Origin: Syntrophales bacterium
GTDB taxonomy: Bacteria; Desulfobacterota; Syntrophia; Syntrophales; PHBD01
Assembly (NCBI GenBank): GCA_963668175.1
Contig: OY764159.1
Coordinates: forward strand, 576,001-640,000
Length of the DNA stretch: 64,000 bases
Direction: 5' to 3'
A program made the translations under genes and the position numbers. Shown here in pieces: positions 1 to 64,000 of the stretch; position 1 is the stretch's first letter; each line of letters begins with the position of its first letter. The notes below the pieces were generated by a model. It had not been told where the DNA came from, made no database searches, and saw only the letters and a list, made by a program, of their open reading frames with translations.

Positions 1-2
1 AT

Positions 3-593
3 GAAACGGGGGCCGTCCTGACAGGCGACAGGATCCTTGCCGTCTGTGCCGCCTCTCTTAAAAAAGAGGGCAGACTGACGAACAATCTCGTCATCAGGAC
101 CGTCATGAGCAATATCGGATTGACACTGGCCCTCCGTTCCCTCGGCATTGAGTCGATTATGACGGACGTCGGGGACCGGTATGTCTTTGAAGCCATGCAG
201 GAGAGAGGGGCCATCATCGGCGGCGAGGACTCGGGCCACATCATTTTCCTGAATCACCATACGGCGGGGGACGGGATCATCACGGCGTTGCAGATCCTGG
301 CCACTATGAAGAAGGAGAACAAACCGCTTTCCGAACTCGCCGGCATCATGAAAACATACCCCCAGCGTCTGCTTAATGTAGAGACGAAGTCACGGCCCGA
401 TTTGGCGACGGTGCCTTCGATTGTCGCCGTCATCAGGGACGTCGAGACCAAGCTCGGTGAGCAAGGGCGGGTCCTTGTCCGGTATTCGGGTACACAAAAT
501 TTATGCCGGGTTATGGTGGAAGGACCCACCGACGAAGAGACCCGCCACCATTGCCAGACTATTTCCGAGGTTATCAGGCGGGAACTGGCTTGA
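3..593 (+). CDS. glmM: Phosphoglucosamine mutase, C-terminal part (5' truncated by window edge)
   Basis: Frame is open from base 3. Motifs TVMSNIG, DVGDRYV, GGEDSGH and RYSGTQNLCRVMVEG. Confidence 0.9.
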   Translation, partial: ETGAVLTGDRILAVCAASLKKEGRLTNNLVIRTVMSNIGLTLALRSLGIESIMTDVGDRYVFEAMQERGAIIGGEDSGHIIFLNHHTAGDGIITALQILATMKKENKPLSELAGIMKTYPQRLLNVETKSRPDLATVPSIVAVIRDVETKLGEQGRVLVRYSGTQNLCRVMVEGPTDEETRHHCQTISEVIRRELA

Positions 594-743
594 TGGCGGA
601 AAGAACAGGACGAAACGCGGTAAGGGCCTCTGTTGAAAGCGGTAACAAGAGACGCCTGGGGATGCCTTATCGCTCATAGGAACAAGCTCTTCAATGAAAG
701 TCTGCCGGGAAAGGATACCGGCAACTTACCGGAAGTGAATGAT

Positions 744-1202
744 ATGGATGATTTAAAAGGGGCGATTCAATCCATGATTGCCGATATCCCGTTCTTCGAT
801 TGCTTTACGCAGGAGGAAGTCGGGATACTGCTCGATGCCGGGACCTGGGCCAAAGCACCGGCGGGCAACCGTATCATTACCGAAGGCGAGATCGATCTGC
901 GCATGTTTGTCCTGATCCAGGGGCGCGCTGAAGTCATTTTCAGCGAAAAGATATTGGCGGTGCTGAGCACCGGCGATATTTTCGGAGAATTCGGCCTGAT
1001 GGGCGCCCCCCGCATGGCCCACGTCGAGGCCCAGACGGAGTGTCTCCTTCTGTCGTTCGGTGCGGACCAGCTCAATGCCCTGCCTTTGGAACTTCAGGTG
1101 AAATTGTTACGGAGAATTCTGCTCGTGATTTTTGCCCGGCTTCAGAAGATCAACCAGCGCGACTGGCTTCGCAGACAGCCCCGGAAAGATCCGAGCGCGT
1201 AG
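744..1202 (+). CDS. Stand-alone cyclic nucleotide-binding domain protein
   Basis: cNMP beta-barrel pattern IITEGE...GDIFGEFGLM..PRMAHVEA. ATG 744 preferred over TTG 633. Confidence 0.75.
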   Translation: MDDLKGAIQSMIADIPFFDCFTQEEVGILLDAGTWAKAPAGNRIITEGEIDLRMFVLIQGRAEVIFSEKILAVLSTGDIFGEFGLMGAPRMAHVEAQTECLLLSFGADQLNALPLELQVKLLRRILLVIFARLQKINQRDWLRRQPRKDPSA

Positions 1203-1335
1203 TGTTTCAACCCTTCACGGTTTCCAATCCGCTTGTAAACCTTAAAGGCGGTTCTTCAAAACGATGTCGTCGGCATTCGTTTTGATACCCAAAGACGACC
1301 GCAGCATCGGCCGGTCCTTGCCAAGACAGGTATGG

Positions 1336-2747
1336 TTATTCGAGGCAATACTTGCTGATGTTGTCCGGCGGCTGGAGGGGATAATTTCCCGAATAACAGG
1401 CCAGACAGAAGCTGTCGGGCGACATGCCGGTAGCCTTCACCATCCCCTCGATGCTGAGATAGTGGAGGGAATCGAGACCGATAAAGTCGGCAATAGTCTT
1501 CACATCGCCCATCTGGGCGGCGATGAGCTCGCCTTTGGACGAGAAATCGATCCCGTAATGGCAGGGGCTTAAGGTCGGGGGGCAACTGACCGCCATGTGG
1601 ATTTCCTTGACGCCGTTTTCCCGGAGATTCCGCACCCGGTTACGGCTGGTTGTGCCGCGGATGATCGAATCTTCGACGATCAAGACCCGCTTGTTCGCAA
1701 TCAGCGGGCGGACCGGGTTGAGTTTCACCCGTACACCGAAGTCCCTGACCGTCTGTTTGGGCAGGATGAAGGTCCTGCCGACATAATGGTTGCGTATCAT
1801 CCCCATTTCGAAAGGTAAGCGGCTTTCTTCCGCATATCCGAGAGCGGCATAGGTTCCCGAGTCCGGGAAGGGCATGACCAGATCCACTTGCGGGGCGTAC
1901 TCCCTGGCCATCTGGTGACCCAGTCGCTTGCGGCAGAGGTAGACGTTTTCACCGAACACCTGGCTGTCGGGACGGGCGAAATAGATGAGCTCGAAGATGC
2001 AGTGAGCCGGTTTGACGACGGGAAAAGGCATCAGGCTCTTCAGGCCGTCTTCGCCGATAATCACAATCTCCCCGGGTTTCACATCCCGGACGTACTGGGC
2101 GCCGACCAGGTCGAAGGCGCATGTCTCCGATGCGATGACCCAGCCTCCGTTCAGGGAGCCGAGGGCCAGGGGCCTGAAGCCATGGGGGTCGCGAGCGGCG
2201 ATGATCTGGTTTCGTGTCAGCATGACGAGGCTGTAAGCGCCCTGGACGCGTGACAGGGCGTGAATCAAGGCCTCCTCGAAGCCGTTCTTGAGCTCCGGGG
2301 CCATAAGATGGACAATGACTTCCGTATCCATTGTCGACTGGAAGATGGAACCGCGGTCTTCAAGCTCGGCGCGGATGGCCTGGGCGTTGATCAGGTTGCC
2401 GTTGTGGCCGATGGCGTAATGCTCTCCCGCATGATGGAAGAGAAAGGGCTGGGCGTTCGAGAGGACGGAGGACCCGGTTGTAGAGTACCGCACATGGCCT
2501 ATGGCCAGATGCCCCGGGAGTTTCTCCAAACGTTCGTCGTTGAAGACTTCCGCCACAAGTCCCATGCCTTTATGGCCGATAATCTGGCAGCCGTCGGCGG
2601 CTTTGATGCCGGCGCTTTCCTGGCCGCGGTGCTGAAGGGCGAAAAGTCCGAAGAAAGTGATACGTGACGCCTGCTTATGGCCGTATACGGCGAAGATGCC
2701 GCATTCTTCCCTGGGGCCGTCGTGATGGGAAGGATCATTCATGTCGA

Positions 2748-2751
<4 letters not shown>
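1336..2751 (-). CDS. purF: Amidophosphoribosyltransferase (Fe-S type with propeptide)
   Basis: [32 protein letters not shown], Fe-S cysteines (CLAC). ATG 2751 overlaps the carB stop (ATGA). Confidence 0.97.
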
Positions 2752-5975
<3,224 letters not shown>

Positions 5976-5984
5976 TGGTTTTCG

Positions 5985-7514
5985 TTATTCCCACTCAATC
6001 GTACTTGGCGGTTTGGAGCTGATATCGTACACAACGCGGTTGACGCCGCGCACTTCATTAATAATGCGGTTGGAGATGCGGCCGATGAGATCATGGGGCA
6101 GCTTGGCCCAGTCTGCCGTCATCGCATCGTTGCTCGTGACGGCCCGGATCGCCAGAATGTACTCGTAGGTTCGCTGATCGCCCATGATCCCCACGCTTTT
6201 TAAGGGCAAGAGAACGGCAAAAGACTGCCACAGTTTCCTGTAGAGCTTGGCCGCCCTGATTTCTTCCTGAAGGATCACGTCGGCCTTCCGGAGGATCGTG
6301 AGACGCTTTTCCGTAACATCGCCGATGATACGGATGGCAAGCCCCGGACCCGGAAAAGGCTGTCTCCAGGTCATATCGTCCGGAAGCCCCAGTTCCTTTC
6401 CCAGTTTCCGGACCTCGTCCTTGAAAAGGTGTTTCAGGGGCTCTATCAGTTTAAGCTTCATCCGTTTGGGAAGGCCGCCCACGTTATGATGAGACTTGAT
6501 AACGGCGCTGGGGCCACCAAAGGCGGAGCGCGATTCGATGATGTCCGGATAGAGGGTCCCCTGGGCGAGAAAATCCACCCCTTTTATCTTGTGGGCCTCT
6601 TTATCGAAGACCTCAATGAAGGTATGGCCGATAATCTTCCTCTTTTTTTCGGGGTCTTCCACGCTTTTCAGGCGCGTAAGGAAAAGCTTCCCGGCCGGGA
6701 CGAATTTTAAGTTGGTTTTGAAGTGACTCTTAAAAACATTCTTGACCTTTTCGGCTTCGCCTTCCCTCAAGACGCCGTTGTCTACGAAAACGCAGGTCAA
6801 TTGCCTGCCGATGGCCCGATGGAGCAGAATGGCCGCAACGGACGAATCCACGCCCCCGCTGAGCCCTAAAATGACCTGCTTGTCGCCCACCTCCGACCTT
6901 ATCTCCCCGACGGCGTCCTTGATGAAGGATTTCATCGTCCACGTTTTTTTACAATGGCAGATGCGGAAGAGGAAGTTGCCCAGAATTTTTTTACCTTCCC
7001 GGGTGTGGACGACTTCCGGGTGAAACTGGAGCGCGTAAAAGGCTTTTTCGACATGCTCGGCCGCCGCCACTTTGGTGCTCGGCGTAGTGGCCGTGATGGC
7101 AAACCCTTTAGGCAGCTTACCTATACTGTCGCCATGGCTCATCCAGCAGATCGTATCCGTCGGTATGCCGGCAAAGAGGTCGCCCGGACGGATTATATGG
7201 AGTTCAGCGAATCCGTATTCCCTTTTCTGGGCTCCGATGACCTGTCCCCCGAGGGTGTCGACCATGTAATGGAGTCCATAACAGATGCCCAGAACCGGGA
7301 TATGGAGATTGAAGATACCCGGATCGACTTTCGGGCTTCCCTTTTCATAGATGCTGGCAGGACCACCGGACAGAATGATGCCTTCGGGGTTCATGGCCTT
7401 TATCTTATCCAGTCCGATGTCGGGCGGTTCGATCTGGCAATAGACCCGGTGCTCACGAACCCGCCGTGCGATCAACTGGTTATACTGGGAGCCAAAATCA
7501 ATAATCAGGATCAT
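5985..7514 (-). CDS. guaA: GMP synthase (glutamine-hydrolysing)
   Basis: DFGSQY, GICYG, QFHPEV, SGGVDS, KSHHNVGG, KPPSTIEWE C-terminus. Confidence 0.99.
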   Translation of the reverse strand: MILIIDFGSQYNQLIARRVREHRVYCQIEPPDIGLDKIKAMNPEGIILSGGPASIYEKGSPKVDPGIFNLHIPVLGICYGLHYMVDTLGGQVIGAQKREYGFAELHIIRPGDLFAGIPTDTICWMSHGDSIGKLPKGFAITATTPSTKVAAAEHVEKAFYALQFHPEVVHTREGKKILGNFLFRICHCKKTWTMKSFIKDAVGEIRSEVGDKQVILGLSGGVDSSVAAILLHRAIGRQLTCVFVDNGVLREGEAEKVKNVFKSHFKTNLKFVPAGKLFLTRLKSVEDPEKKRKIIGHTFIEVFDKEAHKIKGVDFLAQGTLYPDIIESRSAFGGPSAVIKSHHNVGGLPKRMKLKLIEPLKHLFKDEVRKLGKELGLPDDMTWRQPFPGPGLAIRIIGDVTEKRLTILRKADVILQEEIRAAKLYRKLWQSFAVLLPLKSVGIMGDQRTYEYILAIRAVTSNDAMTADWAKLPHDLIGRISNRIINEVRGVNRVVYDISSKPPSTIEWE

Positions 7515-7608
7515 GTCATACCCCCGAGGAGATAAATAGGATGCATCGAATCAAAGGTTTTGCGGTTTTCCGCCGACAAGACGTGGATTATCACAACGCC
7601 CGATCATG

Positions 7609-8745
7609 CTATGCGCCTCTGCGTTCCATCAGGTCCATAAACTCGTCGAACAGATAGCTCACATCGTGCGGTCCGGGGGAGGCTTCAGGATGGTATTGGA
7701 CGCTGAAGGCCCGGTCCGCTGCAATGGACATCCCTTCGGATGTATGGTCGTTAAGATTGTCATGGCTTTTCAGGATTGCTTCGGGCAGCGACTCCGGGAC
7801 AACGACGAATCCGTGGTTCTGCGAGGTTATTTCAATACGCCCGGAACGGACGTTCTTTACGGGCTGATTGATGCCGTGATGTCCGAATTTCAGCTTTTCC
7901 GTCCTGCCGCCCAGGGCCTGTCCGAGGATCTGGTGACCGAGACAGATGCCGAAAACGGGAATTTTGCCGAGAACTTCTTTGGCCGTCCTGACAATGTAAG
8001 GCAGGGCAGCGGGATCGCCCGGACCGTTCGAAAGGAGCACTCCGTCCGGTTCGTACGACAGGACTTCGCGTGATTCAGCCGTACAGGGCAGCACGACGAC
8101 GTCGCATCCCCTTTGCTCCAGGTTCCTCAGAATGTTGTACTTCACGCCGCAGTCGATAACAACCACCCTGAAGCGCCGATTGGGAGCGGGGGAAGCCGTT
8201 ATGTCCCGGGGAGCACCGTCCCTCCAGGCATAGGGCTTTTTGCAACTAACTTCCTGCACCAAATCCCGGCCCACGAGCCCCGGATATTGCTGTACCCGCT
8301 CCAGCAGGACTTCATAAGGATCGTCAGCCGTGGTCATAATACCGCGCATGGACCCGAACAACCGCAGGCGCCGGGTCAGGGCCCTCGTGTCCAGGCCCTC
8401 GATGCCCATCTTGTTCCGCTCCTCGAGGAAATCCTTCAGGCTCTGGCGGCTTCGCCAGTTGCTGGGATGCGACTGGTATTCGCGGACGACGAAGCCTTCC
8501 AGATGGATGGCGTCCGATTCCATATCTTCGGGATTGATGCCGTAATTGCCGATCAAAGGGTAGGTCATCGTGACGATCTGTCCCTTGTAGGAGGGATCGG
8601 TCAGGATCTCCTGATAGCCGCTCATGCCGGTATTGAAAACGACTTCGCCGAAGACTTCGCCGCTGCCGGCAAAGGCGTACCCTTTGAACACGCTCCCATC
8701 TTCCAGAATCAATCTGGCCGGTCTTTGATTTTTTTTCAGAGACAA
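7609..8745 (-). CDS. carA: Carbamoyl-phosphate synthase small subunit
   Basis: GEVVFNTGMSGYQE, SNGPGDP, GICLGHQ, QYHPEASPGPHD. TTG start. Confidence 0.98.
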   Translation of the reverse strand: MSLKKNQRPARLILEDGSVFKGYAFAGSGEVFGEVVFNTGMSGYQEILTDPSYKGQIVTMTYPLIGNYGINPEDMESDAIHLEGFVVREYQSHPSNWRSRQSLKDFLEERNKMGIEGLDTRALTRRLRLFGSMRGIMTTADDPYEVLLERVQQYPGLVGRDLVQEVSCKKPYAWRDGAPRDITASPAPNRRFRVVVIDCGVKYNILRNLEQRGCDVVVLPCTAESREVLSYEPDGVLLSNGPGDPAALPYIVRTAKEVLGKIPVFGICLGHQILGQALGGRTEKLKFGHHGINQPVKNVRSGRIEITSQNHGFVVVPESLPEAILKSHDNLNDHTSEGMSIAADRAFSVQYHPEASPGPHDVSYLFDEFMDLMERRGA

Positions 8746-8782
8746 GAGAAACTCCGTTTGACGATGCTTAAAGGCGAGGCGA

Positions 8783-8817
8783 TCATGCGCGTCGAAACCT
8801 GCATGATGCGCCCCGCC
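8783..8817 (-). terminator. Possible hairpin terminator or stability hairpin after glnA
   Basis: Imperfect stem built around ATCATGC/GCATGAT with GGCG/CGCC flanks; only a short TTT follows on the minus strand. Confidence 0.35.
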
Positions 8818-8855
8818 ACTTCTTAACTCATGATGCCCTGCTTGTCACTCTTTTT

Positions 8856-10187
8856 TTAAAGGATGGGCAGGTATCGCTCAATTTCAAATTGGCTGACATG
8901 GGTTCGGAAGAGATCCCATTCCAGTTTCTTATTCTCAAGGAACTTCTGGAAAATATGTTCGCCCAGGGTTTCCTTGACCAAGCTGCTCTTTTCGCAGAGG
9001 GTGATGGCCTGGTGGAGGCTCCCCGGCAGGGAGATAATCCCGGCCTTGTCGCGGGCTTTCTCGTCCATTTCAAAGATATCCTCTTCCACCGGTTCGGGAA
9101 GCTTGTAGTTCTTCTCCACACCCTTGAGGCCGGCCGCAAGCATGACGGCGAAGGCCAGGTAGGGGTTGCAGGCGGGGTCGGGCGATCGGTATTCGATGCG
9201 GGTGGCCTTTTCCTTGCCGGGTTTATACATGGGAACGCGGATCATGGCGGAACGGTTGCGACGCGCCCACGATACGTAAACGGGGGCTTCATAGCCGGGA
9301 ACCAGGCGTTTGTAGGAATTGACCCATTGATTGCAGACTGCCGTGAATTCCGGGGCATGCGTCATCAGGCCCGCGATATAGCTCTTGGCCATCTTGGAGA
9401 GATGGTACTTGTCCTTCGGGTCGAAGAAGGCATTGCTGCTGCCTTTGAACAGGGACTGGTGGGTGTGCATGCCGCTGCCGTTCTGGCCGAAGATGGGTTT
9501 GGGCATAAAGGTCGCATAGACGCCGTTTTGACGCGCTATCTCTTTTACCGCGGTACGATAGGTCATGACCTTGTCGGCCATGGACATGGCATCGTCGAAG
9601 CGCAGATCGATTTCGTGCTGGCTGGGCGCCACCTCATGGTGGGAGTACTCGACCCGTATACCCATTTCCTGCAGGGCAAAGATGGTCTGACGCCGCAAAT
9701 CCGTGGCGCGGTCCACCGGCAGACCGTCAAAATATCCGCCGCGATCAAGTATTTCCGGGCAGGCGTCGTTGGCGAAATAGAAGAATTCAAGCTCCGGGCC
9801 GACATAGAAGGTGTAACCCTTGTCTCCGACTTTTTTCAGGATTCTTTTCAGAACGTAGCGCGGATCGCCTTCATAGGGAGAACCATCCGGATTGAGAATG
9901 TCGCAGATCATCCTGGCGACCGGGCGGTCCATCGGACGCCAGGGAATAAGCTGGAATGTCGTCGGATCAGGCATGGCGATCATGTCGCTCTCTTCGATGC
10001 GGCAGAATCCCTGGATGGACGATCCGTCGAACCCCATACCTTCCTCGATGCCTTCTTCGAGTTCGGAGGGGGTGATGCTGAAGATTTTCTGCATGCCCAG
10101 AACGTCAGTAAACCAAAACTGAATGAAGCTGACTTTCTGTTCCTTGACGACTTTCAGGACATCTTTTCTCGTTTTTAATGAGTACAT
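8856..10187 (-). CDS. glnA: Glutamine synthetase type I (short, GSI-alpha-like)
   Basis: FDGSSI, GPELEFF, HHEVAPSQHEI, FMPKP, NGSGMH, EYRSPDP. ATG 10187 follows AAGGAG. Confidence 0.97.
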   Translation of the reverse strand: MYSLKTRKDVLKVVKEQKVSFIQFWFTDVLGMQKIFSITPSELEEGIEEGMGFDGSSIQGFCRIEESDMIAMPDPTTFQLIPWRPMDRPVARMICDILNPDGSPYEGDPRYVLKRILKKVGDKGYTFYVGPELEFFYFANDACPEILDRGGYFDGLPVDRATDLRRQTIFALQEMGIRVEYSHHEVAPSQHEIDLRFDDAMSMADKVMTYRTAVKEIARQNGVYATFMPKPIFGQNGSGMHTHQSLFKGSSNAFFDPKDKYHLSKMAKSYIAGLMTHAPEFTAVCNQWVNSYKRLVPGYEAPVYVSWARRNRSAMIRVPMYKPGKEKATRIEYRSPDPACNPYLAFAVMLAAGLKGVEKNYKLPEPVEEDIFEMDEKARDKAGIISLPGSLHQAITLCEKSSLVKETLGEHIFQKFLENKKLEWDLFRTHVSQFEIERYLPIL

Positions 10188-10246
10188 CGTCAACTCCTTT
10201 CTTCTCGCGTTAAGGTTTTCAATGAAGAAATGTTTCCTTGGCAATC

Positions 10247-10282
10247 AAAAAGGTTGGGCGCGGACCCCGACATAGGGTCCGC
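10247..10282 (-). terminator. Probable intrinsic terminator after the glutamate synthase genes
   Basis: 8-bp stem GCGGACCC/GGGTCCGC (10260-10282); the T-run is offset by about 8 nt on the minus strand. Confidence 0.5.
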
Positions 10283-10355
10283 TCTTGATGAGCATGTTGG
10301 TTAAACGCGTGTCGATGTCCCGTCCGGAGCTAGGCCCCTGTCGAAACCTATAGCT

Positions 10356-12686
10356 TCATTCCATAGGCTCGTTTTCGTAGAGTTGCCAGATACCGCAGGG
10401 ACATCCTCCTGCGCAGAAACCGCATCCGATGCAGCGGTCCTTATCGACAACGTATTCATAGCCCTCGCCTTCGAGTTGCCGTCGTGAAATGGCTCCCTGC
10501 GGGCAAAGGGTTTCGCAAAGTCCGCAGTCGCGGCAGGCACCGCAGGATGCACATTCTGTAGCACATGCGGCCGGATTGTCAAAGGTTAAAATCCTGGGAT
10601 CGTAATATTCAAGATGAACCCTGGCGGGATCGATAGCCGGAAGCTGATCGTAGGTTTCATAACGGCCCAGGATGAGATCGTGGATGGCGTTTGCCGCGAT
10701 CCTACCTGCGCCGATGGCCTCTGTCAGCAGCCCCAGCCGTACCGTATCGCCGATGGCGAATACCTGGGAATCGCTGCTTCGGTATAATTCATCGACGGTA
10801 ATGAACCCGCGGTCGACTGCTATTTCCTCGGGAAGGAAACCCAGATCGGGGTGGTCACCGATGGCCACGATGACGGTGTCCGCCTGCAGGAATGAGCCGT
10901 CGGTTAATTCGACGCCCTTTTGGGTTATAGCTTTGGTGAAGCGAGGCCATAGAAATTTGGCGCCTGCGGCTTCGGCGTGTTGTCTTTCGACGCCGTAGGA
11001 AGCGGGTTCCTGGATATCGATCAGGGTGATGTTCTCAGCACCAAGCCTGGCGGACTCTGCTGCGGCATCGCAGCCGACGTTTCCGGCGCCGATTATGACC
11101 ACCTGTTTTCCAACTTTGGCTGCATTCGCCTTGCTCTGACGCAGAAAATCAAGCGCCGCGACGGCCCTTTCGTGCCCCGGCATGGTCAGCATGCGCGGCT
11201 TCTGGGCTCCGGAGGCAATGACGACAAAATCGTAAGTATCTTTGAGATGTTGAAAATCCTTTTTCGTCATGGCTTTTTTCAGCATGACGTGACCTATGTT
11301 ATCGCTGACCCTCTTAAGTTCGTGATCCAGGACCTCATCGGGAATACGGCTGCGCGGGATGGTTTCCTTGATTTTCCCGCCCAGGTGCTCCCGTTGTTCG
11401 TAGATGACCGGTTCATGACCGCGCATCCACAACTGCCAGGCTACGGAGAGGCCGGCTGCGCCGCCGCCGATGATGGCGATCTTCTTGCCCGTCGGAGCGG
11501 CCGGTTTCGGAACCTTGGCCTGCAAGCTGGCCTTGCCCAGGAGGGCAACATCGAGGGACGGCAGGTTAACCGTTTGACGCGTACAGTTCTGCATGCAGAG
11601 GTTGGGGCAGAGATAGCCGCAAACCGTTGTCGGAAAAGGCGTATACTGGAGCGCAAGGTCCACCGCTTCCGCGGTCATACCCTTGCGGAGCAATTCCCAG
11701 CGCTTCTGAACGGGAATGCCGGTTGGACAATGGGCCTGACAGGGGGGTAGAAATTTATCGTTTTCCCAGGCCGGTACATAGCGACGCAGATCGCCTGTGG
11801 CGATGACATCGATCACGCTTTGATCGAGATCGGTCAGATCGCCGATGAGCCCTCCCCGTCCCAGATCCTTGTTCCATACGTCCTGGATGAATTTTTTAAC
11901 GGTCCGGGCCTTGCCGCCTCCCTTTTCGTGAGGCTTGCGGGCGACAAAAAGCTGCCAGGCAGCTCGGTTGCCGGTTAATTCGTCATAGAGTTCGGGCCGT
12001 TTCAGGTCTTCCAGGAACTCTTTCAGACCTTTCTGCAGCCACCGCCATTCTTCATCGTCCGGAGTTGTCAGGCGCGCGTCGGCCTCGCTGTATCCCTGCT
12101 GGGGTCCCCGGAAAAAGATCTTTCCCCCGACCATACCGACACAGGGGCGGTAGCTGAGGACATTTTCCCGCACCGTATCGTAGCCGCAGATGACCGCGAT
12201 GCCGCCGGCCATGAACTCGGCGAACGAATCGCCGACGCTTCCCAGTACCCAGAGCTCGGGAGGGGTATACCGGGGATTGTGCTTGGTCATCGTCATGCCC
12301 CGGGCGCCGATGTCTCCGCCGATATAGATTTTCCCCTGGGCCATGGCATTGCCGGCACCGTTCGTGGCCTGGCCGTGCACGACGATATGTGCCCCTGCAT
12401 TAAGCCAGCCGACGTCGTCGGAAACCGGTCCAAGTACATCGATGCGTGTGTTGGGGAAACCCATGGAACCCAATCTTTGTCCGGAACTTCCGGTGACCCG
12501 GATCGTGATGGATTCCGTCCCCGCCTTCCAGAGGCGCCCCCCGATGCCGTGCTGTCCGTGGGCGGCGATTTCTATATCGCGGTGGCCGTTCGCAACGGCC
12601 TGCTGAATTCTCTCTTCCAGAATACGCGAATCGACCCGTAATCCGTTTTCGAGTCCTTCAATAACGATGGTCGGTTTATCAGACAT
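10356..12686 (-). CDS. Glutamate synthase subunit: GXGXG (GltB C-terminal) domain fused to GltD-like Fe-S/FAD/NAD(P)H oxidoreductase and C-terminal ferredoxin
   Basis: GXGXG repeats (GSVGDSFAEFMAGG), PCQAHCP, GGGAAG, GAGNVG, two CxxCxxCxxxCP motifs at the end. Confidence 0.88.
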   Translation of the reverse strand: MSDKPTIVIEGLENGLRVDSRILEERIQQAVANGHRDIEIAAHGQHGIGGRLWKAGTESITIRVTGSSGQRLGSMGFPNTRIDVLGPVSDDVGWLNAGAHIVVHGQATNGAGNAMAQGKIYIGGDIGARGMTMTKHNPRYTPPELWVLGSVGDSFAEFMAGGIAVICGYDTVRENVLSYRPCVGMVGGKIFFRGPQQGYSEADARLTTPDDEEWRWLQKGLKEFLEDLKRPELYDELTGNRAAWQLFVARKPHEKGGGKARTVKKFIQDVWNKDLGRGGLIGDLTDLDQSVIDVIATGDLRRYVPAWENDKFLPPCQAHCPTGIPVQKRWELLRKGMTAEAVDLALQYTPFPTTVCGYLCPNLCMQNCTRQTVNLPSLDVALLGKASLQAKVPKPAAPTGKKIAIIGGGAAGLSVAWQLWMRGHEPVIYEQREHLGGKIKETIPRSRIPDEVLDHELKRVSDNIGHVMLKKAMTKKDFQHLKDTYDFVVIASGAQKPRMLTMPGHERAVAALDFLRQSKANAAKVGKQVVIIGAGNVGCDAAAESARLGAENITLIDIQEPASYGVERQHAEAAGAKFLWPRFTKAITQKGVELTDGSFLQADTVIVAIGDHPDLGFLPEEIAVDRGFITVDELYRSSDSQVFAIGDTVRLGLLTEAIGAGRIAANAIHDLILGRYETYDQLPAIDPARVHLEYYDPRILTFDNPAACATECASCGACRDCGLCETLCPQGAISRRQLEGEGYEYVVDKDRCIGCGFCAGGCPCGIWQLYENEPME

Positions 12687-12732
12687 GACTACTCCTTGAC
12701 GTCGACAAGCGGAAAGTTACCTCCCGCAACGC

Positions 12733-14358
12733 TTACAATACATAACGAATACTCAGCCGTTCAGCGGCGTGATGATCGGCGATCCCCAGGGCGTCGGACA
12801 TACCGATGGGCAACGAAGTCGACCGGCCCAACGGTGCGACGATCTTCTTCAATTCCGTATCGAAACTTTTATAAACATCAACGACCCGCTGGGCGACCTG
12901 TTCCGGATCGAGGCGTCGGTACAGCCGTGGATCCTGCGACGTGATGCCCTTGGGGCAAAGGCCGATATTGCAGACATTGCACCGGTCCGTTTCCGAACCG
13001 AGACATCCGGCGGCGGCCTGCATGAGGTATTTTCCGATTTGCACGCCGCTGGCGCCGAGCATAATCAAGGCCGCAGCGTTGGCGGCAAGGTTTCCGTTCT
13101 TGCCGATACCGCCGCCGGCAAAGAGGGGAATCTCGTTCTGCTTTCCTATTTTGACCAGATTGAGATACGCATCCCTGATGATGCTCGCAATCGGATGGCC
13201 CATATGGTTCATGGAAACATTGTAGGCCGCCCCTGTTCCGCCGTCTTCTCCGTCAATGGCCAAACCGGCGGCATAGGCGTTCCGGGTGAGATTGTTGAGA
13301 ACGGCCAGGGAGGTACTCGTGGCCGATATCTTCGGATAGACCGGTACGCGGAAACCCCAGGCCATGGACATGGACTGGATCATTTTGGCGACGGCCTCTT
13401 CGATCGAATATTTGGTCTGATGCGTCGGCGGACTGGGAAGACTGACCCCCTGCGGGACGCCGCGGATGGCCGCGATCAGCTTGTTGACCTTGTGCCACAT
13501 CAACAAACCGCCGTCGCCGGGTTTGGCTCCCTGGCCGTACTTGATTTCGATGGCGCAGGGATCTTCCTTCATTTCGGGAAGGGCATGGATAATCTCGTCC
13601 CAGCCGAAATATCCGCTCGCAATCTGCAGAATAGTATACTTTAAAAAGCGGGACCGCAGCAGACGGGGAGGGCATCCCCCTTCGCCCGTACACATACAGA
13701 CCGGCATTTTCATCTCTTCATTCAAATAGGCCACCCCCATCTGCAGCCCTTCCCACATATTGGGGGACAGGGCGCCGAAGGACATGCTGCCGATGATCAG
13801 GGGATAGACTTCCCGCACAGGTGGTATCCAGCCGTTTTCGCTGCGGATCTTCAGCAACTCTTCCGGGGGTAAAATACGGCCCAGGAGCGTCCGCAGCTCG
13901 AAATCGTGACGTCCGGCATCCAGGGCCGGGTCGGTCAGCATGGAGATACGGGTGAATTTGATGGCATCGAGGATGCTGCCGGGATCGTTGCGGCGCCCGC
14001 CGCGGCGACGGGGTTCCCCGCCCTGATTGATATGAAACCGCAGTTTGTCGATTTCGTCGTTGTGGAAGGGGCCGATGGCCCCGTTGGGGCAGACCATCTC
14101 GCACATGCCGCAACCGATGCAGGCATAAGCCGGTTCCGTGCGCTGCCGGATGCCGTGGTATACGCCATAGACGTTGGCCGGCTTATTCTGCAGACCCACG
14201 GCTACATCGATGGTCCGTTTCCGGTGCACGCCCAACTCAATGGCCCGTACGGGGCAAACCGCCGTACAGCGGCCGCAGAGCGTGCATTTTTCTTTGCTCC
14301 AGCAGATCCGCCAAGGCAGATCCTTGGTCCCTAGTGTAGATGGGGCAATTTTTCCCAT
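12733..14358 (-). CDS. Glutamate synthase FMN-binding subunit with N-terminal 2x[4Fe-4S] ferredoxin
   Basis: CTLCGRCTAVCP, CIGCGMCEMVCP, MSFGALS, TGEGG, EIKYGQGAKPGDGG, C-terminal Cys cluster CNVCNIGLCPKGI. Confidence 0.9.
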   Translation of the reverse strand: MGKIAPSTLGTKDLPWRICWSKEKCTLCGRCTAVCPVRAIELGVHRKRTIDVAVGLQNKPANVYGVYHGIRQRTEPAYACIGCGMCEMVCPNGAIGPFHNDEIDKLRFHINQGGEPRRRGGRRNDPGSILDAIKFTRISMLTDPALDAGRHDFELRTLLGRILPPEELLKIRSENGWIPPVREVYPLIIGSMSFGALSPNMWEGLQMGVAYLNEEMKMPVCMCTGEGGCPPRLLRSRFLKYTILQIASGYFGWDEIIHALPEMKEDPCAIEIKYGQGAKPGDGGLLMWHKVNKLIAAIRGVPQGVSLPSPPTHQTKYSIEEAVAKMIQSMSMAWGFRVPVYPKISATSTSLAVLNNLTRNAYAAGLAIDGEDGGTGAAYNVSMNHMGHPIASIIRDAYLNLVKIGKQNEIPLFAGGGIGKNGNLAANAAALIMLGASGVQIGKYLMQAAAGCLGSETDRCNVCNIGLCPKGITSQDPRLYRRLDPEQVAQRVVDVYKSFDTELKKIVAPLGRSTSLPIGMSDALGIADHHAAERLSIRYVL

Positions 14359-15461
14359 TGACTCCAACGCTTTACCTCCTGACGGGTCGAGTCGACGAAA
14401 ACGGTATCGTATTTCATCGGCTGAAAATCGTTCTTCTTGTTGCGGTCCGGAATGGCGGAATCGAGCCCGCACATTTCCGAGGAAAAAACAAACAAGCCCG
14501 GCCTGCCGCCGGCAATGCCGGGACGCAGTTTCTTGCTGTCCTGGACCATGAACATCGTTTTATCGGGAAGACATCCGATGACGCAGTTGGGGCCGTCGAT
14601 GATCAGAGGCCGGCAGCTGCGCTTCAGAAGCCGTAAATATTCGCCGTCGGCGTGGCGCTCCAATTCCTCGTCTTTCAGCGGCGTTATCAGATGTTTGTAC
14701 ATATCCAGCCCCATACCGAGATGGGTGCGGCTGTAATGGAGAATGTGGGTAAATACTTCCGAGTCCGACTGATAGCCCACGTACCCCGGATAATTGCGGG
14801 ACATGAGGTATTCGCGGATAGGGACGAAAGCGGTGTTTTCACCGTTGGTCATGGTGGCGATACCCTGGATGAAGAACGGATGGCAGGCATAGATGTTGAT
14901 GGCGTAATTGGTATTCTGCCGTCCCTGCGAGAGGACGATGCGTGCCTTCAATTCCTCGCGGTCCAACTGGAGATAATCCGCAACCATAAGAGGGTCGCCG
15001 ACTTCCTTGAGCATGATCACGTCGGGCCAGAAACTGAAGATCATCATTGAATTATCTTCCGCGCCCATCATGCGCAAGGCGAGACGGGTTGTCATCAGGC
15101 GGTATTCGCGTTCCGTCTGGGACAAGGACGCCCAATCCGACGGCCATTCATAGGCGCGTATAACATAATTGTCGCGTTGCGGCGTGCCTGAGGGTGCATC
15201 CTTCGTCGGGCGAATGGCCAGGTTGTATTTGACCTTGTAATTCTGCTTCTCCATATAACGGTCGAGTTCAACCAGGCCTTGATTGGAAAAAATGCCGGAC
15301 AGAATCGGCAATCCCTTAAAACCTTCGAAAACGCCGCCGAGATCCGAAAGAAAAAGACCTACGCCGGAACCGTCATGACCCTCTTTCATGACATTGAGGG
15401 CGTTGATGGCTACCATCGGCGAGAGCGGGTCGCTGCTCGTCATCGCGAATAATCGACACAT
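14331..15461 (-). CDS. Glutamate synthase amidotransferase subunit (Ntn, class II glutamine amidotransferase)
   Basis: N-terminal MC nucleophile, RQNTN, HPF, NGE, SDSE. Overlaps the next gene. Confidence 0.85.
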   Translation of the reverse strand: MCRLFAMTSSDPLSPMVAINALNVMKEGHDGSGVGLFLSDLGGVFEGFKGLPILSGIFSNQGLVELDRYMEKQNYKVKYNLAIRPTKDAPSGTPQRDNYVIRAYEWPSDWASLSQTEREYRLMTTRLALRMMGAEDNSMMIFSFWPDVIMLKEVGDPLMVADYLQLDREELKARIVLSQGRQNTNYAINIYACHPFFIQGIATMTNGENTAFVPIREYLMSRNYPGYVGYQSDSEVFTHILHYSRTHLGMGLDMYKHLITPLKDEELERHADGEYLRLLKRSCRPLIIDGPNCVIGCLPDKTMFMVQDSKKLRPGIAGGRPGLFVFSSEMCGLDSAIPDRNKKNDFQPMKYDTVFVDSTRQEVKRWSQWEKLPHLH

Positions 15462-15533
15462 ACGTTTGTCCTTTCTGGATGAGCCGGATACATAGATGTG
15501 CGAACCGGCACAATTTATCAGGCCCCTATTGCT

Positions 15534-15549
15534 TGCTAAAATTATGCCA
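15534..15549 (-). promoter_or_regulatory. Sigma-54 (-24/-12) promoter of the glutamate synthase operon
   Basis: Minus strand TGGCATAATTTTAGCA = GG-N10-GC, about 70 nt upstream of the ATG at 15461. Confidence 0.75.
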
Positions 15550-15612
15550 TTATTGTCACGGTGATAAACGGTCGAATAACAAGGATGTCACGGACAAGGA
15601 GTGGTACACGTG

Positions 15613-15746
15613 TTACAATATTGTTGTTGTCGGCAGTCTGTGCCTCCTTTTCCCGGGGGAAAACAAACATTTCATTAATTATTTCCTTTGCTTACATGAT
15701 TATTACAAAATCGTAGCGAGAAAAGGCTATTTTGACAAAATTGTCA
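15613..15746. promoter_or_regulatory. Three related imperfect palindromes, candidate enhancer sites
   Basis: TTACAATATTGTTG (15613), TTACAAAATCGTAG (15703), TGACAAAATTGTCA (15733). Confidence 0.5.
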
Positions 15747-15808
15747 TTTTGCGTGACTTCGGCTGATGGCCGGAGAGGAACGATTTTAGCGTCTTTCGCA
15801 GCGTCACG

Positions 15809-17401
15809 TTACGAAGATGCTTCTCTGGCGGAACCTGAGCGAAACCTTCCCGGATCAATTCCGAACTTCTTGATCTTATAATGAATAATCCTCTTGGTTG
15901 TTCCCAGTATCAGGGCGGCCTGGCTCTGATTGCCTCTCGTTTCTTTCAAGGCATCGATGATCAGCGCCCTTTCCTGTGTTTCAATAATGGTTCCGAATTT
16001 ACCCTGGTCGGGGGCTGCGGAAGAGCCGGTTCTGATCTGAAGTGAAGGCGGAAGGTGAATCATGTCGATGGCATCGCCTGTCGCCATTAAGACGGCCCTT
16101 TCGATACAGTTTTCCAATTCCCGGACATTGCCCGGCCAGGAGTAGGACAGGAAGGCTTCGGTTACGGGAAGCGATATCTTCTTCATGGGTTTGCCCAGGT
16201 CTTTGCAGAATTTCGTTACGAAATGATCCGCAAGCAGGATGACGTCGCTGCCCCGGTCTCGCAACGGAGGCAGAAAAATCGGGAACACATTGATTCGATA
16301 ATATAAATCGGCACGGAAGCGGCCGGAAACGACGTCCCGTTCCAGCACCCGGTTCGTCGCCGCAATGATACGTACGTTGACATTGACAATCCGCGACGAT
16401 CCCAAGGGTTGGAATTTCTTTTCCTGGATGACGCGAAGCAGTTTGGCCTGGGCCGCAGCGGACAACTCTCCGATTTCGTCCAGAAAAATGGTACCGCCGT
16501 GCGCTTCCTCGAAACGGCCCCGGCGCTGATGCAGAGCCCCGGTGAAGGCTCCCTTTTCATGGCCGAAAAGTTCGCTTTCGATCAGGGTATCCGGCATAGC
16601 GGCACAATTGACCTGGATGAGAGGTCCCTTATTCCGGGGGCTGTTCGTGTGAATGGCCCGGGCCACCAGTTCCTTGCCCGTTCCGGTTTCTCCATTAATA
16701 AGGACGGTTGTGTTGGAATCGGCAACCTGTGCGATCAGCCCAAAAACTTCCCGCATGACGCCGGAGTGTCCTACGATATCGATGGACGGCGATTTGGTTC
16801 GGCTGATAATGTCCCTCAGCCGCCGGTTTTCTTCTTCCAGGACGCGGAAGTGGACCGGTTTGGCGATCAACTCGGCCACGGCCGTCATGGTCGCCAGTTC
16901 GCGATCCAGGTTTTCAACTTCGTGGGTTACCTTGTCCGCGGACAAAACGCCGACGACGCGCCCTTCATAGACTATCGGAACGCTCAGGTAGGAGAGCTCC
17001 GACCGGTCCAGAAAACGGCGGGCGCCGGTCCGGTCGAGAAAGTGGGTCTCCTGGCTTAAATTGGCAATGGCCATGGGACGCCCTGTCTGGGCCACCTGGC
17101 CGGTGATGCCCTCACCCGGTTTATAAGCGATTTCCAATCCCTGAATATTGATGCCGTGAGCGATATCAAGCCAGGCTTCGCCGGTTTCCCGATCGATAAG
17201 AGCAATCATGCCCCTCTTCATACCCAGCCGGCTGCTCAATTCTTTTAGCACCCTTTCCAGGAGGTTCCGCAGTTCCTGAGGCTGGGCCAGAATCTTCGCA
17301 ATGGCGTGCAAGGCCGCCAGCTCTTCATAGTTATGGATGCTGAGAACGGAAGAGGATGCCGCCGGTTCCGTCAAGGGTTGTTCTTGTATCTCATTCATCA
17401 T
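15809..17401 (-). CDS. NifA-like sigma-54-dependent transcriptional activator (GAF + AAA+ + HTH)
   Basis: N-terminal GAF ([12 protein letters not shown]), [40 protein letters not shown], Fis-type HTH. Confidence 0.93.
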
Positions 17402-17517
17402 TCTGTCACGTATTCAATGGTATCATCATGGAAGCATTGCGGATTGTATTTCAGAAAGGGCTCCGCAAGTTCCGATCCGCCGACCTTCGTCGCTTTACTG
17501 AACATCCCCTGATGTAC

Positions 17518-17533
17518 TGCAAATAGTATTCCA
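17518..17533 (-). promoter_or_regulatory. Candidate sigma-54 promoter of the activator gene
   Basis: Minus strand TGGAATACTATTTGCA = GG-N10-GC with TTGC. Confidence 0.5.
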
Positions 17534-17760
17534 CCCACAAGCCATGGCGCTTTTGCACCATTGAACAATCAATTTCTATCATGGGCCGCGTAGATGTAAA
17601 TGCCGGACGCATCACATTTCCCTTGTACGACAAACCATAATAGGTCCAATGCAGCCTCTTTTTAAACCGATTACAGGGCATCTCCGCCGATTGGGTAACG
17701 GATAACGGGAGCGGCTTCTGCGTCGCCCCATCCCGTATGTTCCGCAAGGCAACAGGACGT

Positions 17761-18591
17761 TCACCTTTGGAGAAGGACAGGGATAGGACTGTTTCGAATG
17801 ATGTGATTGGTTGTGCTGCCCAATAGCCATTCGCGGAGCCTGTTGTGCCCGTAAGCGCCCATGACCATGAGTTCGACGGAACCTTCTTTAATGAACCGCA
17901 GCAGAGTACGGTCTTCAGCACCGCCGAGAATGATCATGTCACTGTCTATGGTATAGGGAGATAAAACATCCTCGGCCTGACGGGAGAGTTCCGCCCCAAC
18001 AGCCTGATCGTCGGTGATCATGACGACCGACAAGGGCCAGACGGTCTTTTCGGAAAGCTCTGCTGCAACTTTCAAGGCATTGGTCGCAGGCGGGCTGCCG
18101 TCATAGGCGCATGCCATGCTTTCAATATCACAATACTTCTGAGGCGTTACCAAGACAGGACGCCCTGATTTCCGCAGAATGGACTCGGCGGTGGAGCCGA
18201 TCCCGCCCAGGTGAAGGTGTTCGCCTCTCTGCGCCAGGAGTATCCAATCGGCCGTTTGCGCCTCCTGAATGATAGAATCATCAATGATACCATGCGCTTT
18301 GATTGCTTCATGGGCCACTCCCGCCTTTTCGCATTGCTGCGTGAAATCGTTCATGATGGCGTCGGCCCTGTTTTCCAGGCCGCTCGCTTCGACAGGAAGA
18401 AATTCCGGGTAGGGCGGAATACCGACGGACCCGGAAACGTCGCACAACAAGGGCGGCTGCAACAGCCTGATGTCTACGACATGAAGGCAGGTGAGTTTGG
18501 CATCGAGTTTGCGCGCAATATAGATCCCGTATTCAACGGAGGTCTTGGCATAACTGGATCCATCGGACGGGATCAAAATATGATGAATCAT
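17761..18591 (-). CDS. Universal stress protein (two USP domains)
   Basis: ILIPSDGS, AYDGS, VMGAYGHNRLREWLLGSTT, PVLL. Confidence 0.92.
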   Translation of the reverse strand: MIHHILIPSDGSSYAKTSVEYGIYIARKLDAKLTCLHVVDIRLLQPPLLCDVSGSVGIPPYPEFLPVEASGLENRADAIMNDFTQQCEKAGVAHEAIKAHGIIDDSIIQEAQTADWILLAQRGEHLHLGGIGSTAESILRKSGRPVLVTPQKYCDIESMACAYDGSPPATNALKVAAELSEKTVWPLSVVMITDDQAVGAELSRQAEDVLSPYTIDSDMIILGGAEDRTLLRFIKEGSVELMVMGAYGHNRLREWLLGSTTNHIIRNSPIPVLLQR

Positions 18592-19286
18592 TATGAGCCT
18601 TTATTTTCATTTTTCTCATAATTGGTAAGATTCCTGAGCAGATCTTCAACCCTCTTTTCCTTGTCTTCCAGATCTTCGGCAGATTCATACGGTTCGGCGC
18701 CATTATCCCATGACGGGATTTTCAATGCAATGCCCTGTTCGTCGAAGGACTGGAATGAGCCTTCCAGTTTTCCATTCCGGTACAAAGCCTTCTCCTTGAT
18801 CCGGCCGGATCGGTAGTACGCCACGTATTCCCCGTCCCTCTTTTCGTTGACGAAAGCCCCCATTTCCTTGAGCTGGCCTGTCTTGTAATACGAGACATAC
18901 GGGCCGTCGAATTTGCCGTCAACGAAATTTTCCTCATCCTTCAATTGGCCGTTCCTGAAATACAGTCTATAGACGCCGTGGAGCTTGCCTTCTTTATAGG
19001 ATTCTATTTCACGGACCTGACCGTCCTCATAATAGTTGGAATATTCCCCATCGAGCCGGTCATTTTTGAAAGTTCCCCGTTCTCTGACCTGCCCGTCACG
19101 GTAATAAGAGGCGGCTTCGCCCTCTTTCAGCCCGTTTTGAAAATGAAGGTGCGCCATGATCTGGCCGTTGGCGAAATAAGAAGTATACTCGCCGTCCAGG
19201 ACCTTGCCCCGAAAATGTTTCCGTTCATGGACATGACCGTGTTCGTCGTATGAGATATCCTCTCTTCGCGCTTCATTGGCCGCCAT
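18591..19286 (-). CDS. MORN-variant repeat protein (YwqK-like)
   Basis: About seven 24-aa repeats GxYxxYYxxGQ(L/V)xExxxFxxG. ATG 19286 follows GAGGT. TAATG overlap with the USP gene. Confidence 0.8.
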   Translation of the reverse strand: MAANEARREDISYDEHGHVHERKHFRGKVLDGEYTSYFANGQIMAHLHFQNGLKEGEAASYYRDGQVRERGTFKNDRLDGEYSNYYEDGQVREIESYKEGKLHGVYRLYFRNGQLKDEENFVDGKFDGPYVSYYKTGQLKEMGAFVNEKRDGEYVAYYRSGRIKEKALYRNGKLEGSFQSFDEQGIALKIPSWDNGAEPYESAEDLEDKEKRVEDLLRNLTNYEKNENKGS

Positions 19287-19511
19287 ATCGGTTACCTCGC
19301 TCTGTAAGTACGTTTTCCTGAAGGCTGAAGGGAGTGATCCGTGCACTCGCTGTTCCGACGCTTACCGGATAAGGTCCCGAAAGAATCATGCGTCCGTTTA
19401 CGGCGAACCCTTCGAACCTCATGGTTTCCGCCGGGTGTGACGGGACCTATTTCCTCATGAAGCCATGTTGCCTTTCAAGACGAAGACGGTGGGCAACAAA
19501 CGCAGCGGTTC

Positions 19512-20093
19512 CTAAAACACGAAAACAGCAGCTGCGATGACGGTCGTATATCCGTGATGTTTAACGATACTGGACTGCGTAATATTACGGGTGCTGACGA
19601 TCTTGCCGCTGATCTTGAAAATCTCTTTCTTTTCGTCCCAGCTTTCGTCGACGTTGAAATCGATACCGAGGGTGGACGCCAGCATAGCGGCCGCGAGGTC
19701 CTCCGCATAATCCCCGGCCTGCCTTTCCGTTTGGCCGAAGGCGTGATGCTCGCTGATATAACCGTATGCGTTCTTATCTGCAGGGATGGCGCAGCCGACC
19801 GAAGCAGCCAGAAGTCTTCTCGGCTCGTTGCTGCAGCAGCGGCTCATGACACAAAAGGTTATGGCACCGGGTTGCATCAGTTGGAGCCCCTGTTGTTTGG
19901 AGATCACTTTGCATCCCGGAGGAAATATGCTGGAGACCTGGACCAGATTACACTTTTCGATACCGGCATCCCGGAGAGCCAATTCAAAAGAGTGGAGTTC
20001 CTCCCGATGCGTGCCTACGCCCTTCGTGAAAAATAGCCTGCTGGGAACATAGGCATCGAGTCTCCCTACACCTTTCCATTGTGAAGTTGTCAT
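19512..20093 (-). CDS. pdaD: Pyruvoyl-dependent arginine decarboxylase
   Basis: [21 protein letters not shown] (Ser-Ser self-cleavage site), GYISEHH. GGAGG RBS. Adjacent to agmatinase. Confidence 0.9.
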
Positions 20094-20126
20094 TCAATAT
20101 CCTCCATCCGCTTATTTTGTATATGA

Positions 20127-20981
20127 TTAAGGAGTCAGATACCCCATAATGCGATAGATCAACTTGGCCGCCAGAAAGTCGGGAGCGACAAGTCCCGGGA
20201 TCGGGGCCAGTTCGACGACATCGAAGCCTCGAACGCGGCAGTTGCCGGCAACGGCTTGAATAATGTCCAGCAATTGCCGCCAGGATAAACCGTCAGGCTC
20301 GGGTGTACCTGTTGCCGGCATGTAGGCGGGATCAAGGACGTCCAGATCGATGGTTATATAGATATCGCCGCGCAGGCATTCGCAAATCCGCTTCAGCCAA
20401 TCGGCATTCTTGAACATATTGTGGGCGAAGAAGGTCTTGACGGATGACTGTTTCATAAAGTCCGCTTCATCTGTGCTCAGACTCCTGATGCCTACCTGCA
20501 CAAGCGGACATAGTTCCGCTATGCGACGGCCTGCACAAGCGTGGCTGTATGGACTGCCCTGATAGGAATCCCGCAGATCGGCATGGGCGTCGAAATGGAG
20601 GACGGAAAGCTCCGGATAACGTTCCCGTGCGGCCTCGACGGCCCCCGGCGACAGGCTGTGTTCTCCTCCCAGCATTACGGGTATTTTATTTAACTCCACG
20701 ATCTCACGAATCTTCTCCCGGACCGCACGGACCATGGCTTCCGGTCCACTGGCCTTCGCTTCCAGGAAATCGGCCGTGTGAATGCCGGAACGGAAGGTCT
20801 CTTTCCCCAATTCCTCATCGTAGAGTTCCATGTTGCCGGACGCTTCCAGGATGGCGGCCGGACCCCGCCGGGCTCCGGGTTGGTATGTCGATGTCAGGTC
20901 GTAGGGAACAGGAACAACGACAAACGCAGCGTTGTCCAGCGATTCATATTGAGGTGCCAACCCGCCAAAATTCATAGCCAT
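20127..20981 (-). CDS. speB: Agmatinase
   Basis: GGEHS, DAHADLRD, SHAC, DLDVLDP, TGTPEP, DVVELAP. Start uncertain between 20975 and 21005. Confidence 0.9.
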   Translation of the reverse strand: MAMNFGGLAPQYESLDNAAFVVVPVPYDLTSTYQPGARRGPAAILEASGNMELYDEELGKETFRSGIHTADFLEAKASGPEAMVRAVREKIREIVELNKIPVMLGGEHSLSPGAVEAARERYPELSVLHFDAHADLRDSYQGSPYSHACAGRRIAELCPLVQVGIRSLSTDEADFMKQSSVKTFFAHNMFKNADWLKRICECLRGDIYITIDLDVLDPAYMPATGTPEPDGLSWRQLLDIIQAVAGNCRVRGFDVVELAPIPGLVAPDFLAAKLIYRIMGYLTP

Positions 20982-21066
20982 ATCCATCCTATCATTAGTC
21001 GACAAATACCATACGGTATGGGATATGTCGAGATTTTCTCAAGCATTAGCCAAAACCTCCGCGCAT

Positions 21067-21831
21067 TTAGACATCCGGGCGGTAATATTTAAGGTCGAAC
21101 CGGCCGTCTTCGTAACAGAGGTATGAATAGTAGCTGATCCAGTCCCCCAGGGCCGCAAAAGTCTTGCGGCGTCCGCCCATGACGATATCGTTCTTAAGGA
21201 AGGGCTTATGGGCATGTCCAAGAATAACGGCGTCATAACCCTCCTCGAATTTTTTCATGGCGAAGACCAGCATCTTTTCCTTAATGGCTTCTTCTTGACC
21301 GGGGGACATATTCCTGCTGATGGTCGAGCTGATCCGGGCCATTTCCCAAAGAACCGGAGCCGGGATAAATTGCTGCAACGTAGAGGCAAAACGGCTCCGC
21401 AGAAAATTACGGAGCATCATGTGCCCTGTGTTGGACTGATCGACCGTATCGCCGTGGGACACAAGAAAGCGGAGTCCGTCCACATGAAAATCTCCCCATT
21501 CTTCAATGACTTCCATCCCCAGCTTCTTTGAGAAATACCTTTCCAGGAAAAAGTCATGATTGCCTTCAAAAAACGTAATGTGCACGCCTCGCTTTTTTAG
21601 AGCAGTCAGGGCGTCGAGCACAGGAAGATAATCGGGATACACCCTGTCGTCTTTGCAGAACCAGAAGTCGAAAATATCTCCCACGAGAAAGAGGTTGTCG
21701 GCATCGGTGGTTTGCGCGGACAGGTGCTTCCCATCTGGGCAGCCGAGACGATTCAGAAAATGCAGGAGCACGTGATACGACTTGTCCCGGTTGCTTCTCA
21801 AATGCGCATCGGATAAAAAAATGGCCTTCAT
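21067..21831 (-). CDS. lpxH: UDP-2,3-diacylglucosamine diphosphatase
   Basis: SDAHL, GDIFDFW, GNHDF, HGD, GHAH, LGDW. Confidence 0.8.
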   Translation of the reverse strand: MKAIFLSDAHLRSNRDKSYHVLLHFLNRLGCPDGKHLSAQTTDADNLFLVGDIFDFWFCKDDRVYPDYLPVLDALTALKKRGVHITFFEGNHDFFLERYFSKKLGMEVIEEWGDFHVDGLRFLVSHGDTVDQSNTGHMMLRNFLRSRFASTLQQFIPAPVLWEMARISSTISRNMSPGQEEAIKEKMLVFAMKKFEEGYDAVILGHAHKPFLKNDIVMGGRRKTFAALGDWISYYSYLCYEDGRFDLKYYRPDV

Positions 21832-21967
21832 GGGAGGTATGTCTTCCCCGTTTTCGTATGGCAATATCCCGTAAAACGAACTTATCTAGCATAATTGCCC
21901 ACCGAGAAAAAGTATTAATTTTATCGTTCAATCCTCTACCTTATTCAAAGACTTACCCGGAAAAGCG

Positions 21968-21996
21968 TTGACAATCACCGCCGTGTTCCGTAAGAA
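21968..21996 (+). promoter_or_regulatory. Sigma-70-type promoter candidate
   Basis: TTGACA-17 nt-TAAGAA upstream of the gene at 22042. Confidence 0.5.
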
Positions 21997-22041
21997 GAGA
22001 ATGCACGTTTAAAAACTTTAAGGAAACGAAAAAGCCGTCCA

Positions 22042-22719
22042 TTGAAAGGTACTTTTGTAAATACCGGAGCCATTCTTGTGGGCAGCCTTGTCGGGATTTT
22101 GGCGGGCAAACGTCTGCCGGACCGGCTGAAGACGCTGCTGATGCAGGCGTTGGGGCTGGCCGTCCTCCTCATTGGCCTGCAGATGGCGCTCTCCGGCGGT
22201 GAAACCCTGGTGACGGTCGGCTGTCTCCTGCTTGGCGCCATTACGGGTGAGTTGATCCGGATCGAGCAGGGCACCGAACGTCTCGGTGCATGGCTCAAGA
22301 GACGGTTTCAATCCGATTCGGCCACCTTCGTCGAAGGCTTCGTCTCCGCATCCATTCTATATGTGACGGGCGCCATGATGATTGTCGGATCGATACAGGA
22401 TGGAACGACCGGGGACGCGCGTATCCTGTACATCAAATCGTTGCTGGACGGCGTCGGTTCCATTGCCTTTGCCTCAACTCTCGGGATCGGGGTGGCGTTT
22501 TCGGCCTTGTCCGTGTTCGTCGTGCAGGGAAGCATCACCCTGCTGGCCTCTAAACTCCTCTTTCTGCAAAATCCTGTGGTGCTCGGAGCCATCACGGCCA
22601 CCGGCGGCCTGCTGATTGTCGGCATTGGCCTGAATATACTCGGCGTAACCCGGATCAGGATCGGAAATCTTTTGCCCGCCCTGGTGTACGCTATTATCTG
22701 GGCTGTCGTTTTCCGGTAG
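22042..22719 (+). CDS. DUF554 family membrane protein
   Basis: GTFVNTGAILVGS, EGFVSASILY..GAM.IVGSIQDG, KSLLDG, NLLPAL. Hydrophobic. TTG start. Confidence 0.85.
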   Translation: MKGTFVNTGAILVGSLVGILAGKRLPDRLKTLLMQALGLAVLLIGLQMALSGGETLVTVGCLLLGAITGELIRIEQGTERLGAWLKRRFQSDSATFVEGFVSASILYVTGAMMIVGSIQDGTTGDARILYIKSLLDGVGSIAFASTLGIGVAFSALSVFVVQGSITLLASKLLFLQNPVVLGAITATGGLLIVGIGLNILGVTRIRIGNLLPALVYAIIWAVVFR

Positions 22720-22770
22720 CGTTACTTATGCCGGACGAAAAAGCTATTTTAAGGAAAGGAGCAGCGCATC

Positions 22771-23580
22771 GTGGGAACCTATCCGTTTTTTGAGGTCGAA
22801 AAGAAGCCGGACATAAAGACGGCGATTCTTTATCTCAATCGTCCCGACAAGTTGAATGCCTTAAACTGGCCCTTCTGGGCGGATTTGCCCAACGTTGTGG
22901 CCGACCTGGAAGCCGATCCCGAGGTTCGGGCCGTGGTTGTCGCCGGCCGGGGAAAGTCTTTCACCGTCGGGATCGACGTTTTCGAATTCTTTATGCAATA
23001 CCAGGATGTCCTGACGGGCGCCACACCTGAACGCCGCGAGGAGATGTATGAACTGCTGCTGAAGATGCAGGAAGGGTTCAACCGGATGGCGAACGGAAAC
23101 AAGATCTACATTGCCGCCATGCACCGGCATTGCATCGGTGCGGGCCTCGATCTGGCCGCCGCCTGCGATCTGCGGCTGGCGTCGCAGGATGCCGTCTTCT
23201 CCCTGCGGGAGACCAAGATCGCCATCGTCGCCGACATGGGGAGCCTCAATCGCCTTCCGAAAATTATCGGGCAGGGCCATACCCGGATGTTGGCCTTGAC
23301 CGGCCGGGATATATCGGCGGCAGAGGCGCTTCGTATCGGACTGGTCAACGAGCTGTACGAAGATGCGACGGCCTTGATGGCGGGGGCTTTGGGCTTAGCC
23401 GAGGAGATAACCGCCAATGCCGAGCCCGCCGTCCGCGGGACGAAACAGATTCTGAGATATATGGAAGACCACAGCGAGACGGACGGCCTCAAGTATGTGG
23501 CCACGTGGAACTCGGCCTTTTTGAATACGAGGGAGATCCAGGATGCCGTCGGGCGTCTCTTGAGCAAGCCGAAAAAGTGA
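22771..23580 (+). CDS. Enoyl-CoA hydratase/isomerase family protein (dienoyl-CoA isomerase-like)
   Basis: LNRPDKLNAL, FTVGID, CIGAGLDLAAACDLR, ETKIAIVADMGSL. AGGAG RBS. Confidence 0.87.
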   Translation: MGTYPFFEVEKKPDIKTAILYLNRPDKLNALNWPFWADLPNVVADLEADPEVRAVVVAGRGKSFTVGIDVFEFFMQYQDVLTGATPERREEMYELLLKMQEGFNRMANGNKIYIAAMHRHCIGAGLDLAAACDLRLASQDAVFSLRETKIAIVADMGSLNRLPKIIGQGHTRMLALTGRDISAAEALRIGLVNELYEDATALMAGALGLAEEITANAEPAVRGTKQILRYMEDHSETDGLKYVATWNSAFLNTREIQDAVGRLLSKPKK

Positions 23581-23655
23581 GGATGTGCACCGGCATGCCG
23601 CTTCCTTGCCCTGGGTTGGTGCGGAAGCGCGGGCGGACGGCTGGGACGGGGGATC

Positions 23656-24144
23656 TCAGAGTATCAGTTCAAATTCCTGCTCGACGACAGTCTTGCCCCA
23701 ATGATTATCCACCTGTTCGCGGCAGAGCCTGAAGCCGGCCTTTTCATAAAGGCGGCGGGCCTGGTCCAGACCGGCGAAGGTCGTGAGATAGATACGTCGG
23801 CAGGACGCCTGTCTACAGAAATGAACGGCTTGTGCAATCAAGCCTTCGCCCAGTCCCCGACGCTGAAATGCCGGGGCTACGATAAACCAGCGCAAGCGGG
23901 CCTCCCGCTCAGCCTCCCGGGTGCCGACCACGGCAATGGACCCGGCGAAGCGGTTGGATGCCGTTGCATACCAGAAACCGTCCCTCGTTGCGTCGAAATT
24001 CAACAGGAAGTCGGACAACTCGGTGGCAACCTTGGCTTCAAAGAAGAGATCCAGGCCCCAATGTTGATGGTAGTAGGTTGCGTGAAGCTCGGCGATCTTG
24101 CCGATGATGCCGGGGGTGTACCCCGCCTGAATCCTGATCTTCAT
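23656..24144 (-). CDS. GNAT family N-acetyltransferase
   Basis: LRWFIV.P.FQRRGLG and ARRLYEKAGF motifs. Confidence 0.85.
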   Translation of the reverse strand: MKIRIQAGYTPGIIGKIAELHATYYHQHWGLDLFFEAKVATELSDFLLNFDATRDGFWYATASNRFAGSIAVVGTREAEREARLRWFIVAPAFQRRGLGEGLIAQAVHFCRQASCRRIYLTTFAGLDQARRLYEKAGFRLCREQVDNHWGKTVVEQEFELIL

Positions 24145-24299
24145 GGTTCGCTGCCGTCGAATTTAAATGAAGGAATGCCCATGCCTGTACAACTCTTAAA
24201 GCCGACCATGATCGCGTAGCGTACGGCTCGTGCGGATGAGCGTAATGAAAATGCCGTATTGCCCGTCGGTCCCGGCGACAATCTTAGACAGGACTTGCT

Positions 24300-24806
24300 A
24301 TGAACGATCCGCTTACGTCCCGTAAGCCTTTTATCATCGGAATCATGGGAGGTCAAGATGCCGATCCGGATATCTTGAAGGAAGCACGGCACTTAGGCGA
24401 TGAAATCGCTAAGCGGGGCTGGGTTGTTCTCACGGGCGGCGGTCCCGGCGTGATGAGGGCGGCCTCGGAAGGCGCCCACCGGGCCGGAGGCCTGGTGATC
24501 GCTATTCTGCCCAATGAACGCAAACGGCCTCTCGCCGGGTATCCCAACGAATTCGTGGATATTCCCATTTATACCGGCATGTCGGACGCACGGGATGCCA
24601 TCAATGCGAAAACGCCCCACGTCCTGATCGCCCTGCGGGGCGGTGCTGGTACGGTCGCAGAGATTGCCCTCGCCGTGAAGTCGGGAACGCCCATCATTTG
24701 TCTCCATGACCCCGGTTTGACGGGGCCCGCGTTTCGCGATCTGATCGTCGCCGAGACGGTCGAGGCCGTCATGGAGATACTGGACCAGATGTTAAGCACC
24801 CAGTGA
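24300..24806 (+). CDS. TIGR00725 / LOG-like Rossmann-fold protein
   Basis: LTGGGPGVMRAASEGA, TGMSDARD, GGAGTVAEIALA. Confidence 0.8.
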   Translation: MNDPLTSRKPFIIGIMGGQDADPDILKEARHLGDEIAKRGWVVLTGGGPGVMRAASEGAHRAGGLVIAILPNERKRPLAGYPNEFVDIPIYTGMSDARDAINAKTPHVLIALRGGAGTVAEIALAVKSGTPIICLHDPGLTGPAFRDLIVAETVEAVMEILDQMLSTQ

Positions 24807-24859
24807 AGATCTTCCTGGTCCGGTGACCCGGTTTCCTTGGCCGGCGGAATCCGACACAC

Positions 24860-26905
24860 TTACTCCATAACAACAGGTTCCCTGAGGATGCATTCCCTGG
24901 CCCGGGCGGCGACAGCGGCCATGTCCGGATGCGTATCGCCCAGCGATGTGATCTGGCGGAGGTTGTCGGCCGTTCGCAGGACAAGCATGGCGAGGTCGCC
25001 GTCGGTCAGGCCGGTCGTCCTGATGACGTTCTCCCAATCGTTGCCCTGCGCCCATGTGTAAATAGCATATGCCGGCCAGAAATATTGGCGGTTGACGGCG
25101 AACCCCGCCGCCTTCATTCTGCCGATGAGAGGTTTGACGGCCAGGGCGACGCGCTGTGACGCCGAGCGCAGCTTGCGCGGGATCTTCTTTTCCGGAACCC
25201 CGGCCTCCTGGTCGCCGTCATAGACGAAAGGGGCGATCACGGCCGCGAAAAGCTTTTCGTCCGTCCGGGGAAGGACGTCCCGTCTCAGGCATTCCGCGAT
25301 TAGAAGGGGCTGGTCCAGCCTCAGTTTCGACGCCCAGCGGCCGTTATCGGTCAAGCGATTCTGATCGTCCACAAATCCTTCCGCCTTCAGAAAATCCAGA
25401 TGACGGCAGAAATCGTCCCACAGATTTCCGCCCTGACGGCCGAAATAGGATTGGGATTGAAAGGCCGCCAGCGATTTTTCGAATATGGCCTTGACGTCTT
25501 CCGGTGTCTGCGAAAGGAGCAGGTTAAGTACCATCGAAAAATCGTTTTTGATCCGGCTTTCGATGCTTTCCGGTTTGCGGAAGAGCAGCTTCTTGACGTG
25601 GTTCAAATCCATAAAGCGGCCGGGGACGGAGAGCATAAAACCGATCTTGTCCTGGCCCCGCCTTCCCGCCCGTCCCGTCATCTGGTGGAATTCTATGCCC
25701 GTCAGGGGGGCGAATTCTCTGCCGTTGAAGATATCCGAATTGAAAAGGACGATGGTCCTGGCCGGGAAATTGACGCCGGCGGCCACCGTGGAGGTGGCGA
25801 AGATAGCCTGGAGATGGCCCCGCTTCATCATGACCTCGACCAGGAATTTCCATGCAGGGAGCTGGCCTCCGTGATGAGCGGCCACCCGGCACTTCTCAAG
25901 ATAATGGAGCTGCTTATGATGCTTGAGGTATGGAAAGCGTTCCAGATGTTCGTCCAGTTCGTAGCCGAAGATATCGTCCTCAATGTCCTGGGTGGGATGG
26001 CAGGTTTTCAGGGCGGCATCGCATTCGGATCGCGATTTCAGGAAGAAAATGGCCGGCAGCAGGTGATATCTCTTCAAAACGGCAATGATTTCCCCAAAAT
26101 GGGGTGGGCGGCCGTACTTTCCCTGGGAACGCGCGAATTCGCCGACCCGGGCGAACAGTCGGTTCTGTTCGAGCAAAGGCATCAACCTGCCCGTCGGATG
26201 GAGAAAAAGTGGAAACAGAGGCACCGGTCGTCTTTCTTCTTTGATGACCGTGCAAGGTTTGCCCCGCAGCGAAGAAAGCCAGTCGGCGATTTCCTGGCCG
26301 TTGCCGATGGTCGCCGACAGAAGCAGGAGATTGATCCGCGAGGGCAGATAGATCATGATTTCTTCCCACACGACGCCGCGGTCTTTATCGCCGAGGAAAT
26401 GAGCCTCGTCCAGAATGACCAGATCGCAAGGAAGGTCCTTGCCCTGGTGCATGCTGTCGTAAAGCTGGTTTCTTAAAATTTCCGTTGTGCCTACGATAAT
26501 GGGCGCTTCGATATTCTCCTTCGTGTCGCCGGTGACGATGCCGACATTGTCGCTCTGGAAGTGATCGGCGAATTCGACCCATTTGGCGTTGGTGAGGGCT
26601 TTCAGTGGAGACGCATACCAGCATCGCCCGCCTTTACCGAATACGGATCTGATAGCCTGCTCTGCGATCCATGTTTTCCCTGATCCGGTCGGCGCAATGA
26701 CCATACAGTCGGCCTGGCTGATAGCGTCCAGAGCTCTTAATTGAAACTCGTCCGGAACAAAAGGCGTTTCGGCAGGTTTGCCGATGCGCGCAAAGACGTT
26801 CTTAAGGACCGGCTCGGCATCGGGATGCATCCTGGGGTGGTATGCGGGTTTCGGTGCCCGGCGGCGTTGCCGGTCCGAGGGCTTGCGGGGATAATGGGTT
26901 TGCAT
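24860..26905 (-). CDS. Ski2/HelY-like superfamily 2 RNA helicase
   Basis: APTGSGKT, PLKAL, DEAH, LSAT, HHGG, QMTGRAGRRG. Confidence 0.9.
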   Translation of the reverse strand: MQTHYPRKPSDRQRRRAPKPAYHPRMHPDAEPVLKNVFARIGKPAETPFVPDEFQLRALDAISQADCMVIAPTGSGKTWIAEQAIRSVFGKGGRCWYASPLKALTNAKWVEFADHFQSDNVGIVTGDTKENIEAPIIVGTTEILRNQLYDSMHQGKDLPCDLVILDEAHFLGDKDRGVVWEEIMIYLPSRINLLLLSATIGNGQEIADWLSSLRGKPCTVIKEERRPVPLFPLFLHPTGRLMPLLEQNRLFARVGEFARSQGKYGRPPHFGEIIAVLKRYHLLPAIFFLKSRSECDAALKTCHPTQDIEDDIFGYELDEHLERFPYLKHHKQLHYLEKCRVAAHHGGQLPAWKFLVEVMMKRGHLQAIFATSTVAAGVNFPARTIVLFNSDIFNGREFAPLTGIEFHQMTGRAGRRGQDKIGFMLSVPGRFMDLNHVKKLLFRKPESIESRIKNDFSMVLNLLLSQTPEDVKAIFEKSLAAFQSQSYFGRQGGNLWDDFCRHLDFLKAEGFVDDQNRLTDNGRWASKLRLDQPLLIAECLRRDVLPRTDEKLFAAVIAPFVYDGDQEAGVPEKKIPRKLRSASQRVALAVKPLIGRMKAAGFAVNRQYFWPAYAIYTWAQGNDWENVIRTTGLTDGDLAMLVLRTADNLRQITSLGDTHPDMAAVAARARECILREPVVME

Positions 26906-26999
26906 GCTGTGGTGATCTCCGGATCTGACTGCTTGCTTCCCTGTATCATATCTGGATACACCGGTAAAGGTTAACCCAAGAGGCCATCCCGGTTTTCTG

Positions 27000-27028
27000 T
27001 TGACAAATCAGGCCGCGCCCCGTAAGTT
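27000..27028 (+). promoter_or_regulatory. Sigma-70-type promoter candidate
   Basis: TTGACA-17 nt-TAAGTT, about 33 nt before the MFS gene. Confidence 0.6.
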
Positions 27029-27061
27029 CTCCGCCTGTTTTACGAAGAGAGCATGTGATCC

Positions 27062-28315
27062 ATGGTCCAAAGGAAATTATTCTGGGGTTGGTACGTCGTA
27101 GCCGGTACTTTCCTGATTTTTGCCGTCAATTACGGCGTTCGTTACAGTTTCGGCATCTTTTTAAAGCCCATGTCGGCGGATTACGGGTGGGGGAGATCCG
27201 TTATCTCGATGGCCGCGTCCATCAATATGCTGGTCTATTCCATCGGATCTCTCTATTTGGGTACCCTGATCGACAAGGTTGCGCCCCGCTGGATTATGAC
27301 CGCCGGCGCTTTGTTGTCTGCGGCCGGTCTGATCTGTACGGCTTTCTTGAAGACCCCGATCGCCTTTTATCTGATTTACGGGATTCTATGCGGTGCCGGC
27401 GCTTCCGGAATGAGTGTCGTTGTCGGCAATTCGTCCGTAGGCAAGTGGTTCGTCAGAAAAAGGGGACTGGCCATCGGTATGACGACGATGGGCATCAGTG
27501 CCGGAACTATCGTCCTGACGGCCGTTTCGGGTTTCATTGTCGAATATTACGACTGGCATACCGGTTTTCTCATCCTGGGAGCGGCAACGCTGGTTGCCGG
27601 CGTAACGCTGCCCTGGTTTTTGTTGAGAAAGACGTATCCTGAAGCGTGCGGACTCAAGCCCGACGGCGATTTAGAGCAGAACCAAGCTTCTGAGGAAACA
27701 TCGCCCGACGGCCAGCCGGTAACCATCTCACACCGGGAAGCCATGCACAACCCCAAGGTTCTGGTGCTGGGCGGATCATACAGCCTGGCCGTTATGGTCC
27801 TCATGTCCGTGTTTGTTCATCAGGTGGCCTACGCCCTGGATCATGGCATCGGCAAAATAGCAGCGGCCTCTTCCATAGGTATCGTGAGTATGGCCGGCTT
27901 CGCCGGACAGTTTTTCTTCGGATGGTTAAGCGACCGGATTCCCGACCCCAAGTATGCGTCCTGTCTCGGCTTCTGCTTGATGGCGGCCGGTATCGCTATC
28001 CTTATCAACGCCGGGACGCCGCAGATGCTTTTCCTGTACTCCCTGGTATTCGGATTCGGATACGGCAGTCTTGCGCCCATGGTTCCCATCCTGATCGCCG
28101 ACCGCTTCGGACGTCACGTCCTTGGTACGATCTACGGCCTTGTTACGCTGTTCATCGGGATCGGCGGCTTCATCGGGCCGCTGCTCGGCGGGCTGGTCTA
28201 TGACTGTTCCGGTTCTTATAGTATGATGTGGCGGTTTAACCTGGGCGTTCTAGCCGGGGTTGCCGCCTTCATCCTGACTTTGAAACCGGCCCGCGATAGG
28301 GTGCCGCAGGCGTGA
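27062..28315 (+). CDS. MFS transporter (oxalate/formate or monocarboxylate-like)
   Basis: About 12 hydrophobic segments, GTLIDK, KWF..KRGLAIG, GWLSDRI. Confidence 0.88.
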   Translation: MVQRKLFWGWYVVAGTFLIFAVNYGVRYSFGIFLKPMSADYGWGRSVISMAASINMLVYSIGSLYLGTLIDKVAPRWIMTAGALLSAAGLICTAFLKTPIAFYLIYGILCGAGASGMSVVVGNSSVGKWFVRKRGLAIGMTTMGISAGTIVLTAVSGFIVEYYDWHTGFLILGAATLVAGVTLPWFLLRKTYPEACGLKPDGDLEQNQASEETSPDGQPVTISHREAMHNPKVLVLGGSYSLAVMVLMSVFVHQVAYALDHGIGKIAAASSIGIVSMAGFAGQFFFGWLSDRIPDPKYASCLGFCLMAAGIAILINAGTPQMLFLYSLVFGFGYGSLAPMVPILIADRFGRHVLGTIYGLVTLFIGIGGFIGPLLGGLVYDCSGSYSMMWRFNLGVLAGVAAFILTLKPARDRVPQA

Positions 28316-28349
28316 TGATCGAAATTCAAATGAAGGTCAAGGTGTGTTT

Positions 28350-29618
28350 ATGGTGCAATTGAACGGCTTGCTGATGTCATTTCTCTTCGTCTGTATCGTC
28401 AGTCTGCTCTGCCGCCTGCTGCTCGCACGGCTCAATGTGCGACATTTGCATCGGTTCGGTCATGACGTGCCGGCGGTCTTTGCCGGCGATATCGACGGCG
28501 ACACCTTGAAGAAGATAACGGATTATACCATTGCGACGTCAAGGTTCGGGTCATGGGCCACATGTTGTGAAGAAGCGATCTTCCTTGCCGTCCTCTTAAG
28601 CGGCGTGCTGCCGTGGCTCGTTGAGGTGATTCTCTCCTGGAAGCTCCATTTTGTCTTTTCCGGTTTGATTTTTTTCGGCATCCTGGCTCTCGCAAGCAGT
28701 CTTCTCAATATACCCTTCAGCCTTTACAGCACATTCGTCATCGAAAAGCGATTCGGCTTCAGCACGATGACGATAAAGCTGTGGGTCTCCGATTTCCTGA
28801 AAGGTTTGCTCATCTCCGCCGTTCTTTCAGCCGTTCTGCTCGGCACGTTCCTGGCGCTCATGTACTATGCCGCGGCCACCTGGTGGATTTGGGTGTGGAT
28901 CGTTTTCGCCCTTTTCCAGATGCTCCTGCTGTGGCTCTATCCAGTCTTAATCGCACCGCTGTTCAATAAATATGAGCCGGTGAAGGACGAAGCCCTCAAG
29001 GAAGCCGTCGTGGATGTGATGAACCGGGCCGGTCTGAAAATCAAAGGCGTCTATCAAGTGGACGAGGGCAAAAGGACCAAACACACCAACGCCTATTTTA
29101 CCGGTTTGGGCCGGACGAAACGCATCGTCCTTTTCGATACCCTGATCGCTTCCAACTCAACCGAAGAAATCGTCTCCGTCCTGGCCCATGAAATCGGTCA
29201 CTGGAAGAAGAGGCACATCATGAAGCAGCTCATATTCATGGAAGCAGCATCTTTGATCAGTTTCTATGTCGCCTACCGGTTCATCGGCTGGACCCTCCTG
29301 TACCGGACATTCGGCTTTCAAGACGTTATCCCGTATGTCGGCCTGCTTCTGCTCGGAGCGCTTTTCGGCCCTCTCTCTTTCTTTTTCACGCCTTTCGGCG
29401 CCTGGATGTCCCGGAAGTTTGAAAGGGAGGCCGACGATTTTGCCTTCGAACTTATGGGTACGGCCGAGCCTTTGATACATGCCCTGAAGCGGCTGGCCAA
29501 GGACAATCTGTCCAATCTCCACCCCCACCCTTTTTATGCCTGGTTCTATTATTCCCATCCCCCGCTGGCGGAACGAATCGACCATCTGCAAGGCATGGCC
29601 GTGGAAAAAATGACTTGA
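28350..29618 (+). CDS. M48 family zinc metallopeptidase (Ste24-like)
   Basis: NAYFTG, HEIGH, SRKFEREAD, YSHPPLAERI. Transmembrane N-terminal half. Confidence 0.92.
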   Translation: MVQLNGLLMSFLFVCIVSLLCRLLLARLNVRHLHRFGHDVPAVFAGDIDGDTLKKITDYTIATSRFGSWATCCEEAIFLAVLLSGVLPWLVEVILSWKLHFVFSGLIFFGILALASSLLNIPFSLYSTFVIEKRFGFSTMTIKLWVSDFLKGLLISAVLSAVLLGTFLALMYYAAATWWIWVWIVFALFQMLLLWLYPVLIAPLFNKYEPVKDEALKEAVVDVMNRAGLKIKGVYQVDEGKRTKHTNAYFTGLGRTKRIVLFDTLIASNSTEEIVSVLAHEIGHWKKRHIMKQLIFMEAASLISFYVAYRFIGWTLLYRTFGFQDVIPYVGLLLLGALFGPLSFFFTPFGAWMSRKFEREADDFAFELMGTAEPLIHALKRLAKDNLSNLHPHPFYAWFYYSHPPLAERIDHLQGMAVEKMT

Positions 29619-29698
29619 TTTTTATGATGCGGCCGATACATTGGGTAAGGATAGATGTTGTCGATACTCTTATTTTTTGCTGAACCAAGGAGTGAACG

Positions 29699-30193
29699 GT
29701 GCCCATTTACGAATTTTACTGCCGACGGTGCAATACGATTTATAATTTCTATTCCAGGGTCATCAATACCGACAAAGTACCCAGGTGCCCGTCCTGCAAG
29801 ACGGTCAGGCTGAAACGCCAGATGTCCGTATTTGCCAAGATTTCCGGGGGTAAAGACGATATCGCCGGTGATGACGTCATGCCGCAGTTGGATGATGCCA
29901 AAATGGAGAAGGCTATCGCCATGCTGGCCAGTGAAGCGGAGGCCATCAATGAAGATAATCCCCGGCAGACGGCCGGCCTGATGCGGAAGCTTTCCGAGGT
30001 GACAGGCATGAAACTGGGGCCCGGGATGGAAGAAGCCCTGAACCGCTTGGAAAAAGGGGAGGATCCGGAGAAAATTGAAGAGGATATGGGCGCCCTGCTT
30101 GAGGGCGAAGAGCCGTTCATGCTGCCGTCAAGAAAAGGCAAGGCCGGTAAAGCGCCAAGGCCGCGGATAGATGAGACCCTTTACGATTTATGA
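29699..30193 (+). CDS. FmdB-family zinc-ribbon protein
   Basis: MPIYEFYCRRC...CPSC N-terminus. AAGGAG RBS, GTG start. Confidence 0.85.
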   Translation: MPIYEFYCRRCNTIYNFYSRVINTDKVPRCPSCKTVRLKRQMSVFAKISGGKDDIAGDDVMPQLDDAKMEKAIAMLASEAEAINEDNPRQTAGLMRKLSEVTGMKLGPGMEEALNRLEKGEDPEKIEEDMGALLEGEEPFMLPSRKGKAGKAPRPRIDETLYDL

Positions 30194-30225
30194 GAGTATG
30201 CCGCCGAGGAAGAACGGCCCCCGTT

Positions 30226-30834
30226 TCAGACAAATAGCGCCATGAGGGCTTCGGCCATCAGGCGATAGCCCCGTTCGGTGGGGTGAACCATGTCGTACTG
30301 GACCAGCGATTGAAAATCCGTCTCGCCGTCGTCCATTTTTGCCTTCCAATAGCGGTGGGTCAAAGAAACAGCTAGGTTGTATTCGTTACCCAAATCGATA
30401 AGCTGTTGATAGAATTCCTCAACGAAACCGCTGTCTTCGTTGCCGCCCATGTAGCTGGACGTCAGAAGGACGATATCCGCCTCGGGGTCTTCCCGGACGG
30501 CGTCGATCATTTTCCTGATATTCATTTTGAATTGTCCGGCCGTGAATCCCAGGAAGGCATCGTTGAGGGCGTATTGGATCAGGACGCAGTCCGGCTTGTA
30601 TTCGAGAATATCCCACTTCAGCCGGTACGCCCCGCTGTCCGCCGTATCCCCCGGCACACCCCTGGCGACGACGTTGATTCTGGTCGCAGGATACTGCTTT
30701 TGCAGCATATCTTTGAAGATATCGATATAACCCCTGCGGACCATCCAGCTTGCCGTCAGCGAGTCGCCGATGGCGGCGATCGTGACGGGGCTGCCGGAAC
30801 CCAGTTTCTGGATCGTTTTAAAAGGCTTGGCCAT
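30226..30834 (-). CDS. SGNH/GDSL hydrolase
   Basis: GDSLT, GVPGDT, LND, DMVHP. Confidence 0.88.
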   Translation of the reverse strand: MAKPFKTIQKLGSGSPVTIAAIGDSLTASWMVRRGYIDIFKDMLQKQYPATRINVVARGVPGDTADSGAYRLKWDILEYKPDCVLIQYALNDAFLGFTAGQFKMNIRKMIDAVREDPEADIVLLTSSYMGGNEDSGFVEEFYQQLIDLGNEYNLAVSLTHRYWKAKMDDGETDFQSLVQYDMVHPTERGYRLMAEALMALFV

Positions 30835-30843
30835 TTTTACATG

Positions 30844-30877
30844 AAAAAAGGAGAGAGGGACGCTTCCCTCTCTCCTT
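30844..30877 (-). terminator. Intrinsic terminator after acyl-CoA dehydrogenase
   Basis: 13-bp perfect stem AAGGAGAGAGGGA/TCCCTCTCTCCTT, 4-nt loop, T-tract on the minus strand. Confidence 0.85.
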
Positions 30878-30893
30878 GCAGTTGAGTATTGCG

Positions 30894-32042
30894 TTATCTG
30901 GCGCCGAGAAGTTTGCGGGCGATGACGACGCGCTGGATTTCGTTGGTTCCTTCATAAATCTGGCAGATCTTGGCATCCCTCATGTGCCTTTCAGCGGGGT
31001 ATTCCTTGCAGTATCCATATCCGCCGAAAATCTGGACGCCCTCGATGGCCGCCCTCATGGCCACGTCGGACGCATACATCTTGGCCATGGCAGATTCCTT
31101 CTCATAATCCAGATGATTGTCTTCCATCCAGGCGGCTCGGAGCAGCAGCAGTTCCGCTGCGTCGAGTTCGGTGGCCATGTCGGCCAGCTTGAACTGGATC
31201 GCCTGGAACGTGGAGATGGGCTTGCCGAACTGCACTCTTTCCTTCGCGTAATTCAAGGCGTCTTCCAGGGCGGCTTTACCGATACCGCATGCCTGGGAGC
31301 CGATGCCGATGCGGCCGCAATCGAGACCGGACAACATCTGACGGAACCCTTGGCCGACCTTACCCAAGAGGTTGGCCGCCGGGACTTCTGCATCCTCGAA
31401 GACCAGTTCGGCCGTTCCGGAGGCCAGAATGCCCATTTTCTCTTCGATCTTGCCGAGGGAGAAGCCCTTGGTGTTCTTCAGATCGACGATCAGGTTGATG
31501 ACGCCCTTATAGGCGAGCGCCGGGTCGGTGGTGCAGGCCAGGACGCAGTACTGCGCGACATTGCCGTTGGTGATGAATCGCTTGGTTCCATTGAGAACAT
31601 ACTTGTCGCCCTTCAACTCGGCACGACAGGCCAGCGATGCGGCGTCGGAGCCGGCTCCGGCTTCCGTCAGGGCGTAGCAACCCTCGACTTTTCCGCTTGC
31701 CACCGGGGTGAGGAATTTCTTCTTTTGTTCTTCCGTGCCGTACATTTTGACCGGGAAGCCGTAGAGCGAATTATTGACTGAGACGATGACACCGGTACTG
31801 GCACAGGCTTTGGAGATGGCGATCATACAGAGAACGTAGGTGACCGTATCCATACCGGCGCCGCCGTATTCTGTCGGGACACCGACACCCATGATGCCCA
31901 TTTCACCCAGCTTGCGGCAGATTTCCTCCGGATGACGATGGGTGTGATCGAGTTCGGCAGCGATTGGTTTGATCTGGGTTTCGGCGAACTTGGTTACCTG
32001 GTCCTTTACCATTTGCTGTTCTTCGGTTAATCCAAAATTCAT
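30894..32042 (-). CDS. Acyl-CoA dehydrogenase (short-chain/butyryl-CoA type)
   Basis: ALTEAGAGSDA, NGTKRFITNG, RVQFGKPI, QIFGGYGY, IYEGTNEIQR. Confidence 0.93.
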   Translation of the reverse strand: MNFGLTEEQQMVKDQVTKFAETQIKPIAAELDHTHRHPEEICRKLGEMGIMGVGVPTEYGGAGMDTVTYVLCMIAISKACASTGVIVSVNNSLYGFPVKMYGTEEQKKKFLTPVASGKVEGCYALTEAGAGSDAASLACRAELKGDKYVLNGTKRFITNGNVAQYCVLACTTDPALAYKGVINLIVDLKNTKGFSLGKIEEKMGILASGTAELVFEDAEVPAANLLGKVGQGFRQMLSGLDCGRIGIGSQACGIGKAALEDALNYAKERVQFGKPISTFQAIQFKLADMATELDAAELLLLRAAWMEDNHLDYEKESAMAKMYASDVAMRAAIEGVQIFGGYGYCKEYPAERHMRDAKICQIYEGTNEIQRVVIARKLLGAR

Positions 32043-32100
32043 TTTGTACCCCCCTTTCGGTAGTTGTTATTCAGTGACCATCGCACAGCGACCGCCTTGA

Positions 32101-32150
32101 GAGGTGTGAAGAGCAGTGAAGATAACTAAAGAGAACTGAAGAGAGCTGAT
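32101..32150. repeat. Five imperfect tandem 10-bp repeats (consensus GAGAACTGAA)
   Basis: gaggtgtgaa/gagcagtgaa/gataactaaa/gagaactgaa/gagagctgat. Confidence 0.7.
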
Positions 32151-32183
32151 CGCTGCAACTCCGATCGTTCTGTTCGCAGACGG

Positions 32184-32966
32184 CTAGTAACCTTTATAGT
32201 TGGGTTTTCTCTTCTCCAGGAAGGCGGTCATGCCTTCTTTTTGATCGTCGGTGCTGAAACACTGAGCGCAACATTCCGTTTCCAGACGATTACCGTTGTC
32301 GAGCGCAAGATCGTACCCGTAGTTGATGGCATGTTTACCCATTTTCAGGGCAAAACCGGGGAGCGTGGCCATCTTCTGGGCGAATTTCATGGTTTCCGGC
32401 AGCAACTGGTCTGCGGGATAAATACGGTTAACGAGGCCGACTTCGTAAGCCCTCTTGGCGTCGATCTGTTCGCCGCCCAGGATAATTTCTTTCGCTCTTC
32501 CCATACCGATGAGCCGAGGCAATCTCTGGGTGCCTCCCCATCCGGGGATCAATCCGATCAGGATCTCCGGCTGGCCGAAACGGGCTTTTTCGGATGCGAA
32601 GCGCATGTCGCAACTCATGGCGATTTCCGTGCCTCCACCCAGGGCAAAGCCGTTAACGGCGGCAATCGAGGGTTTGGACATGGTTTCGAGCGACCGCATC
32701 GTTTCATGACCCAGTTCCATGAAGGCAAGAGCATCCTTGGGGCGCAAATGCTGCATTTCTGCAATATCCGCCCCTGCCACAAAGGCCTTGTCACCGCCTC
32801 CGGTCAGGACCAGAACTTTGATGCTGTCGTCGCTCTTGCAGACCGCAACCGCCGCTGCGAGTTCCGTCATCGTCGCCGAATCCATGGCGTTCAAAGCCTT
32901 GGGCCGGTTGAAGGTTAACAGTGCAACCCCTCCTTCTACCTGGAAGATGATATTCTTGTACTCCAT
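32184..32966 (-). CDS. Enoyl-CoA hydratase (crotonase)
   Basis: NRPKALNA, FVAGADI, GFALGGGTE, FGQPE..IGLIPGWGGTQRL. Confidence 0.92.
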   Translation of the reverse strand: MEYKNIIFQVEGGVALLTFNRPKALNAMDSATMTELAAAVAVCKSDDSIKVLVLTGGGDKAFVAGADIAEMQHLRPKDALAFMELGHETMRSLETMSKPSIAAVNGFALGGGTEIAMSCDMRFASEKARFGQPEILIGLIPGWGGTQRLPRLIGMGRAKEIILGGEQIDAKRAYEVGLVNRIYPADQLLPETMKFAQKMATLPGFALKMGKHAINYGYDLALDNGNRLETECCAQCFSTDDQKEGMTAFLEKRKPNYKGY

Positions 32967-33029
32967 TGATTCCCTCCTCCTTTCGTTTGAGTATCCTGAT
33001 CTATTTATGAAGTGAGATATCGTATTCGA

Positions 33030-33060
33030 CTCCCCCCCGGCCGGGAAGACCGGGGAGGAG
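33030..33060. other. GC-rich intergenic hairpin without U-tract
   Basis: CTCCCCCCCGG / CCGGGGAGGAG stem between thiolase and crotonase. Confidence 0.5.
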
Positions 33061-33088
33061 GAACTTACCGAAAACAGAAGGCGGACAT

Positions 33089-34378
33089 TTAAGCTTTCTC
33101 AAGGACCATGCTCATGCCCTGACCGCCGCCGATGCACAGGGAGGCCAGACCGAGCTTCACGCCCGTTTTCTTCATCTGCATGGCGAGACTGTAGGTAATC
33201 CTGGCGCCGGTGCAGCCGATCGGATGGCCGATGGAGATGCCGCTTCCGTTAAGGTTGCATTTTGCCAGATCGACACCCAGCTCTTTGATGCAGCCCAGGG
33301 CCTGGCAAGCGAAGGCTTCGTTCAGTTCGATGAGGCCGATGTCTTTCATGCCGATGCCCAGTTTGCTGAAGACCTTCCTGGTGGCCGGAATGGGGCCGAG
33401 GCCCATGTACGCCGGATCGACGCCGCCCGAAGCATAGCCTTTGATCTTGGCCAACGGAGTAAGTTTGAGCGCTTTGGCCTTTTCCGCGCTCATCACGACG
33501 ACGGCACAGGCGCCGTCGTTGATGCCGGAGGCGTTGCCCGCCGTGACGGACCCAGTCTTCTTGAAAACGGGCGCCAGTTTCGCCATCTTTTCCAGGGTGG
33601 TGTCCATGGGACGCTCGTCGACGTTGAAAATCTTGGGATCGCCCTTCTTCTGGGGGATGACCACCGGCACGATTTCGTCGGCGACGGCGCCGCTGGCGAT
33701 GGCGGCCCGGGCGCGGCGATGGCTCTCATAGGCAAGCTGGTCCTGCTCTTCTCTCGTGATGCCGTACTTCTCGGCAATGTTTTCCGCCGTGAAGCCCATA
33801 TGATAGGCGTTGAAGATTTCCCACAGACCGTCATGAACCATCAAGTCCGTGACTTGGCCGTAGGGCATATTCATCCGGTATCCCCAGCGGGCGTTCGGAA
33901 TCGCATAGGGGACATTGCTCATGTTCTCCATGCCGCCGGCAACGATGATATCGGCATCGCCCGCCACGATGGCCTGAGCGGCCAGGGCAATGGCCTTCAT
34001 TCCGGATGCGCATACTTTCTGGACCGTGAAAACATTCGTTTCCTCGGGAAGACCGGCATAAATGGACGCCTGGCGCGGTGGATTCTGGCCCACGCCGGCA
34101 TTCAGAACGTTGCCCATGATAACTTCGTCGAAGTAGACGGGCGTTAAGGAACTGTCATAATCATAATACTTCTTCTGGACATCCGTCATGTCGAATTTCC
34201 CGAATTTGTCGGGGCGGAAACCTTTGACTTCGTCGGAAATGGCCGGTCTCAGACCTGCTCTTTTGATGGCTTCTTTGATACAGAGACGGCCTATTTCCAC
34301 CACCGAAATCCCTTTTAAGGACCCGCCGAATTCGCCAACGGCAGTCCTCGCACCACTCACTATTACCGCTTCTCTCAT
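33089..34378 (-). CDS. Acetyl-CoA C-acyltransferase (thiolase)
   Basis: KVCASGM, GNASGINDG, ELNEAFA, GHPIG, CIGGGQG. Confidence 0.95.
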   Translation of the reverse strand: MREAVIVSGARTAVGEFGGSLKGISVVEIGRLCIKEAIKRAGLRPAISDEVKGFRPDKFGKFDMTDVQKKYYDYDSSLTPVYFDEVIMGNVLNAGVGQNPPRQASIYAGLPEETNVFTVQKVCASGMKAIALAAQAIVAGDADIIVAGGMENMSNVPYAIPNARWGYRMNMPYGQVTDLMVHDGLWEIFNAYHMGFTAENIAEKYGITREEQDQLAYESHRRARAAIASGAVADEIVPVVIPQKKGDPKIFNVDERPMDTTLEKMAKLAPVFKKTGSVTAGNASGINDGACAVVVMSAEKAKALKLTPLAKIKGYASGGVDPAYMGLGPIPATRKVFSKLGIGMKDIGLIELNEAFACQALGCIKELGVDLAKCNLNGSGISIGHPIGCTGARITYSLAMQMKKTGVKLGLASLCIGGGQGMSMVLEKA

Positions 34379-34474
34379 CTGTCTTTATCTCCTTTCAAGA
34401 AATTATATTATTGGCGTCGCCTCAGCCATGATTCAGCACATTCTGTGGATCAAAATAGAAAAGCGTCGGCAGAC

Positions 34475-35932
34475 CTAGTCGTCTAAAGCTTCGACAAACT
34501 CGATCTCTCGGGGAATCTTATATGAAGACAGATACGTCCGGCAGTGTTTCAACAATTCCCGGTCATCTGCATGTGCGTTTTGATGCTTCACGATCAGGGC
34601 CTTGACGATTTCGCCCCTCATCAGATCGGGTACGGAGACGATGCGGCAGGCCTTGACGGCAGGGTGCATTTCCAGAACCATTTCCACTTCTCTGGGGTAT
34701 ACGTTGAAACCGCTGGTGATGACCATGCGCTTCTTTCGCCCGGTCAGGAAGATGTAACCCTCTTCATCCATCCGTCCCAAATCGCTTGTATACAACCAAT
34801 GGTCCTTGATGACCTGGGCGGTGGCATCGGGATTTTTGTAGTACCCCTGCATGACATTGGGGCCGCGAACGATAAGTTCGCCGATCTCCCCACGGGGCAG
34901 TTCACGGCCCCGGTCGTCGACGATCCGTGCCTCGACGTCGGGGATCGGAATGCCGATCGACCCGTATTTCTGCGGCATGTCGAGACGCGTCAGGGCGCAA
35001 ATGGGCGAGGCTTCGGTGAGGCCGTAACCTTCCTGGAGCATCACATGGAACTTCTGTTCGAAGAGGGGGAAAATATCGACCTGCATGGCGGAGCCGCCCG
35101 TTATGCACATGCGGAGGGAGTCGGTCTTGAAATGGTCGGCTTTATCGTAGAAGATCATGCCGAGAAAAAGTCTCGGCACTGCGCAAATATACGTGACTTT
35201 TTCCTGTTCGATCGTTGAAAAAATCGTCTCCAGGGTGAAACGCTCCATGAGGACGACGCTGGCTCCCGTTTTCAGAATCGCGAGCAAATTGGCCGAGGCG
35301 CCGAAAGAATGGAAGTATGGGATAACGGCCAGGGCGCAGTCCGTTTCGTTGCCGTGGCCCACCGTGGCAAGAAGCGTAGCCTGATGGAGGAGATTGCCGT
35401 GGGTCAGAACAGCGCCGACGGGTTTGCCCGTGAGTCCCGAGGTATAGATCATCACAGCCGGATCCGGGCTGTCAACCGCCGCAGGCTCCAACTGATCCGA
35501 TTCTCCATGGACAATCTTCCAGAAAGGCGAGTCGGCCGAGCCGTCCGTGAGAATAAGATGCCGGCAAAGAGGAACCTTGTCCTCGATTTCATGGAATCTT
35601 TTTGCCGATGAAGCAACGGTGATGAAAACCTTGGAGTCGCTGTTTTCGATGAAGTGCAGGAGCTCGTATGCCGTGGACATGACATTGAGCGTTACGGCCA
35701 CGCAGCCGATTTTTTGCGCGGCCAGGTAGGCGATGACGAATTCGGGACAATTGGGAAGCATGAGGGAAATCTTGTCGCCCACCGCCAGTCCCAATCCCTT
35801 GAGATGATTTCCTAAGGCATTGACTTGGCGATGCAATTCCCCGTAAGTCGTTCGCTTGCCGTTGTGGACGAAGGCCACCCGTTTCTGGAAACGGCGGCAG
35901 CTGTCATCAAACATGATTCCCAGATTCATCAC
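34475..35932 (-). CDS. Long-chain fatty acid/acyl-CoA ligase
   Basis: YTSGLTGKP, EGYGLTEASP, WLYTSDLG, NVYPREVE. Confidence 0.9.
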   Translation of the reverse strand: MMNLGIMFDDSCRRFQKRVAFVHNGKRTTYGELHRQVNALGNHLKGLGLAVGDKISLMLPNCPEFVIAYLAAQKIGCVAVTLNVMSTAYELLHFIENSDSKVFITVASSAKRFHEIEDKVPLCRHLILTDGSADSPFWKIVHGESDQLEPAAVDSPDPAVMIYTSGLTGKPVGAVLTHGNLLHQATLLATVGHGNETDCALAVIPYFHSFGASANLLAILKTGASVVLMERFTLETIFSTIEQEKVTYICAVPRLFLGMIFYDKADHFKTDSLRMCITGGSAMQVDIFPLFEQKFHVMLQEGYGLTEASPICALTRLDMPQKYGSIGIPIPDVEARIVDDRGRELPRGEIGELIVRGPNVMQGYYKNPDATAQVIKDHWLYTSDLGRMDEEGYIFLTGRKKRMVITSGFNVYPREVEMVLEMHPAVKACRIVSVPDLMRGEIVKALIVKHQNAHADDRELLKHCRTYLSSYKIPREIEFVEALDD

Positions 35933-35958
35933 GCCCAGAGACCCCCATAAACGGGTTC

Positions 35959-36004
35959 TTCTTATCCCATGAGCCTTATTTTTTCAACTGAATAAATTGA
36001 AAAA
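35959..36004 (-). promoter_or_regulatory. Promoter candidate with overlapping inverted repeat
   Basis: Minus strand TTGAAA-17 nt-TAAGAA (35987-35959). Inverted repeat TTTTTCAA-N9-TTGAAAAA (35980-36004) covers the -35 box. Confidence 0.5.
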
Positions 36005-36061
36005 GAGAAGGCCTTGCCCTGCTTGAATCAAATGGCGGCGATATATGCTAATACGCTGAAA

Positions 36062-36889
36062 TCAAAAAGACTTGCTTCGGATAAAGTCAACGGCATTCTT
36101 GAACACGGCCAACCCCATGCCTTCTTCGGGAAGCGTTTCCCGGGTCCAGCGGGGATGGTTGGTAAAGTGGAGGAACGCTTCGGGATGTGGCATAAGGCCG
36201 AAAATTCTCCCCGTGTGATTACAGATGCCGGCCACGCCTTCCGTGGATCCGTTCGGATTGTCGGGGTAAGCCATCGTTGCCTTCCGACAGTTGCGGTCGC
36301 TGTATCGTAGGGCGATCAGCCGTTCACGGGAGAGCCTGTCCATAATGGACTGATCCCTCGTCAGGAATTTGCCTTCTCCGTGCCGGACGGGGAGATAGAG
36401 GCCCCGGATACCCCGGGTGAACACACAAGGGGATTCGGGATCGACGGTCATGTAGATCCAGCGGTCCTCGAACCGTCCCGAATCATTGTAGGTCAGGGTG
36501 ACGGTTTGCGACATGTAGTCGTCGTCGAAACCAGGCAGCAGCCCTGTTTTCACCATCAATTGAAAGCCGTTGCATACGCCGAGGATCAATTTGCCGGCCC
36601 GGATGAAACGGGCGAACTGGTCGTAGAGTTTTTCAGCCTTGCCGGCGATCGCCGCATGCTGAATCCGGTTGGCCCCCGCTTTGGCGGAGCCGAGATCGTC
36701 ACCGTCCAGAAATCCTCCGGGGAGGTTAAGGAAGTGGTAATCGTCCAGGCTCTTTTCGCCGTAAAGCAGAGAGCTGATGTGAACGATATCGACGACATCG
36801 GCGCCTGCAAGTCTGCAGGCATGGGCCATTTCCATCTCGCAGTTGGTTCCGTTTCCCGTAATGACTATTGCTTTAACCTTCATCGGCAT
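36062..36889 (-). CDS. purQ: Phosphoribosylformylglycinamidine synthase, glutaminase subunit
   Basis: GTNCE, PGGFLDGD, GVCNGFQ, HGEG, NPNGS, MPHPE. Confidence 0.95.
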   Translation of the reverse strand: MPMKVKAIVITGNGTNCEMEMAHACRLAGADVVDIVHISSLLYGEKSLDDYHFLNLPGGFLDGDDLGSAKAGANRIQHAAIAGKAEKLYDQFARFIRAGKLILGVCNGFQLMVKTGLLPGFDDDYMSQTVTLTYNDSGRFEDRWIYMTVDPESPCVFTRGIRGLYLPVRHGEGKFLTRDQSIMDRLSRERLIALRYSDRNCRKATMAYPDNPNGSTEGVAGICNHTGRIFGLMPHPEAFLHFTNHPRWTRETLPEEGMGLAVFKNAVDFIRSKSF

Positions 36890-36903
36890 ATCGTGGTCTT
36901 CCT

Positions 36904-39882
36904 TCAGAAGTTGAGCGGCGCCTGCCAGGCGGCCTTTAACTGATCAATGTTTTCTTCAATGATTCTATTGCCTTGAAGCCCCTGAATCTTTAAAACGGGA
37001 TCGGCGATAACCGACCCGATGTGCCGGCAGTCGTGCTGCTTCATGATATCTTCGAAGCGCTGCCGGTCTTCCGGGGCGATCGTCACGACAAACCGGCTCT
37101 GACTTTCGGAAAACAGGAGATAGTCGTCCCGGTCGATGTCCCGGGCGGACACGCGGGACAGATCGATTTTCAGGCCCAAGCCGCCGGCGAAAGACGTTTC
37201 GGCCAGAGCGATCCCAAGCCCGCCGTCGGCACAGTCATGGCAGGAAGCGATCAGCCCGTCCTGCATGGCACGGCTCACGGCGCGATAGAGTTGCTTGGCG
37301 GCGGCGGCGTTGACCCTGGGGACGCGGTTGCCTACATAACCATGATGGGCAAACCATTCCGACCCCCCCAGTTCAGGCAGGGTTTCGCCCAGGACATAAA
37401 CCAAATGTCCTGCTTTTTTAACGTCCATGGTCACCGCCTTGCGGACGTCTTCCATTTTACCGATGGTCGAAAAGAGGAGCGTCGGAGGTATCGAAATCTT
37501 CGTCGAGCCTATCTGGTAGTCGTTCTTCATGCTGTCCTTGCCGGAAATGCAGGGTATACCGTACTCCCGGGTGTAGTCGTACAGGGCCATGTTCGCCCTC
37601 ACCAGTTGAGCCAGCTTGTATTCTCCGTCCGGCGTCTTCTCGGACTGGACGGGATCGCACCAGCAGAAATTGTCGAGGCCCGCAAGATGGTTGAGGGTGC
37701 CGCCCACGGCAATGGTATTCCTGATGGCTTCGTCGATGGCGCAGGCGGCCATGTGGTAAGTGTCTATATCGCTGTATCGGGGACAGATGCCGTTGGCGAC
37801 GACGACGCCTTCAAATGAGTCGAGAAGCGGGCGGATGACGGCCGCATCGCCGGGGCCGTCGTTGGCTTCGCCGACCATCGGTTTGACGACGCTGCCGCCC
37901 TGGACTTCATGGTCGTACCGCCTTACGACGGATTCCTTGCTGCAGACGTTCAAGCGGGAAAGCATGCCTTTCAATGCCGCGCCCATATCCTCCGGGACGG
38001 GGAAGTTCGGTTCTTCGTGGGAGGGTGCCGCCCATGTGGCCCTTAACGCCATCTGGGGGAGGCCTTCATGCAGAAAATCCATCTTGAGATAGGCCACGGT
38101 CGCTTCTCCGAAGCGGACATGGAACCATCCGGAATCTGTATATTGCCCGATGACAGTGGCTTCGACATCCATCTTGCGTGACAGGGCCAGGAATGCGTCT
38201 CTTTGATCCGGAGCGACGGCGAGGGTCATGCGCTCCTGGGATTCGGAAATCAGTATTTCCCAGGGAGAAAGGCCCGGATACTTCAAAGGGGCCGCTTTCA
38301 GGTCTATTTCACATCCCCCCGAAAGTCGCGCCGTTTCGCCGACGGAAGAAGAAAGGCCGCCGGCGCCGTTGTCCGTAATACACCTGTACAACCCTTGCTG
38401 CTGTGCGACCAGCAGAAAATCGGTCATCTTCTTCTGGGTGATGGGATCGCCGATCTGCACCGCTGTTACCGGAGATCCTTCGTGCAGCTCTTCGGACGAG
38501 AAAGTCGCGCCGTGGATGCCGTCTTTGCCGATCCGGCCTCCGCACATCACCACAAGGTCTCCCGGGATGATTTCCTTGACGTGGGTAGGTTCCCCGTGGA
38601 GCGTTGCCGGCATGATCCCGCCCGTACCGCAGTAAACCAGGGGTTTGCCCAGGAATCTTTCGTCGAAGACGATACAGCCGTTCACGGTGGGGATGCCGCT
38701 TTTGTTGCCGCCGTGTTCGACGCCTTCCCGGACCCCTTCGTAGATGCGCCGGGGGTGAAGAATCCTGGCCGGCAGCGGCCGATCGTAGAAAGGCGATGCA
38801 AAGCAGAAGACGTCCGTATTGAAGATCAGCTTCGCTCCCTTGCCCGTGCCGAAGGGGTCGCGGTTAACCCCGACGATCCCGGTCAGGGCGCCCCCATACG
38901 GATCCAGGGCCGACGGGGAATTATGGGTTTCCACCTTAAAGACGAGGTTGTGGGAATCGTTAAACTTGATGATGCCCGCGTTGTCGACGAAGACCGACAG
39001 GCACAAATCTCGATCACCCATCTTCTCCCGTATTTCCTTGGTGGAGCCTTTGATGTAGGTGCCGAACAGCGAATCGATGTGCTGCGTGCCGCCGTTGCCG
39101 TCGTCGTACGTGATCAGGCTGTTGAATATCTTATGTTTGCAATGTTCCGACCACGTCTGGGCCAGACATTCCAATTCGGCATCTGTGATCTTCCTGCCCA
39201 GTCCCACCCTCTTCCGTTCTTTCTGAATCGCGTCGTCCGCGAAATAATCGCGCAGAACCTGCATTTCCATAAGATTCAAGGCGAGAATACGTTCATTGCT
39301 GATCTGCACCAGCCTCTCGTCCGGCACGTTGAGATCGATCTCCTCGGTCTGCGTGGTGTCCGTTCCCGATACCCGCGGGACATAGGGTTTCATCCCCTGG
39401 GCGGGGTCCCAGGTGCGGCCGTCGATAATGACGAAGTGTTCGATGAGGTCGTTGGAGAGCAGATTGGTGGCTATGCGTTCCGCATCGCTTTTCGGAATCC
39501 GTCCAAAAATAAGGTATTGTCTGGACGTGTAAACGCCGATGGCGGAGTCCGGGGGCTTGCCCAGCAGAAGTCCGATGGCCTCCCGGGCCGTCTTACCGAC
39601 ATTGTCGGTCACACCGGGCTTAAAGCCCACTTCGATCATCCAGTCGAAGCCGGATGGCGGTCCCTGATCGATTTCGTAATGCTGGATAATCGGATCGGAC
39701 AGAGGACCGGCCGCGATTCTTTCCTGTTCGTCGCGGCTCAACGAGGCGTCAATGGTATAAATTTCGATTGTCTTGACTTCGGCGACGCTGATGCCCAAAT
39801 GATCTATGATCCGTCTTTTTATCTTCTCTCCCAGGGCATCTCTGATGCCCGATTTAAAACCGATTGCGATGCGATTTGCCAT
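36904..39882 (-). CDS. purL: Phosphoribosylformylglycinamidine synthase synthetase subunit with N-terminal PurS-like region
   Basis: QTWSEHCKHK, ETHNSPS, DNGAGG, SESQERM, GKDSM. N-terminus has PurS-like KPGVTDNVG. Confidence 0.95.
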   Translation of the reverse strand: MANRIAIGFKSGIRDALGEKIKRRIIDHLGISVAEVKTIEIYTIDASLSRDEQERIAAGPLSDPIIQHYEIDQGPPSGFDWMIEVGFKPGVTDNVGKTAREAIGLLLGKPPDSAIGVYTSRQYLIFGRIPKSDAERIATNLLSNDLIEHFVIIDGRTWDPAQGMKPYVPRVSGTDTTQTEEIDLNVPDERLVQISNERILALNLMEMQVLRDYFADDAIQKERKRVGLGRKITDAELECLAQTWSEHCKHKIFNSLITYDDGNGGTQHIDSLFGTYIKGSTKEIREKMGDRDLCLSVFVDNAGIIKFNDSHNLVFKVETHNSPSALDPYGGALTGIVGVNRDPFGTGKGAKLIFNTDVFCFASPFYDRPLPARILHPRRIYEGVREGVEHGGNKSGIPTVNGCIVFDERFLGKPLVYCGTGGIMPATLHGEPTHVKEIIPGDLVVMCGGRIGKDGIHGATFSSEELHEGSPVTAVQIGDPITQKKMTDFLLVAQQQGLYRCITDNGAGGLSSSVGETARLSGGCEIDLKAAPLKYPGLSPWEILISESQERMTLAVAPDQRDAFLALSRKMDVEATVIGQYTDSGWFHVRFGEATVAYLKMDFLHEGLPQMALRATWAAPSHEEPNFPVPEDMGAALKGMLSRLNVCSKESVVRRYDHEVQGGSVVKPMVGEANDGPGDAAVIRPLLDSFEGVVVANGICPRYSDIDTYHMAACAIDEAIRNTIAVGGTLNHLAGLDNFCWCDPVQSEKTPDGEYKLAQLVRANMALYDYTREYGIPCISGKDSMKNDYQIGSTKISIPPTLLFSTIGKMEDVRKAVTMDVKKAGHLVYVLGETLPELGGSEWFAHHGYVGNRVPRVNAAAAKQLYRAVSRAMQDGLIASCHDCADGGLGIALAETSFAGGLGLKIDLSRVSARDIDRDDYLLFSESQSRFVVTIAPEDRQRFEDIMKQHDCRHIGSVIADPVLKIQGLQGNRIIEENIDQLKAAWQAPLNF

Positions 39883-40034
39883 ATGAATTCCAAGTAGCGT
39901 TTAAAGTTGGAACAACAATATTGTCTGCGGGATGTGCCGGACAAGACCGCCCGCCACCGACTGCGTTCTTATCAAAAGGCCGGACATAAAGCAACTTGAG
40001 AAAAGATGATACGGGGGATGGGGATTGATCCGTT

Positions 40035-40688
40035 CTATGCGCTAAAGCCATTTGCCACGTAAGGTTTAGCCACCAGATAGAGGAGCGGCATAGGTCCTTC
40101 CAACGATTGTTTTTTTAAGATGCGAAATCCGGATTTTTCCACAAGGTCGGCAAATTCCTGGATTGTGAATTTATGGTAGGCTCTGAATCCTGAAAACTCC
40201 ATGAGCTTCGAAATAATCCGGGCCTTGAAGGTTTCTCCGTGACAGAAAGTCGGGGCAATCAGCAACCCTTCCGTTTTCAGGACCCGTCTGATTTCTTTCA
40301 GGCATTGTTCCGGATCCTTCATGACATGGAGGGCGTTGGCCACGATGCAGACATCGAACTGCCTGTCGTCGAAAGGCGTGGCATACCCGCTCTGGATGCC
40401 GAACTCGATATTTTCGGCTCCGGCTTTAACGGCCTTTTCCCGGGCAATGTCGATCATCGGGGCGGATATGTCGATGGCCGTCACTTTCCTCACTTTGCGG
40501 CTGATTTCCAGGGCAATGATGCCGGTGCCGGTCGCAATCTCCAGAACATGATCGTCCTGTTTGAGCTCGTTCCAGATCAGCTCGATCAACAGGGAGTAAA
40601 TATCGGAAACTCTCCGCATGAACCGGTCGTAACTGGCGGCGAATCCGTCCCAGAATTTGCTTTCTTCGCTGGCGGTATGATGATCCAT
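40035..40688 (-). CDS. Class I SAM-dependent methyltransferase
   Basis: VLEIATGTG, IDIS, PFDDRQFD, EIRRVLK. Confidence 0.85.
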   Translation of the reverse strand: MDHHTASEESKFWDGFAASYDRFMRRVSDIYSLLIELIWNELKQDDHVLEIATGTGIIALEISRKVRKVTAIDISAPMIDIAREKAVKAGAENIEFGIQSGYATPFDDRQFDVCIVANALHVMKDPEQCLKEIRRVLKTEGLLIAPTFCHGETFKARIISKLMEFSGFRAYHKFTIQEFADLVEKSGFRILKKQSLEGPMPLLYLVAKPYVANGFSA

Positions 40689-41111
40689 GAGTCGGTTATA
40701 ACTCCACGGGGACTCTTCCCGGCTATCTGCGACGTCAATACCGCGATAGGGAAAGAACGTTTAACTGCGAAGCTGGGTTGGTTTCGGCTATCATCCGGAC
40801 AAGGCCCCCTGTGCCGGTCAAGATGCAACCCGTTTGTTCGTCGCTGTGATCCTTATATGATTTACGCGATAATTGCAATGCCCAGCTTCCGGGCGAGACG
40901 GTACCGGCATTATGCGCCGTCCGGAACCGTTTGCCCCGAACCTTGCCGAGATGCAGCCGGAACATGGTCGTTGCATCCCGAATGTCACACAGCGAGACAG
41001 ACCTCCAAGCGGATGCATACGGTTCATGGGGACCGCTTTTTCTCGTTCAACGGGAGGAATATCTTTAGACGCAGCGTAAAATATGGTATGGGCTCGCCGA
41101 GGTATTCGATA

Positions 41112-41423
41112 ATGTCGACCCAGAGGGACACCGTCCATAAATTGCACCATCAGCTTAATCTCATTGAGGAACTCAAGGCCTACAATCCCTATGCGGATGC
41201 GTTCCGGCAATGGCACCTCGATACCGAGACACTGATCGCCCGGATATGGAGTGACGATAAACAGCTTCAGGCCGCCTTCCGGGAAATCATGTACACTCCC
41301 CTGTTTCTTTCCTGTCGGGGCGGCGATACGGTTTTCGACGAGGCATACCGTGAGGGCCTGCAAGCAGCCCAACGCCTGCTCGATTCGCTGATCCGCCGAC
41401 TGAGCGATCAGGCGGAGGCTTGA
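41112..41423 (+). CDS. Hypothetical 103-aa helical protein
   Basis: 3' part of the 40239 ORF. GAGG before ATG 41112; coding-like codon use and amphipathic helices. Confidence 0.65.
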   Translation: MSTQRDTVHKLHHQLNLIEELKAYNPYADAFRQWHLDTETLIARIWSDDKQLQAAFREIMYTPLFLSCRGGDTVFDEAYREGLQAAQRLLDSLIRRLSDQAEA

Positions 41424-41480
41424 CGTGATACGTGCGGGAAACGTGTATTTGCCGCGTCGGCATGATAAGTCATAACCGTC

Positions 41481-42158
41481 ATGGTGAAAGCGTTACTTAC
41501 AAAACTCAGGGATTCCCGATGGGTATGGAACGGTTTCGGTCCGATCTATAACCGGCAGATATCCGTTGCCCTCCGGGAACTGGACGAAGACTTGACCCGC
41601 GATGGAGCGTTCGCAGGCGCGAGACGCGTCCTCGATCTGGGAAGCGGTCCGGGTTATCTGACCCTTCTTCTGGCGGTGAAATACCCTGATACGAGGTTCA
41701 CAGGCGTCGATTATTCATCGACCCAGGTCCGCGTTGCCGAGAAGCAGATGCGGAAGCAGGGTGTTGCGAACTGTACGTTTCAACTGGGCAACGCTATGAA
41801 CATCCCTTTCGCCGACGGCCGTTTCGATGTCGTAGTCAGTGTCGGTTCCATCAAACACTGGCCGAATCCCGAACGGGGCCTGACCGAGATCCATCGCGTC
41901 CTGGCGCCCGGCGGGTGGGCGGTCGTCTCCGAAACGGACAAGGAAGCCTCGCCCGACGCTATCCGGACATTCGCCGCCCGTTTTTACCGTATGATCATAC
42001 CGCAACCGGTTCTCGTCTGGGGACTCAGGCAGATTATTTTCGGCCGGAGTCTCGCCCGCAAGGACGCGGCGGATTTTGCCCGCAAGGCCGGATTTCGGAA
42101 CATCCGGACGGAAGGGCATCCTCTCATTCCGTACTTTATTGTGAAGGCGCAGAAATGA
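41481..42158 (+). CDS. Class I SAM-dependent methyltransferase
   Basis: VLDLGSGPG, GVDYS, PFADGRFD, EIHRVLAPGG. Confidence 0.85.
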   Translation: MVKALLTKLRDSRWVWNGFGPIYNRQISVALRELDEDLTRDGAFAGARRVLDLGSGPGYLTLLLAVKYPDTRFTGVDYSSTQVRVAEKQMRKQGVANCTFQLGNAMNIPFADGRFDVVVSVGSIKHWPNPERGLTEIHRVLAPGGWAVVSETDKEASPDAIRTFAARFYRMIIPQPVLVWGLRQIIFGRSLARKDAADFARKAGFRNIRTEGHPLIPYFIVKAQK

Positions 42159-42194
42159 TGTCCCTCTGCGGCGTGTCGGCGCTTTCCTTTCATC

Positions 42195-42223
42195 TTGACA
42201 CACCGTCTTGATTTGTTTATGTT
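42195..42223 (+). promoter_or_regulatory. Sigma-70-type promoter candidate of the ABC operon
   Basis: TTGACA-17 nt-TATGTT. Confidence 0.6.
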
Positions 42224-42268
42224 CTCTCCTTCAAACATTCCAGCACATCCTGAAAGGAGACGGGAATC

Positions 42269-43021
42269 ATGTCAAAAAAAGTATGGTTCATTGCGGCCGT
42301 TATATCGCTGATCCTTTGCGGATCGAGTGCCCTGGCGGAGGAGAAGGTCTACATCAACGGCATTGACGCCAATTTTCCTCCCTTTGCCTTTGTCGATAAA
42401 AAAGGCGTTCCGGACGGATTCGACATCAAGGCCATGGACTGGATCGCCAAGGAGATGGGGTTTAAGGTGAAGCACCAGCCTATGGATTGGGACGGCATCG
42501 TTCCTAGCTTGAAGGCCAAAAAAATCGACATGGTGGCCTCCGGGATGAGCATCACGGACGAACGCAAGAAACAGGTTGCCTTCACTTTCCCGTATTGGAC
42601 CATCAAGCAAATACTGGTTGTCAAAAAGGATTCGAAGCTCTCGGTGGATGGGGTGCTGGCGGCGAACAACAAGGTCGGCGTGCAGAGAGGGACAACCGAA
42701 GCCAAATGGATGGATGTCAACCTGATCAAGAATAAGGGACTGAAATTTACCCTGGTGCAGTACGATTCTGCGCCCCTGGCGATCGAAGACGTCCTCAACG
42801 GCAGGATTGTGGCTGCCGCGATGGACGATGCCCCGGCGCTTGACGCGGCCAAGAAGAAACCTATCAAAGTTCTCGGTACCTTCGGCATGCCCGATGAACT
42901 TTACGGCTATGCAGTCCGTAAGGAGGATACGGAACTCTTGAAGAAGCTCAACGAGGGTTTGAAGCGCCTCATGAAGTCTCCCTACTGGAAAGAGTTGAAG
43001 GGCAAATATATAGAAAAGTAG
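42269..43021 (+). CDS. Polar amino-acid ABC transporter substrate-binding protein
   Basis: Signal peptide, DANFPPF, GFDI, MSITDERKKQVAFT, VGVQRGTT. AAGGAG RBS. Confidence 0.93.
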   Translation: MSKKVWFIAAVISLILCGSSALAEEKVYINGIDANFPPFAFVDKKGVPDGFDIKAMDWIAKEMGFKVKHQPMDWDGIVPSLKAKKIDMVASGMSITDERKKQVAFTFPYWTIKQILVVKKDSKLSVDGVLAANNKVGVQRGTTEAKWMDVNLIKNKGLKFTLVQYDSAPLAIEDVLNGRIVAAAMDDAPALDAAKKKPIKVLGTFGMPDELYGYAVRKEDTELLKKLNEGLKRLMKSPYWKELKGKYIEK

Positions 43022-43087
43022 AGCCGGAATGCATCCACTTCTTCCGCGGCTGTATGGCGTGAAAGAAGAGGGAGCCGTTACGTCGTT

Positions 43088-43111
43088 ATAAGTTAACCTC
43101 ATAAGTTAACC
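43088..43111. repeat. Tandem direct repeat ATAAGTTAACC x2 (13-bp period)
   Basis: ataagttaacc-tc-ataagttaacc. Confidence 0.7.
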
Positions 43112-43145
43112 GCCCCGGATGTGCCGGGAATGCCTTTGAAGTTAT

Positions 43146-43823
43146 ATGCCTGAAAGTCTCATCGCCGTCGGCGATGCTCTTCCTTATATTATGGAAGGAT
43201 CCGTCGTAACGATCACGGTCGTCATCGGCGCGATGGGGCTGGGGTTTGTCCTCGGGATGCCGCTCGCCGTCGGCCAGGTGTACGGTCCTTCCTGGATCAG
43301 ACGGATGATCGTCGTTTACGTCTGGTTCTTCCGGGGTATTCCCCTGCTGGTCTTCCTCTTCCTCTTCTATTTCGGTTTATGTACGCTCCTTGATATCAAC
43401 CTTTCGGCGTTCACCGTGGCGGTGATCGTCCTGGGGCTGATCAGTTCGGCCTACCAATCGCAGATCTTTCGCGGAGCGATCCTTGCCTTGCCGGAAGGGC
43501 AGCTGAAAGCGGCCCGTGCGTTGGGCATGAGCGATGCGCAGGCCTTCCTTCATATTATTGTTCCCCAGGCGCTCAGGCTTTCCATTCCGGCCTGGTCCAA
43601 CGAATATTCCATTATCCTGAAGGATTCCGCAGTAACATATGCCCTGGGAGTAACTGAAATCATGGCCCGCACCCATTTTGTGGCGACCCGTACCTATGAA
43701 CATATGCCCCTCTATATCGCAGCCGGTGTCATCTTTCTGATCCTGACTTCCCTCGGGATCAAGGGTCTGCGTCTCCTGGAAACCAGGGTTCGTATTCCCG
43801 GCTATGCCCATCATGAATTGTGA
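43146..43823 (+). CDS. Amino-acid ABC transporter permease
   Basis: FRGIPLLV, GQLKAARALGMS, PQALR, LKDSA. Confidence 0.92.
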   Translation: MPESLIAVGDALPYIMEGSVVTITVVIGAMGLGFVLGMPLAVGQVYGPSWIRRMIVVYVWFFRGIPLLVFLFLFYFGLCTLLDINLSAFTVAVIVLGLISSAYQSQIFRGAILALPEGQLKAARALGMSDAQAFLHIIVPQALRLSIPAWSNEYSIILKDSAVTYALGVTEIMARTHFVATRTYEHMPLYIAAGVIFLILTSLGIKGLRLLETRVRIPGYAHHEL

Positions 43824-43830
43824 GGCGTGC

Positions 43831-44598
43831 ATGAACGATCAAGCGGGTCCGATCCTCAGATGCGAAAATATCGAGAAGCGCTACGGCCGGAAAGAAATCC
43901 TGAAAGGCGTGTCCCTGTCCGTCAATCAGGGAGAGCTGAAAATCCTTATCGGGCCATCCGGGGCCGGCAAGAGCACCCTGCTGCAGTGTATCAATTTTCT
44001 GGTCAGGCCGGAAAAGGGGAGGATCTGGCTCGACGGTTCCGAGGTCAGGAGCCACCATAAGAAGGATCTCCAGTCCTACCGGCAGAAGGTCGGGATGATT
44101 TTTCAGGATTTCAATCTCTTCGACCACTTGACGGCGTTGCGCAACGTGGCTATCGCCCTGGAAAAAGTCAAAGGCTTACATAAGGAAGAAGCGCACCGGA
44201 AGGCTATGGCGGAACTGGAAAGGGTAGGCCTCAAGGACCATGCCGACAAGTATCCGGCTCAGCTTTCCGGGGGGCAGAAGCAGAGGGTGTCCATTGCCCG
44301 CGCCCTGGCCATGGAACCCAAGGTGATGCTGCTCGATGAACCGACTTCCGCGCTGGACCCTGAATTGATCGGCGAGGTGCAGGCCGTCATCCGCGATCTG
44401 GTCGGCGGCGGCATGACCATGATCATGGCGACGCATCAGATTGCTTTTGCAAGCTCGCTGGCCCACGAGATCATTTTTATGGAGGATGGTCTCATCGTCG
44501 AGTCCGGACCGCCCGCCAAGATCTTCTCTGCGGCCGATTGCAGCCGCACCAGGGAGTTCTGTTCGAAAATAACGGACCTTTACGGGGAGGGCCGTTGA
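43831..44598 (+). CDS. Amino-acid ABC transporter ATP-binding protein
   Basis: GPSGAGKST, LSGGQKQR, LLDEPTSALDPE. Confidence 0.94.
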   Translation: MNDQAGPILRCENIEKRYGRKEILKGVSLSVNQGELKILIGPSGAGKSTLLQCINFLVRPEKGRIWLDGSEVRSHHKKDLQSYRQKVGMIFQDFNLFDHLTALRNVAIALEKVKGLHKEEAHRKAMAELERVGLKDHADKYPAQLSGGQKQRVSIARALAMEPKVMLLDEPTSALDPELIGEVQAVIRDLVGGGMTMIMATHQIAFASSLAHEIIFMEDGLIVESGPPAKIFSAADCSRTREFCSKITDLYGEGR

Positions 44599-45272
44599 TG
44601 GAAGAGTGGATCTATATTCAGCATGACGTTATCCCGGCCTTAACGCGCGGTTTTCTGGTCAGTGTGCAGCTTATTGTTCCGTCGGCGCTCTGCGGTCTGG
44701 CCATCGGCGTCGTCGTGGGCATCCTCCGGGTCTACGGAAGCTATGCGGGTTCTCTCTTTGCGAATGCGTATGTTGCGGTATTCCGCGGTATTCCCCTTGT
44801 TGTTCAGTTATTCGTCTGGTATTTCGGACTGCCGTACTGGAACCTATATATGGAGCCGTTTACCGCCTCGGTCCTCGGTTTCTCCCTGTGCAGCGGGGCC
44901 TATCATTCGGAGTACATCCGGGGTGCGCTCCTTTCCATAAAGAGAGGACAGATGCTGGCCGCCCAGTCCCTCGGCTTCACCAAGATGCAGATGATCTTCG
45001 CCGTCATCCTGCCCCAGGCGTTACGACGCGCTTTACCCGGTTGCGGCAACGAGATCATCTACCTCATCAAATATTCGTCCCTCGCCTATATGATCACATG
45101 CGTCGAGTTGACGGGCGAAGGCAAAATCCTGGCGTCGGATTCCTTCAAGTATACGGAGATATTCCTGATCATCGGCGTATGTTACCTGGTCATGACTTCG
45201 GTTGCGACCGCGGGGCTCCACTACTTGGAATCGCGCATTCGTCTGCCCGGTTTCGAATATCGCAGGGTCTGA
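44598..45272 (+). CDS. Amino-acid ABC transporter permease
   Basis: FRGIPLVVQ, GQMLAAQSLG, PQALRR. TGATG overlap with the ATPase. Confidence 0.92.
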   Translation: MEEWIYIQHDVIPALTRGFLVSVQLIVPSALCGLAIGVVVGILRVYGSYAGSLFANAYVAVFRGIPLVVQLFVWYFGLPYWNLYMEPFTASVLGFSLCSGAYHSEYIRGALLSIKRGQMLAAQSLGFTKMQMIFAVILPQALRRALPGCGNEIIYLIKYSSLAYMITCVELTGEGKILASDSFKYTEIFLIIGVCYLVMTSVATAGLHYLESRIRLPGFEYRRV

Positions 45273-45273
45273 C

Positions 45274-46665
45274 ATGACGACTTATCAATCCCTCACTCCT
45301 GAAATCGTTGAAGAAATTCGGAACACGCTCGGTGCGGGCGCGGTCCTTGTCGCGCGCGACAAGCTGGCCGACTACGGAAAAGACGCCACGACGATCATTC
45401 CTCTTGCTCCACCGGAACTTGTCGTGGAGGCGACCGCAGTCGAACAGGTCCAAACGCTTCTGCGACTTGCCGGCAGGCATCGATTTGCCGTCACGCCGCG
45501 GGGGCAGGGAACAGGGCTTGCGGGAGGTGCCGTTCCTGTTCGAGGCGGCGTGGTCCTGTCGCTGGCCAGGATGAACCGGATTCTGGCCATTGAAAAAGAG
45601 AACATGATCGCGATTGCCGAACCGGGGGTGATCAATCAGGACCTGAAAAACGCGGTAGCGCCGTACGGCCTTTATTACCCACCCGATCCGGCGAGCCTGG
45701 AGACCTCGACGCTCGGCGGTAATGCCGCCACGAACGCCGGAGGGCCCGCCTGCCTGAAATACGGAACGACCCGGGATTATATCCTGGGGCTGGAGGCGGT
45801 TCTGCCCAGCGGAGACATCATTCAATCGGGTGTCAGAACCCGCAAGGGGGTTGTCGGCTATGATCTGACACGGTTGCTTGTCGGATCGGAGGGGACATTG
45901 GCCGTCATCACGAAACTCATCCTGAAGCTGGTTCCCCGCCCTGCCGGTATTACAACCGCCGTTGCCCTTTTTCAGGACCTGGAAACGGCCATGGAAGCAA
46001 TCCAGGCAGTTCTTCTCGGCGGCCATAGCCCCTGCGCCATGGAATTTTTGGACCGACGGTGCCTGGAACTCGTCGGTGATATGTTGCCTTTTGATGGCGT
46101 GCAAGGATCAGGGGCTTTCCTGCTTATGGACGTGGACGGCGATCCTCATGCCATCGCCGGTACTGTCGAAGAGATGGGGAGGATTTGCCTGGAACATCGT
46201 GCTACGGCGGTCTTTATGGCCCCCGATGCGGTCAAGAGGGCCAAAATGTGGGAAGTCAGAAGGGCCGTATCGCTTCGCATCGAGGAAAAGTATCCGGTCG
46301 ATATTCACGAGGACGTTGCCGTGCCTCTCGGCCGCATCGCCCAATTCGTGTCGGTCCTGCCCCGCTATGAAACCTTATATGGCATGAAAATCTATGCCTT
46401 CGGACATGCCGGCGACGGCAATATCCATCTCAATATCACCGCGGAGCAGAAGGAGGCCGCAGAAACGATGGAGCCGGGAATCAGGGAGTTGCTGAAGGCT
46501 GTGGTCGAAATGGGCGGCACGATATCGGGAGAACACGGCATCGGGTCGGTCAAGCGGGCCTATCTGCCGTTGGAGTTGTCCGCGGCAAACATGGGCTTGC
46601 AGAGCGCAATCAAGAGGCTCTTCGATCCCCAGTTGATCCTCAATCCGGGGAAAGTCTTCATATAA
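45274..46665 (+). CDS. FAD-linked 2-hydroxyacid oxidoreductase (GlcD/D-lactate dehydrogenase family)
   Basis: RGQGTGLAGGA, PPDPAS, GSEGTL, GHAGDGNIH, GEHGIG, LNPGK. Confidence 0.9.
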   Translation: MTTYQSLTPEIVEEIRNTLGAGAVLVARDKLADYGKDATTIIPLAPPELVVEATAVEQVQTLLRLAGRHRFAVTPRGQGTGLAGGAVPVRGGVVLSLARMNRILAIEKENMIAIAEPGVINQDLKNAVAPYGLYYPPDPASLETSTLGGNAATNAGGPACLKYGTTRDYILGLEAVLPSGDIIQSGVRTRKGVVGYDLTRLLVGSEGTLAVITKLILKLVPRPAGITTAVALFQDLETAMEAIQAVLLGGHSPCAMEFLDRRCLELVGDMLPFDGVQGSGAFLLMDVDGDPHAIAGTVEEMGRICLEHRATAVFMAPDAVKRAKMWEVRRAVSLRIEEKYPVDIHEDVAVPLGRIAQFVSVLPRYETLYGMKIYAFGHAGDGNIHLNITAEQKEAAETMEPGIRELLKAVVEMGGTISGEHGIGSVKRAYLPLELSAANMGLQSAIKRLFDPQLILNPGKVFI

Positions 46666-46725
46666 CATATCATGATTCGTCCGACACAGCCTGACGGATC
46701 GAAGCATAAAGGAAACCGGGGCAAC

Positions 46726-47730
46726 ATGGCATCCATGGGGCAAGAGGCAAATTCGCCGATAGCAGAGATCGCGGAAGATTTCTATATGATCACGCTGCCG
46801 ATGCCTTTTCGCCTTCGCCATGTCCATGTGTATGCCGCCGTTCGGAACGGGCGTGTCACCCTTTTTGACACGGGTCTGAACAGCGGCGGGTCGAGGGAAA
46901 GCCTCAGAGCAGCCCTCGGAACGATCGGACTTTCCTTGAACCGTATCGATGCCGTTTATATCACCCACTACCATGCCGACCATTGCGGTATGGCCGGCTG
47001 GCTCCAGGCAGAATTCGGCGCGACGATCCATATGCCGGAAACGGACAACGCCATCCTGCAAAACAACCGCACCCCCGACATTTTTGACCGTCTGGTCAGG
47101 CCTTTTTACCGACGACAGGGCCTGCCGGATCGGGCCATCGACCTCCTGGAGTCGCTGCGCGAGCAGTTCAAAACCCTCTCCCCGCCCTTCCTGGCCGACG
47201 TCTATGTCCGCGCCTCCGACGTTCTGATGGACGGCACCAGGCACTTCCGGGTGCTGCCGGCGCCCGGCCACACGCGGGGACAGGTATGTTATTACTTTGA
47301 AAAAGAAGAGATATTGCTTTCAGGCGACCATGTCCTGCCCGTTATCACGCCCAACTTAAGCCCCGATCTTTTCTGCCCGGAATTTTCCTGCCTGTCCAGT
47401 TACCTGGGGGCCCTGGAGGAACTGAAAAATATCCCGATTGCGCAGGTCTATCCGGGGCATGGAACGCCGTTTGCCGACTGCCCGGCCAGGGTGGATGAAA
47501 TCAAGTCCCATCACGAGGAGCGAAAATCCCTGATATGGACTTCCATCCGGGAGGAGGCCAAGACCTCCTTTCAGGTTTCCCGCGATATCTTCGGGCGCAA
47601 CCTGTCCGAGTTCGATCAGTTTCTCGCCGTCAACGAGACGTATGTGCATATCGGGCAATTGCTGTCGGAAGGCAGGGTTGTTGAAAGAGATGGAGGGGAT
47701 GTGAAGTTTTACGCCGCGGAAAACCCGTAG
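46726..47730 (+). CDS. MBL-fold metallo-hydrolase
   Basis: DTG, THYHADHCG, PGHT, SGDH, PGHG. Start uncertain. Confidence 0.87.
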   Translation: MASMGQEANSPIAEIAEDFYMITLPMPFRLRHVHVYAAVRNGRVTLFDTGLNSGGSRESLRAALGTIGLSLNRIDAVYITHYHADHCGMAGWLQAEFGATIHMPETDNAILQNNRTPDIFDRLVRPFYRRQGLPDRAIDLLESLREQFKTLSPPFLADVYVRASDVLMDGTRHFRVLPAPGHTRGQVCYYFEKEEILLSGDHVLPVITPNLSPDLFCPEFSCLSSYLGALEELKNIPIAQVYPGHGTPFADCPARVDEIKSHHEERKSLIWTSIREEAKTSFQVSRDIFGRNLSEFDQFLAVNETYVHIGQLLSEGRVVERDGGDVKFYAAENP

Positions 47731-47777
47731 GAATGTGATGGGCTCCGCGGGACAGGCTCCAAAGGCCTGCCGCTGCG

Positions 47778-48737
47778 TCAACATGCCGGCGTCTTTTCCT
47801 TGGAGGATGCCGTGCGGCGGGAGGTGCGCTGATCAACGCGGTAAATGCTGCCCTTGATCTGCTTGGCGAATTTTTTCATCTCCGAGGCCCTTTCGGTCAA
47901 TTCTCCGTAATGGGAAAATTGCCTGGCCCGGGTGTCGGTGATACCGATGGATATGCCGATGATCGGAAAGACCTTGAATACGCCCTGCCGGTCCACCGAT
48001 TCGATACACTCCTTGTTCCTGTCTTCCGGATCGTAAAATGTCGGAATGATGTCGTCGAATGCCCGGATGATTTCCTGGGAAGCCTTTTCCACATGGGCCA
48101 CATCCATAATATAGATGAAATCGTCACCGCCGATATGCCCGATGAAGCTCTGCTGCGGCTGGATGTTCTTGACCATGTTCAGGATGATGCGCCCGGTGAT
48201 TTTGATGACGTCGTCCCCGCGGCTGAAGCCGTATTTGTCGTTGTAGGGCTTGAAATGATCGAGATCGGCATATGCAAAGGCGAACGCATCCCCCCTGGCG
48301 AGCCTCTCTTCAATTTGGCGGTTGATGGAGATATTGCCGGGAAGCCTCGTTAAGGGATTGATTTCCACGTTCCTTTCCGAGCGGAGGACGGCCAGGTTGA
48401 CACGGGCGCAAAGTTCGGCCTCGAGGTCCTTCTTCCATATGTAATCTTCGATATAAACGGCGTCCCAGCAGTTGATCAGCGCCGGGTCTGAAATGATACC
48501 CAAGGCAGGCAACTGGGAAAACATGGGATCTTCCTTCAAATTATTCAGGACCGCAGTGGTCGTGCCGTCTCCGGGTCTAAGGTCGATGACGATAAGGTTG
48601 GGAATGGCATTGTAAATATAGTCAAGGGCCGAAGGCAGGGCCGGGAAAGTGACGGTCTTGTACGTCGGACCGAGAATTCTTTCGGCCATGTTCGAGGCGA
48701 CGATATCGGCGGAGACGATGACGACGGTTTTCATCAT
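47778..48737 (-). CDS. Diguanylate cyclase-like protein (degenerate receiver + GGDEF domain)
   Basis: NPLTRLPGN, DLDHFKPYND.YG, HIGGDDF. Receiver-like N-terminus. Confidence 0.85.
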   Translation of the reverse strand: MMKTVVIVSADIVASNMAERILGPTYKTVTFPALPSALDYIYNAIPNLIVIDLRPGDGTTTAVLNNLKEDPMFSQLPALGIISDPALINCWDAVYIEDYIWKKDLEAELCARVNLAVLRSERNVEINPLTRLPGNISINRQIEERLARGDAFAFAYADLDHFKPYNDKYGFSRGDDVIKITGRIILNMVKNIQPQQSFIGHIGGDDFIYIMDVAHVEKASQEIIRAFDDIIPTFYDPEDRNKECIESVDRQGVFKVFPIIGISIGITDTRARQFSHYGELTERASEMKKFAKQIKGSIYRVDQRTSRRTASSKEKTPAC

Positions 48738-48740
48738 AAA

Positions 48741-49577
48741 TCAGAGGGCGAGGTCTTCGGTTGCATCAACGGATTCTTCCACTCTTACCAGGACATCCTT
48801 GATATCCTGCTCGGAAAGGTTCAGCATATCGAATACGGCCGGATGCAGTGCCGGTGCAAAGGGATCTCCGGCAAAACCGACGCCCCGGGCGCGGATCAGG
48901 ACATCGGAAAAGTGGACGATAGCCGTTTCCAAAGGCGCTGTCTTGGAAAGAACGGGGTTGTGATGATAGGCAATGACTTCAACCAGGTTCTTGGGAAATC
49001 GCCATTTTTCGGCCAGCCACATGCCGATATCGGAATGGGCGTTGCTGAAAAACAACCTTTCGGATTCGTATATGATCAATCCTTTTTGCAGGGACTCCTG
49101 TATGGCCTTTTCATATTGGTCCTGAAATTCGAGGATAAGGATGACCTTCCCCAAATCGTGCAGTAAACCGGCTATGGAAATCTCTTCCGGGTCCTTTACA
49201 CCTTTTTTCTCGGCGATCATCCGGGAAGCGACGGCGCAAGCGAGAGAATGGTTCCAGAGACCCGACATGACTTTTTCCATGATTTCGAAAACGGATATAC
49301 CGAGGAGCAGCCCTTTGACCACGTTCAGGCCTAGCAGCATGATCGCATGCGAAACCGATGAAATCCGCCCGGGGAAACCATATGCCGCCGAATTGACCAT
49401 CTTCAACACTTTGGTGGTCAACGCCGGATCGTTGGAGACGAAATGACTGATCTCATCAAGGGTGATCCGCGGCTTTTCGATGATGGCCGATATGCGTTTC
49501 AATGTCCCCGGTACGGTCGGCAGGGCCCCGATATTCTCTATTTTGCTCCTTTGGACCTGTATCATCTCACTGGACAT
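48741..49577 (-). CDS. HDOD domain protein
   Basis: LPTVP, DPALTTKVLKMVNSAAYG, LWNHSL, GLLHDLGK, W.FP, HHNP. Confidence 0.9.
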   Translation of the reverse strand: MSSEMIQVQRSKIENIGALPTVPGTLKRISAIIEKPRITLDEISHFVSNDPALTTKVLKMVNSAAYGFPGRISSVSHAIMLLGLNVVKGLLLGISVFEIMEKVMSGLWNHSLACAVASRMIAEKKGVKDPEEISIAGLLHDLGKVILILEFQDQYEKAIQESLQKGLIIYESERLFFSNAHSDIGMWLAEKWRFPKNLVEVIAYHHNPVLSKTAPLETAIVHFSDVLIRARGVGFAGDPFAPALHPAVFDMLNLSEQDIKDVLVRVEESVDATEDLAL

Positions 49578-49866
49578 ATAATCCCTCGATGTGTTCCTTG
49601 ACAAGCTTCTTAAGGAGTTTCATATGCGGAACTTCTTCCACATATTTGAATCTGGCATCCAGGCGGGCAAGCTCTTCCTCTTTCGGGATTGTTCTCAGTG
49701 TCGGTCCGTCGATATAGACGGCCTCAACGGCCATGTCCTGAATGCGTTCGATCCATTTTTCCGTAAGGACGGTGCCTTCGCTGAGCAGGATCATACCGTT
49801 CTTATCCGTGACCGGTCGCAACAGTTTCATCCCTTCCTGCAGGTTGGCGACAACGACTCGTGGCAT
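49567..49866 (-). CDS. Small hypothetical protein co-transcribed with HDOD/GGDEF genes
   Basis: LQEGMKLLRPV....G.ILL..G..LT pattern like the N-terminal module of HD-GYP proteins. Overlaps the HDOD start. Confidence 0.75.
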   Translation of the reverse strand: MPRVVVANLQEGMKLLRPVTDKNGMILLSEGTVLTEKWIERIQDMAVEAVYIDGPTLRTIPKEEELARLDARFKYVEEVPHMKLLKKLVKEHIEGLYVQ

Positions 49867-50060
49867 GATGAAATCCTTTTATAGAGTTATCGATGCAACA
49901 TATCTTTTTTTGTTTAGGAATTCAAATATTTTAATCGGACGAATCCTGTTGCCTATTTGATGGCTGCGCGTGAATTTGCTATTGACAGCAACGACGATAC
50001 ATTATATGAGTTAATACAGGTGGAATTTAGAAGATCGATATAAAGCGGATTGGAAAACCA

Positions 50061-50144
50061 ATGAACCCCCTAACGGCCATTTCCATTATTATAGATAAAG
50101 GCATAATTAGGCCGACACATATATCTGGCCTGATAGGGGTATAA
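50061..50144 (+). CDS. Isoleucine-rich leader peptide of cimA (MNPLTAISIIIDKGIIRPTHISGLIGV)
   Basis: ATG..TAA, 27 aa with 8 Ile codons, immediately upstream of an attenuator terminator. Confidence 0.8.
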   Translation: MNPLTAISIIIDKGIIRPTHISGLIGV

Positions 50145-50167
50145 CTTTTTACATAAAAGATCATTTT

Positions 50168-50209
50168 AAAAAGTCCGTTATCAGGCAACTGGTGACGGAC
50201 TTTTTGTTT
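50168..50209 (+). terminator. Attenuator terminator in the cimA leader
   Basis: AAAAAGTCCGTTATCAG-GCAA-CTGGTGACGGACTTTTT followed by GTTT, just before the cimA RBS. Confidence 0.88.
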
Positions 50210-50224
50210 ATAGAAAGGACGCCC

Positions 50225-51865
50225 ATGAAGACGAAGAACGTTCTGATTTACGATACGACGTTAAGAGACGGCACGCAGGGGGAGCAGATCAATTTTTCCG
50301 CAGAAGAGAAATTAAGGGTTGCTCAGCGACTGGACGAAATGCATTTTCATTACGTCGAAGGGGGATGGCCTGGGTCCAATCCGAAGGATATGCGATTCTT
50401 CGAACTGGCCAAGATGAAGCCCCTCAAACATGCCCGTCTAACGGCTTTCGGAAGCACCCGCAAGGCCGGGGCCGGTCCCGAAAAGTGCCCGAACCTACAG
50501 GCTATTCTCGATGCCGGGACGCCGGCTGTCGCGATTTTCGGCAAATCGTGGGATTTTCATGCCACCGAAATTCTCGGCGTTTCCCTCGATGAGAATTTGG
50601 CCATGATCCGCGAATCCGTCGAGTATCTGGAAGCCATGGGCAAGGAAGTCATCTATGATGCCGAGCATTTCTTTGACGGCTACAAGCGCAATCGATCGTA
50701 TGCGATGAAAACGCTCATGGAGGCTTATAACGCCGGTGCCGCAATGATTGTGCTCTGCGATACCAACGGCGGGACGCTACCCCATGATCTGTCGACGATC
50801 ATCCGGGATGTGGCATCGGCCATTCCCCCGGCCAATCTGGGTATACATGCCCATAACGACAGCGGTCTGGCCGTAGCCAACTCCATCGCCGCCGTCCATG
50901 AGGGCGTCAGAATGGTTCAGGGCACCGTGAACGGGTACGGCGAGAGGTGCGGGAATGCAGATCTTTTACCGATCATTGGTAATCTGCAGCTTAAAATGAA
51001 CAGGCACTGCCTGCCGCCGTCCTCGCTCCAGCATCTGACGTCCCTGTCGAATTACGTAAGCGAAGTTGCCAATGTACCGCCGCTCAGTTCCCGGCCTTTC
51101 GTGGGACGAAGCGCCTTTGCCCATAAGGGGGGCGTTCATGTGAGCGCCGTCCTGAAAAACGCGCTGGCTTACGAGCATATTGATCCTGTGCTGGTAGGCA
51201 ACCAGCAACGCGTCCTCGTTTCCGATCTGGCCGGCAAGAGCAACATTGAATACAAAGCGAAGGAACTGGGGATCGACTTATCCCAGGACGACGATGTCAG
51301 CCGAAAGATCGTCCAGGAAATCAAACATATGGAGAATCAGGGGTACCAATTCGACGCAGCCGAAGGGACCCTGTCGCTCTTAATCAGGAAAATTACGGGA
51401 GAGTTCAAAGAGCCGTTTACCCTTGAGTGTTTTCACGTCATCGCTGCCAAAGTCGGCCAGGAGGCGTCGACCGCTCAGGCAACGATCAAGATTTCGGTCG
51501 GAGACGATGAAGAGTTGACCGCTGCGGAAGGCAACGGGCCGATCAATGCCCTTGATAACGCCTTGAGGAAGGCTTTGACCAAATTTTATCCACAGATCCA
51601 GGAAATGCATCTCGTCGATTTCAAGGTCAGGATCGTGGAAGGAAGCGAAGGCACCGCCGCCAAGGTGAAAGTGACCCTCGAATCCAAAGATGAGCAGGAT
51701 ATCTGGAGCACGATCGGGGTTTCCGAAAATGTCATCGAGGCAAGCTGGTGCGCCCTGGTAGACAGTTTTCAGTATAAATTGAGCAAAGACAGAGTGAACA
51801 AGAATATGGGAGGCAAGAAAAAACGAAGGCCGCATCATGAAGCCGCGCAAACGGCTCTGTTTTAA
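50225..51865 (+). CDS. cimA: Citramalate synthase
   Basis: YDTTLRDGTQGE, EGGWPGSNPKD, YDAEHFFDG, HAHND, AFAHKGGVHVSA, C-terminal regulatory domain. AAGGA RBS. Confidence 0.92.
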   Translation: MKTKNVLIYDTTLRDGTQGEQINFSAEEKLRVAQRLDEMHFHYVEGGWPGSNPKDMRFFELAKMKPLKHARLTAFGSTRKAGAGPEKCPNLQAILDAGTPAVAIFGKSWDFHATEILGVSLDENLAMIRESVEYLEAMGKEVIYDAEHFFDGYKRNRSYAMKTLMEAYNAGAAMIVLCDTNGGTLPHDLSTIIRDVASAIPPANLGIHAHNDSGLAVANSIAAVHEGVRMVQGTVNGYGERCGNADLLPIIGNLQLKMNRHCLPPSSLQHLTSLSNYVSEVANVPPLSSRPFVGRSAFAHKGGVHVSAVLKNALAYEHIDPVLVGNQQRVLVSDLAGKSNIEYKAKELGIDLSQDDDVSRKIVQEIKHMENQGYQFDAAEGTLSLLIRKITGEFKEPFTLECFHVIAAKVGQEASTAQATIKISVGDDEELTAAEGNGPINALDNALRKALTKFYPQIQEMHLVDFKVRIVEGSEGTAAKVKVTLESKDEQDIWSTIGVSENVIEASWCALVDSFQYKLSKDRVNKNMGGKKKRRPHHEAAQTALF

Positions 51866-52033
51866 TCATACCGACCAGGAAATAACCTTGAAGGGGGCAG
51901 GTCTTACAGACTTTCTTCTTTCCGGAACACGGCGGCGTGATAATATCCGTTTGAAGGCGGGGCATATCAATACTCCTGGCCCTTTCGTCATGACGTCACC
52001 ACATAAAAAATTCATATTTACCTGATAACAGCA

Positions 52034-52062
52034 TTGCTTATCGTGACTTCATCTGATACACT
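52034..52062 (+). promoter_or_regulatory. Sigma-70-type promoter candidate
   Basis: TTGCTT-17 nt-TACACT with extended -10 TG. Confidence 0.55.
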
Positions 52063-52116
52063 ATTGGACTACGGCCGATCCGATGGGGGTCGGCACACCC
52101 AAGATCAAAGATAATT

Positions 52117-52725
52117 ATGCTGTTTTCAATCAATCATCAGAATCCGCAAATGCGCCTCATCAAGAAGGCGGTCGATATTTTGAAAGCAGGCGGTATCGTC
52201 ATATATCCGACTGATACTGTTTACGGCATGGGTTGCGACCTTTTCAACAAAAGAGGCATAGAGAAGATTTACCAGATCACGAGGAGAAATAAACAGCGAC
52301 CCTTAAGCTTCGTCTGTTCGGATCTCAAAGATATCAGCCGTTATGCCCGGGTATCCGATTACGCCTATAAGACGATGAAACGGTATCTCCCCGGTCCCTA
52401 TACGTTCATTCTTGAGGCATCAAGACTCGTTCCCAAAATCATTCTTCCCAAGCGTCAGACGACGGGGATCCGCGTACCCGACAATCGCATCTGCCTCTCC
52501 CTCGTGGCCGAGCTGGGACAGCCCATCATCAGTACAAGCGTAAAAAATATCCACAACGAACTTATGAGCGATCCGCAGGAGATTGAAAAAAAATTCTCCC
52601 ACTGCGTCGATCTGGTGATCGACGGCGGAATCCTCGTGCCGGAAGAATCCAGCGTCATCAGCCTGGTCGACGACGAGGCGGAAGTTCTGAGAACAGGAAA
52701 AGGCGATATATCCGCCTTCCAATAA
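52117..52725 (+). CDS. Sua5/YciO/YrdC family protein (YciO-like)
   Basis: YPTDTVYGMGC, LPGPYTFIL, GIRVPD, PIISTS, VIDGG. Confidence 0.9.
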   Translation: MLFSINHQNPQMRLIKKAVDILKAGGIVIYPTDTVYGMGCDLFNKRGIEKIYQITRRNKQRPLSFVCSDLKDISRYARVSDYAYKTMKRYLPGPYTFILEASRLVPKIILPKRQTTGIRVPDNRICLSLVAELGQPIISTSVKNIHNELMSDPQEIEKKFSHCVDLVIDGGILVPEESSVISLVDDEAEVLRTGKGDISAFQ

Positions 52726-52767
52726 AATGCGGCCGGTTGACCCAAGGCATCGTCAATCTGCCAAAGG

Positions 52768-54651
52768 ATGGCTATAATGAAGCAAATGTTAATCAATGCC
52801 GTTCATGCCGAACAAAAACGCATGGCGATCGTAGAAGACGGCAAACTCGTCGAGTTTAACATTCAGATGTCCGTGAAGGAGGCGATAACGGGCAATGTCT
52901 ACAAAGGCGTCGTGCAAAAAGTGGAGCGCGGCCTGCAGGCCGCCTTCGTCAATTACGGAGGCAAAAGAGACGGTTTCCTGCCCCTGCGGGACGTCAGCAG
53001 CGAATATTTCACCGATCAGAAGGAAAACGGACGCCCGTCGCTGAAGGTCGGACAGGAGATCCTGGTCCAGATCGTCCGCGAGGTCGGGGAACGCAAAGGG
53101 GCGCTTCTCACCACGTACATATCCTTACCGGGCAGGTATCTTGTCTTGCTTCCCAACAAGCAGAGCAGCGGGATCTCGAGAAAGATCGAAGACGAAGAGG
53201 ACAGAAAAAGACTCAAGAAACTCGTGGAACAGATCAGGGTCGATGAAGGCATCGGTTTTATTGTGCGGACGGCCGGAATGAGCCGTACCAAGCAGGAACT
53301 TTCCCGCGATTATCAAAACCTTTCCCGTCTGTGGCGCGAGATACAAAAGAGGGGCAAAAGCGTTCCCGCACCGGCCGCAATCTATCAGGAGAGCGATTTC
53401 GGCATTTGTTCTCTTCGGGATTACTATACATCGGAAATCAACGATATCCTTGTCGATGATTTGGAAACCTTTAAGAAAATGAGGGAATACTGCAAGGTCG
53501 TCGTTCCCAAGACCGCCAAGATTCTAAGGCTCTACAAGGAAAAAACCCCCATTTTCGATCAGAATCAACTGGAAGACCAGATCCGGATAATCTACCAGGA
53601 ACAGGTAGAGTTGCGCTCCGGCGGGTACATCGTCATCAATCCTACGGAGGCCATGATAACGATCGACGTCAATTCCGGCCGCGCGTCCAATAAGCGGAAT
53701 GTGGAAGAAACGGCCTTCAAGACGAATCTGGAGGCCGCCGAGGAAATAGCACGACAGCTCAGGCTCCGGGACCTGGGAGGGCTCATCGTTATCGACTTCA
53801 TCGACATGATGGACCGTAAGCATGATACCGAGGTCGAGAAGGCTTTCAAGAAAGCCCTGAGTGTGGACAGGGCGAGGATCCAGTTATCCCGTATCTCCAA
53901 GTTCGGCATCCTCGAATTGTCGAGGCAGAAGAAGCAACCGACCATCCAGGAAATCAGTTATACGACCTGCCCTTTCTGCAACGGAAGCGGCGTCAGACCC
54001 TCTTTGGAATACACCGCATTGAGCGCCTTCAGAAAGATCGAGTCGCAGGTCGTCAAGGGATTGTATTCGTCCTTCAACGTCAGTCTCCCTTATGAAGTGG
54101 CCGATTATCTCCTGAATCAGAAGCGTGCCGAGCTCATCAAACTGGAAACGACCTATGACATGACGATCCATCTTACCGGCAGCCCCGATATCCCCTGGGA
54201 TATGCTGAAGATGGAATCGATCGGACGTGCCGCCGTCTCGGATCTGCCAGAACCCGCACACAGGGAATCCAGACAAGCGAACGCAAGTCGGGGGGCGTTA
54301 AAATCCCAGGATGTTTCCGCCGGCAATATCGAAGAAACCCCTGTAACGGAGCCGGGGAAAAAGAAACACCGCCGGCGTTCCCGAGGGCGGAGAAAGAAGG
54401 CGTCGGAGAAGACGGCGGATTCTAGACAGGCCGCAACTGGTGATCAATCCTGGGAAGAGTACGATGAGAGCATCAATTACCGGTCGTTCCATCAGCGCAC
54501 CGGATTGTCCGACAGTCCTTACGCCAGTGTCGCCACGGATGCCTATGCGGGAGCGGATGAGGGTGATGACTCGCCCCTCCGCAGCGAGGCCGACGATCCG
54601 GCCAAAGGAGCCACCAGGCAGGTCGAGGTCCTCAACATTTTTGATAAATAA
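52768..54651 (+). CDS. Ribonuclease E/G family
   Basis: S1 domain, LPGRYLVL, IDVNSG, RLRDLGGLIVIDFIDM, CPFC Zn-link, Arg/Lys-rich disordered tail. Confidence 0.94.
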   Translation: MAIMKQMLINAVHAEQKRMAIVEDGKLVEFNIQMSVKEAITGNVYKGVVQKVERGLQAAFVNYGGKRDGFLPLRDVSSEYFTDQKENGRPSLKVGQEILVQIVREVGERKGALLTTYISLPGRYLVLLPNKQSSGISRKIEDEEDRKRLKKLVEQIRVDEGIGFIVRTAGMSRTKQELSRDYQNLSRLWREIQKRGKSVPAPAAIYQESDFGICSLRDYYTSEINDILVDDLETFKKMREYCKVVVPKTAKILRLYKEKTPIFDQNQLEDQIRIIYQEQVELRSGGYIVINPTEAMITIDVNSGRASNKRNVEETAFKTNLEAAEEIARQLRLRDLGGLIVIDFIDMMDRKHDTEVEKAFKKALSVDRARIQLSRISKFGILELSRQKKQPTIQEISYTTCPFCNGSGVRPSLEYTALSAFRKIESQVVKGLYSSFNVSLPYEVADYLLNQKRAELIKLETTYDMTIHLTGSPDIPWDMLKMESIGRAAVSDLPEPAHRESRQANASRGALKSQDVSAGNIEETPVTEPGKKKHRRRSRGRRKKASEKTADSRQAATGDQSWEEYDESINYRSFHQRTGLSDSPYASVATDAYAGADEGDDSPLRSEADDPAKGATRQVEVLNIFDK

Positions 54652-54657
54652 CGTGGT

Positions 54658-54696
54658 GGACCGGGAGCGCCGGCCTGGCGTCCCCGGTCCCTTTTT
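54658..54696 (+). terminator. Intrinsic terminator between convergent RNase E/G and proC
   Basis: GGACCGGG..CGCC/GGCG..CCCGGTCC then CTTTTT. Confidence 0.8.
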
Positions 54697-54698
54697 GC

Positions 54699-55514
54699 TC
54701 ACTTGCCGCCCAACTCCCTTGATCTTAACGTCGCGGCTTCCACGGCCGCCATCAACGTCGCCCGGATCTTACCCTCCTCCAGGGCCTTGATCCCGGCAAT
54801 GGTCGTCCCTGCCGGCGACGTCACCATGTCCTTCAGTTCACCGGGATGCTTACGGCTTTCCAGAAAAAGCTTGGCGGAACCGAAGATCGTCCGTGCGGAA
54901 AGTTCAAGGGCGATATCCCTGCCGAGACCCATACGCACGCCTCCGTCCGACAGGGCCTCGATCATGATGAAAACATAGGCAGGACCGCTGCCGCTCAATC
55001 CCGTAACCGTATCCAGGAGATCTTCCGGAACGACGACGGAGGAACCGACGGCGTCGAAAATACTGCGGGCCGCCGCCAGGTCCTTGTCCGTGGCGTTTGT
55101 GCCTTTTGCCAATGCGGAGATGCCGGCGCTGACGAGGGCCGGAGTATTCGGCATGGTTCTTATGACGCGGACGTTTTTCTGCAGGCGTTCTTCGAGGAAC
55201 CTGATGGGAATGCCCGCGGCAATGGATATGACGATCTTGGTCTTGTCCAGCTCCGGAGAAATCTGGCGGAGCACGGCATCCATGCTTTGCGGTTTGACAG
55301 CCAGAATGACGATATGACACTCCCGGCACAGCTTCAGGTTGTCGGATAGCGTCCGGACGCCGTAAAGATCCCGGAGTTCGTCGAGCCGGGCCGGAGCGAT
55401 ATCTGAAACCGTAATATCCGATGCAGGGACGACCCGATTGGCGATCAGGCCTCCGATAAGCGCCCCGCCCATTTTGCCGCCGCCTATCATACCGATCTTC
55501 TTGCCTTTTATCAT
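54699..55514 (-). CDS. proC: Pyrroline-5-carboxylate reductase
   Basis: IGGGKMG, AVKPQ, RTMPNTP, SGSGPAY, VTSPAGTT. ATG 55514 follows AGGAGG. Confidence 0.96.
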   Translation of the reverse strand: MIKGKKIGMIGGGKMGGALIGGLIANRVVPASDITVSDIAPARLDELRDLYGVRTLSDNLKLCRECHIVILAVKPQSMDAVLRQISPELDKTKIVISIAAGIPIRFLEERLQKNVRVIRTMPNTPALVSAGISALAKGTNATDKDLAAARSIFDAVGSSVVVPEDLLDTVTGLSGSGPAYVFIMIEALSDGGVRMGLGRDIALELSARTIFGSAKLFLESRKHPGELKDMVTSPAGTTIAGIKALEEGKIRATLMAAVEAATLRSRELGGK

Positions 55515-55797
55515 GTCATGCCTCCTTTTGGTCATTGCCGATCGTCCTGAAAGTTCATGAACGAAAAAGCCCGCCGTTGTTTTCTGCCGGTGGATAGCGA
55601 TGTATGTCATTGAATTTGCTCTTGTGTCAACTGCTTTTTTCTCATTTTCCAGCGTGCGGTTTGCTGTTGAGCGGCCGGATACACGGAAATCACGAACCCG
55701 CATTCATACTATCGTGCGAACCGGACGGCCGCATGGCATCACGCCGTCCGGAAATGAAAGAGACCAGGCGAAACCGACGCGTACGTTTCGATTGTGC

Positions 55798-55826
55798 TTG
55801 ACAATAGAAGACCGTCACTTTAGATA
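55798..55826 (+). promoter_or_regulatory. Sigma-70-type promoter candidate of the gcvPB operon
   Basis: TTGACA-17 nt-TAGATA, 35 nt before the ATG. Confidence 0.45.
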
Positions 55827-55861
55827 CAAGACATGAGTAATGATTCCAACCTGGGGGATCG

Positions 55862-57352
55862 ATGAAACTCATTTATGAAAAGAGTCGCCCCGGCAGAACC
55901 GCCTCCGTTGTCCCGAAAAGCGACGTGCCGGATATCGATATCGGCAGTATCATCCGGCCGGAATACCTGCGGGCGGACATACCCCTGCCTGAAGTTTCCG
56001 AAATCGACCTGGTCCGTCACTACACCGGTCTCTCAAGAAGGAATTTCGGCGTCGATAACGGCTTCTATCCGCTCGGTTCCTGCACCATGAAGTACAATCC
56101 CAAAATCAACGAAGACGTAGCCGGCCTGGAGGGGTTCACCTCGCTTCATCCTTATGCGCCTGCCGAATTTATCCAGGGCAACCTGAAACTCATTTACGAA
56201 CTGCGCCGCTACTTGAGCGAGATATTCGGCATGGCGGATTTCACGCTGCAGCCGGCAGCCGGCGCCCAGGGAGAGCTCACCGGCATCATGGTCATCAAGA
56301 AATACTTCGCGAAGCATGGTGAAGAGCGCCATCGTCTCCTGATTCCGGATACGGCCCACGGCACCAACCCTGCGTCCGGGGCATTGTGCGGTTACAGGAC
56401 GGTTACGGTGAAATCGGGCCCGGAAGGAGGCGTCGACATTGCCCATTTGCGGGAACTGATGACGGAAGACGTAGCCGGGCTCATGTTGACCAACCCGAAC
56501 ACCCTGGGGCTTTTCGAGCGCAATATCGAGCAGGTTGCCGCTATCATCCACGGAAAAGGCGGTTTGCTCTATTGCGACGGAGCAAATGCCAATGCGTTCA
56601 TGGGAAAGACCAGACCGGGTGGCCTCGGGTTCGACGTTATCCAATTGAATCTTCATAAGACCTTTTCCACGCCTCACGGCGGCGGCGGTCCGGGAAGCGG
56701 TCCCCTCGGCGTCAAAGAAAAACTCGTACCTTTCCTGCCCATACCCCGGGTGGTTCAAAACGACCGTGTTTACGCCTGGGACGATGCCTATCCCGACAGC
56801 ATCGGACGGGTCAAAGCCTTTTACGGCAATTTTAACGTCATGGTGAAGGCGTATACCTATATCCGTTCGCTGGGTCCGGACGGCTTGCGGCACGTGAGCG
56901 AAACAGCCGTGTTGAATGCCAATTATGTCGAGGCAAGACTGAAACCCTGGTTCGATCTTCCCTATGATCGTCCCTGCATGCACGAATGCGTCTTTTCCGG
57001 TTCACGCCAGGTCAGGGAATCGGGCGTCAATACGCTGGATATGGCCAAACGCCTTCTCGATTACGGTTTTCATCCTCCCACCATCTATTTCCCGCTGATT
57101 GTGCCCGAGGCACTCATGATCGAGCCCGGCGAAACGGAAAGCAAAGAAACCCTCGACGACTTCTGCAATGCCATGATTGCCATCGCCGGGGAGGCAAAGG
57201 ATAACCCCGAGCTTGTCAAATCTGCGCCGCTGACGACGCCGGTGCAAAGACTTGACGAGGTCAAAGCCGCGCGGGAACCGGATGTTTGCTGGCGCAGTCC
57301 GAGATCCGGAGATTCACGCCCAACAGAGGTCATCCATGAAAAAACTGATTGA
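55862..57352 (+). CDS. gcvPB: Glycine dehydrogenase (decarboxylating) subunit 2
   Basis: [30 protein letters not shown] lysine motif [16 protein letters not shown]. Confidence 0.95.
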
Positions 57353-59150
57353 TACCCCCAAAGAAATTCTGGTCAAGAAGCTGTGGGACGCCGATCCGCG
57401 AATCTTCAAGATGCTTAGGGATTCCAAGCATGTGGAAGAAGCAAGGCACCTGCTTTTCGACTATTTCAATTACCTGGACCGTTCCCTGTTCAATATGAAG
57501 CCCGACACCTTTTTCGCCAAGATGAACATCGTCGAGAAACGGAACGCCAAGGAATGCATACGGGTCTTCTCCAATACGATAAGAACCGAAAATGAATATC
57601 TGACCAAAGCCTCCCCCCTGCAGCTTCTCTGCGATCTGGCCCAGGAAGTGCCCGGGGCCTTGGAACGCGTCACGGAGGCCTTCCTCTGCGAGTATATAGC
57701 GTTCTTCTACGGCATCACGGGGAAGGCCGGGAAGCACGAAAAAAGCCAGGATCTCTTTCATATGAAGGACGGCAGACAGGCGGCGATCATCCGTTCCAAA
57801 CAGCTCGACGAATATGCGGCCCTGATCCGAAAATATATCCGCCGTTATAAAACAGGTCTGCAGCGCGGCATCGTCAAGGAAAGGGAAGCCTTAAAAACGA
57901 AGATTCTTGAGCACTTCGGCGGAAACGAAGCGGACTGGCAGGACTATATGTGGCATTATAAGCACATCATCAAGGATCTGAACACCCTGTCGTCCCTTGT
58001 CCATTTGGAGAAAGACGAGCGGGAAGGCCTTCAATGCGCCAAACAGCAAGGCATCCCTTTTGAAATCACGCCGTATTACCTGTCCCTGTTCCACGCCGAA
58101 GGCCGGACGGACTATGACCGCCAGATACGCGCCCAGGTCATTCCCAGTGTCCGGTATTGCACAAGTGTGGCGGAAAGCAGAACAAAAGGGATCGACATGG
58201 ATTTCATGGGCGAGAAATCGACGAGCCCCATCGACGGCATCACCCGCCGGTACCCGGAGATTGTGATCCTCAAGCCCTACCATTCGTGTCCGCAAATCTG
58301 CGTCTATTGCCAGCGCAACTGGGAAATCAAATGCATGGACGACGAAGTGCAGATGAGCCGGGCGAAGGTGAAGGCCGCCATCGCCTGGATCAAGGATCAT
58401 GACAGTATCACGGAGGTCCTGATTACCGGGGGAGACCCCCTGACCTTAAAGAACGACTACCTGGAATGGCTGATCGGGGAAGTGGCCGCCATTGATCATA
58501 TCCAGAGAATCAGGATAGGAACGCGGGTCCCGGTAACGGTGCCCTGCCGTATCAATGAAGGTTTTCTCGACATCTTGAAGAAGTACCATCAGTGGGGAAA
58601 GCGGGAAATCGCCATCGTCACCCACTTCGAACATGCCATGGAAGTCACTCCCGAGGCCGTGAAGGCAATCGAAAGCCTGAAAAAGATCGGGATCAATATT
58701 TACAATCAGCAGGTTTTCACCTATTACAACAGCCGTCGTTTTGAAACGTCTCTTCTCAGGAAGGTGCTCAAGGTCTCGGGAGTCGATCCCTACTATTCCT
58801 TCAGCAGCAAGGGAAAAGAGGAAACGATCGATTTCCGTGTCCCTATCGCCAGGATCGAACAGGAAAGGGTGGAGGAAGCCCGGCTGCAGCCTGGGTTGGA
58901 GCGGACGGACGAACCGGTCTTCAACCTGCCCCGCCTCGGCAAATCCTATCTTCGGGCCTGGCAGGATCACGAAGTCATCATGGTCCTGCCCGACGGCCGC
59001 CGGGTCTACCGTTTCTATTCCTGGGAGGTCAGGCTCGTCACGGCGCTGGAATATCTGCATGCCGATGTTTCGATCTACGACTACCTGAAGCGGCTGGAGG
59101 CCGACGGCGAGAATCTGTCCGATTACACCACCATTTGGTATTATTTCTAA
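57336..59150 (+). CDS. KamA-family radical SAM aminomutase with long N-terminal extension
   Basis: [46 protein letters not shown]. Confidence 0.88.
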
Positions 59151-60056
59151 ATGGGTATCGATTCGGAACATGCCTCCATGCACCGGCGCAAACCGGATTG
59201 GCTCAAAGTCCGATTGCCGGGAGGCCCCGGCAGGGCGCGGGTGAAGGCCGTCCTCGATCGGCAGCGGCTGCATTCCATCTGCCAGGAAGCACGCTGTCCC
59301 AATATGGCCGAGTGTTTCCGGGAAGGGACCGCGACATTCCTGATTATGGGAAATGTCTGCAGCCGGCACTGTCTTTACTGCAACGTCATCCACGGGCGGC
59401 CGGCGGCATTGGACGAAAATGAGACGGACCGGCTGGCGGATGCCGTTGCTGCCCTCGATTTGAAGTATGCCGTTATAACATCGGTCACAAGAGACGATCT
59501 GCCGGACGGCGGCGCTGCCGTCTTCGTTAGGGCCATCGCGGCTTTGCGGGAACGGGTTCCGGGCTGCCGCGTGGAGGTACTCGTCCCCGACTTTCAGGGG
59601 AACGACGAGGCCCTCAAGCAGGTCCTGGATGCAGGGCCCGCTGTCCTCAACCACAACATGGAGGTTGTACCCGGCCTCTTTTCCCGCCTCCGTCCCCAGG
59701 GCCGTTACGACGTTTCCCTGGGCGTCATCCGGCATGCCGCGCAGGACGGCGGTGTCGCCGTCAAATCGGGTTTCATGGTCGGCTTGGGGGAATCCCTCCG
59801 GGATATCAGGGGTCTATTGAAAGATCTGCGCGGGGCGGGCTGCGGACATGTAACCGTCGGGCAATATCTGCAGCCGACGCGGGATCACTATCCGGTCCAG
59901 AAGTATTATCACCCTGACGAGTTCGAAGCGATCAGGAAATTAGCAGAAGGAATGGGCTTCGGCCGCGTTGAGGCGGGGCCGTTGGTGCGCAGTTCCTATC
60001 ACGCCGCCCGGGCCTATCCGGATGGTAGATCGCAACACGTCATGGAACATGACTAA
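59151..60056 (+). CDS. lipA: Lipoyl synthase
   Basis: KPDWLK, CQEARCPNMAEC, CSRHCLYC, TSVTRDDL, RSSYHA. Confidence 0.96.
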   Translation: MGIDSEHASMHRRKPDWLKVRLPGGPGRARVKAVLDRQRLHSICQEARCPNMAECFREGTATFLIMGNVCSRHCLYCNVIHGRPAALDENETDRLADAVAALDLKYAVITSVTRDDLPDGGAAVFVRAIAALRERVPGCRVEVLVPDFQGNDEALKQVLDAGPAVLNHNMEVVPGLFSRLRPQGRYDVSLGVIRHAAQDGGVAVKSGFMVGLGESLRDIRGLLKDLRGAGCGHVTVGQYLQPTRDHYPVQKYYHPDEFEAIRKLAEGMGFGRVEAGPLVRSSYHAARAYPDGRSQHVMEHD

Positions 60057-60078
60057 AGCAATTTAAGGAGGAGGGAAG

Positions 60079-61434
60079 GTGCCGGAGAAATACGATGTCG
60101 TGATCATCGGGGGAGGGCCCGGCGGCCATGCCGCCGCCGTTCATTCGGCGCGTGACGGCGCCAGGGCCGCCATTATTGAAAACAGGGGCTGGGGCGGTAC
60201 ATGCACCCACCGCGGCTGCATTCCAACGAAGGCCCTTTTGACGTGCAGCCATCAATATACCGGTCTGTCCCGTTTGAAAAGATTCGGTGTCGCCGCAACG
60301 GGGACATCGTTCGATTTTTCCGCCATGAAGAGACATCAGGCCCAACTTGTCAGGATGGCGGCCGTGGGAGTCGAAAAGCAGCTTAAGGATACCGGCGTCG
60401 TACACATGATCGGACGGGCCGCCATGCTATCGCCTGATGAAGTTCTGTATCAGTCGGCCGACGGCAAGGAAGACCGGTTGCAGACGGATAGAATCGTTGT
60501 CGCCTGGGGTGCCGAGCCCCAGCTGCCGCCCGGCATCATCCTCTCCGACCGGGTGCTTACGTCCGACGGCATGCTGGCCCTGGATCGTCTGCCCGGCAAG
60601 GTGCTCATCATCGGCGGCAGCGTGATCGGGGTGGAGTTCGCCACTTTCCTTGCCGAACTGGGAGTGCAGGTGACACTCGTCGAACTGCTCGACCGTCTCC
60701 TGCCGGGGGAAGACGAGGATTTGAGCGAATTTGTGGCACAGATCATGGGACGCCTGGGAGTGGCCGTTCATACCGCCACTCGGATGAAGAAGATAACGGA
60801 GACGGCCGACGGCGTGCAGACGGAAGCGGAAGGGGCAAACGGAACGGCGTTCATCCTGCCGGCGGAGTGCATTCTCGTCTGTACGGGCAGAAAGCCCTGC
60901 CTCCATGAAGAGGAGCTCGCCGCCCTGGGCATCCAATACGACAGGAAGGGCATCGCCGTGGACGCTCAACAGCGGACGACCTGCGGGAACATCTTTGCGA
61001 TCGGCGACGTCACCGGCGGGATGATGCTTGCCCACCGCGCGGCGCAACAGGGCAAAGCCCTGGCAAGCCATCTCTTCGGAAGCGGTGCGGTTGCCTGCAG
61101 CGATGACGCGGTGCCCGCCGTTATCTACACGCATCCCAACGTCGCCCGGGTGGGTCTGACGGAGGCCGAGGCGGAACGGCAGGGATTGCGCATCGACGTA
61201 GTCCGTTCCGATTACGGGGCCAACATCATGGCCAGGGCGGAACTGCAAGGCCAGGGATTTGCCAAGCTCATATTCCACAAGAGGCGGCTGCTCGGCGCAT
61301 CGATTGCAGGCGAGCAGGCGGGAAATCTTATCGCCGCGCTGAGCCTGGCCGTCACCGCCGGTGTGAGTATCGATACGTGGAAATCGTGGATACTGCCCCA
61401 TCCGACGATTGCCGAAGTGATGGCGTATGATTAA
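60079..61434 (+). CDS. lpdA: Dihydrolipoyl dehydrogenase
   Basis: GGGPGG, GGTCTHRGCIPTK, MLAHRA, HPTIAE. AGGAGG RBS, GTG start. Confidence 0.87.
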   Translation: MPEKYDVVIIGGGPGGHAAAVHSARDGARAAIIENRGWGGTCTHRGCIPTKALLTCSHQYTGLSRLKRFGVAATGTSFDFSAMKRHQAQLVRMAAVGVEKQLKDTGVVHMIGRAAMLSPDEVLYQSADGKEDRLQTDRIVVAWGAEPQLPPGIILSDRVLTSDGMLALDRLPGKVLIIGGSVIGVEFATFLAELGVQVTLVELLDRLLPGEDEDLSEFVAQIMGRLGVAVHTATRMKKITETADGVQTEAEGANGTAFILPAECILVCTGRKPCLHEEELAALGIQYDRKGIAVDAQQRTTCGNIFAIGDVTGGMMLAHRAAQQGKALASHLFGSGAVACSDDAVPAVIYTHPNVARVGLTEAEAERQGLRIDVVRSDYGANIMARAELQGQGFAKLIFHKRRLLGASIAGEQAGNLIAALSLAVTAGVSIDTWKSWILPHPTIAEVMAYD

Positions 61435-61488
61435 ACGGCAACCGGCGGACCCGTTTTTGAGGAAGACGCGGTCTGCGCCATGGGGCGG

Positions 61489-61668
61489 CTAATCCGTTCG
61501 ATAGTCCGTGTCGGATTCCGCTTCCGCACGCTCCTTCTTCCGGTTGGCCATGCATTCACGGCACCAGATGGTATAGCCGCACTGCCCCTTGCAGTTTTCA
61601 AAATCGTCTTCTTCCTTCTTGATTTCCTTCCCGTCAGAGGATGGGTCGGGCCGTTCCGCCGGTGACAT
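61489..61668 (-). CDS. Small 59-aa protein with C-x3-C-x5-C-x2-C motif (not in ORF track)
   Basis: MSPAERPDPSSDGKEIKKEEDDFENCKGQCGYTIWCRECMANRKKERAEAESDTDYRTD. AGGAG 6 nt before the ATG. Confidence 0.65.
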   Translation of the reverse strand: MSPAERPDPSSDGKEIKKEEDDFENCKGQCGYTIWCRECMANRKKERAEAESDTDYRTD

Positions 61669-61677
61669 AAAACGCTC

Positions 61678-63465
61678 CTATCGGTACATGGCGTCGATTC
61701 GTTCCCGGTATTTCTGAAAAACGACGCGCCTTTTTAATTTCAACGTCGGGGTCAGGGTGCCGTTCTGCAGGGTGAAAGGCTCCGATAGAAAGATGAATCG
61801 CTTCGGGATCTCGTAACCGCCATATTTACCCTCGAGCGCGTGTGTGATTTCGCTCGCGAACAGCTGCCGGATATCGTTTCTTTGCAGGAGTGTATCCATA
61901 TCGACGGGCAGGTTATGTTTCTCGGCGTAGCGCTCCAGTGCAGACATGTCGGGAACGACCATGCAGATGTTGAACGGCCGGTTTTCTCCGTACACAACGG
62001 CCTGCTTGATCGAAGGCAGAAGCGAGATGTCTTCTTCCAATGCCGCAGGAAAAACAAATTTGCCGTTTTCCAGCTTATACTGCTCCTTAAGACGGCCGGT
62101 GATGTAAAGGTATCCGTCCTCGTCGAGACGGCCCCGGTCGCCGGTTCTCACGCCTCCGTCCGGGGTCATGACCTCTTTCGTCAGTTCGGGTTTATTGTGA
62201 TATCCCTTCATGACATTGGGGCCGTAAACGACGATTTCACCATCCGCCGCCCCTTCCTCGACGACCGAGCGGTCGATGATGAGCCGGACATTGTCTATCG
62301 CCCGGCCGACACTGCCAAGCCTGTGATCGGTTGGCGTGTTCATGGCGATACCCGGCGACATCTCCGTCATGCCGTAGCAGTCGTAGACGGGGATGCCGAT
62401 GTCGAAGAAGAAGAGAGAAATCTCAAGGTTCATCATCGCGCTTGCCGTTATCACCCCTTTGAGGCGTCCGCCGAACAATTCCCTGATTCTCCGGAACACG
62501 ATTTTGTCGGCCAAGGCGAACTTGAGGTTGGCCATGATGGAGAATTTTCCTTCCGCGGCCAGGCGACGTTTCTCTTTTCCCGCCTCAACGCCCATCACGA
62601 ACAGCGCTTTGGCCGGACCGCCCTTCTCATTTAATTTGCTCCAGAGGGTGGAATATATTCTGTTAAAGACGCGGGGTACGGCCAGGAAATACGTCGGCCT
62701 GACTTTTCCTAAATCGCCGAGCAGTGTGGCCGTACTCTCCATGAAGCCTATGGAACCTCCCATATTGATAAGTCCGCGCATCTCCATCTGGCCGTATGTG
62801 TGCGCCCAGGGCAGCAGGGAGAGCGTCCGGTCGTTTTCATTCATTTCGTGATAGCTCTGCACAAGGGCCTGCGTGTTGCTCGTCAGGTTCGCATGCGTCA
62901 GAAGCACACCTCTCGGGTCGTCCGTCGTCCCCGACGTATAGATGATAACGGCGACATCTTCCGCCGGCGGGTGAACGGAGGGGACAGGATTTTGTTCGCC
63001 GACGGTTTCCATGTCCGCCATAGTATCCTTTCCCGCACCATCGATCCGGATGATCTGCTGCAATGCAGGGATGCGGCTCGCGAACGCTTTGACCTGTTCC
63101 AAGATCTTCGGGTTGGCGACGAAAAGAAGTTTCACGCCGCTGTCCCTGATAATGTATTCCCAGAAATGCGGCAACTCGACTTCATACATGGGTACAAAGC
63201 ATCCTCCCAGGCCGAGGGTGGCGAAATGGGAGACCGCCCATTCCACGCGGTTGTTGGCGATGATACCGACGACATCGCCTTTCCCGATGCCGGCTTTGGC
63301 AAGTCCGCCGCGCAGATGGTCCACCCGTTTTGCCAAGTCAGCGTATGTGATCCATTGGTAGACACCCTGCTTGTCCTTGGTGCCGAAAAGAGGACGGCTG
63401 CTGAAGCGGCTAACGCTGTTTTCGAATGATTCTACAAGATTGTCTGGTTTGTTAAGCATACTCAT
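61678..63465 (-). CDS. Long-chain fatty acid-CoA ligase (FAA1 type)
   Basis: IIYTSGTT, YGMTE, RTGDRG, GRLKE, LTPTLKLKR. ATG 63465 follows AGGAG. Confidence 0.9.
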   Translation of the reverse strand: MSMLNKPDNLVESFENSVSRFSSRPLFGTKDKQGVYQWITYADLAKRVDHLRGGLAKAGIGKGDVVGIIANNRVEWAVSHFATLGLGGCFVPMYEVELPHFWEYIIRDSGVKLLFVANPKILEQVKAFASRIPALQQIIRIDGAGKDTMADMETVGEQNPVPSVHPPAEDVAVIIYTSGTTDDPRGVLLTHANLTSNTQALVQSYHEMNENDRTLSLLPWAHTYGQMEMRGLINMGGSIGFMESTATLLGDLGKVRPTYFLAVPRVFNRIYSTLWSKLNEKGGPAKALFVMGVEAGKEKRRLAAEGKFSIMANLKFALADKIVFRRIRELFGGRLKGVITASAMMNLEISLFFFDIGIPVYDCYGMTEMSPGIAMNTPTDHRLGSVGRAIDNVRLIIDRSVVEEGAADGEIVVYGPNVMKGYHNKPELTKEVMTPDGGVRTGDRGRLDEDGYLYITGRLKEQYKLENGKFVFPAALEEDISLLPSIKQAVVYGENRPFNICMVVPDMSALERYAEKHNLPVDMDTLLQRNDIRQLFASEITHALEGKYGGYEIPKRFIFLSEPFTLQNGTLTPTLKLKRRVVFQKYRERIDAMYR

Positions 63466-63606
63466 TTGTTTCTCCTGATATTGTAACAGACCGTTATGAT
63501 ATGAAGCGAAATGTTTCTCCACGGTCTTCTCACCAAATATTCAGTATACATGAATTGCCGTCCGGGGTCGCGGAAAAAGTTGTTCCGGTGTGATCGGGCC
63601 GCTTGA

Positions 63607-63999
63607 TTACTTAAGGACAAACAAAGACGCCTGCTCGCCTGCAACATAACCCGTCGAAAAGGCCGCCTGAAGGTTATAGCCCCCCGTGTCGGCATCGATG
63701 TCCATGACTTCGCCGGAAAAAAAGAGTCCGGAAATCAGACGTGAGGCCATGGTGCGGGGATCGATCTCTTTGAGGGAAACGCCTCCCGCCGTAACGATGG
63801 CCGACGACAGGGGGAGGGGCTGCTTCACGTTGAAGCTCAGCGATTTCATCTGTTGAACGATACCATCCCGCTGACTTCCGTTAATCTGATGTCCGGGGGT
63901 CTCGGGCGGTATTCCGGTCAGCGCGACGAATGGTTCAATCATCTTCCTGGGCAGGAGGCCCGAGAGGATTCTTTGATAGCTTCTCTTTCCGAATTGGTC
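63607..63999 (-). CDS. HI0933/BaiN family NAD(P)/FAD-dependent oxidoreductase, C-terminal part (truncated by window edge)
   Basis: VTAGGV, TMAS, GEVMD, TGGYNLQAAFSTG. Frame stays open to the window end. Confidence 0.9.
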   Translation of the reverse strand, partial: DQFGKRSYQRILSGLLPRKMIEPFVALTGIPPETPGHQINGSQRDGIVQQMKSLSFNVKQPLPLSSAIVTAGGVSLKEIDPRTMASRLISGLFFSGEVMDIDADTGGYNLQAAFSTGYVAGEQASLFVLK

Positions 64000-64000
64000 G

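Follow-up and report, generated by a model that had tools for sequence, protein, structure and literature searches.

The gene gcvPB, encoding one subunit of the glycine dehydrogenase, normally works with partners of which three, gcvPA, gcvT and gcvH, are missing from its surroundings in a Syntrophales bacterium (contig OY764159.1). Within the 64,000-nucleotide stretch that was analysed (positions 576,001 to 640,000 of the contig; hereafter the window), it is instead followed by a gene for a radical-SAM aminomutase, here called kamX, and by lipA and lpdA. A preliminary description offered two readings of this arrangement: a dispersed glycine cleavage system, or an undescribed lipoate-dependent pathway in which the mutase is paired with the decarboxylase. 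The question is therefore whether the four genes share a chemistry or only a location. We consider it likely that they are the rearranged remnant of an ordinary glycine-cleavage/lipoate operon into which a long aminomutase, likely making beta-glutamate, has been inserted. The features of the locus, in window coordinates, are as follows.

55798..55826, + strand: promoter candidate, TTGACA, 17-nt spacer, TAGATA; sigma-70-like and weak, between proC and gcvPB
55862..57352, + strand: gcvPB, glycine dehydrogenase (aminomethyl-transferring) subunit 2, 496 aa; NF003346, Pfam GcvP2_C
57336..59150, + strand: kamX, predicted long-form KamA-family radical-SAM/PLP aminomutase, 604 aa, ATG start; TIGR00238
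59151..60056, + strand: lipA, lipoyl synthase, ATG start; TIGR00510, NF009544
60079..61434, + strand: lpdA, dihydrolipoyl dehydrogenase (L protein), GTG start; TIGR01350, Pfam Pyr_redox_2 and Pyr_redox_dim

The four open reading frames lie head to tail, and their coordinates bear out the spacing first described: gcvPB and kamX share 17 nt (57336-57352), the ATG of lipA begins on the base directly 3' of the kamX stop (0 nt), and 22 nt separate lipA from lpdA. The kamX ATG at 57336 matches the starts of 24 aligned orthologues. In profile searches gcvPB passed the curated equivalog level (NF003346, 733.2 bits against a cut-off of 441), lipA scored 326.7 bits with TIGR00510 (cut-off 310.25) and 376 bits with NF009544, and lpdA scored 420.5 bits with TIGR01350 (cut-off 408.8). 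gcvPB-kamX-lipA-lpdA is probably a single transcription unit. A terminator scan was uninformative: it gave three terminator-like sites, compared with 6.9 expected, none of them within a + strand intergenic gap. As had been noted, gcvPB is the first gene after a divergent region; on the far side of that region lies proC, on the minus strand. The TTGACA hexamer proposed as part of a promoter there is present (55798-55803), but the −10 element that follows the 17-nt spacer, TAGATA, matches the consensus at 3 of 6 positions, and the site is absent from the output of a consensus scan (3 promoter-like sites reported, 2.5 expected from shuffles); we therefore grade it as a weak candidate. An Rfam search of window positions 54000-64000 at E<=0.1 gave no match to a glycine riboswitch or to anything else. 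The corresponding searches around gcvT-gcvH, gcvPA and the second gcvH (loci L005-L007) returned one tRNA and nothing else, and riboswitch control was rejected.

No gcvPA, gcvT, gcvH or efp is present among the window ORFs from 40239 to 64000, in agreement with the preliminary description, and genome searches place all four outside the window. In genome coordinates (G000), gcvH (645275-645670, −) and gcvT (645693-646787, −) lie on the opposite strand downstream of lpdA, spanning 7.8-9.4 kb beyond that gene and 5.3-6.8 kb past the window end. gcvPA stands at 4511032-4512363 (−), about 687 kb from gcvPB, and a second gcvH adjoins a lipoate-ligase-like gene (23369-24595). A normal gcvT-gcvH-gcvPA block elsewhere, together with a mutase gene unlinked to gcv genes in relatives, had been named as the finding that would speak against an unusual locus. 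This outcome is borne out by half at most: the parts of the block exist, with gcvT-gcvH 7.8 kb away and gcvPA in the genome, but there is no intact block and gcvPA is solitary, and in close relatives kamX is linked to gcv genes (below). Apart from the two gcvH genes, gcvPA, gcvT and gcvPB are single-copy, gcvPB giving a single tblastn hit; lpdA is present, and the lipA of this locus is one of three lipA-like genes. Scores were 606.4 bits for gcvPA (NF001696, cut-off 364), 380 bits for gcvT (TIGR00528, cut-off 236), and 149 and 133 bits for the two gcvH genes (TIGR00527, cut-off 116), so that all five components of a split-P glycine cleavage system are in the genome, each above its curated cut-off. 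The glycine cleavage system thus seems complete although its genes are dispersed, and it is predicted to be active; the first of the two original readings is thereby supported.

The protein encoded by kamX is assigned by sequence to the KamA family: it scored 308.1 bits with TIGR00238 (cut-off 199.2), carries the CxxxCxxC cluster motif (C318, C322, C325) and has a predicted PLP-binding lysine, K536, which falls in the column of the GGGGK lysine in enzymes of the lysine type. The three cysteines and K536 show no variation among 25 aligned sequences. kamX begins to match the KamA model at residue 189 and TIGR04368 (glutamate 2,3-aminomutase, Clostridia type) at residue 148. The predicted structure opens with a helical bundle (residues 1-130), from which long helices lead on to about residue 195 (pLDDT 81 over residues 1-195); the catalytic core extends from ∼197 to 540 and is followed by a C-terminal tail particular to the family. 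Confidence in the model is low between residues 487 and 547, the region that holds K492, N530 and K536. The sole sequence match in the PDB was lysine 2,3-aminomutase 2A5H (E 1.2e-42), which was also the only Foldseek match of the whole model at E<=0.001 (E 3.5e-16, TM 0.64 on the target). For the N-terminal domain, the best VIA-align match had a Z of 5.2 (rmsd 4.6, 85 aligned), the other matches were generic long helices, and Pfam was blank. Across the kamX family this domain is 145-190 aa long, and an invariant D525-E526 pair lies beside the PLP lysine.

Which amino acid the enzyme acts on was approached through curated models, active-site columns and nearest relatives. By the NCBI rule kamX is not a member of TIGR04368 (244.5 bits against a cut-off of 650), and it also falls below the cut-offs for lysine 2,3-aminomutase (TIGR03820, 210.7 against 525.4) and EpmB (TIGR03821, 131.5 against 369.3). 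Two proteins served as controls: the glutamate-type P0192 (TIGR04368, 693.1 bits, above 650), whose cluster is named glutamate 2,3-aminomutase, and the lysine-type P0225 (TIGR03820, 638 bits, above 525). At four substrate-side positions kamX has R304, Q326, K492 and N530, the same four residues as P0192, whereas confirmed lysine enzymes carry H, T, D and D there. In five proteins whose best model is TIGR04368, the columns of K492 and N530 hold K and N; three lysine-type proteins and the two further KamA paralogues of this genome, both lysine-type, have D and D in these columns. K492 is aligned with D293 of 2A5H, and D293 and D330 of that enzyme are the aspartates that bind the epsilon-amino group of lysine. 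K492 is replaced by Q or M in 5 of the 25 aligned family members, and the N530 equivalence comes from the larger alignment, an alternative MAFFT run having aligned the invariant D525/E526 with the second of the lysine-binding aspartates. In an exhaustive search, the best short-form relative was the glutamate-type P0192 (E 1.9e-50, 37% identity), with the lysine-type P0225 behind it (4e-37). Residues 148-198 of kamX correspond to the first 50 positions of TIGR04368, a segment absent from the lysine-type paralogues. Because the lysine-binding aspartates are replaced by a Lys/Asn pair and an N-terminal helical extension is present, kamX is probably a long-form glutamate 2,3-aminomutase, and its most likely reaction is the conversion of L-glutamate into beta-glutamate. 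A role as EpmB in the beta-lysylation of EF-P was considered and rejected: the TIGR03821 score is below the cut-off, and the gene immediately upstream of efp is another KamA paralogue (364 aa, 457661-458755 in G000).

It is possible, if unlikely, that kamX is a true aminomutase with another acidic or polar amino acid as substrate (for example 2-aminoadipate, glutamine, or a compound derived from glycine or serine), and that its long branch marks a new substrate class. The failed TIGR04368 cut-off, the modest identity to P0192 and the K/Q/M variation at position 492 fit such a reading, as do the family's own D525-E526, the N-terminal domain without a fold match, the distinct C-terminal tail, and neighbourhoods that vary by lineage. 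Against it, all four substrate-side positions are of the glutamate type and none of the lysine type, the nearest short-form relatives are glutamate-type, and a long-form enzyme that is likewise extended at its N terminus has reportedly been shown to make beta-glutamate (Tunckanat and colleagues, 2022).

How kamX came to lie among these genes is best seen in the relatives. Its family is 49-82% identical across Syntrophales, Methanoperedens/ANME-2, Methanocella, Ignavibacteriales and others. Close Syntrophales relatives have the order gcvT-gcvH-gcvPA-gcvPB-kamX-lipA-lpdA. In 27 close-relative loci, defined by a kamX at least 68% identical, lipA is downstream of kamX in 26 (for the remaining locus just 126 nt are available on that side) and lpdA in 17; gcvPB is upstream in 21, at most 300 nt away in 17, and the complete gcvT-H-PA-PB set is upstream in 11. 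The linkage that had been put forward for checking across genomes was thus recovered, within close relatives only. Insertions of 4.7-6.6 kb separate gcvPB from kamX in 4 loci, with the kamX-lipA pair kept. Looking outward from lipA (29 loci in relatives' genomes), kamX is directly upstream in 14, gcvPB is directly upstream with no kamX in 9, and gcvPB stands ∼1.2 kb upstream in 2 more; among the genomes with a full-length kamX, kamX and lipA are adjacent in 14 of 17. In one relative (G014), gcvPB-lipA-lpdA is intact without kamX, which is found at another place in the same genome. Since Syntrophales relatives lacking kamX at this site have gcvPB, lipA and lpdA directly adjacent, we infer that an ordinary operon received kamX as an insertion specific to one lineage.

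An 80-row tree groups the gcv-linked kamX genes in a single 25-row clade (local support 98), whose sister is a 12-row Syntrophales clade with another neighbourhood. As all gcv-linked copies fall in one clade, they count as one event, and the linkage looks like a single inherited insertion rather than shared chemistry. No gcv gene, lipA, lpdA or lplA was found in the fetched flanks of 51 more distant family members (in 28 of them these flanks reach 5 kb or more in each direction), drawn from the Syntrophales sister clade, Methanoperedens/ANME-2, Methanocella, Ignavibacteriales, Omnitrophota and Elusimicrobia. In other lineages kamX has as neighbours either an Ord-like dehydrogenase and a TAXI-TRAP importer or a lysine-fermentation cluster. 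A search of the window's own genome with one Ord-like dehydrogenase (L069) as query found no such gene, a result that is not proof of absence.

The pairing of kamX with lipA has outlasted rearrangements that displaced gcvT-H and gcvPA, which could reflect selection for co-expression with lipA. A broader proposal is that the persistent kamX-lipA-(gcv) linkage is functional, with beta-glutamate formation co-expressed, in this Syntrophales lineage, with glycine cleavage and lipoylation, and that the long KamA branch feeds an undescribed breakdown of glutamate via beta-glutamate; we hold this to be improbable. In the sister clade, the TAXI-TRAP importer and the Ord-like amine dehydrogenase, which would give 3-oxoglutarate, are a hint of such a breakdown.

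Less credible still is the undescribed lipoate-dependent amino-acid pathway of the preliminary description, in which kamX would join GcvPB, LipA and LpdA, or a variant in which it aids lipoylation or glycine cleavage. The tight packing, with its 17-nt overlap and 0-nt junction, would suit it, and so would the adjacency of kamX and lipA in nearly all close loci, even where gcvPB is displaced, and in most genomes with a full-length kamX. It is opposed by the single clade of gcv-linked copies, the 0 of 51 distant members near these genes, the 9 of 29 lipA loci that have gcvPB and no kamX, G014 included, and a canonical GcvPB whose partners GcvPA, GcvT and GcvH are present in the genome. We therefore retain the dispersed system and set the new pathway aside, because GcvPA, T and H are encoded elsewhere and the kamX linkage is confined to one clade. 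Least probable is a lysine 2,3-aminomutase serving EF-P modification or beta-lysine osmolyte synthesis, for which the source labels of relatives ('lysine 2,3-aminomutase') and the sole solved relative 2A5H can be cited, and against which stand the TIGR03820 and EpmB scores, the replacement of both lysine-binding aspartate columns (K492, N530), and the two lysine-type KamA paralogues in the genome, one of them directly upstream of efp.

Under the favoured reading of a remnant operon with an inserted aminomutase, the ancestral Syntrophales operon would have been gcvT-gcvH-gcvPA-gcvPB-lipA-lpdA. kamX would have entered once, between gcvPB and lipA, in one Syntrophales sub-lineage and been inherited since, and rearrangement or inversion may later have scattered gcvT-H and gcvPA in this genome. 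GcvPB, with GcvPA encoded ∼687 kb away, would decarboxylate glycine onto lipoyl-GcvH; GcvT and GcvH would release ammonia and methylene-tetrahydrofolate; the lipoyl arm would be reoxidised by LpdA, its lipoyl group having been made by LipA. kamX, a member of the 'long' KamA branch acting as an amino-acid 2,3-aminomutase with radical SAM and PLP, would turn L-glutamate into beta-glutamate and presumably stands outside the chemistry of glycine cleavage, with no functional tie to it. A tempting false lead is thereby removed: a lone gcvPB beside a radical-SAM mutase suggests a new lipoate-dependent pathway, but is readable as an ordinary glycine cleavage system whose genes are scattered and which carries a passenger gene. 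The aminomutase family to which the passenger belongs is very widespread and highly conserved; databases name it 'lysine 2,3-aminomutase', yet the residues of its active site indicate glutamate. Should these syntrophs make beta-glutamate, this would bear on their osmoadaptation or amino-acid catabolism. A literature search returned nothing that joins an aminomutase, glycine cleavage and Syntrophus, and passages of PMC9605863, from the beta-glutamate and syntroph literature, have no bearing on the kamX gene.

Set beside known split-P glycine cleavage systems, the locus keeps gcvPB, lipA and lpdA as neighbours, as in other Syntrophales; it differs in that the genes lie at three places, with gcvPA solitary and gcvT-gcvH on the opposite strand, and in that an unrelated aminomutase gene lies within the operon. 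As for the aminomutase, the Clostridia-type glutamate 2,3-aminomutase (Eam), reportedly described by Ruzicka and Frey in 2007, shares with kamX the CxxxCxxC motif, the PLP lysine, the Arg/Gln/Lys/Asn set and the 50-residue N-terminal segment, whereas kamX has ∼145 extra N-terminal residues and another C-terminal tail. With lysine 2,3-aminomutase 2A5H from Clostridium subterminale it has the fold and the cofactor set in common, and R134 of 2A5H, presumably a carboxylate-binding residue, is kept as R327, the arginine directly after the third cysteine; 2A5H differs in its length (416 residues against 604), in D293, which is K492 in kamX, and in its second aspartate, which is N530. A third enzyme to be compared is a long-form KamA-type protein of Methanococcus maripaludis C7. 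No named Methanococcus record occurred among the 30 clusters looked up, and a literature search found no mention of the locus name MmarC7_1783. Tunckanat and colleagues (Biochemistry, 2022) reportedly showed that this enzyme yields beta-glutamate and that it combines an N-terminal extension of ∼160 residues with glutamate-type binding residues. Set against that description, kamX has both an N-terminal extension and glutamate-type residues, and it differs in being bacterial and in lying in a gcv/lipA operon rather than in a known osmolyte context.

The unit is part of an ordinary but scattered set of glycine cleavage and lipoylation genes, in which kamX, the gene of a KamA-family radical-SAM/PLP aminomutase, is a lineage-specific passenger. 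The four open reading frames of the preliminary description were confirmed in the sequence:

Window 55862-57352, plus strand: gcvPB, 496 aa (NF003346, 733 bits; cut-off 441)
Window 57336-59150, plus strand: kamX, KamA family, 604 aa (TIGR00238, 308 bits; cut-off 199)
Window 59151-60056, plus strand: lipA, 301 aa (TIGR00510, 327 bits; cut-off 310)
Window 60079-61434, plus strand: lpdA, 451 aa (TIGR01350, 420.5 bits; cut-off 408.8)

The junctions are also as first described, with a 17-nt overlap between gcvPB and kamX, 0 nt between kamX and lipA, and a 22-nt gap between lipA and lpdA; the kamX start, ATG at 57336, matches the starts of 24 orthologues in an alignment. The promoter candidate fared less well: TTGACA is present at 55798, but its −10 partner, TAGATA, has only 3 of 6 matches, and the site is absent from the output of a consensus promoter scan. 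On the 5' side of the unit are a divergent proC and genes for RNase E/G and a Sua5/YrdC protein; on the 3' side is a convergent acyl-CoA ligase gene. On the minus strand 3' of lpdA (window 61678-64000, continuing into fetched locus L005:682-6427), two genes for acyl-CoA ligases, of 614 and 595 aa, each precede a flavoprotein gene of the aminoacetone-oxidase family, which is complete in one case (449 aa) and a C-terminal fragment in the other (171 aa); the arrangement looks like a partial tandem duplication.

The window corresponds to G000:C1:576001-640000 of a 4.57-Mb single-contig genome (G000), which was searched for glycine cleavage genes with family searches and tblastn:

G000 645275-645670, minus strand: gcvH (family/tblastn search)
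G000 645693-646787, minus strand: gcvT (family/tblastn search)
G000 4511032-4512363, minus strand: gcvPA, the only one in the genome (NF001696, 606 bits)
G000:C1:23369-24595 (L007:7370-8596): a second gcvH, then a lipoate-ligase-like gene (family/tblastn search)

The gcvH-gcvT pair begins 7.8 kb past lpdA, and gcvPA is solitary, with genes for a cell-wall hydrolase and a heptose kinase on either side. gcvPB, gcvPA and gcvT are single-copy, lipA-like genes number three, and lpdA-like genes several. Since gcvT, gcvH and gcvPA are all found outside the unit, the dispersed glycine cleavage system that had been offered as one of two explanations is the right one; the other, a new lipoate-dependent amino-acid pathway joining the mutase to a decarboxylase, is unsupported. 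The second gcvH is 43% identical to the first and, with the lipoate-protein-ligase-like gene immediately 3' of it, may form a dedicated lipoyl-relay pair; hisC comes next. One extra lipA-like gene (G000:C1:3530112-3530984, L148; 49% identical) has one in-frame TGA, so it is a pseudogene or else encodes a selenoprotein, and the other (G000:C1:1786279-1789227, L149; 47% identical) is preceded by lpdA-like and LipB/LplA catalytic-domain genes.

Among 41 genomes of the window's order, G000 included, 18 carry a full-length kamX. At the 17 relatives' loci, lipA is directly downstream in 14, gcvPB is directly upstream in 7, and neither is adjacent in 3. In named public genomes, a scan recovered 78 kamX-family loci, from Syntrophales MAGs, Methanoperedens/ANME-2, Methanocella, Ignavibacteriales, Omnitrophota, Elusimicrobia and others, of which 27 with kamX at least 68% identical were treated as close relatives. 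Among these, lipA lies 3' of kamX in 26 (the sequence of the remaining locus runs just 126 nt past kamX), lpdA is downstream in 17, and a complete gcvT-gcvH-gcvPA-gcvPB series is upstream in 11. gcvPB is 5' of kamX in 21 close loci: 17 have it within 300 nt, and 4 have it 4.7-6.6 kb away. Of the six loci without it, four offer no more than 616 nt of upstream sequence. The linkage of kamX to gcv genes is kept in close loci but found at 0 of the other 51, whose fetched flanks (reaching 5 kb or more on each side in 28) contain no gcv, lipA, lpdA or lplA. A literature search returned no report that links gcv genes with an aminomutase in Syntrophus. The adjacency of kamX and lipA has outlasted several rearrangements. 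Within the window's own family, one genus (L059:3381-9705; also L054, L063 and L064) has a 4.7-6.6 kb insert between gcvPB and kamX; in L059 it holds an ADP-forming acyl-CoA synthetase, an opposite-strand CoA-transferase and a 623-aa protein without family match, and multihaem cytochrome genes separate lipA from lpdA.

When lipA loci were examined in 29 relatives' genomes, kamX was directly upstream in 14, gcvPB was directly upstream with no kamX in 9 (G036, G015, G034, G035, G023, G040, G013, G028 and G014, the last with kamX elsewhere in the genome), gcvPB was ∼1.2 kb upstream in 2 (G021, G024), and 4 had other arrangements. These kamX-free loci indicate that gcvPB-lipA-lpdA is the widespread order, to which kamX was added. 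A FastTree phylogeny was built from 73 family members, with 7 distant long forms serving as outgroup (80 rows in all) and six loci with truncated matches omitted (L056, L061, L062, L074, L084 and L101). It places all 24 gcv/lipA-linked kamX genes in one clade (local support 98), together with L049, whose short contig does not allow linkage to be judged; the sister is a 12-row Syntrophales clade. As one clade holds every linked gene, we infer a single insertion that was then inherited vertically. In both G000 and its nearest relative, L065 (82% identity), the unit begins with gcvPB, and gcvT-gcvH in G000 lie downstream in opposite orientation. This reversal would fit an inversion that had one of its breakpoints upstream of gcvPB, with gcvPA relocated afterwards.

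At nine loci of the sister clade, kamX lies 3' of an Ord-like amine dehydrogenase gene resembling 2,4-diaminopentanoate dehydrogenase (NF040740, 270 bits; cut-off 400), at 30-33 nt in eight and 180 nt in L073, with TAXI-TRAP importer genes upstream. The L069 operon (4651-11812) reads TAXI-TRAP binding protein, DUF1850, fused DctM permease, Ord-like and kamX, and recurs in L068, L070-L073, L075, L078 and L079. The arrangement hints at uptake of an amino acid whose amino group is moved to the beta position and then removed oxidatively. In L115, kamX sits within a lysine-fermentation-like cluster; the order (L115:3993-14894) is KamA (LAM_C), KamB-like reactivase, MutS-domain protein, KamD, KamE, kamX, class III aminotransferase and aldehyde dehydrogenase. 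In other lineages the neighbours are unrelated. In Methanoperedens BLZ2 (L097:4384-11809), kamX is ∼3 kb 3' of mcrG-mcrA and directly preceded by a 719-aa B12-binding radical-SAM methyltransferase gene, and five other Methanoperedens-type loci (L086, L087, L089, L095, L103) have a second, lysine-type KamA gene, 31-33% identical, 1.3-2.6 kb upstream. These differing neighbourhoods fit a free-standing amino-acid aminomutase recruited into various contexts.

kamX falls outside every curated equivalog, scoring 244.5 against the glutamate 2,3-aminomutase model (cut-off 650), 210.7 against lysine (525), 165.6 against arginine (600) and 131.5 against EpmB (369). Conservation within the family is strong: columns average 66% identity across 25 members from bacteria and archaea, and C318/C322/C325 and K536 are invariant. 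The sole solved relative of kamX is the lysine 2,3-aminomutase 2A5H (sequence E 1.2e-42, Foldseek E 3.5e-16), the roles of whose residues were reportedly worked out by Lepore et al. in 2005; a Lys/Asn signature of the glutamate enzyme is said to come from Ruzicka and Frey in 2007. In a phmmer alignment K492 lies opposite D293 of 2A5H. Across 23 aligned sequences, kamX and its long relatives match five glutamate-type proteins at R304, Q326, K492 and N530, where lysine types have H, T, D and D; the K492 position holds Q or M instead in 5 of the 25 family members, a smaller alignment puts D525 instead of N530 opposite the second aspartate, and the AlphaFold model is poor over residues 487-547. 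In an exhaustive representative search, glutamate-type short forms (control P0192, whose cluster is named glutamate 2,3-aminomutase, Clostridia, TIGR04368 693 > 650; 1.9e-50) outrank lysine-type ones (control P0225, TIGR03820 638 > 525; 4e-37). Two further KamA paralogues in G000 are lysine-type, one directly upstream of efp. The 437-aa lysine-type paralogue (L146:148-2598, G000:C1:1145647-1148097; TIGR03820 487 bits against 525) adjoins a D-Ala-D-Ala-ligase-like ATP-grasp gene, and the two may form a beta-lysine ligation module.

An excerpt of a preprint (bioRxiv 10.1101/2025.11.21.689712) states that bacteria use glutamate 2,3-aminomutase to ferment glutamate and archaea use it to make osmolytes, and a passage of another paper counts eam (beta-glutamate) among osmoprotectant genes (PMC9337991). 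Residues 1-195 of kamX are predicted helices (pLDDT 81) that have no Pfam match, and a fold search with this extension gave nothing convincing (best Z 5.2). kamX is probably a long-form glutamate 2,3-aminomutase. A KamA homologue of Methanococcus maripaludis, described by Tunckanat et al. in Biochemistry in 2022, reportedly makes beta-glutamate and is said to combine a ∼160-residue N-terminal extension with glutamate-type residues.
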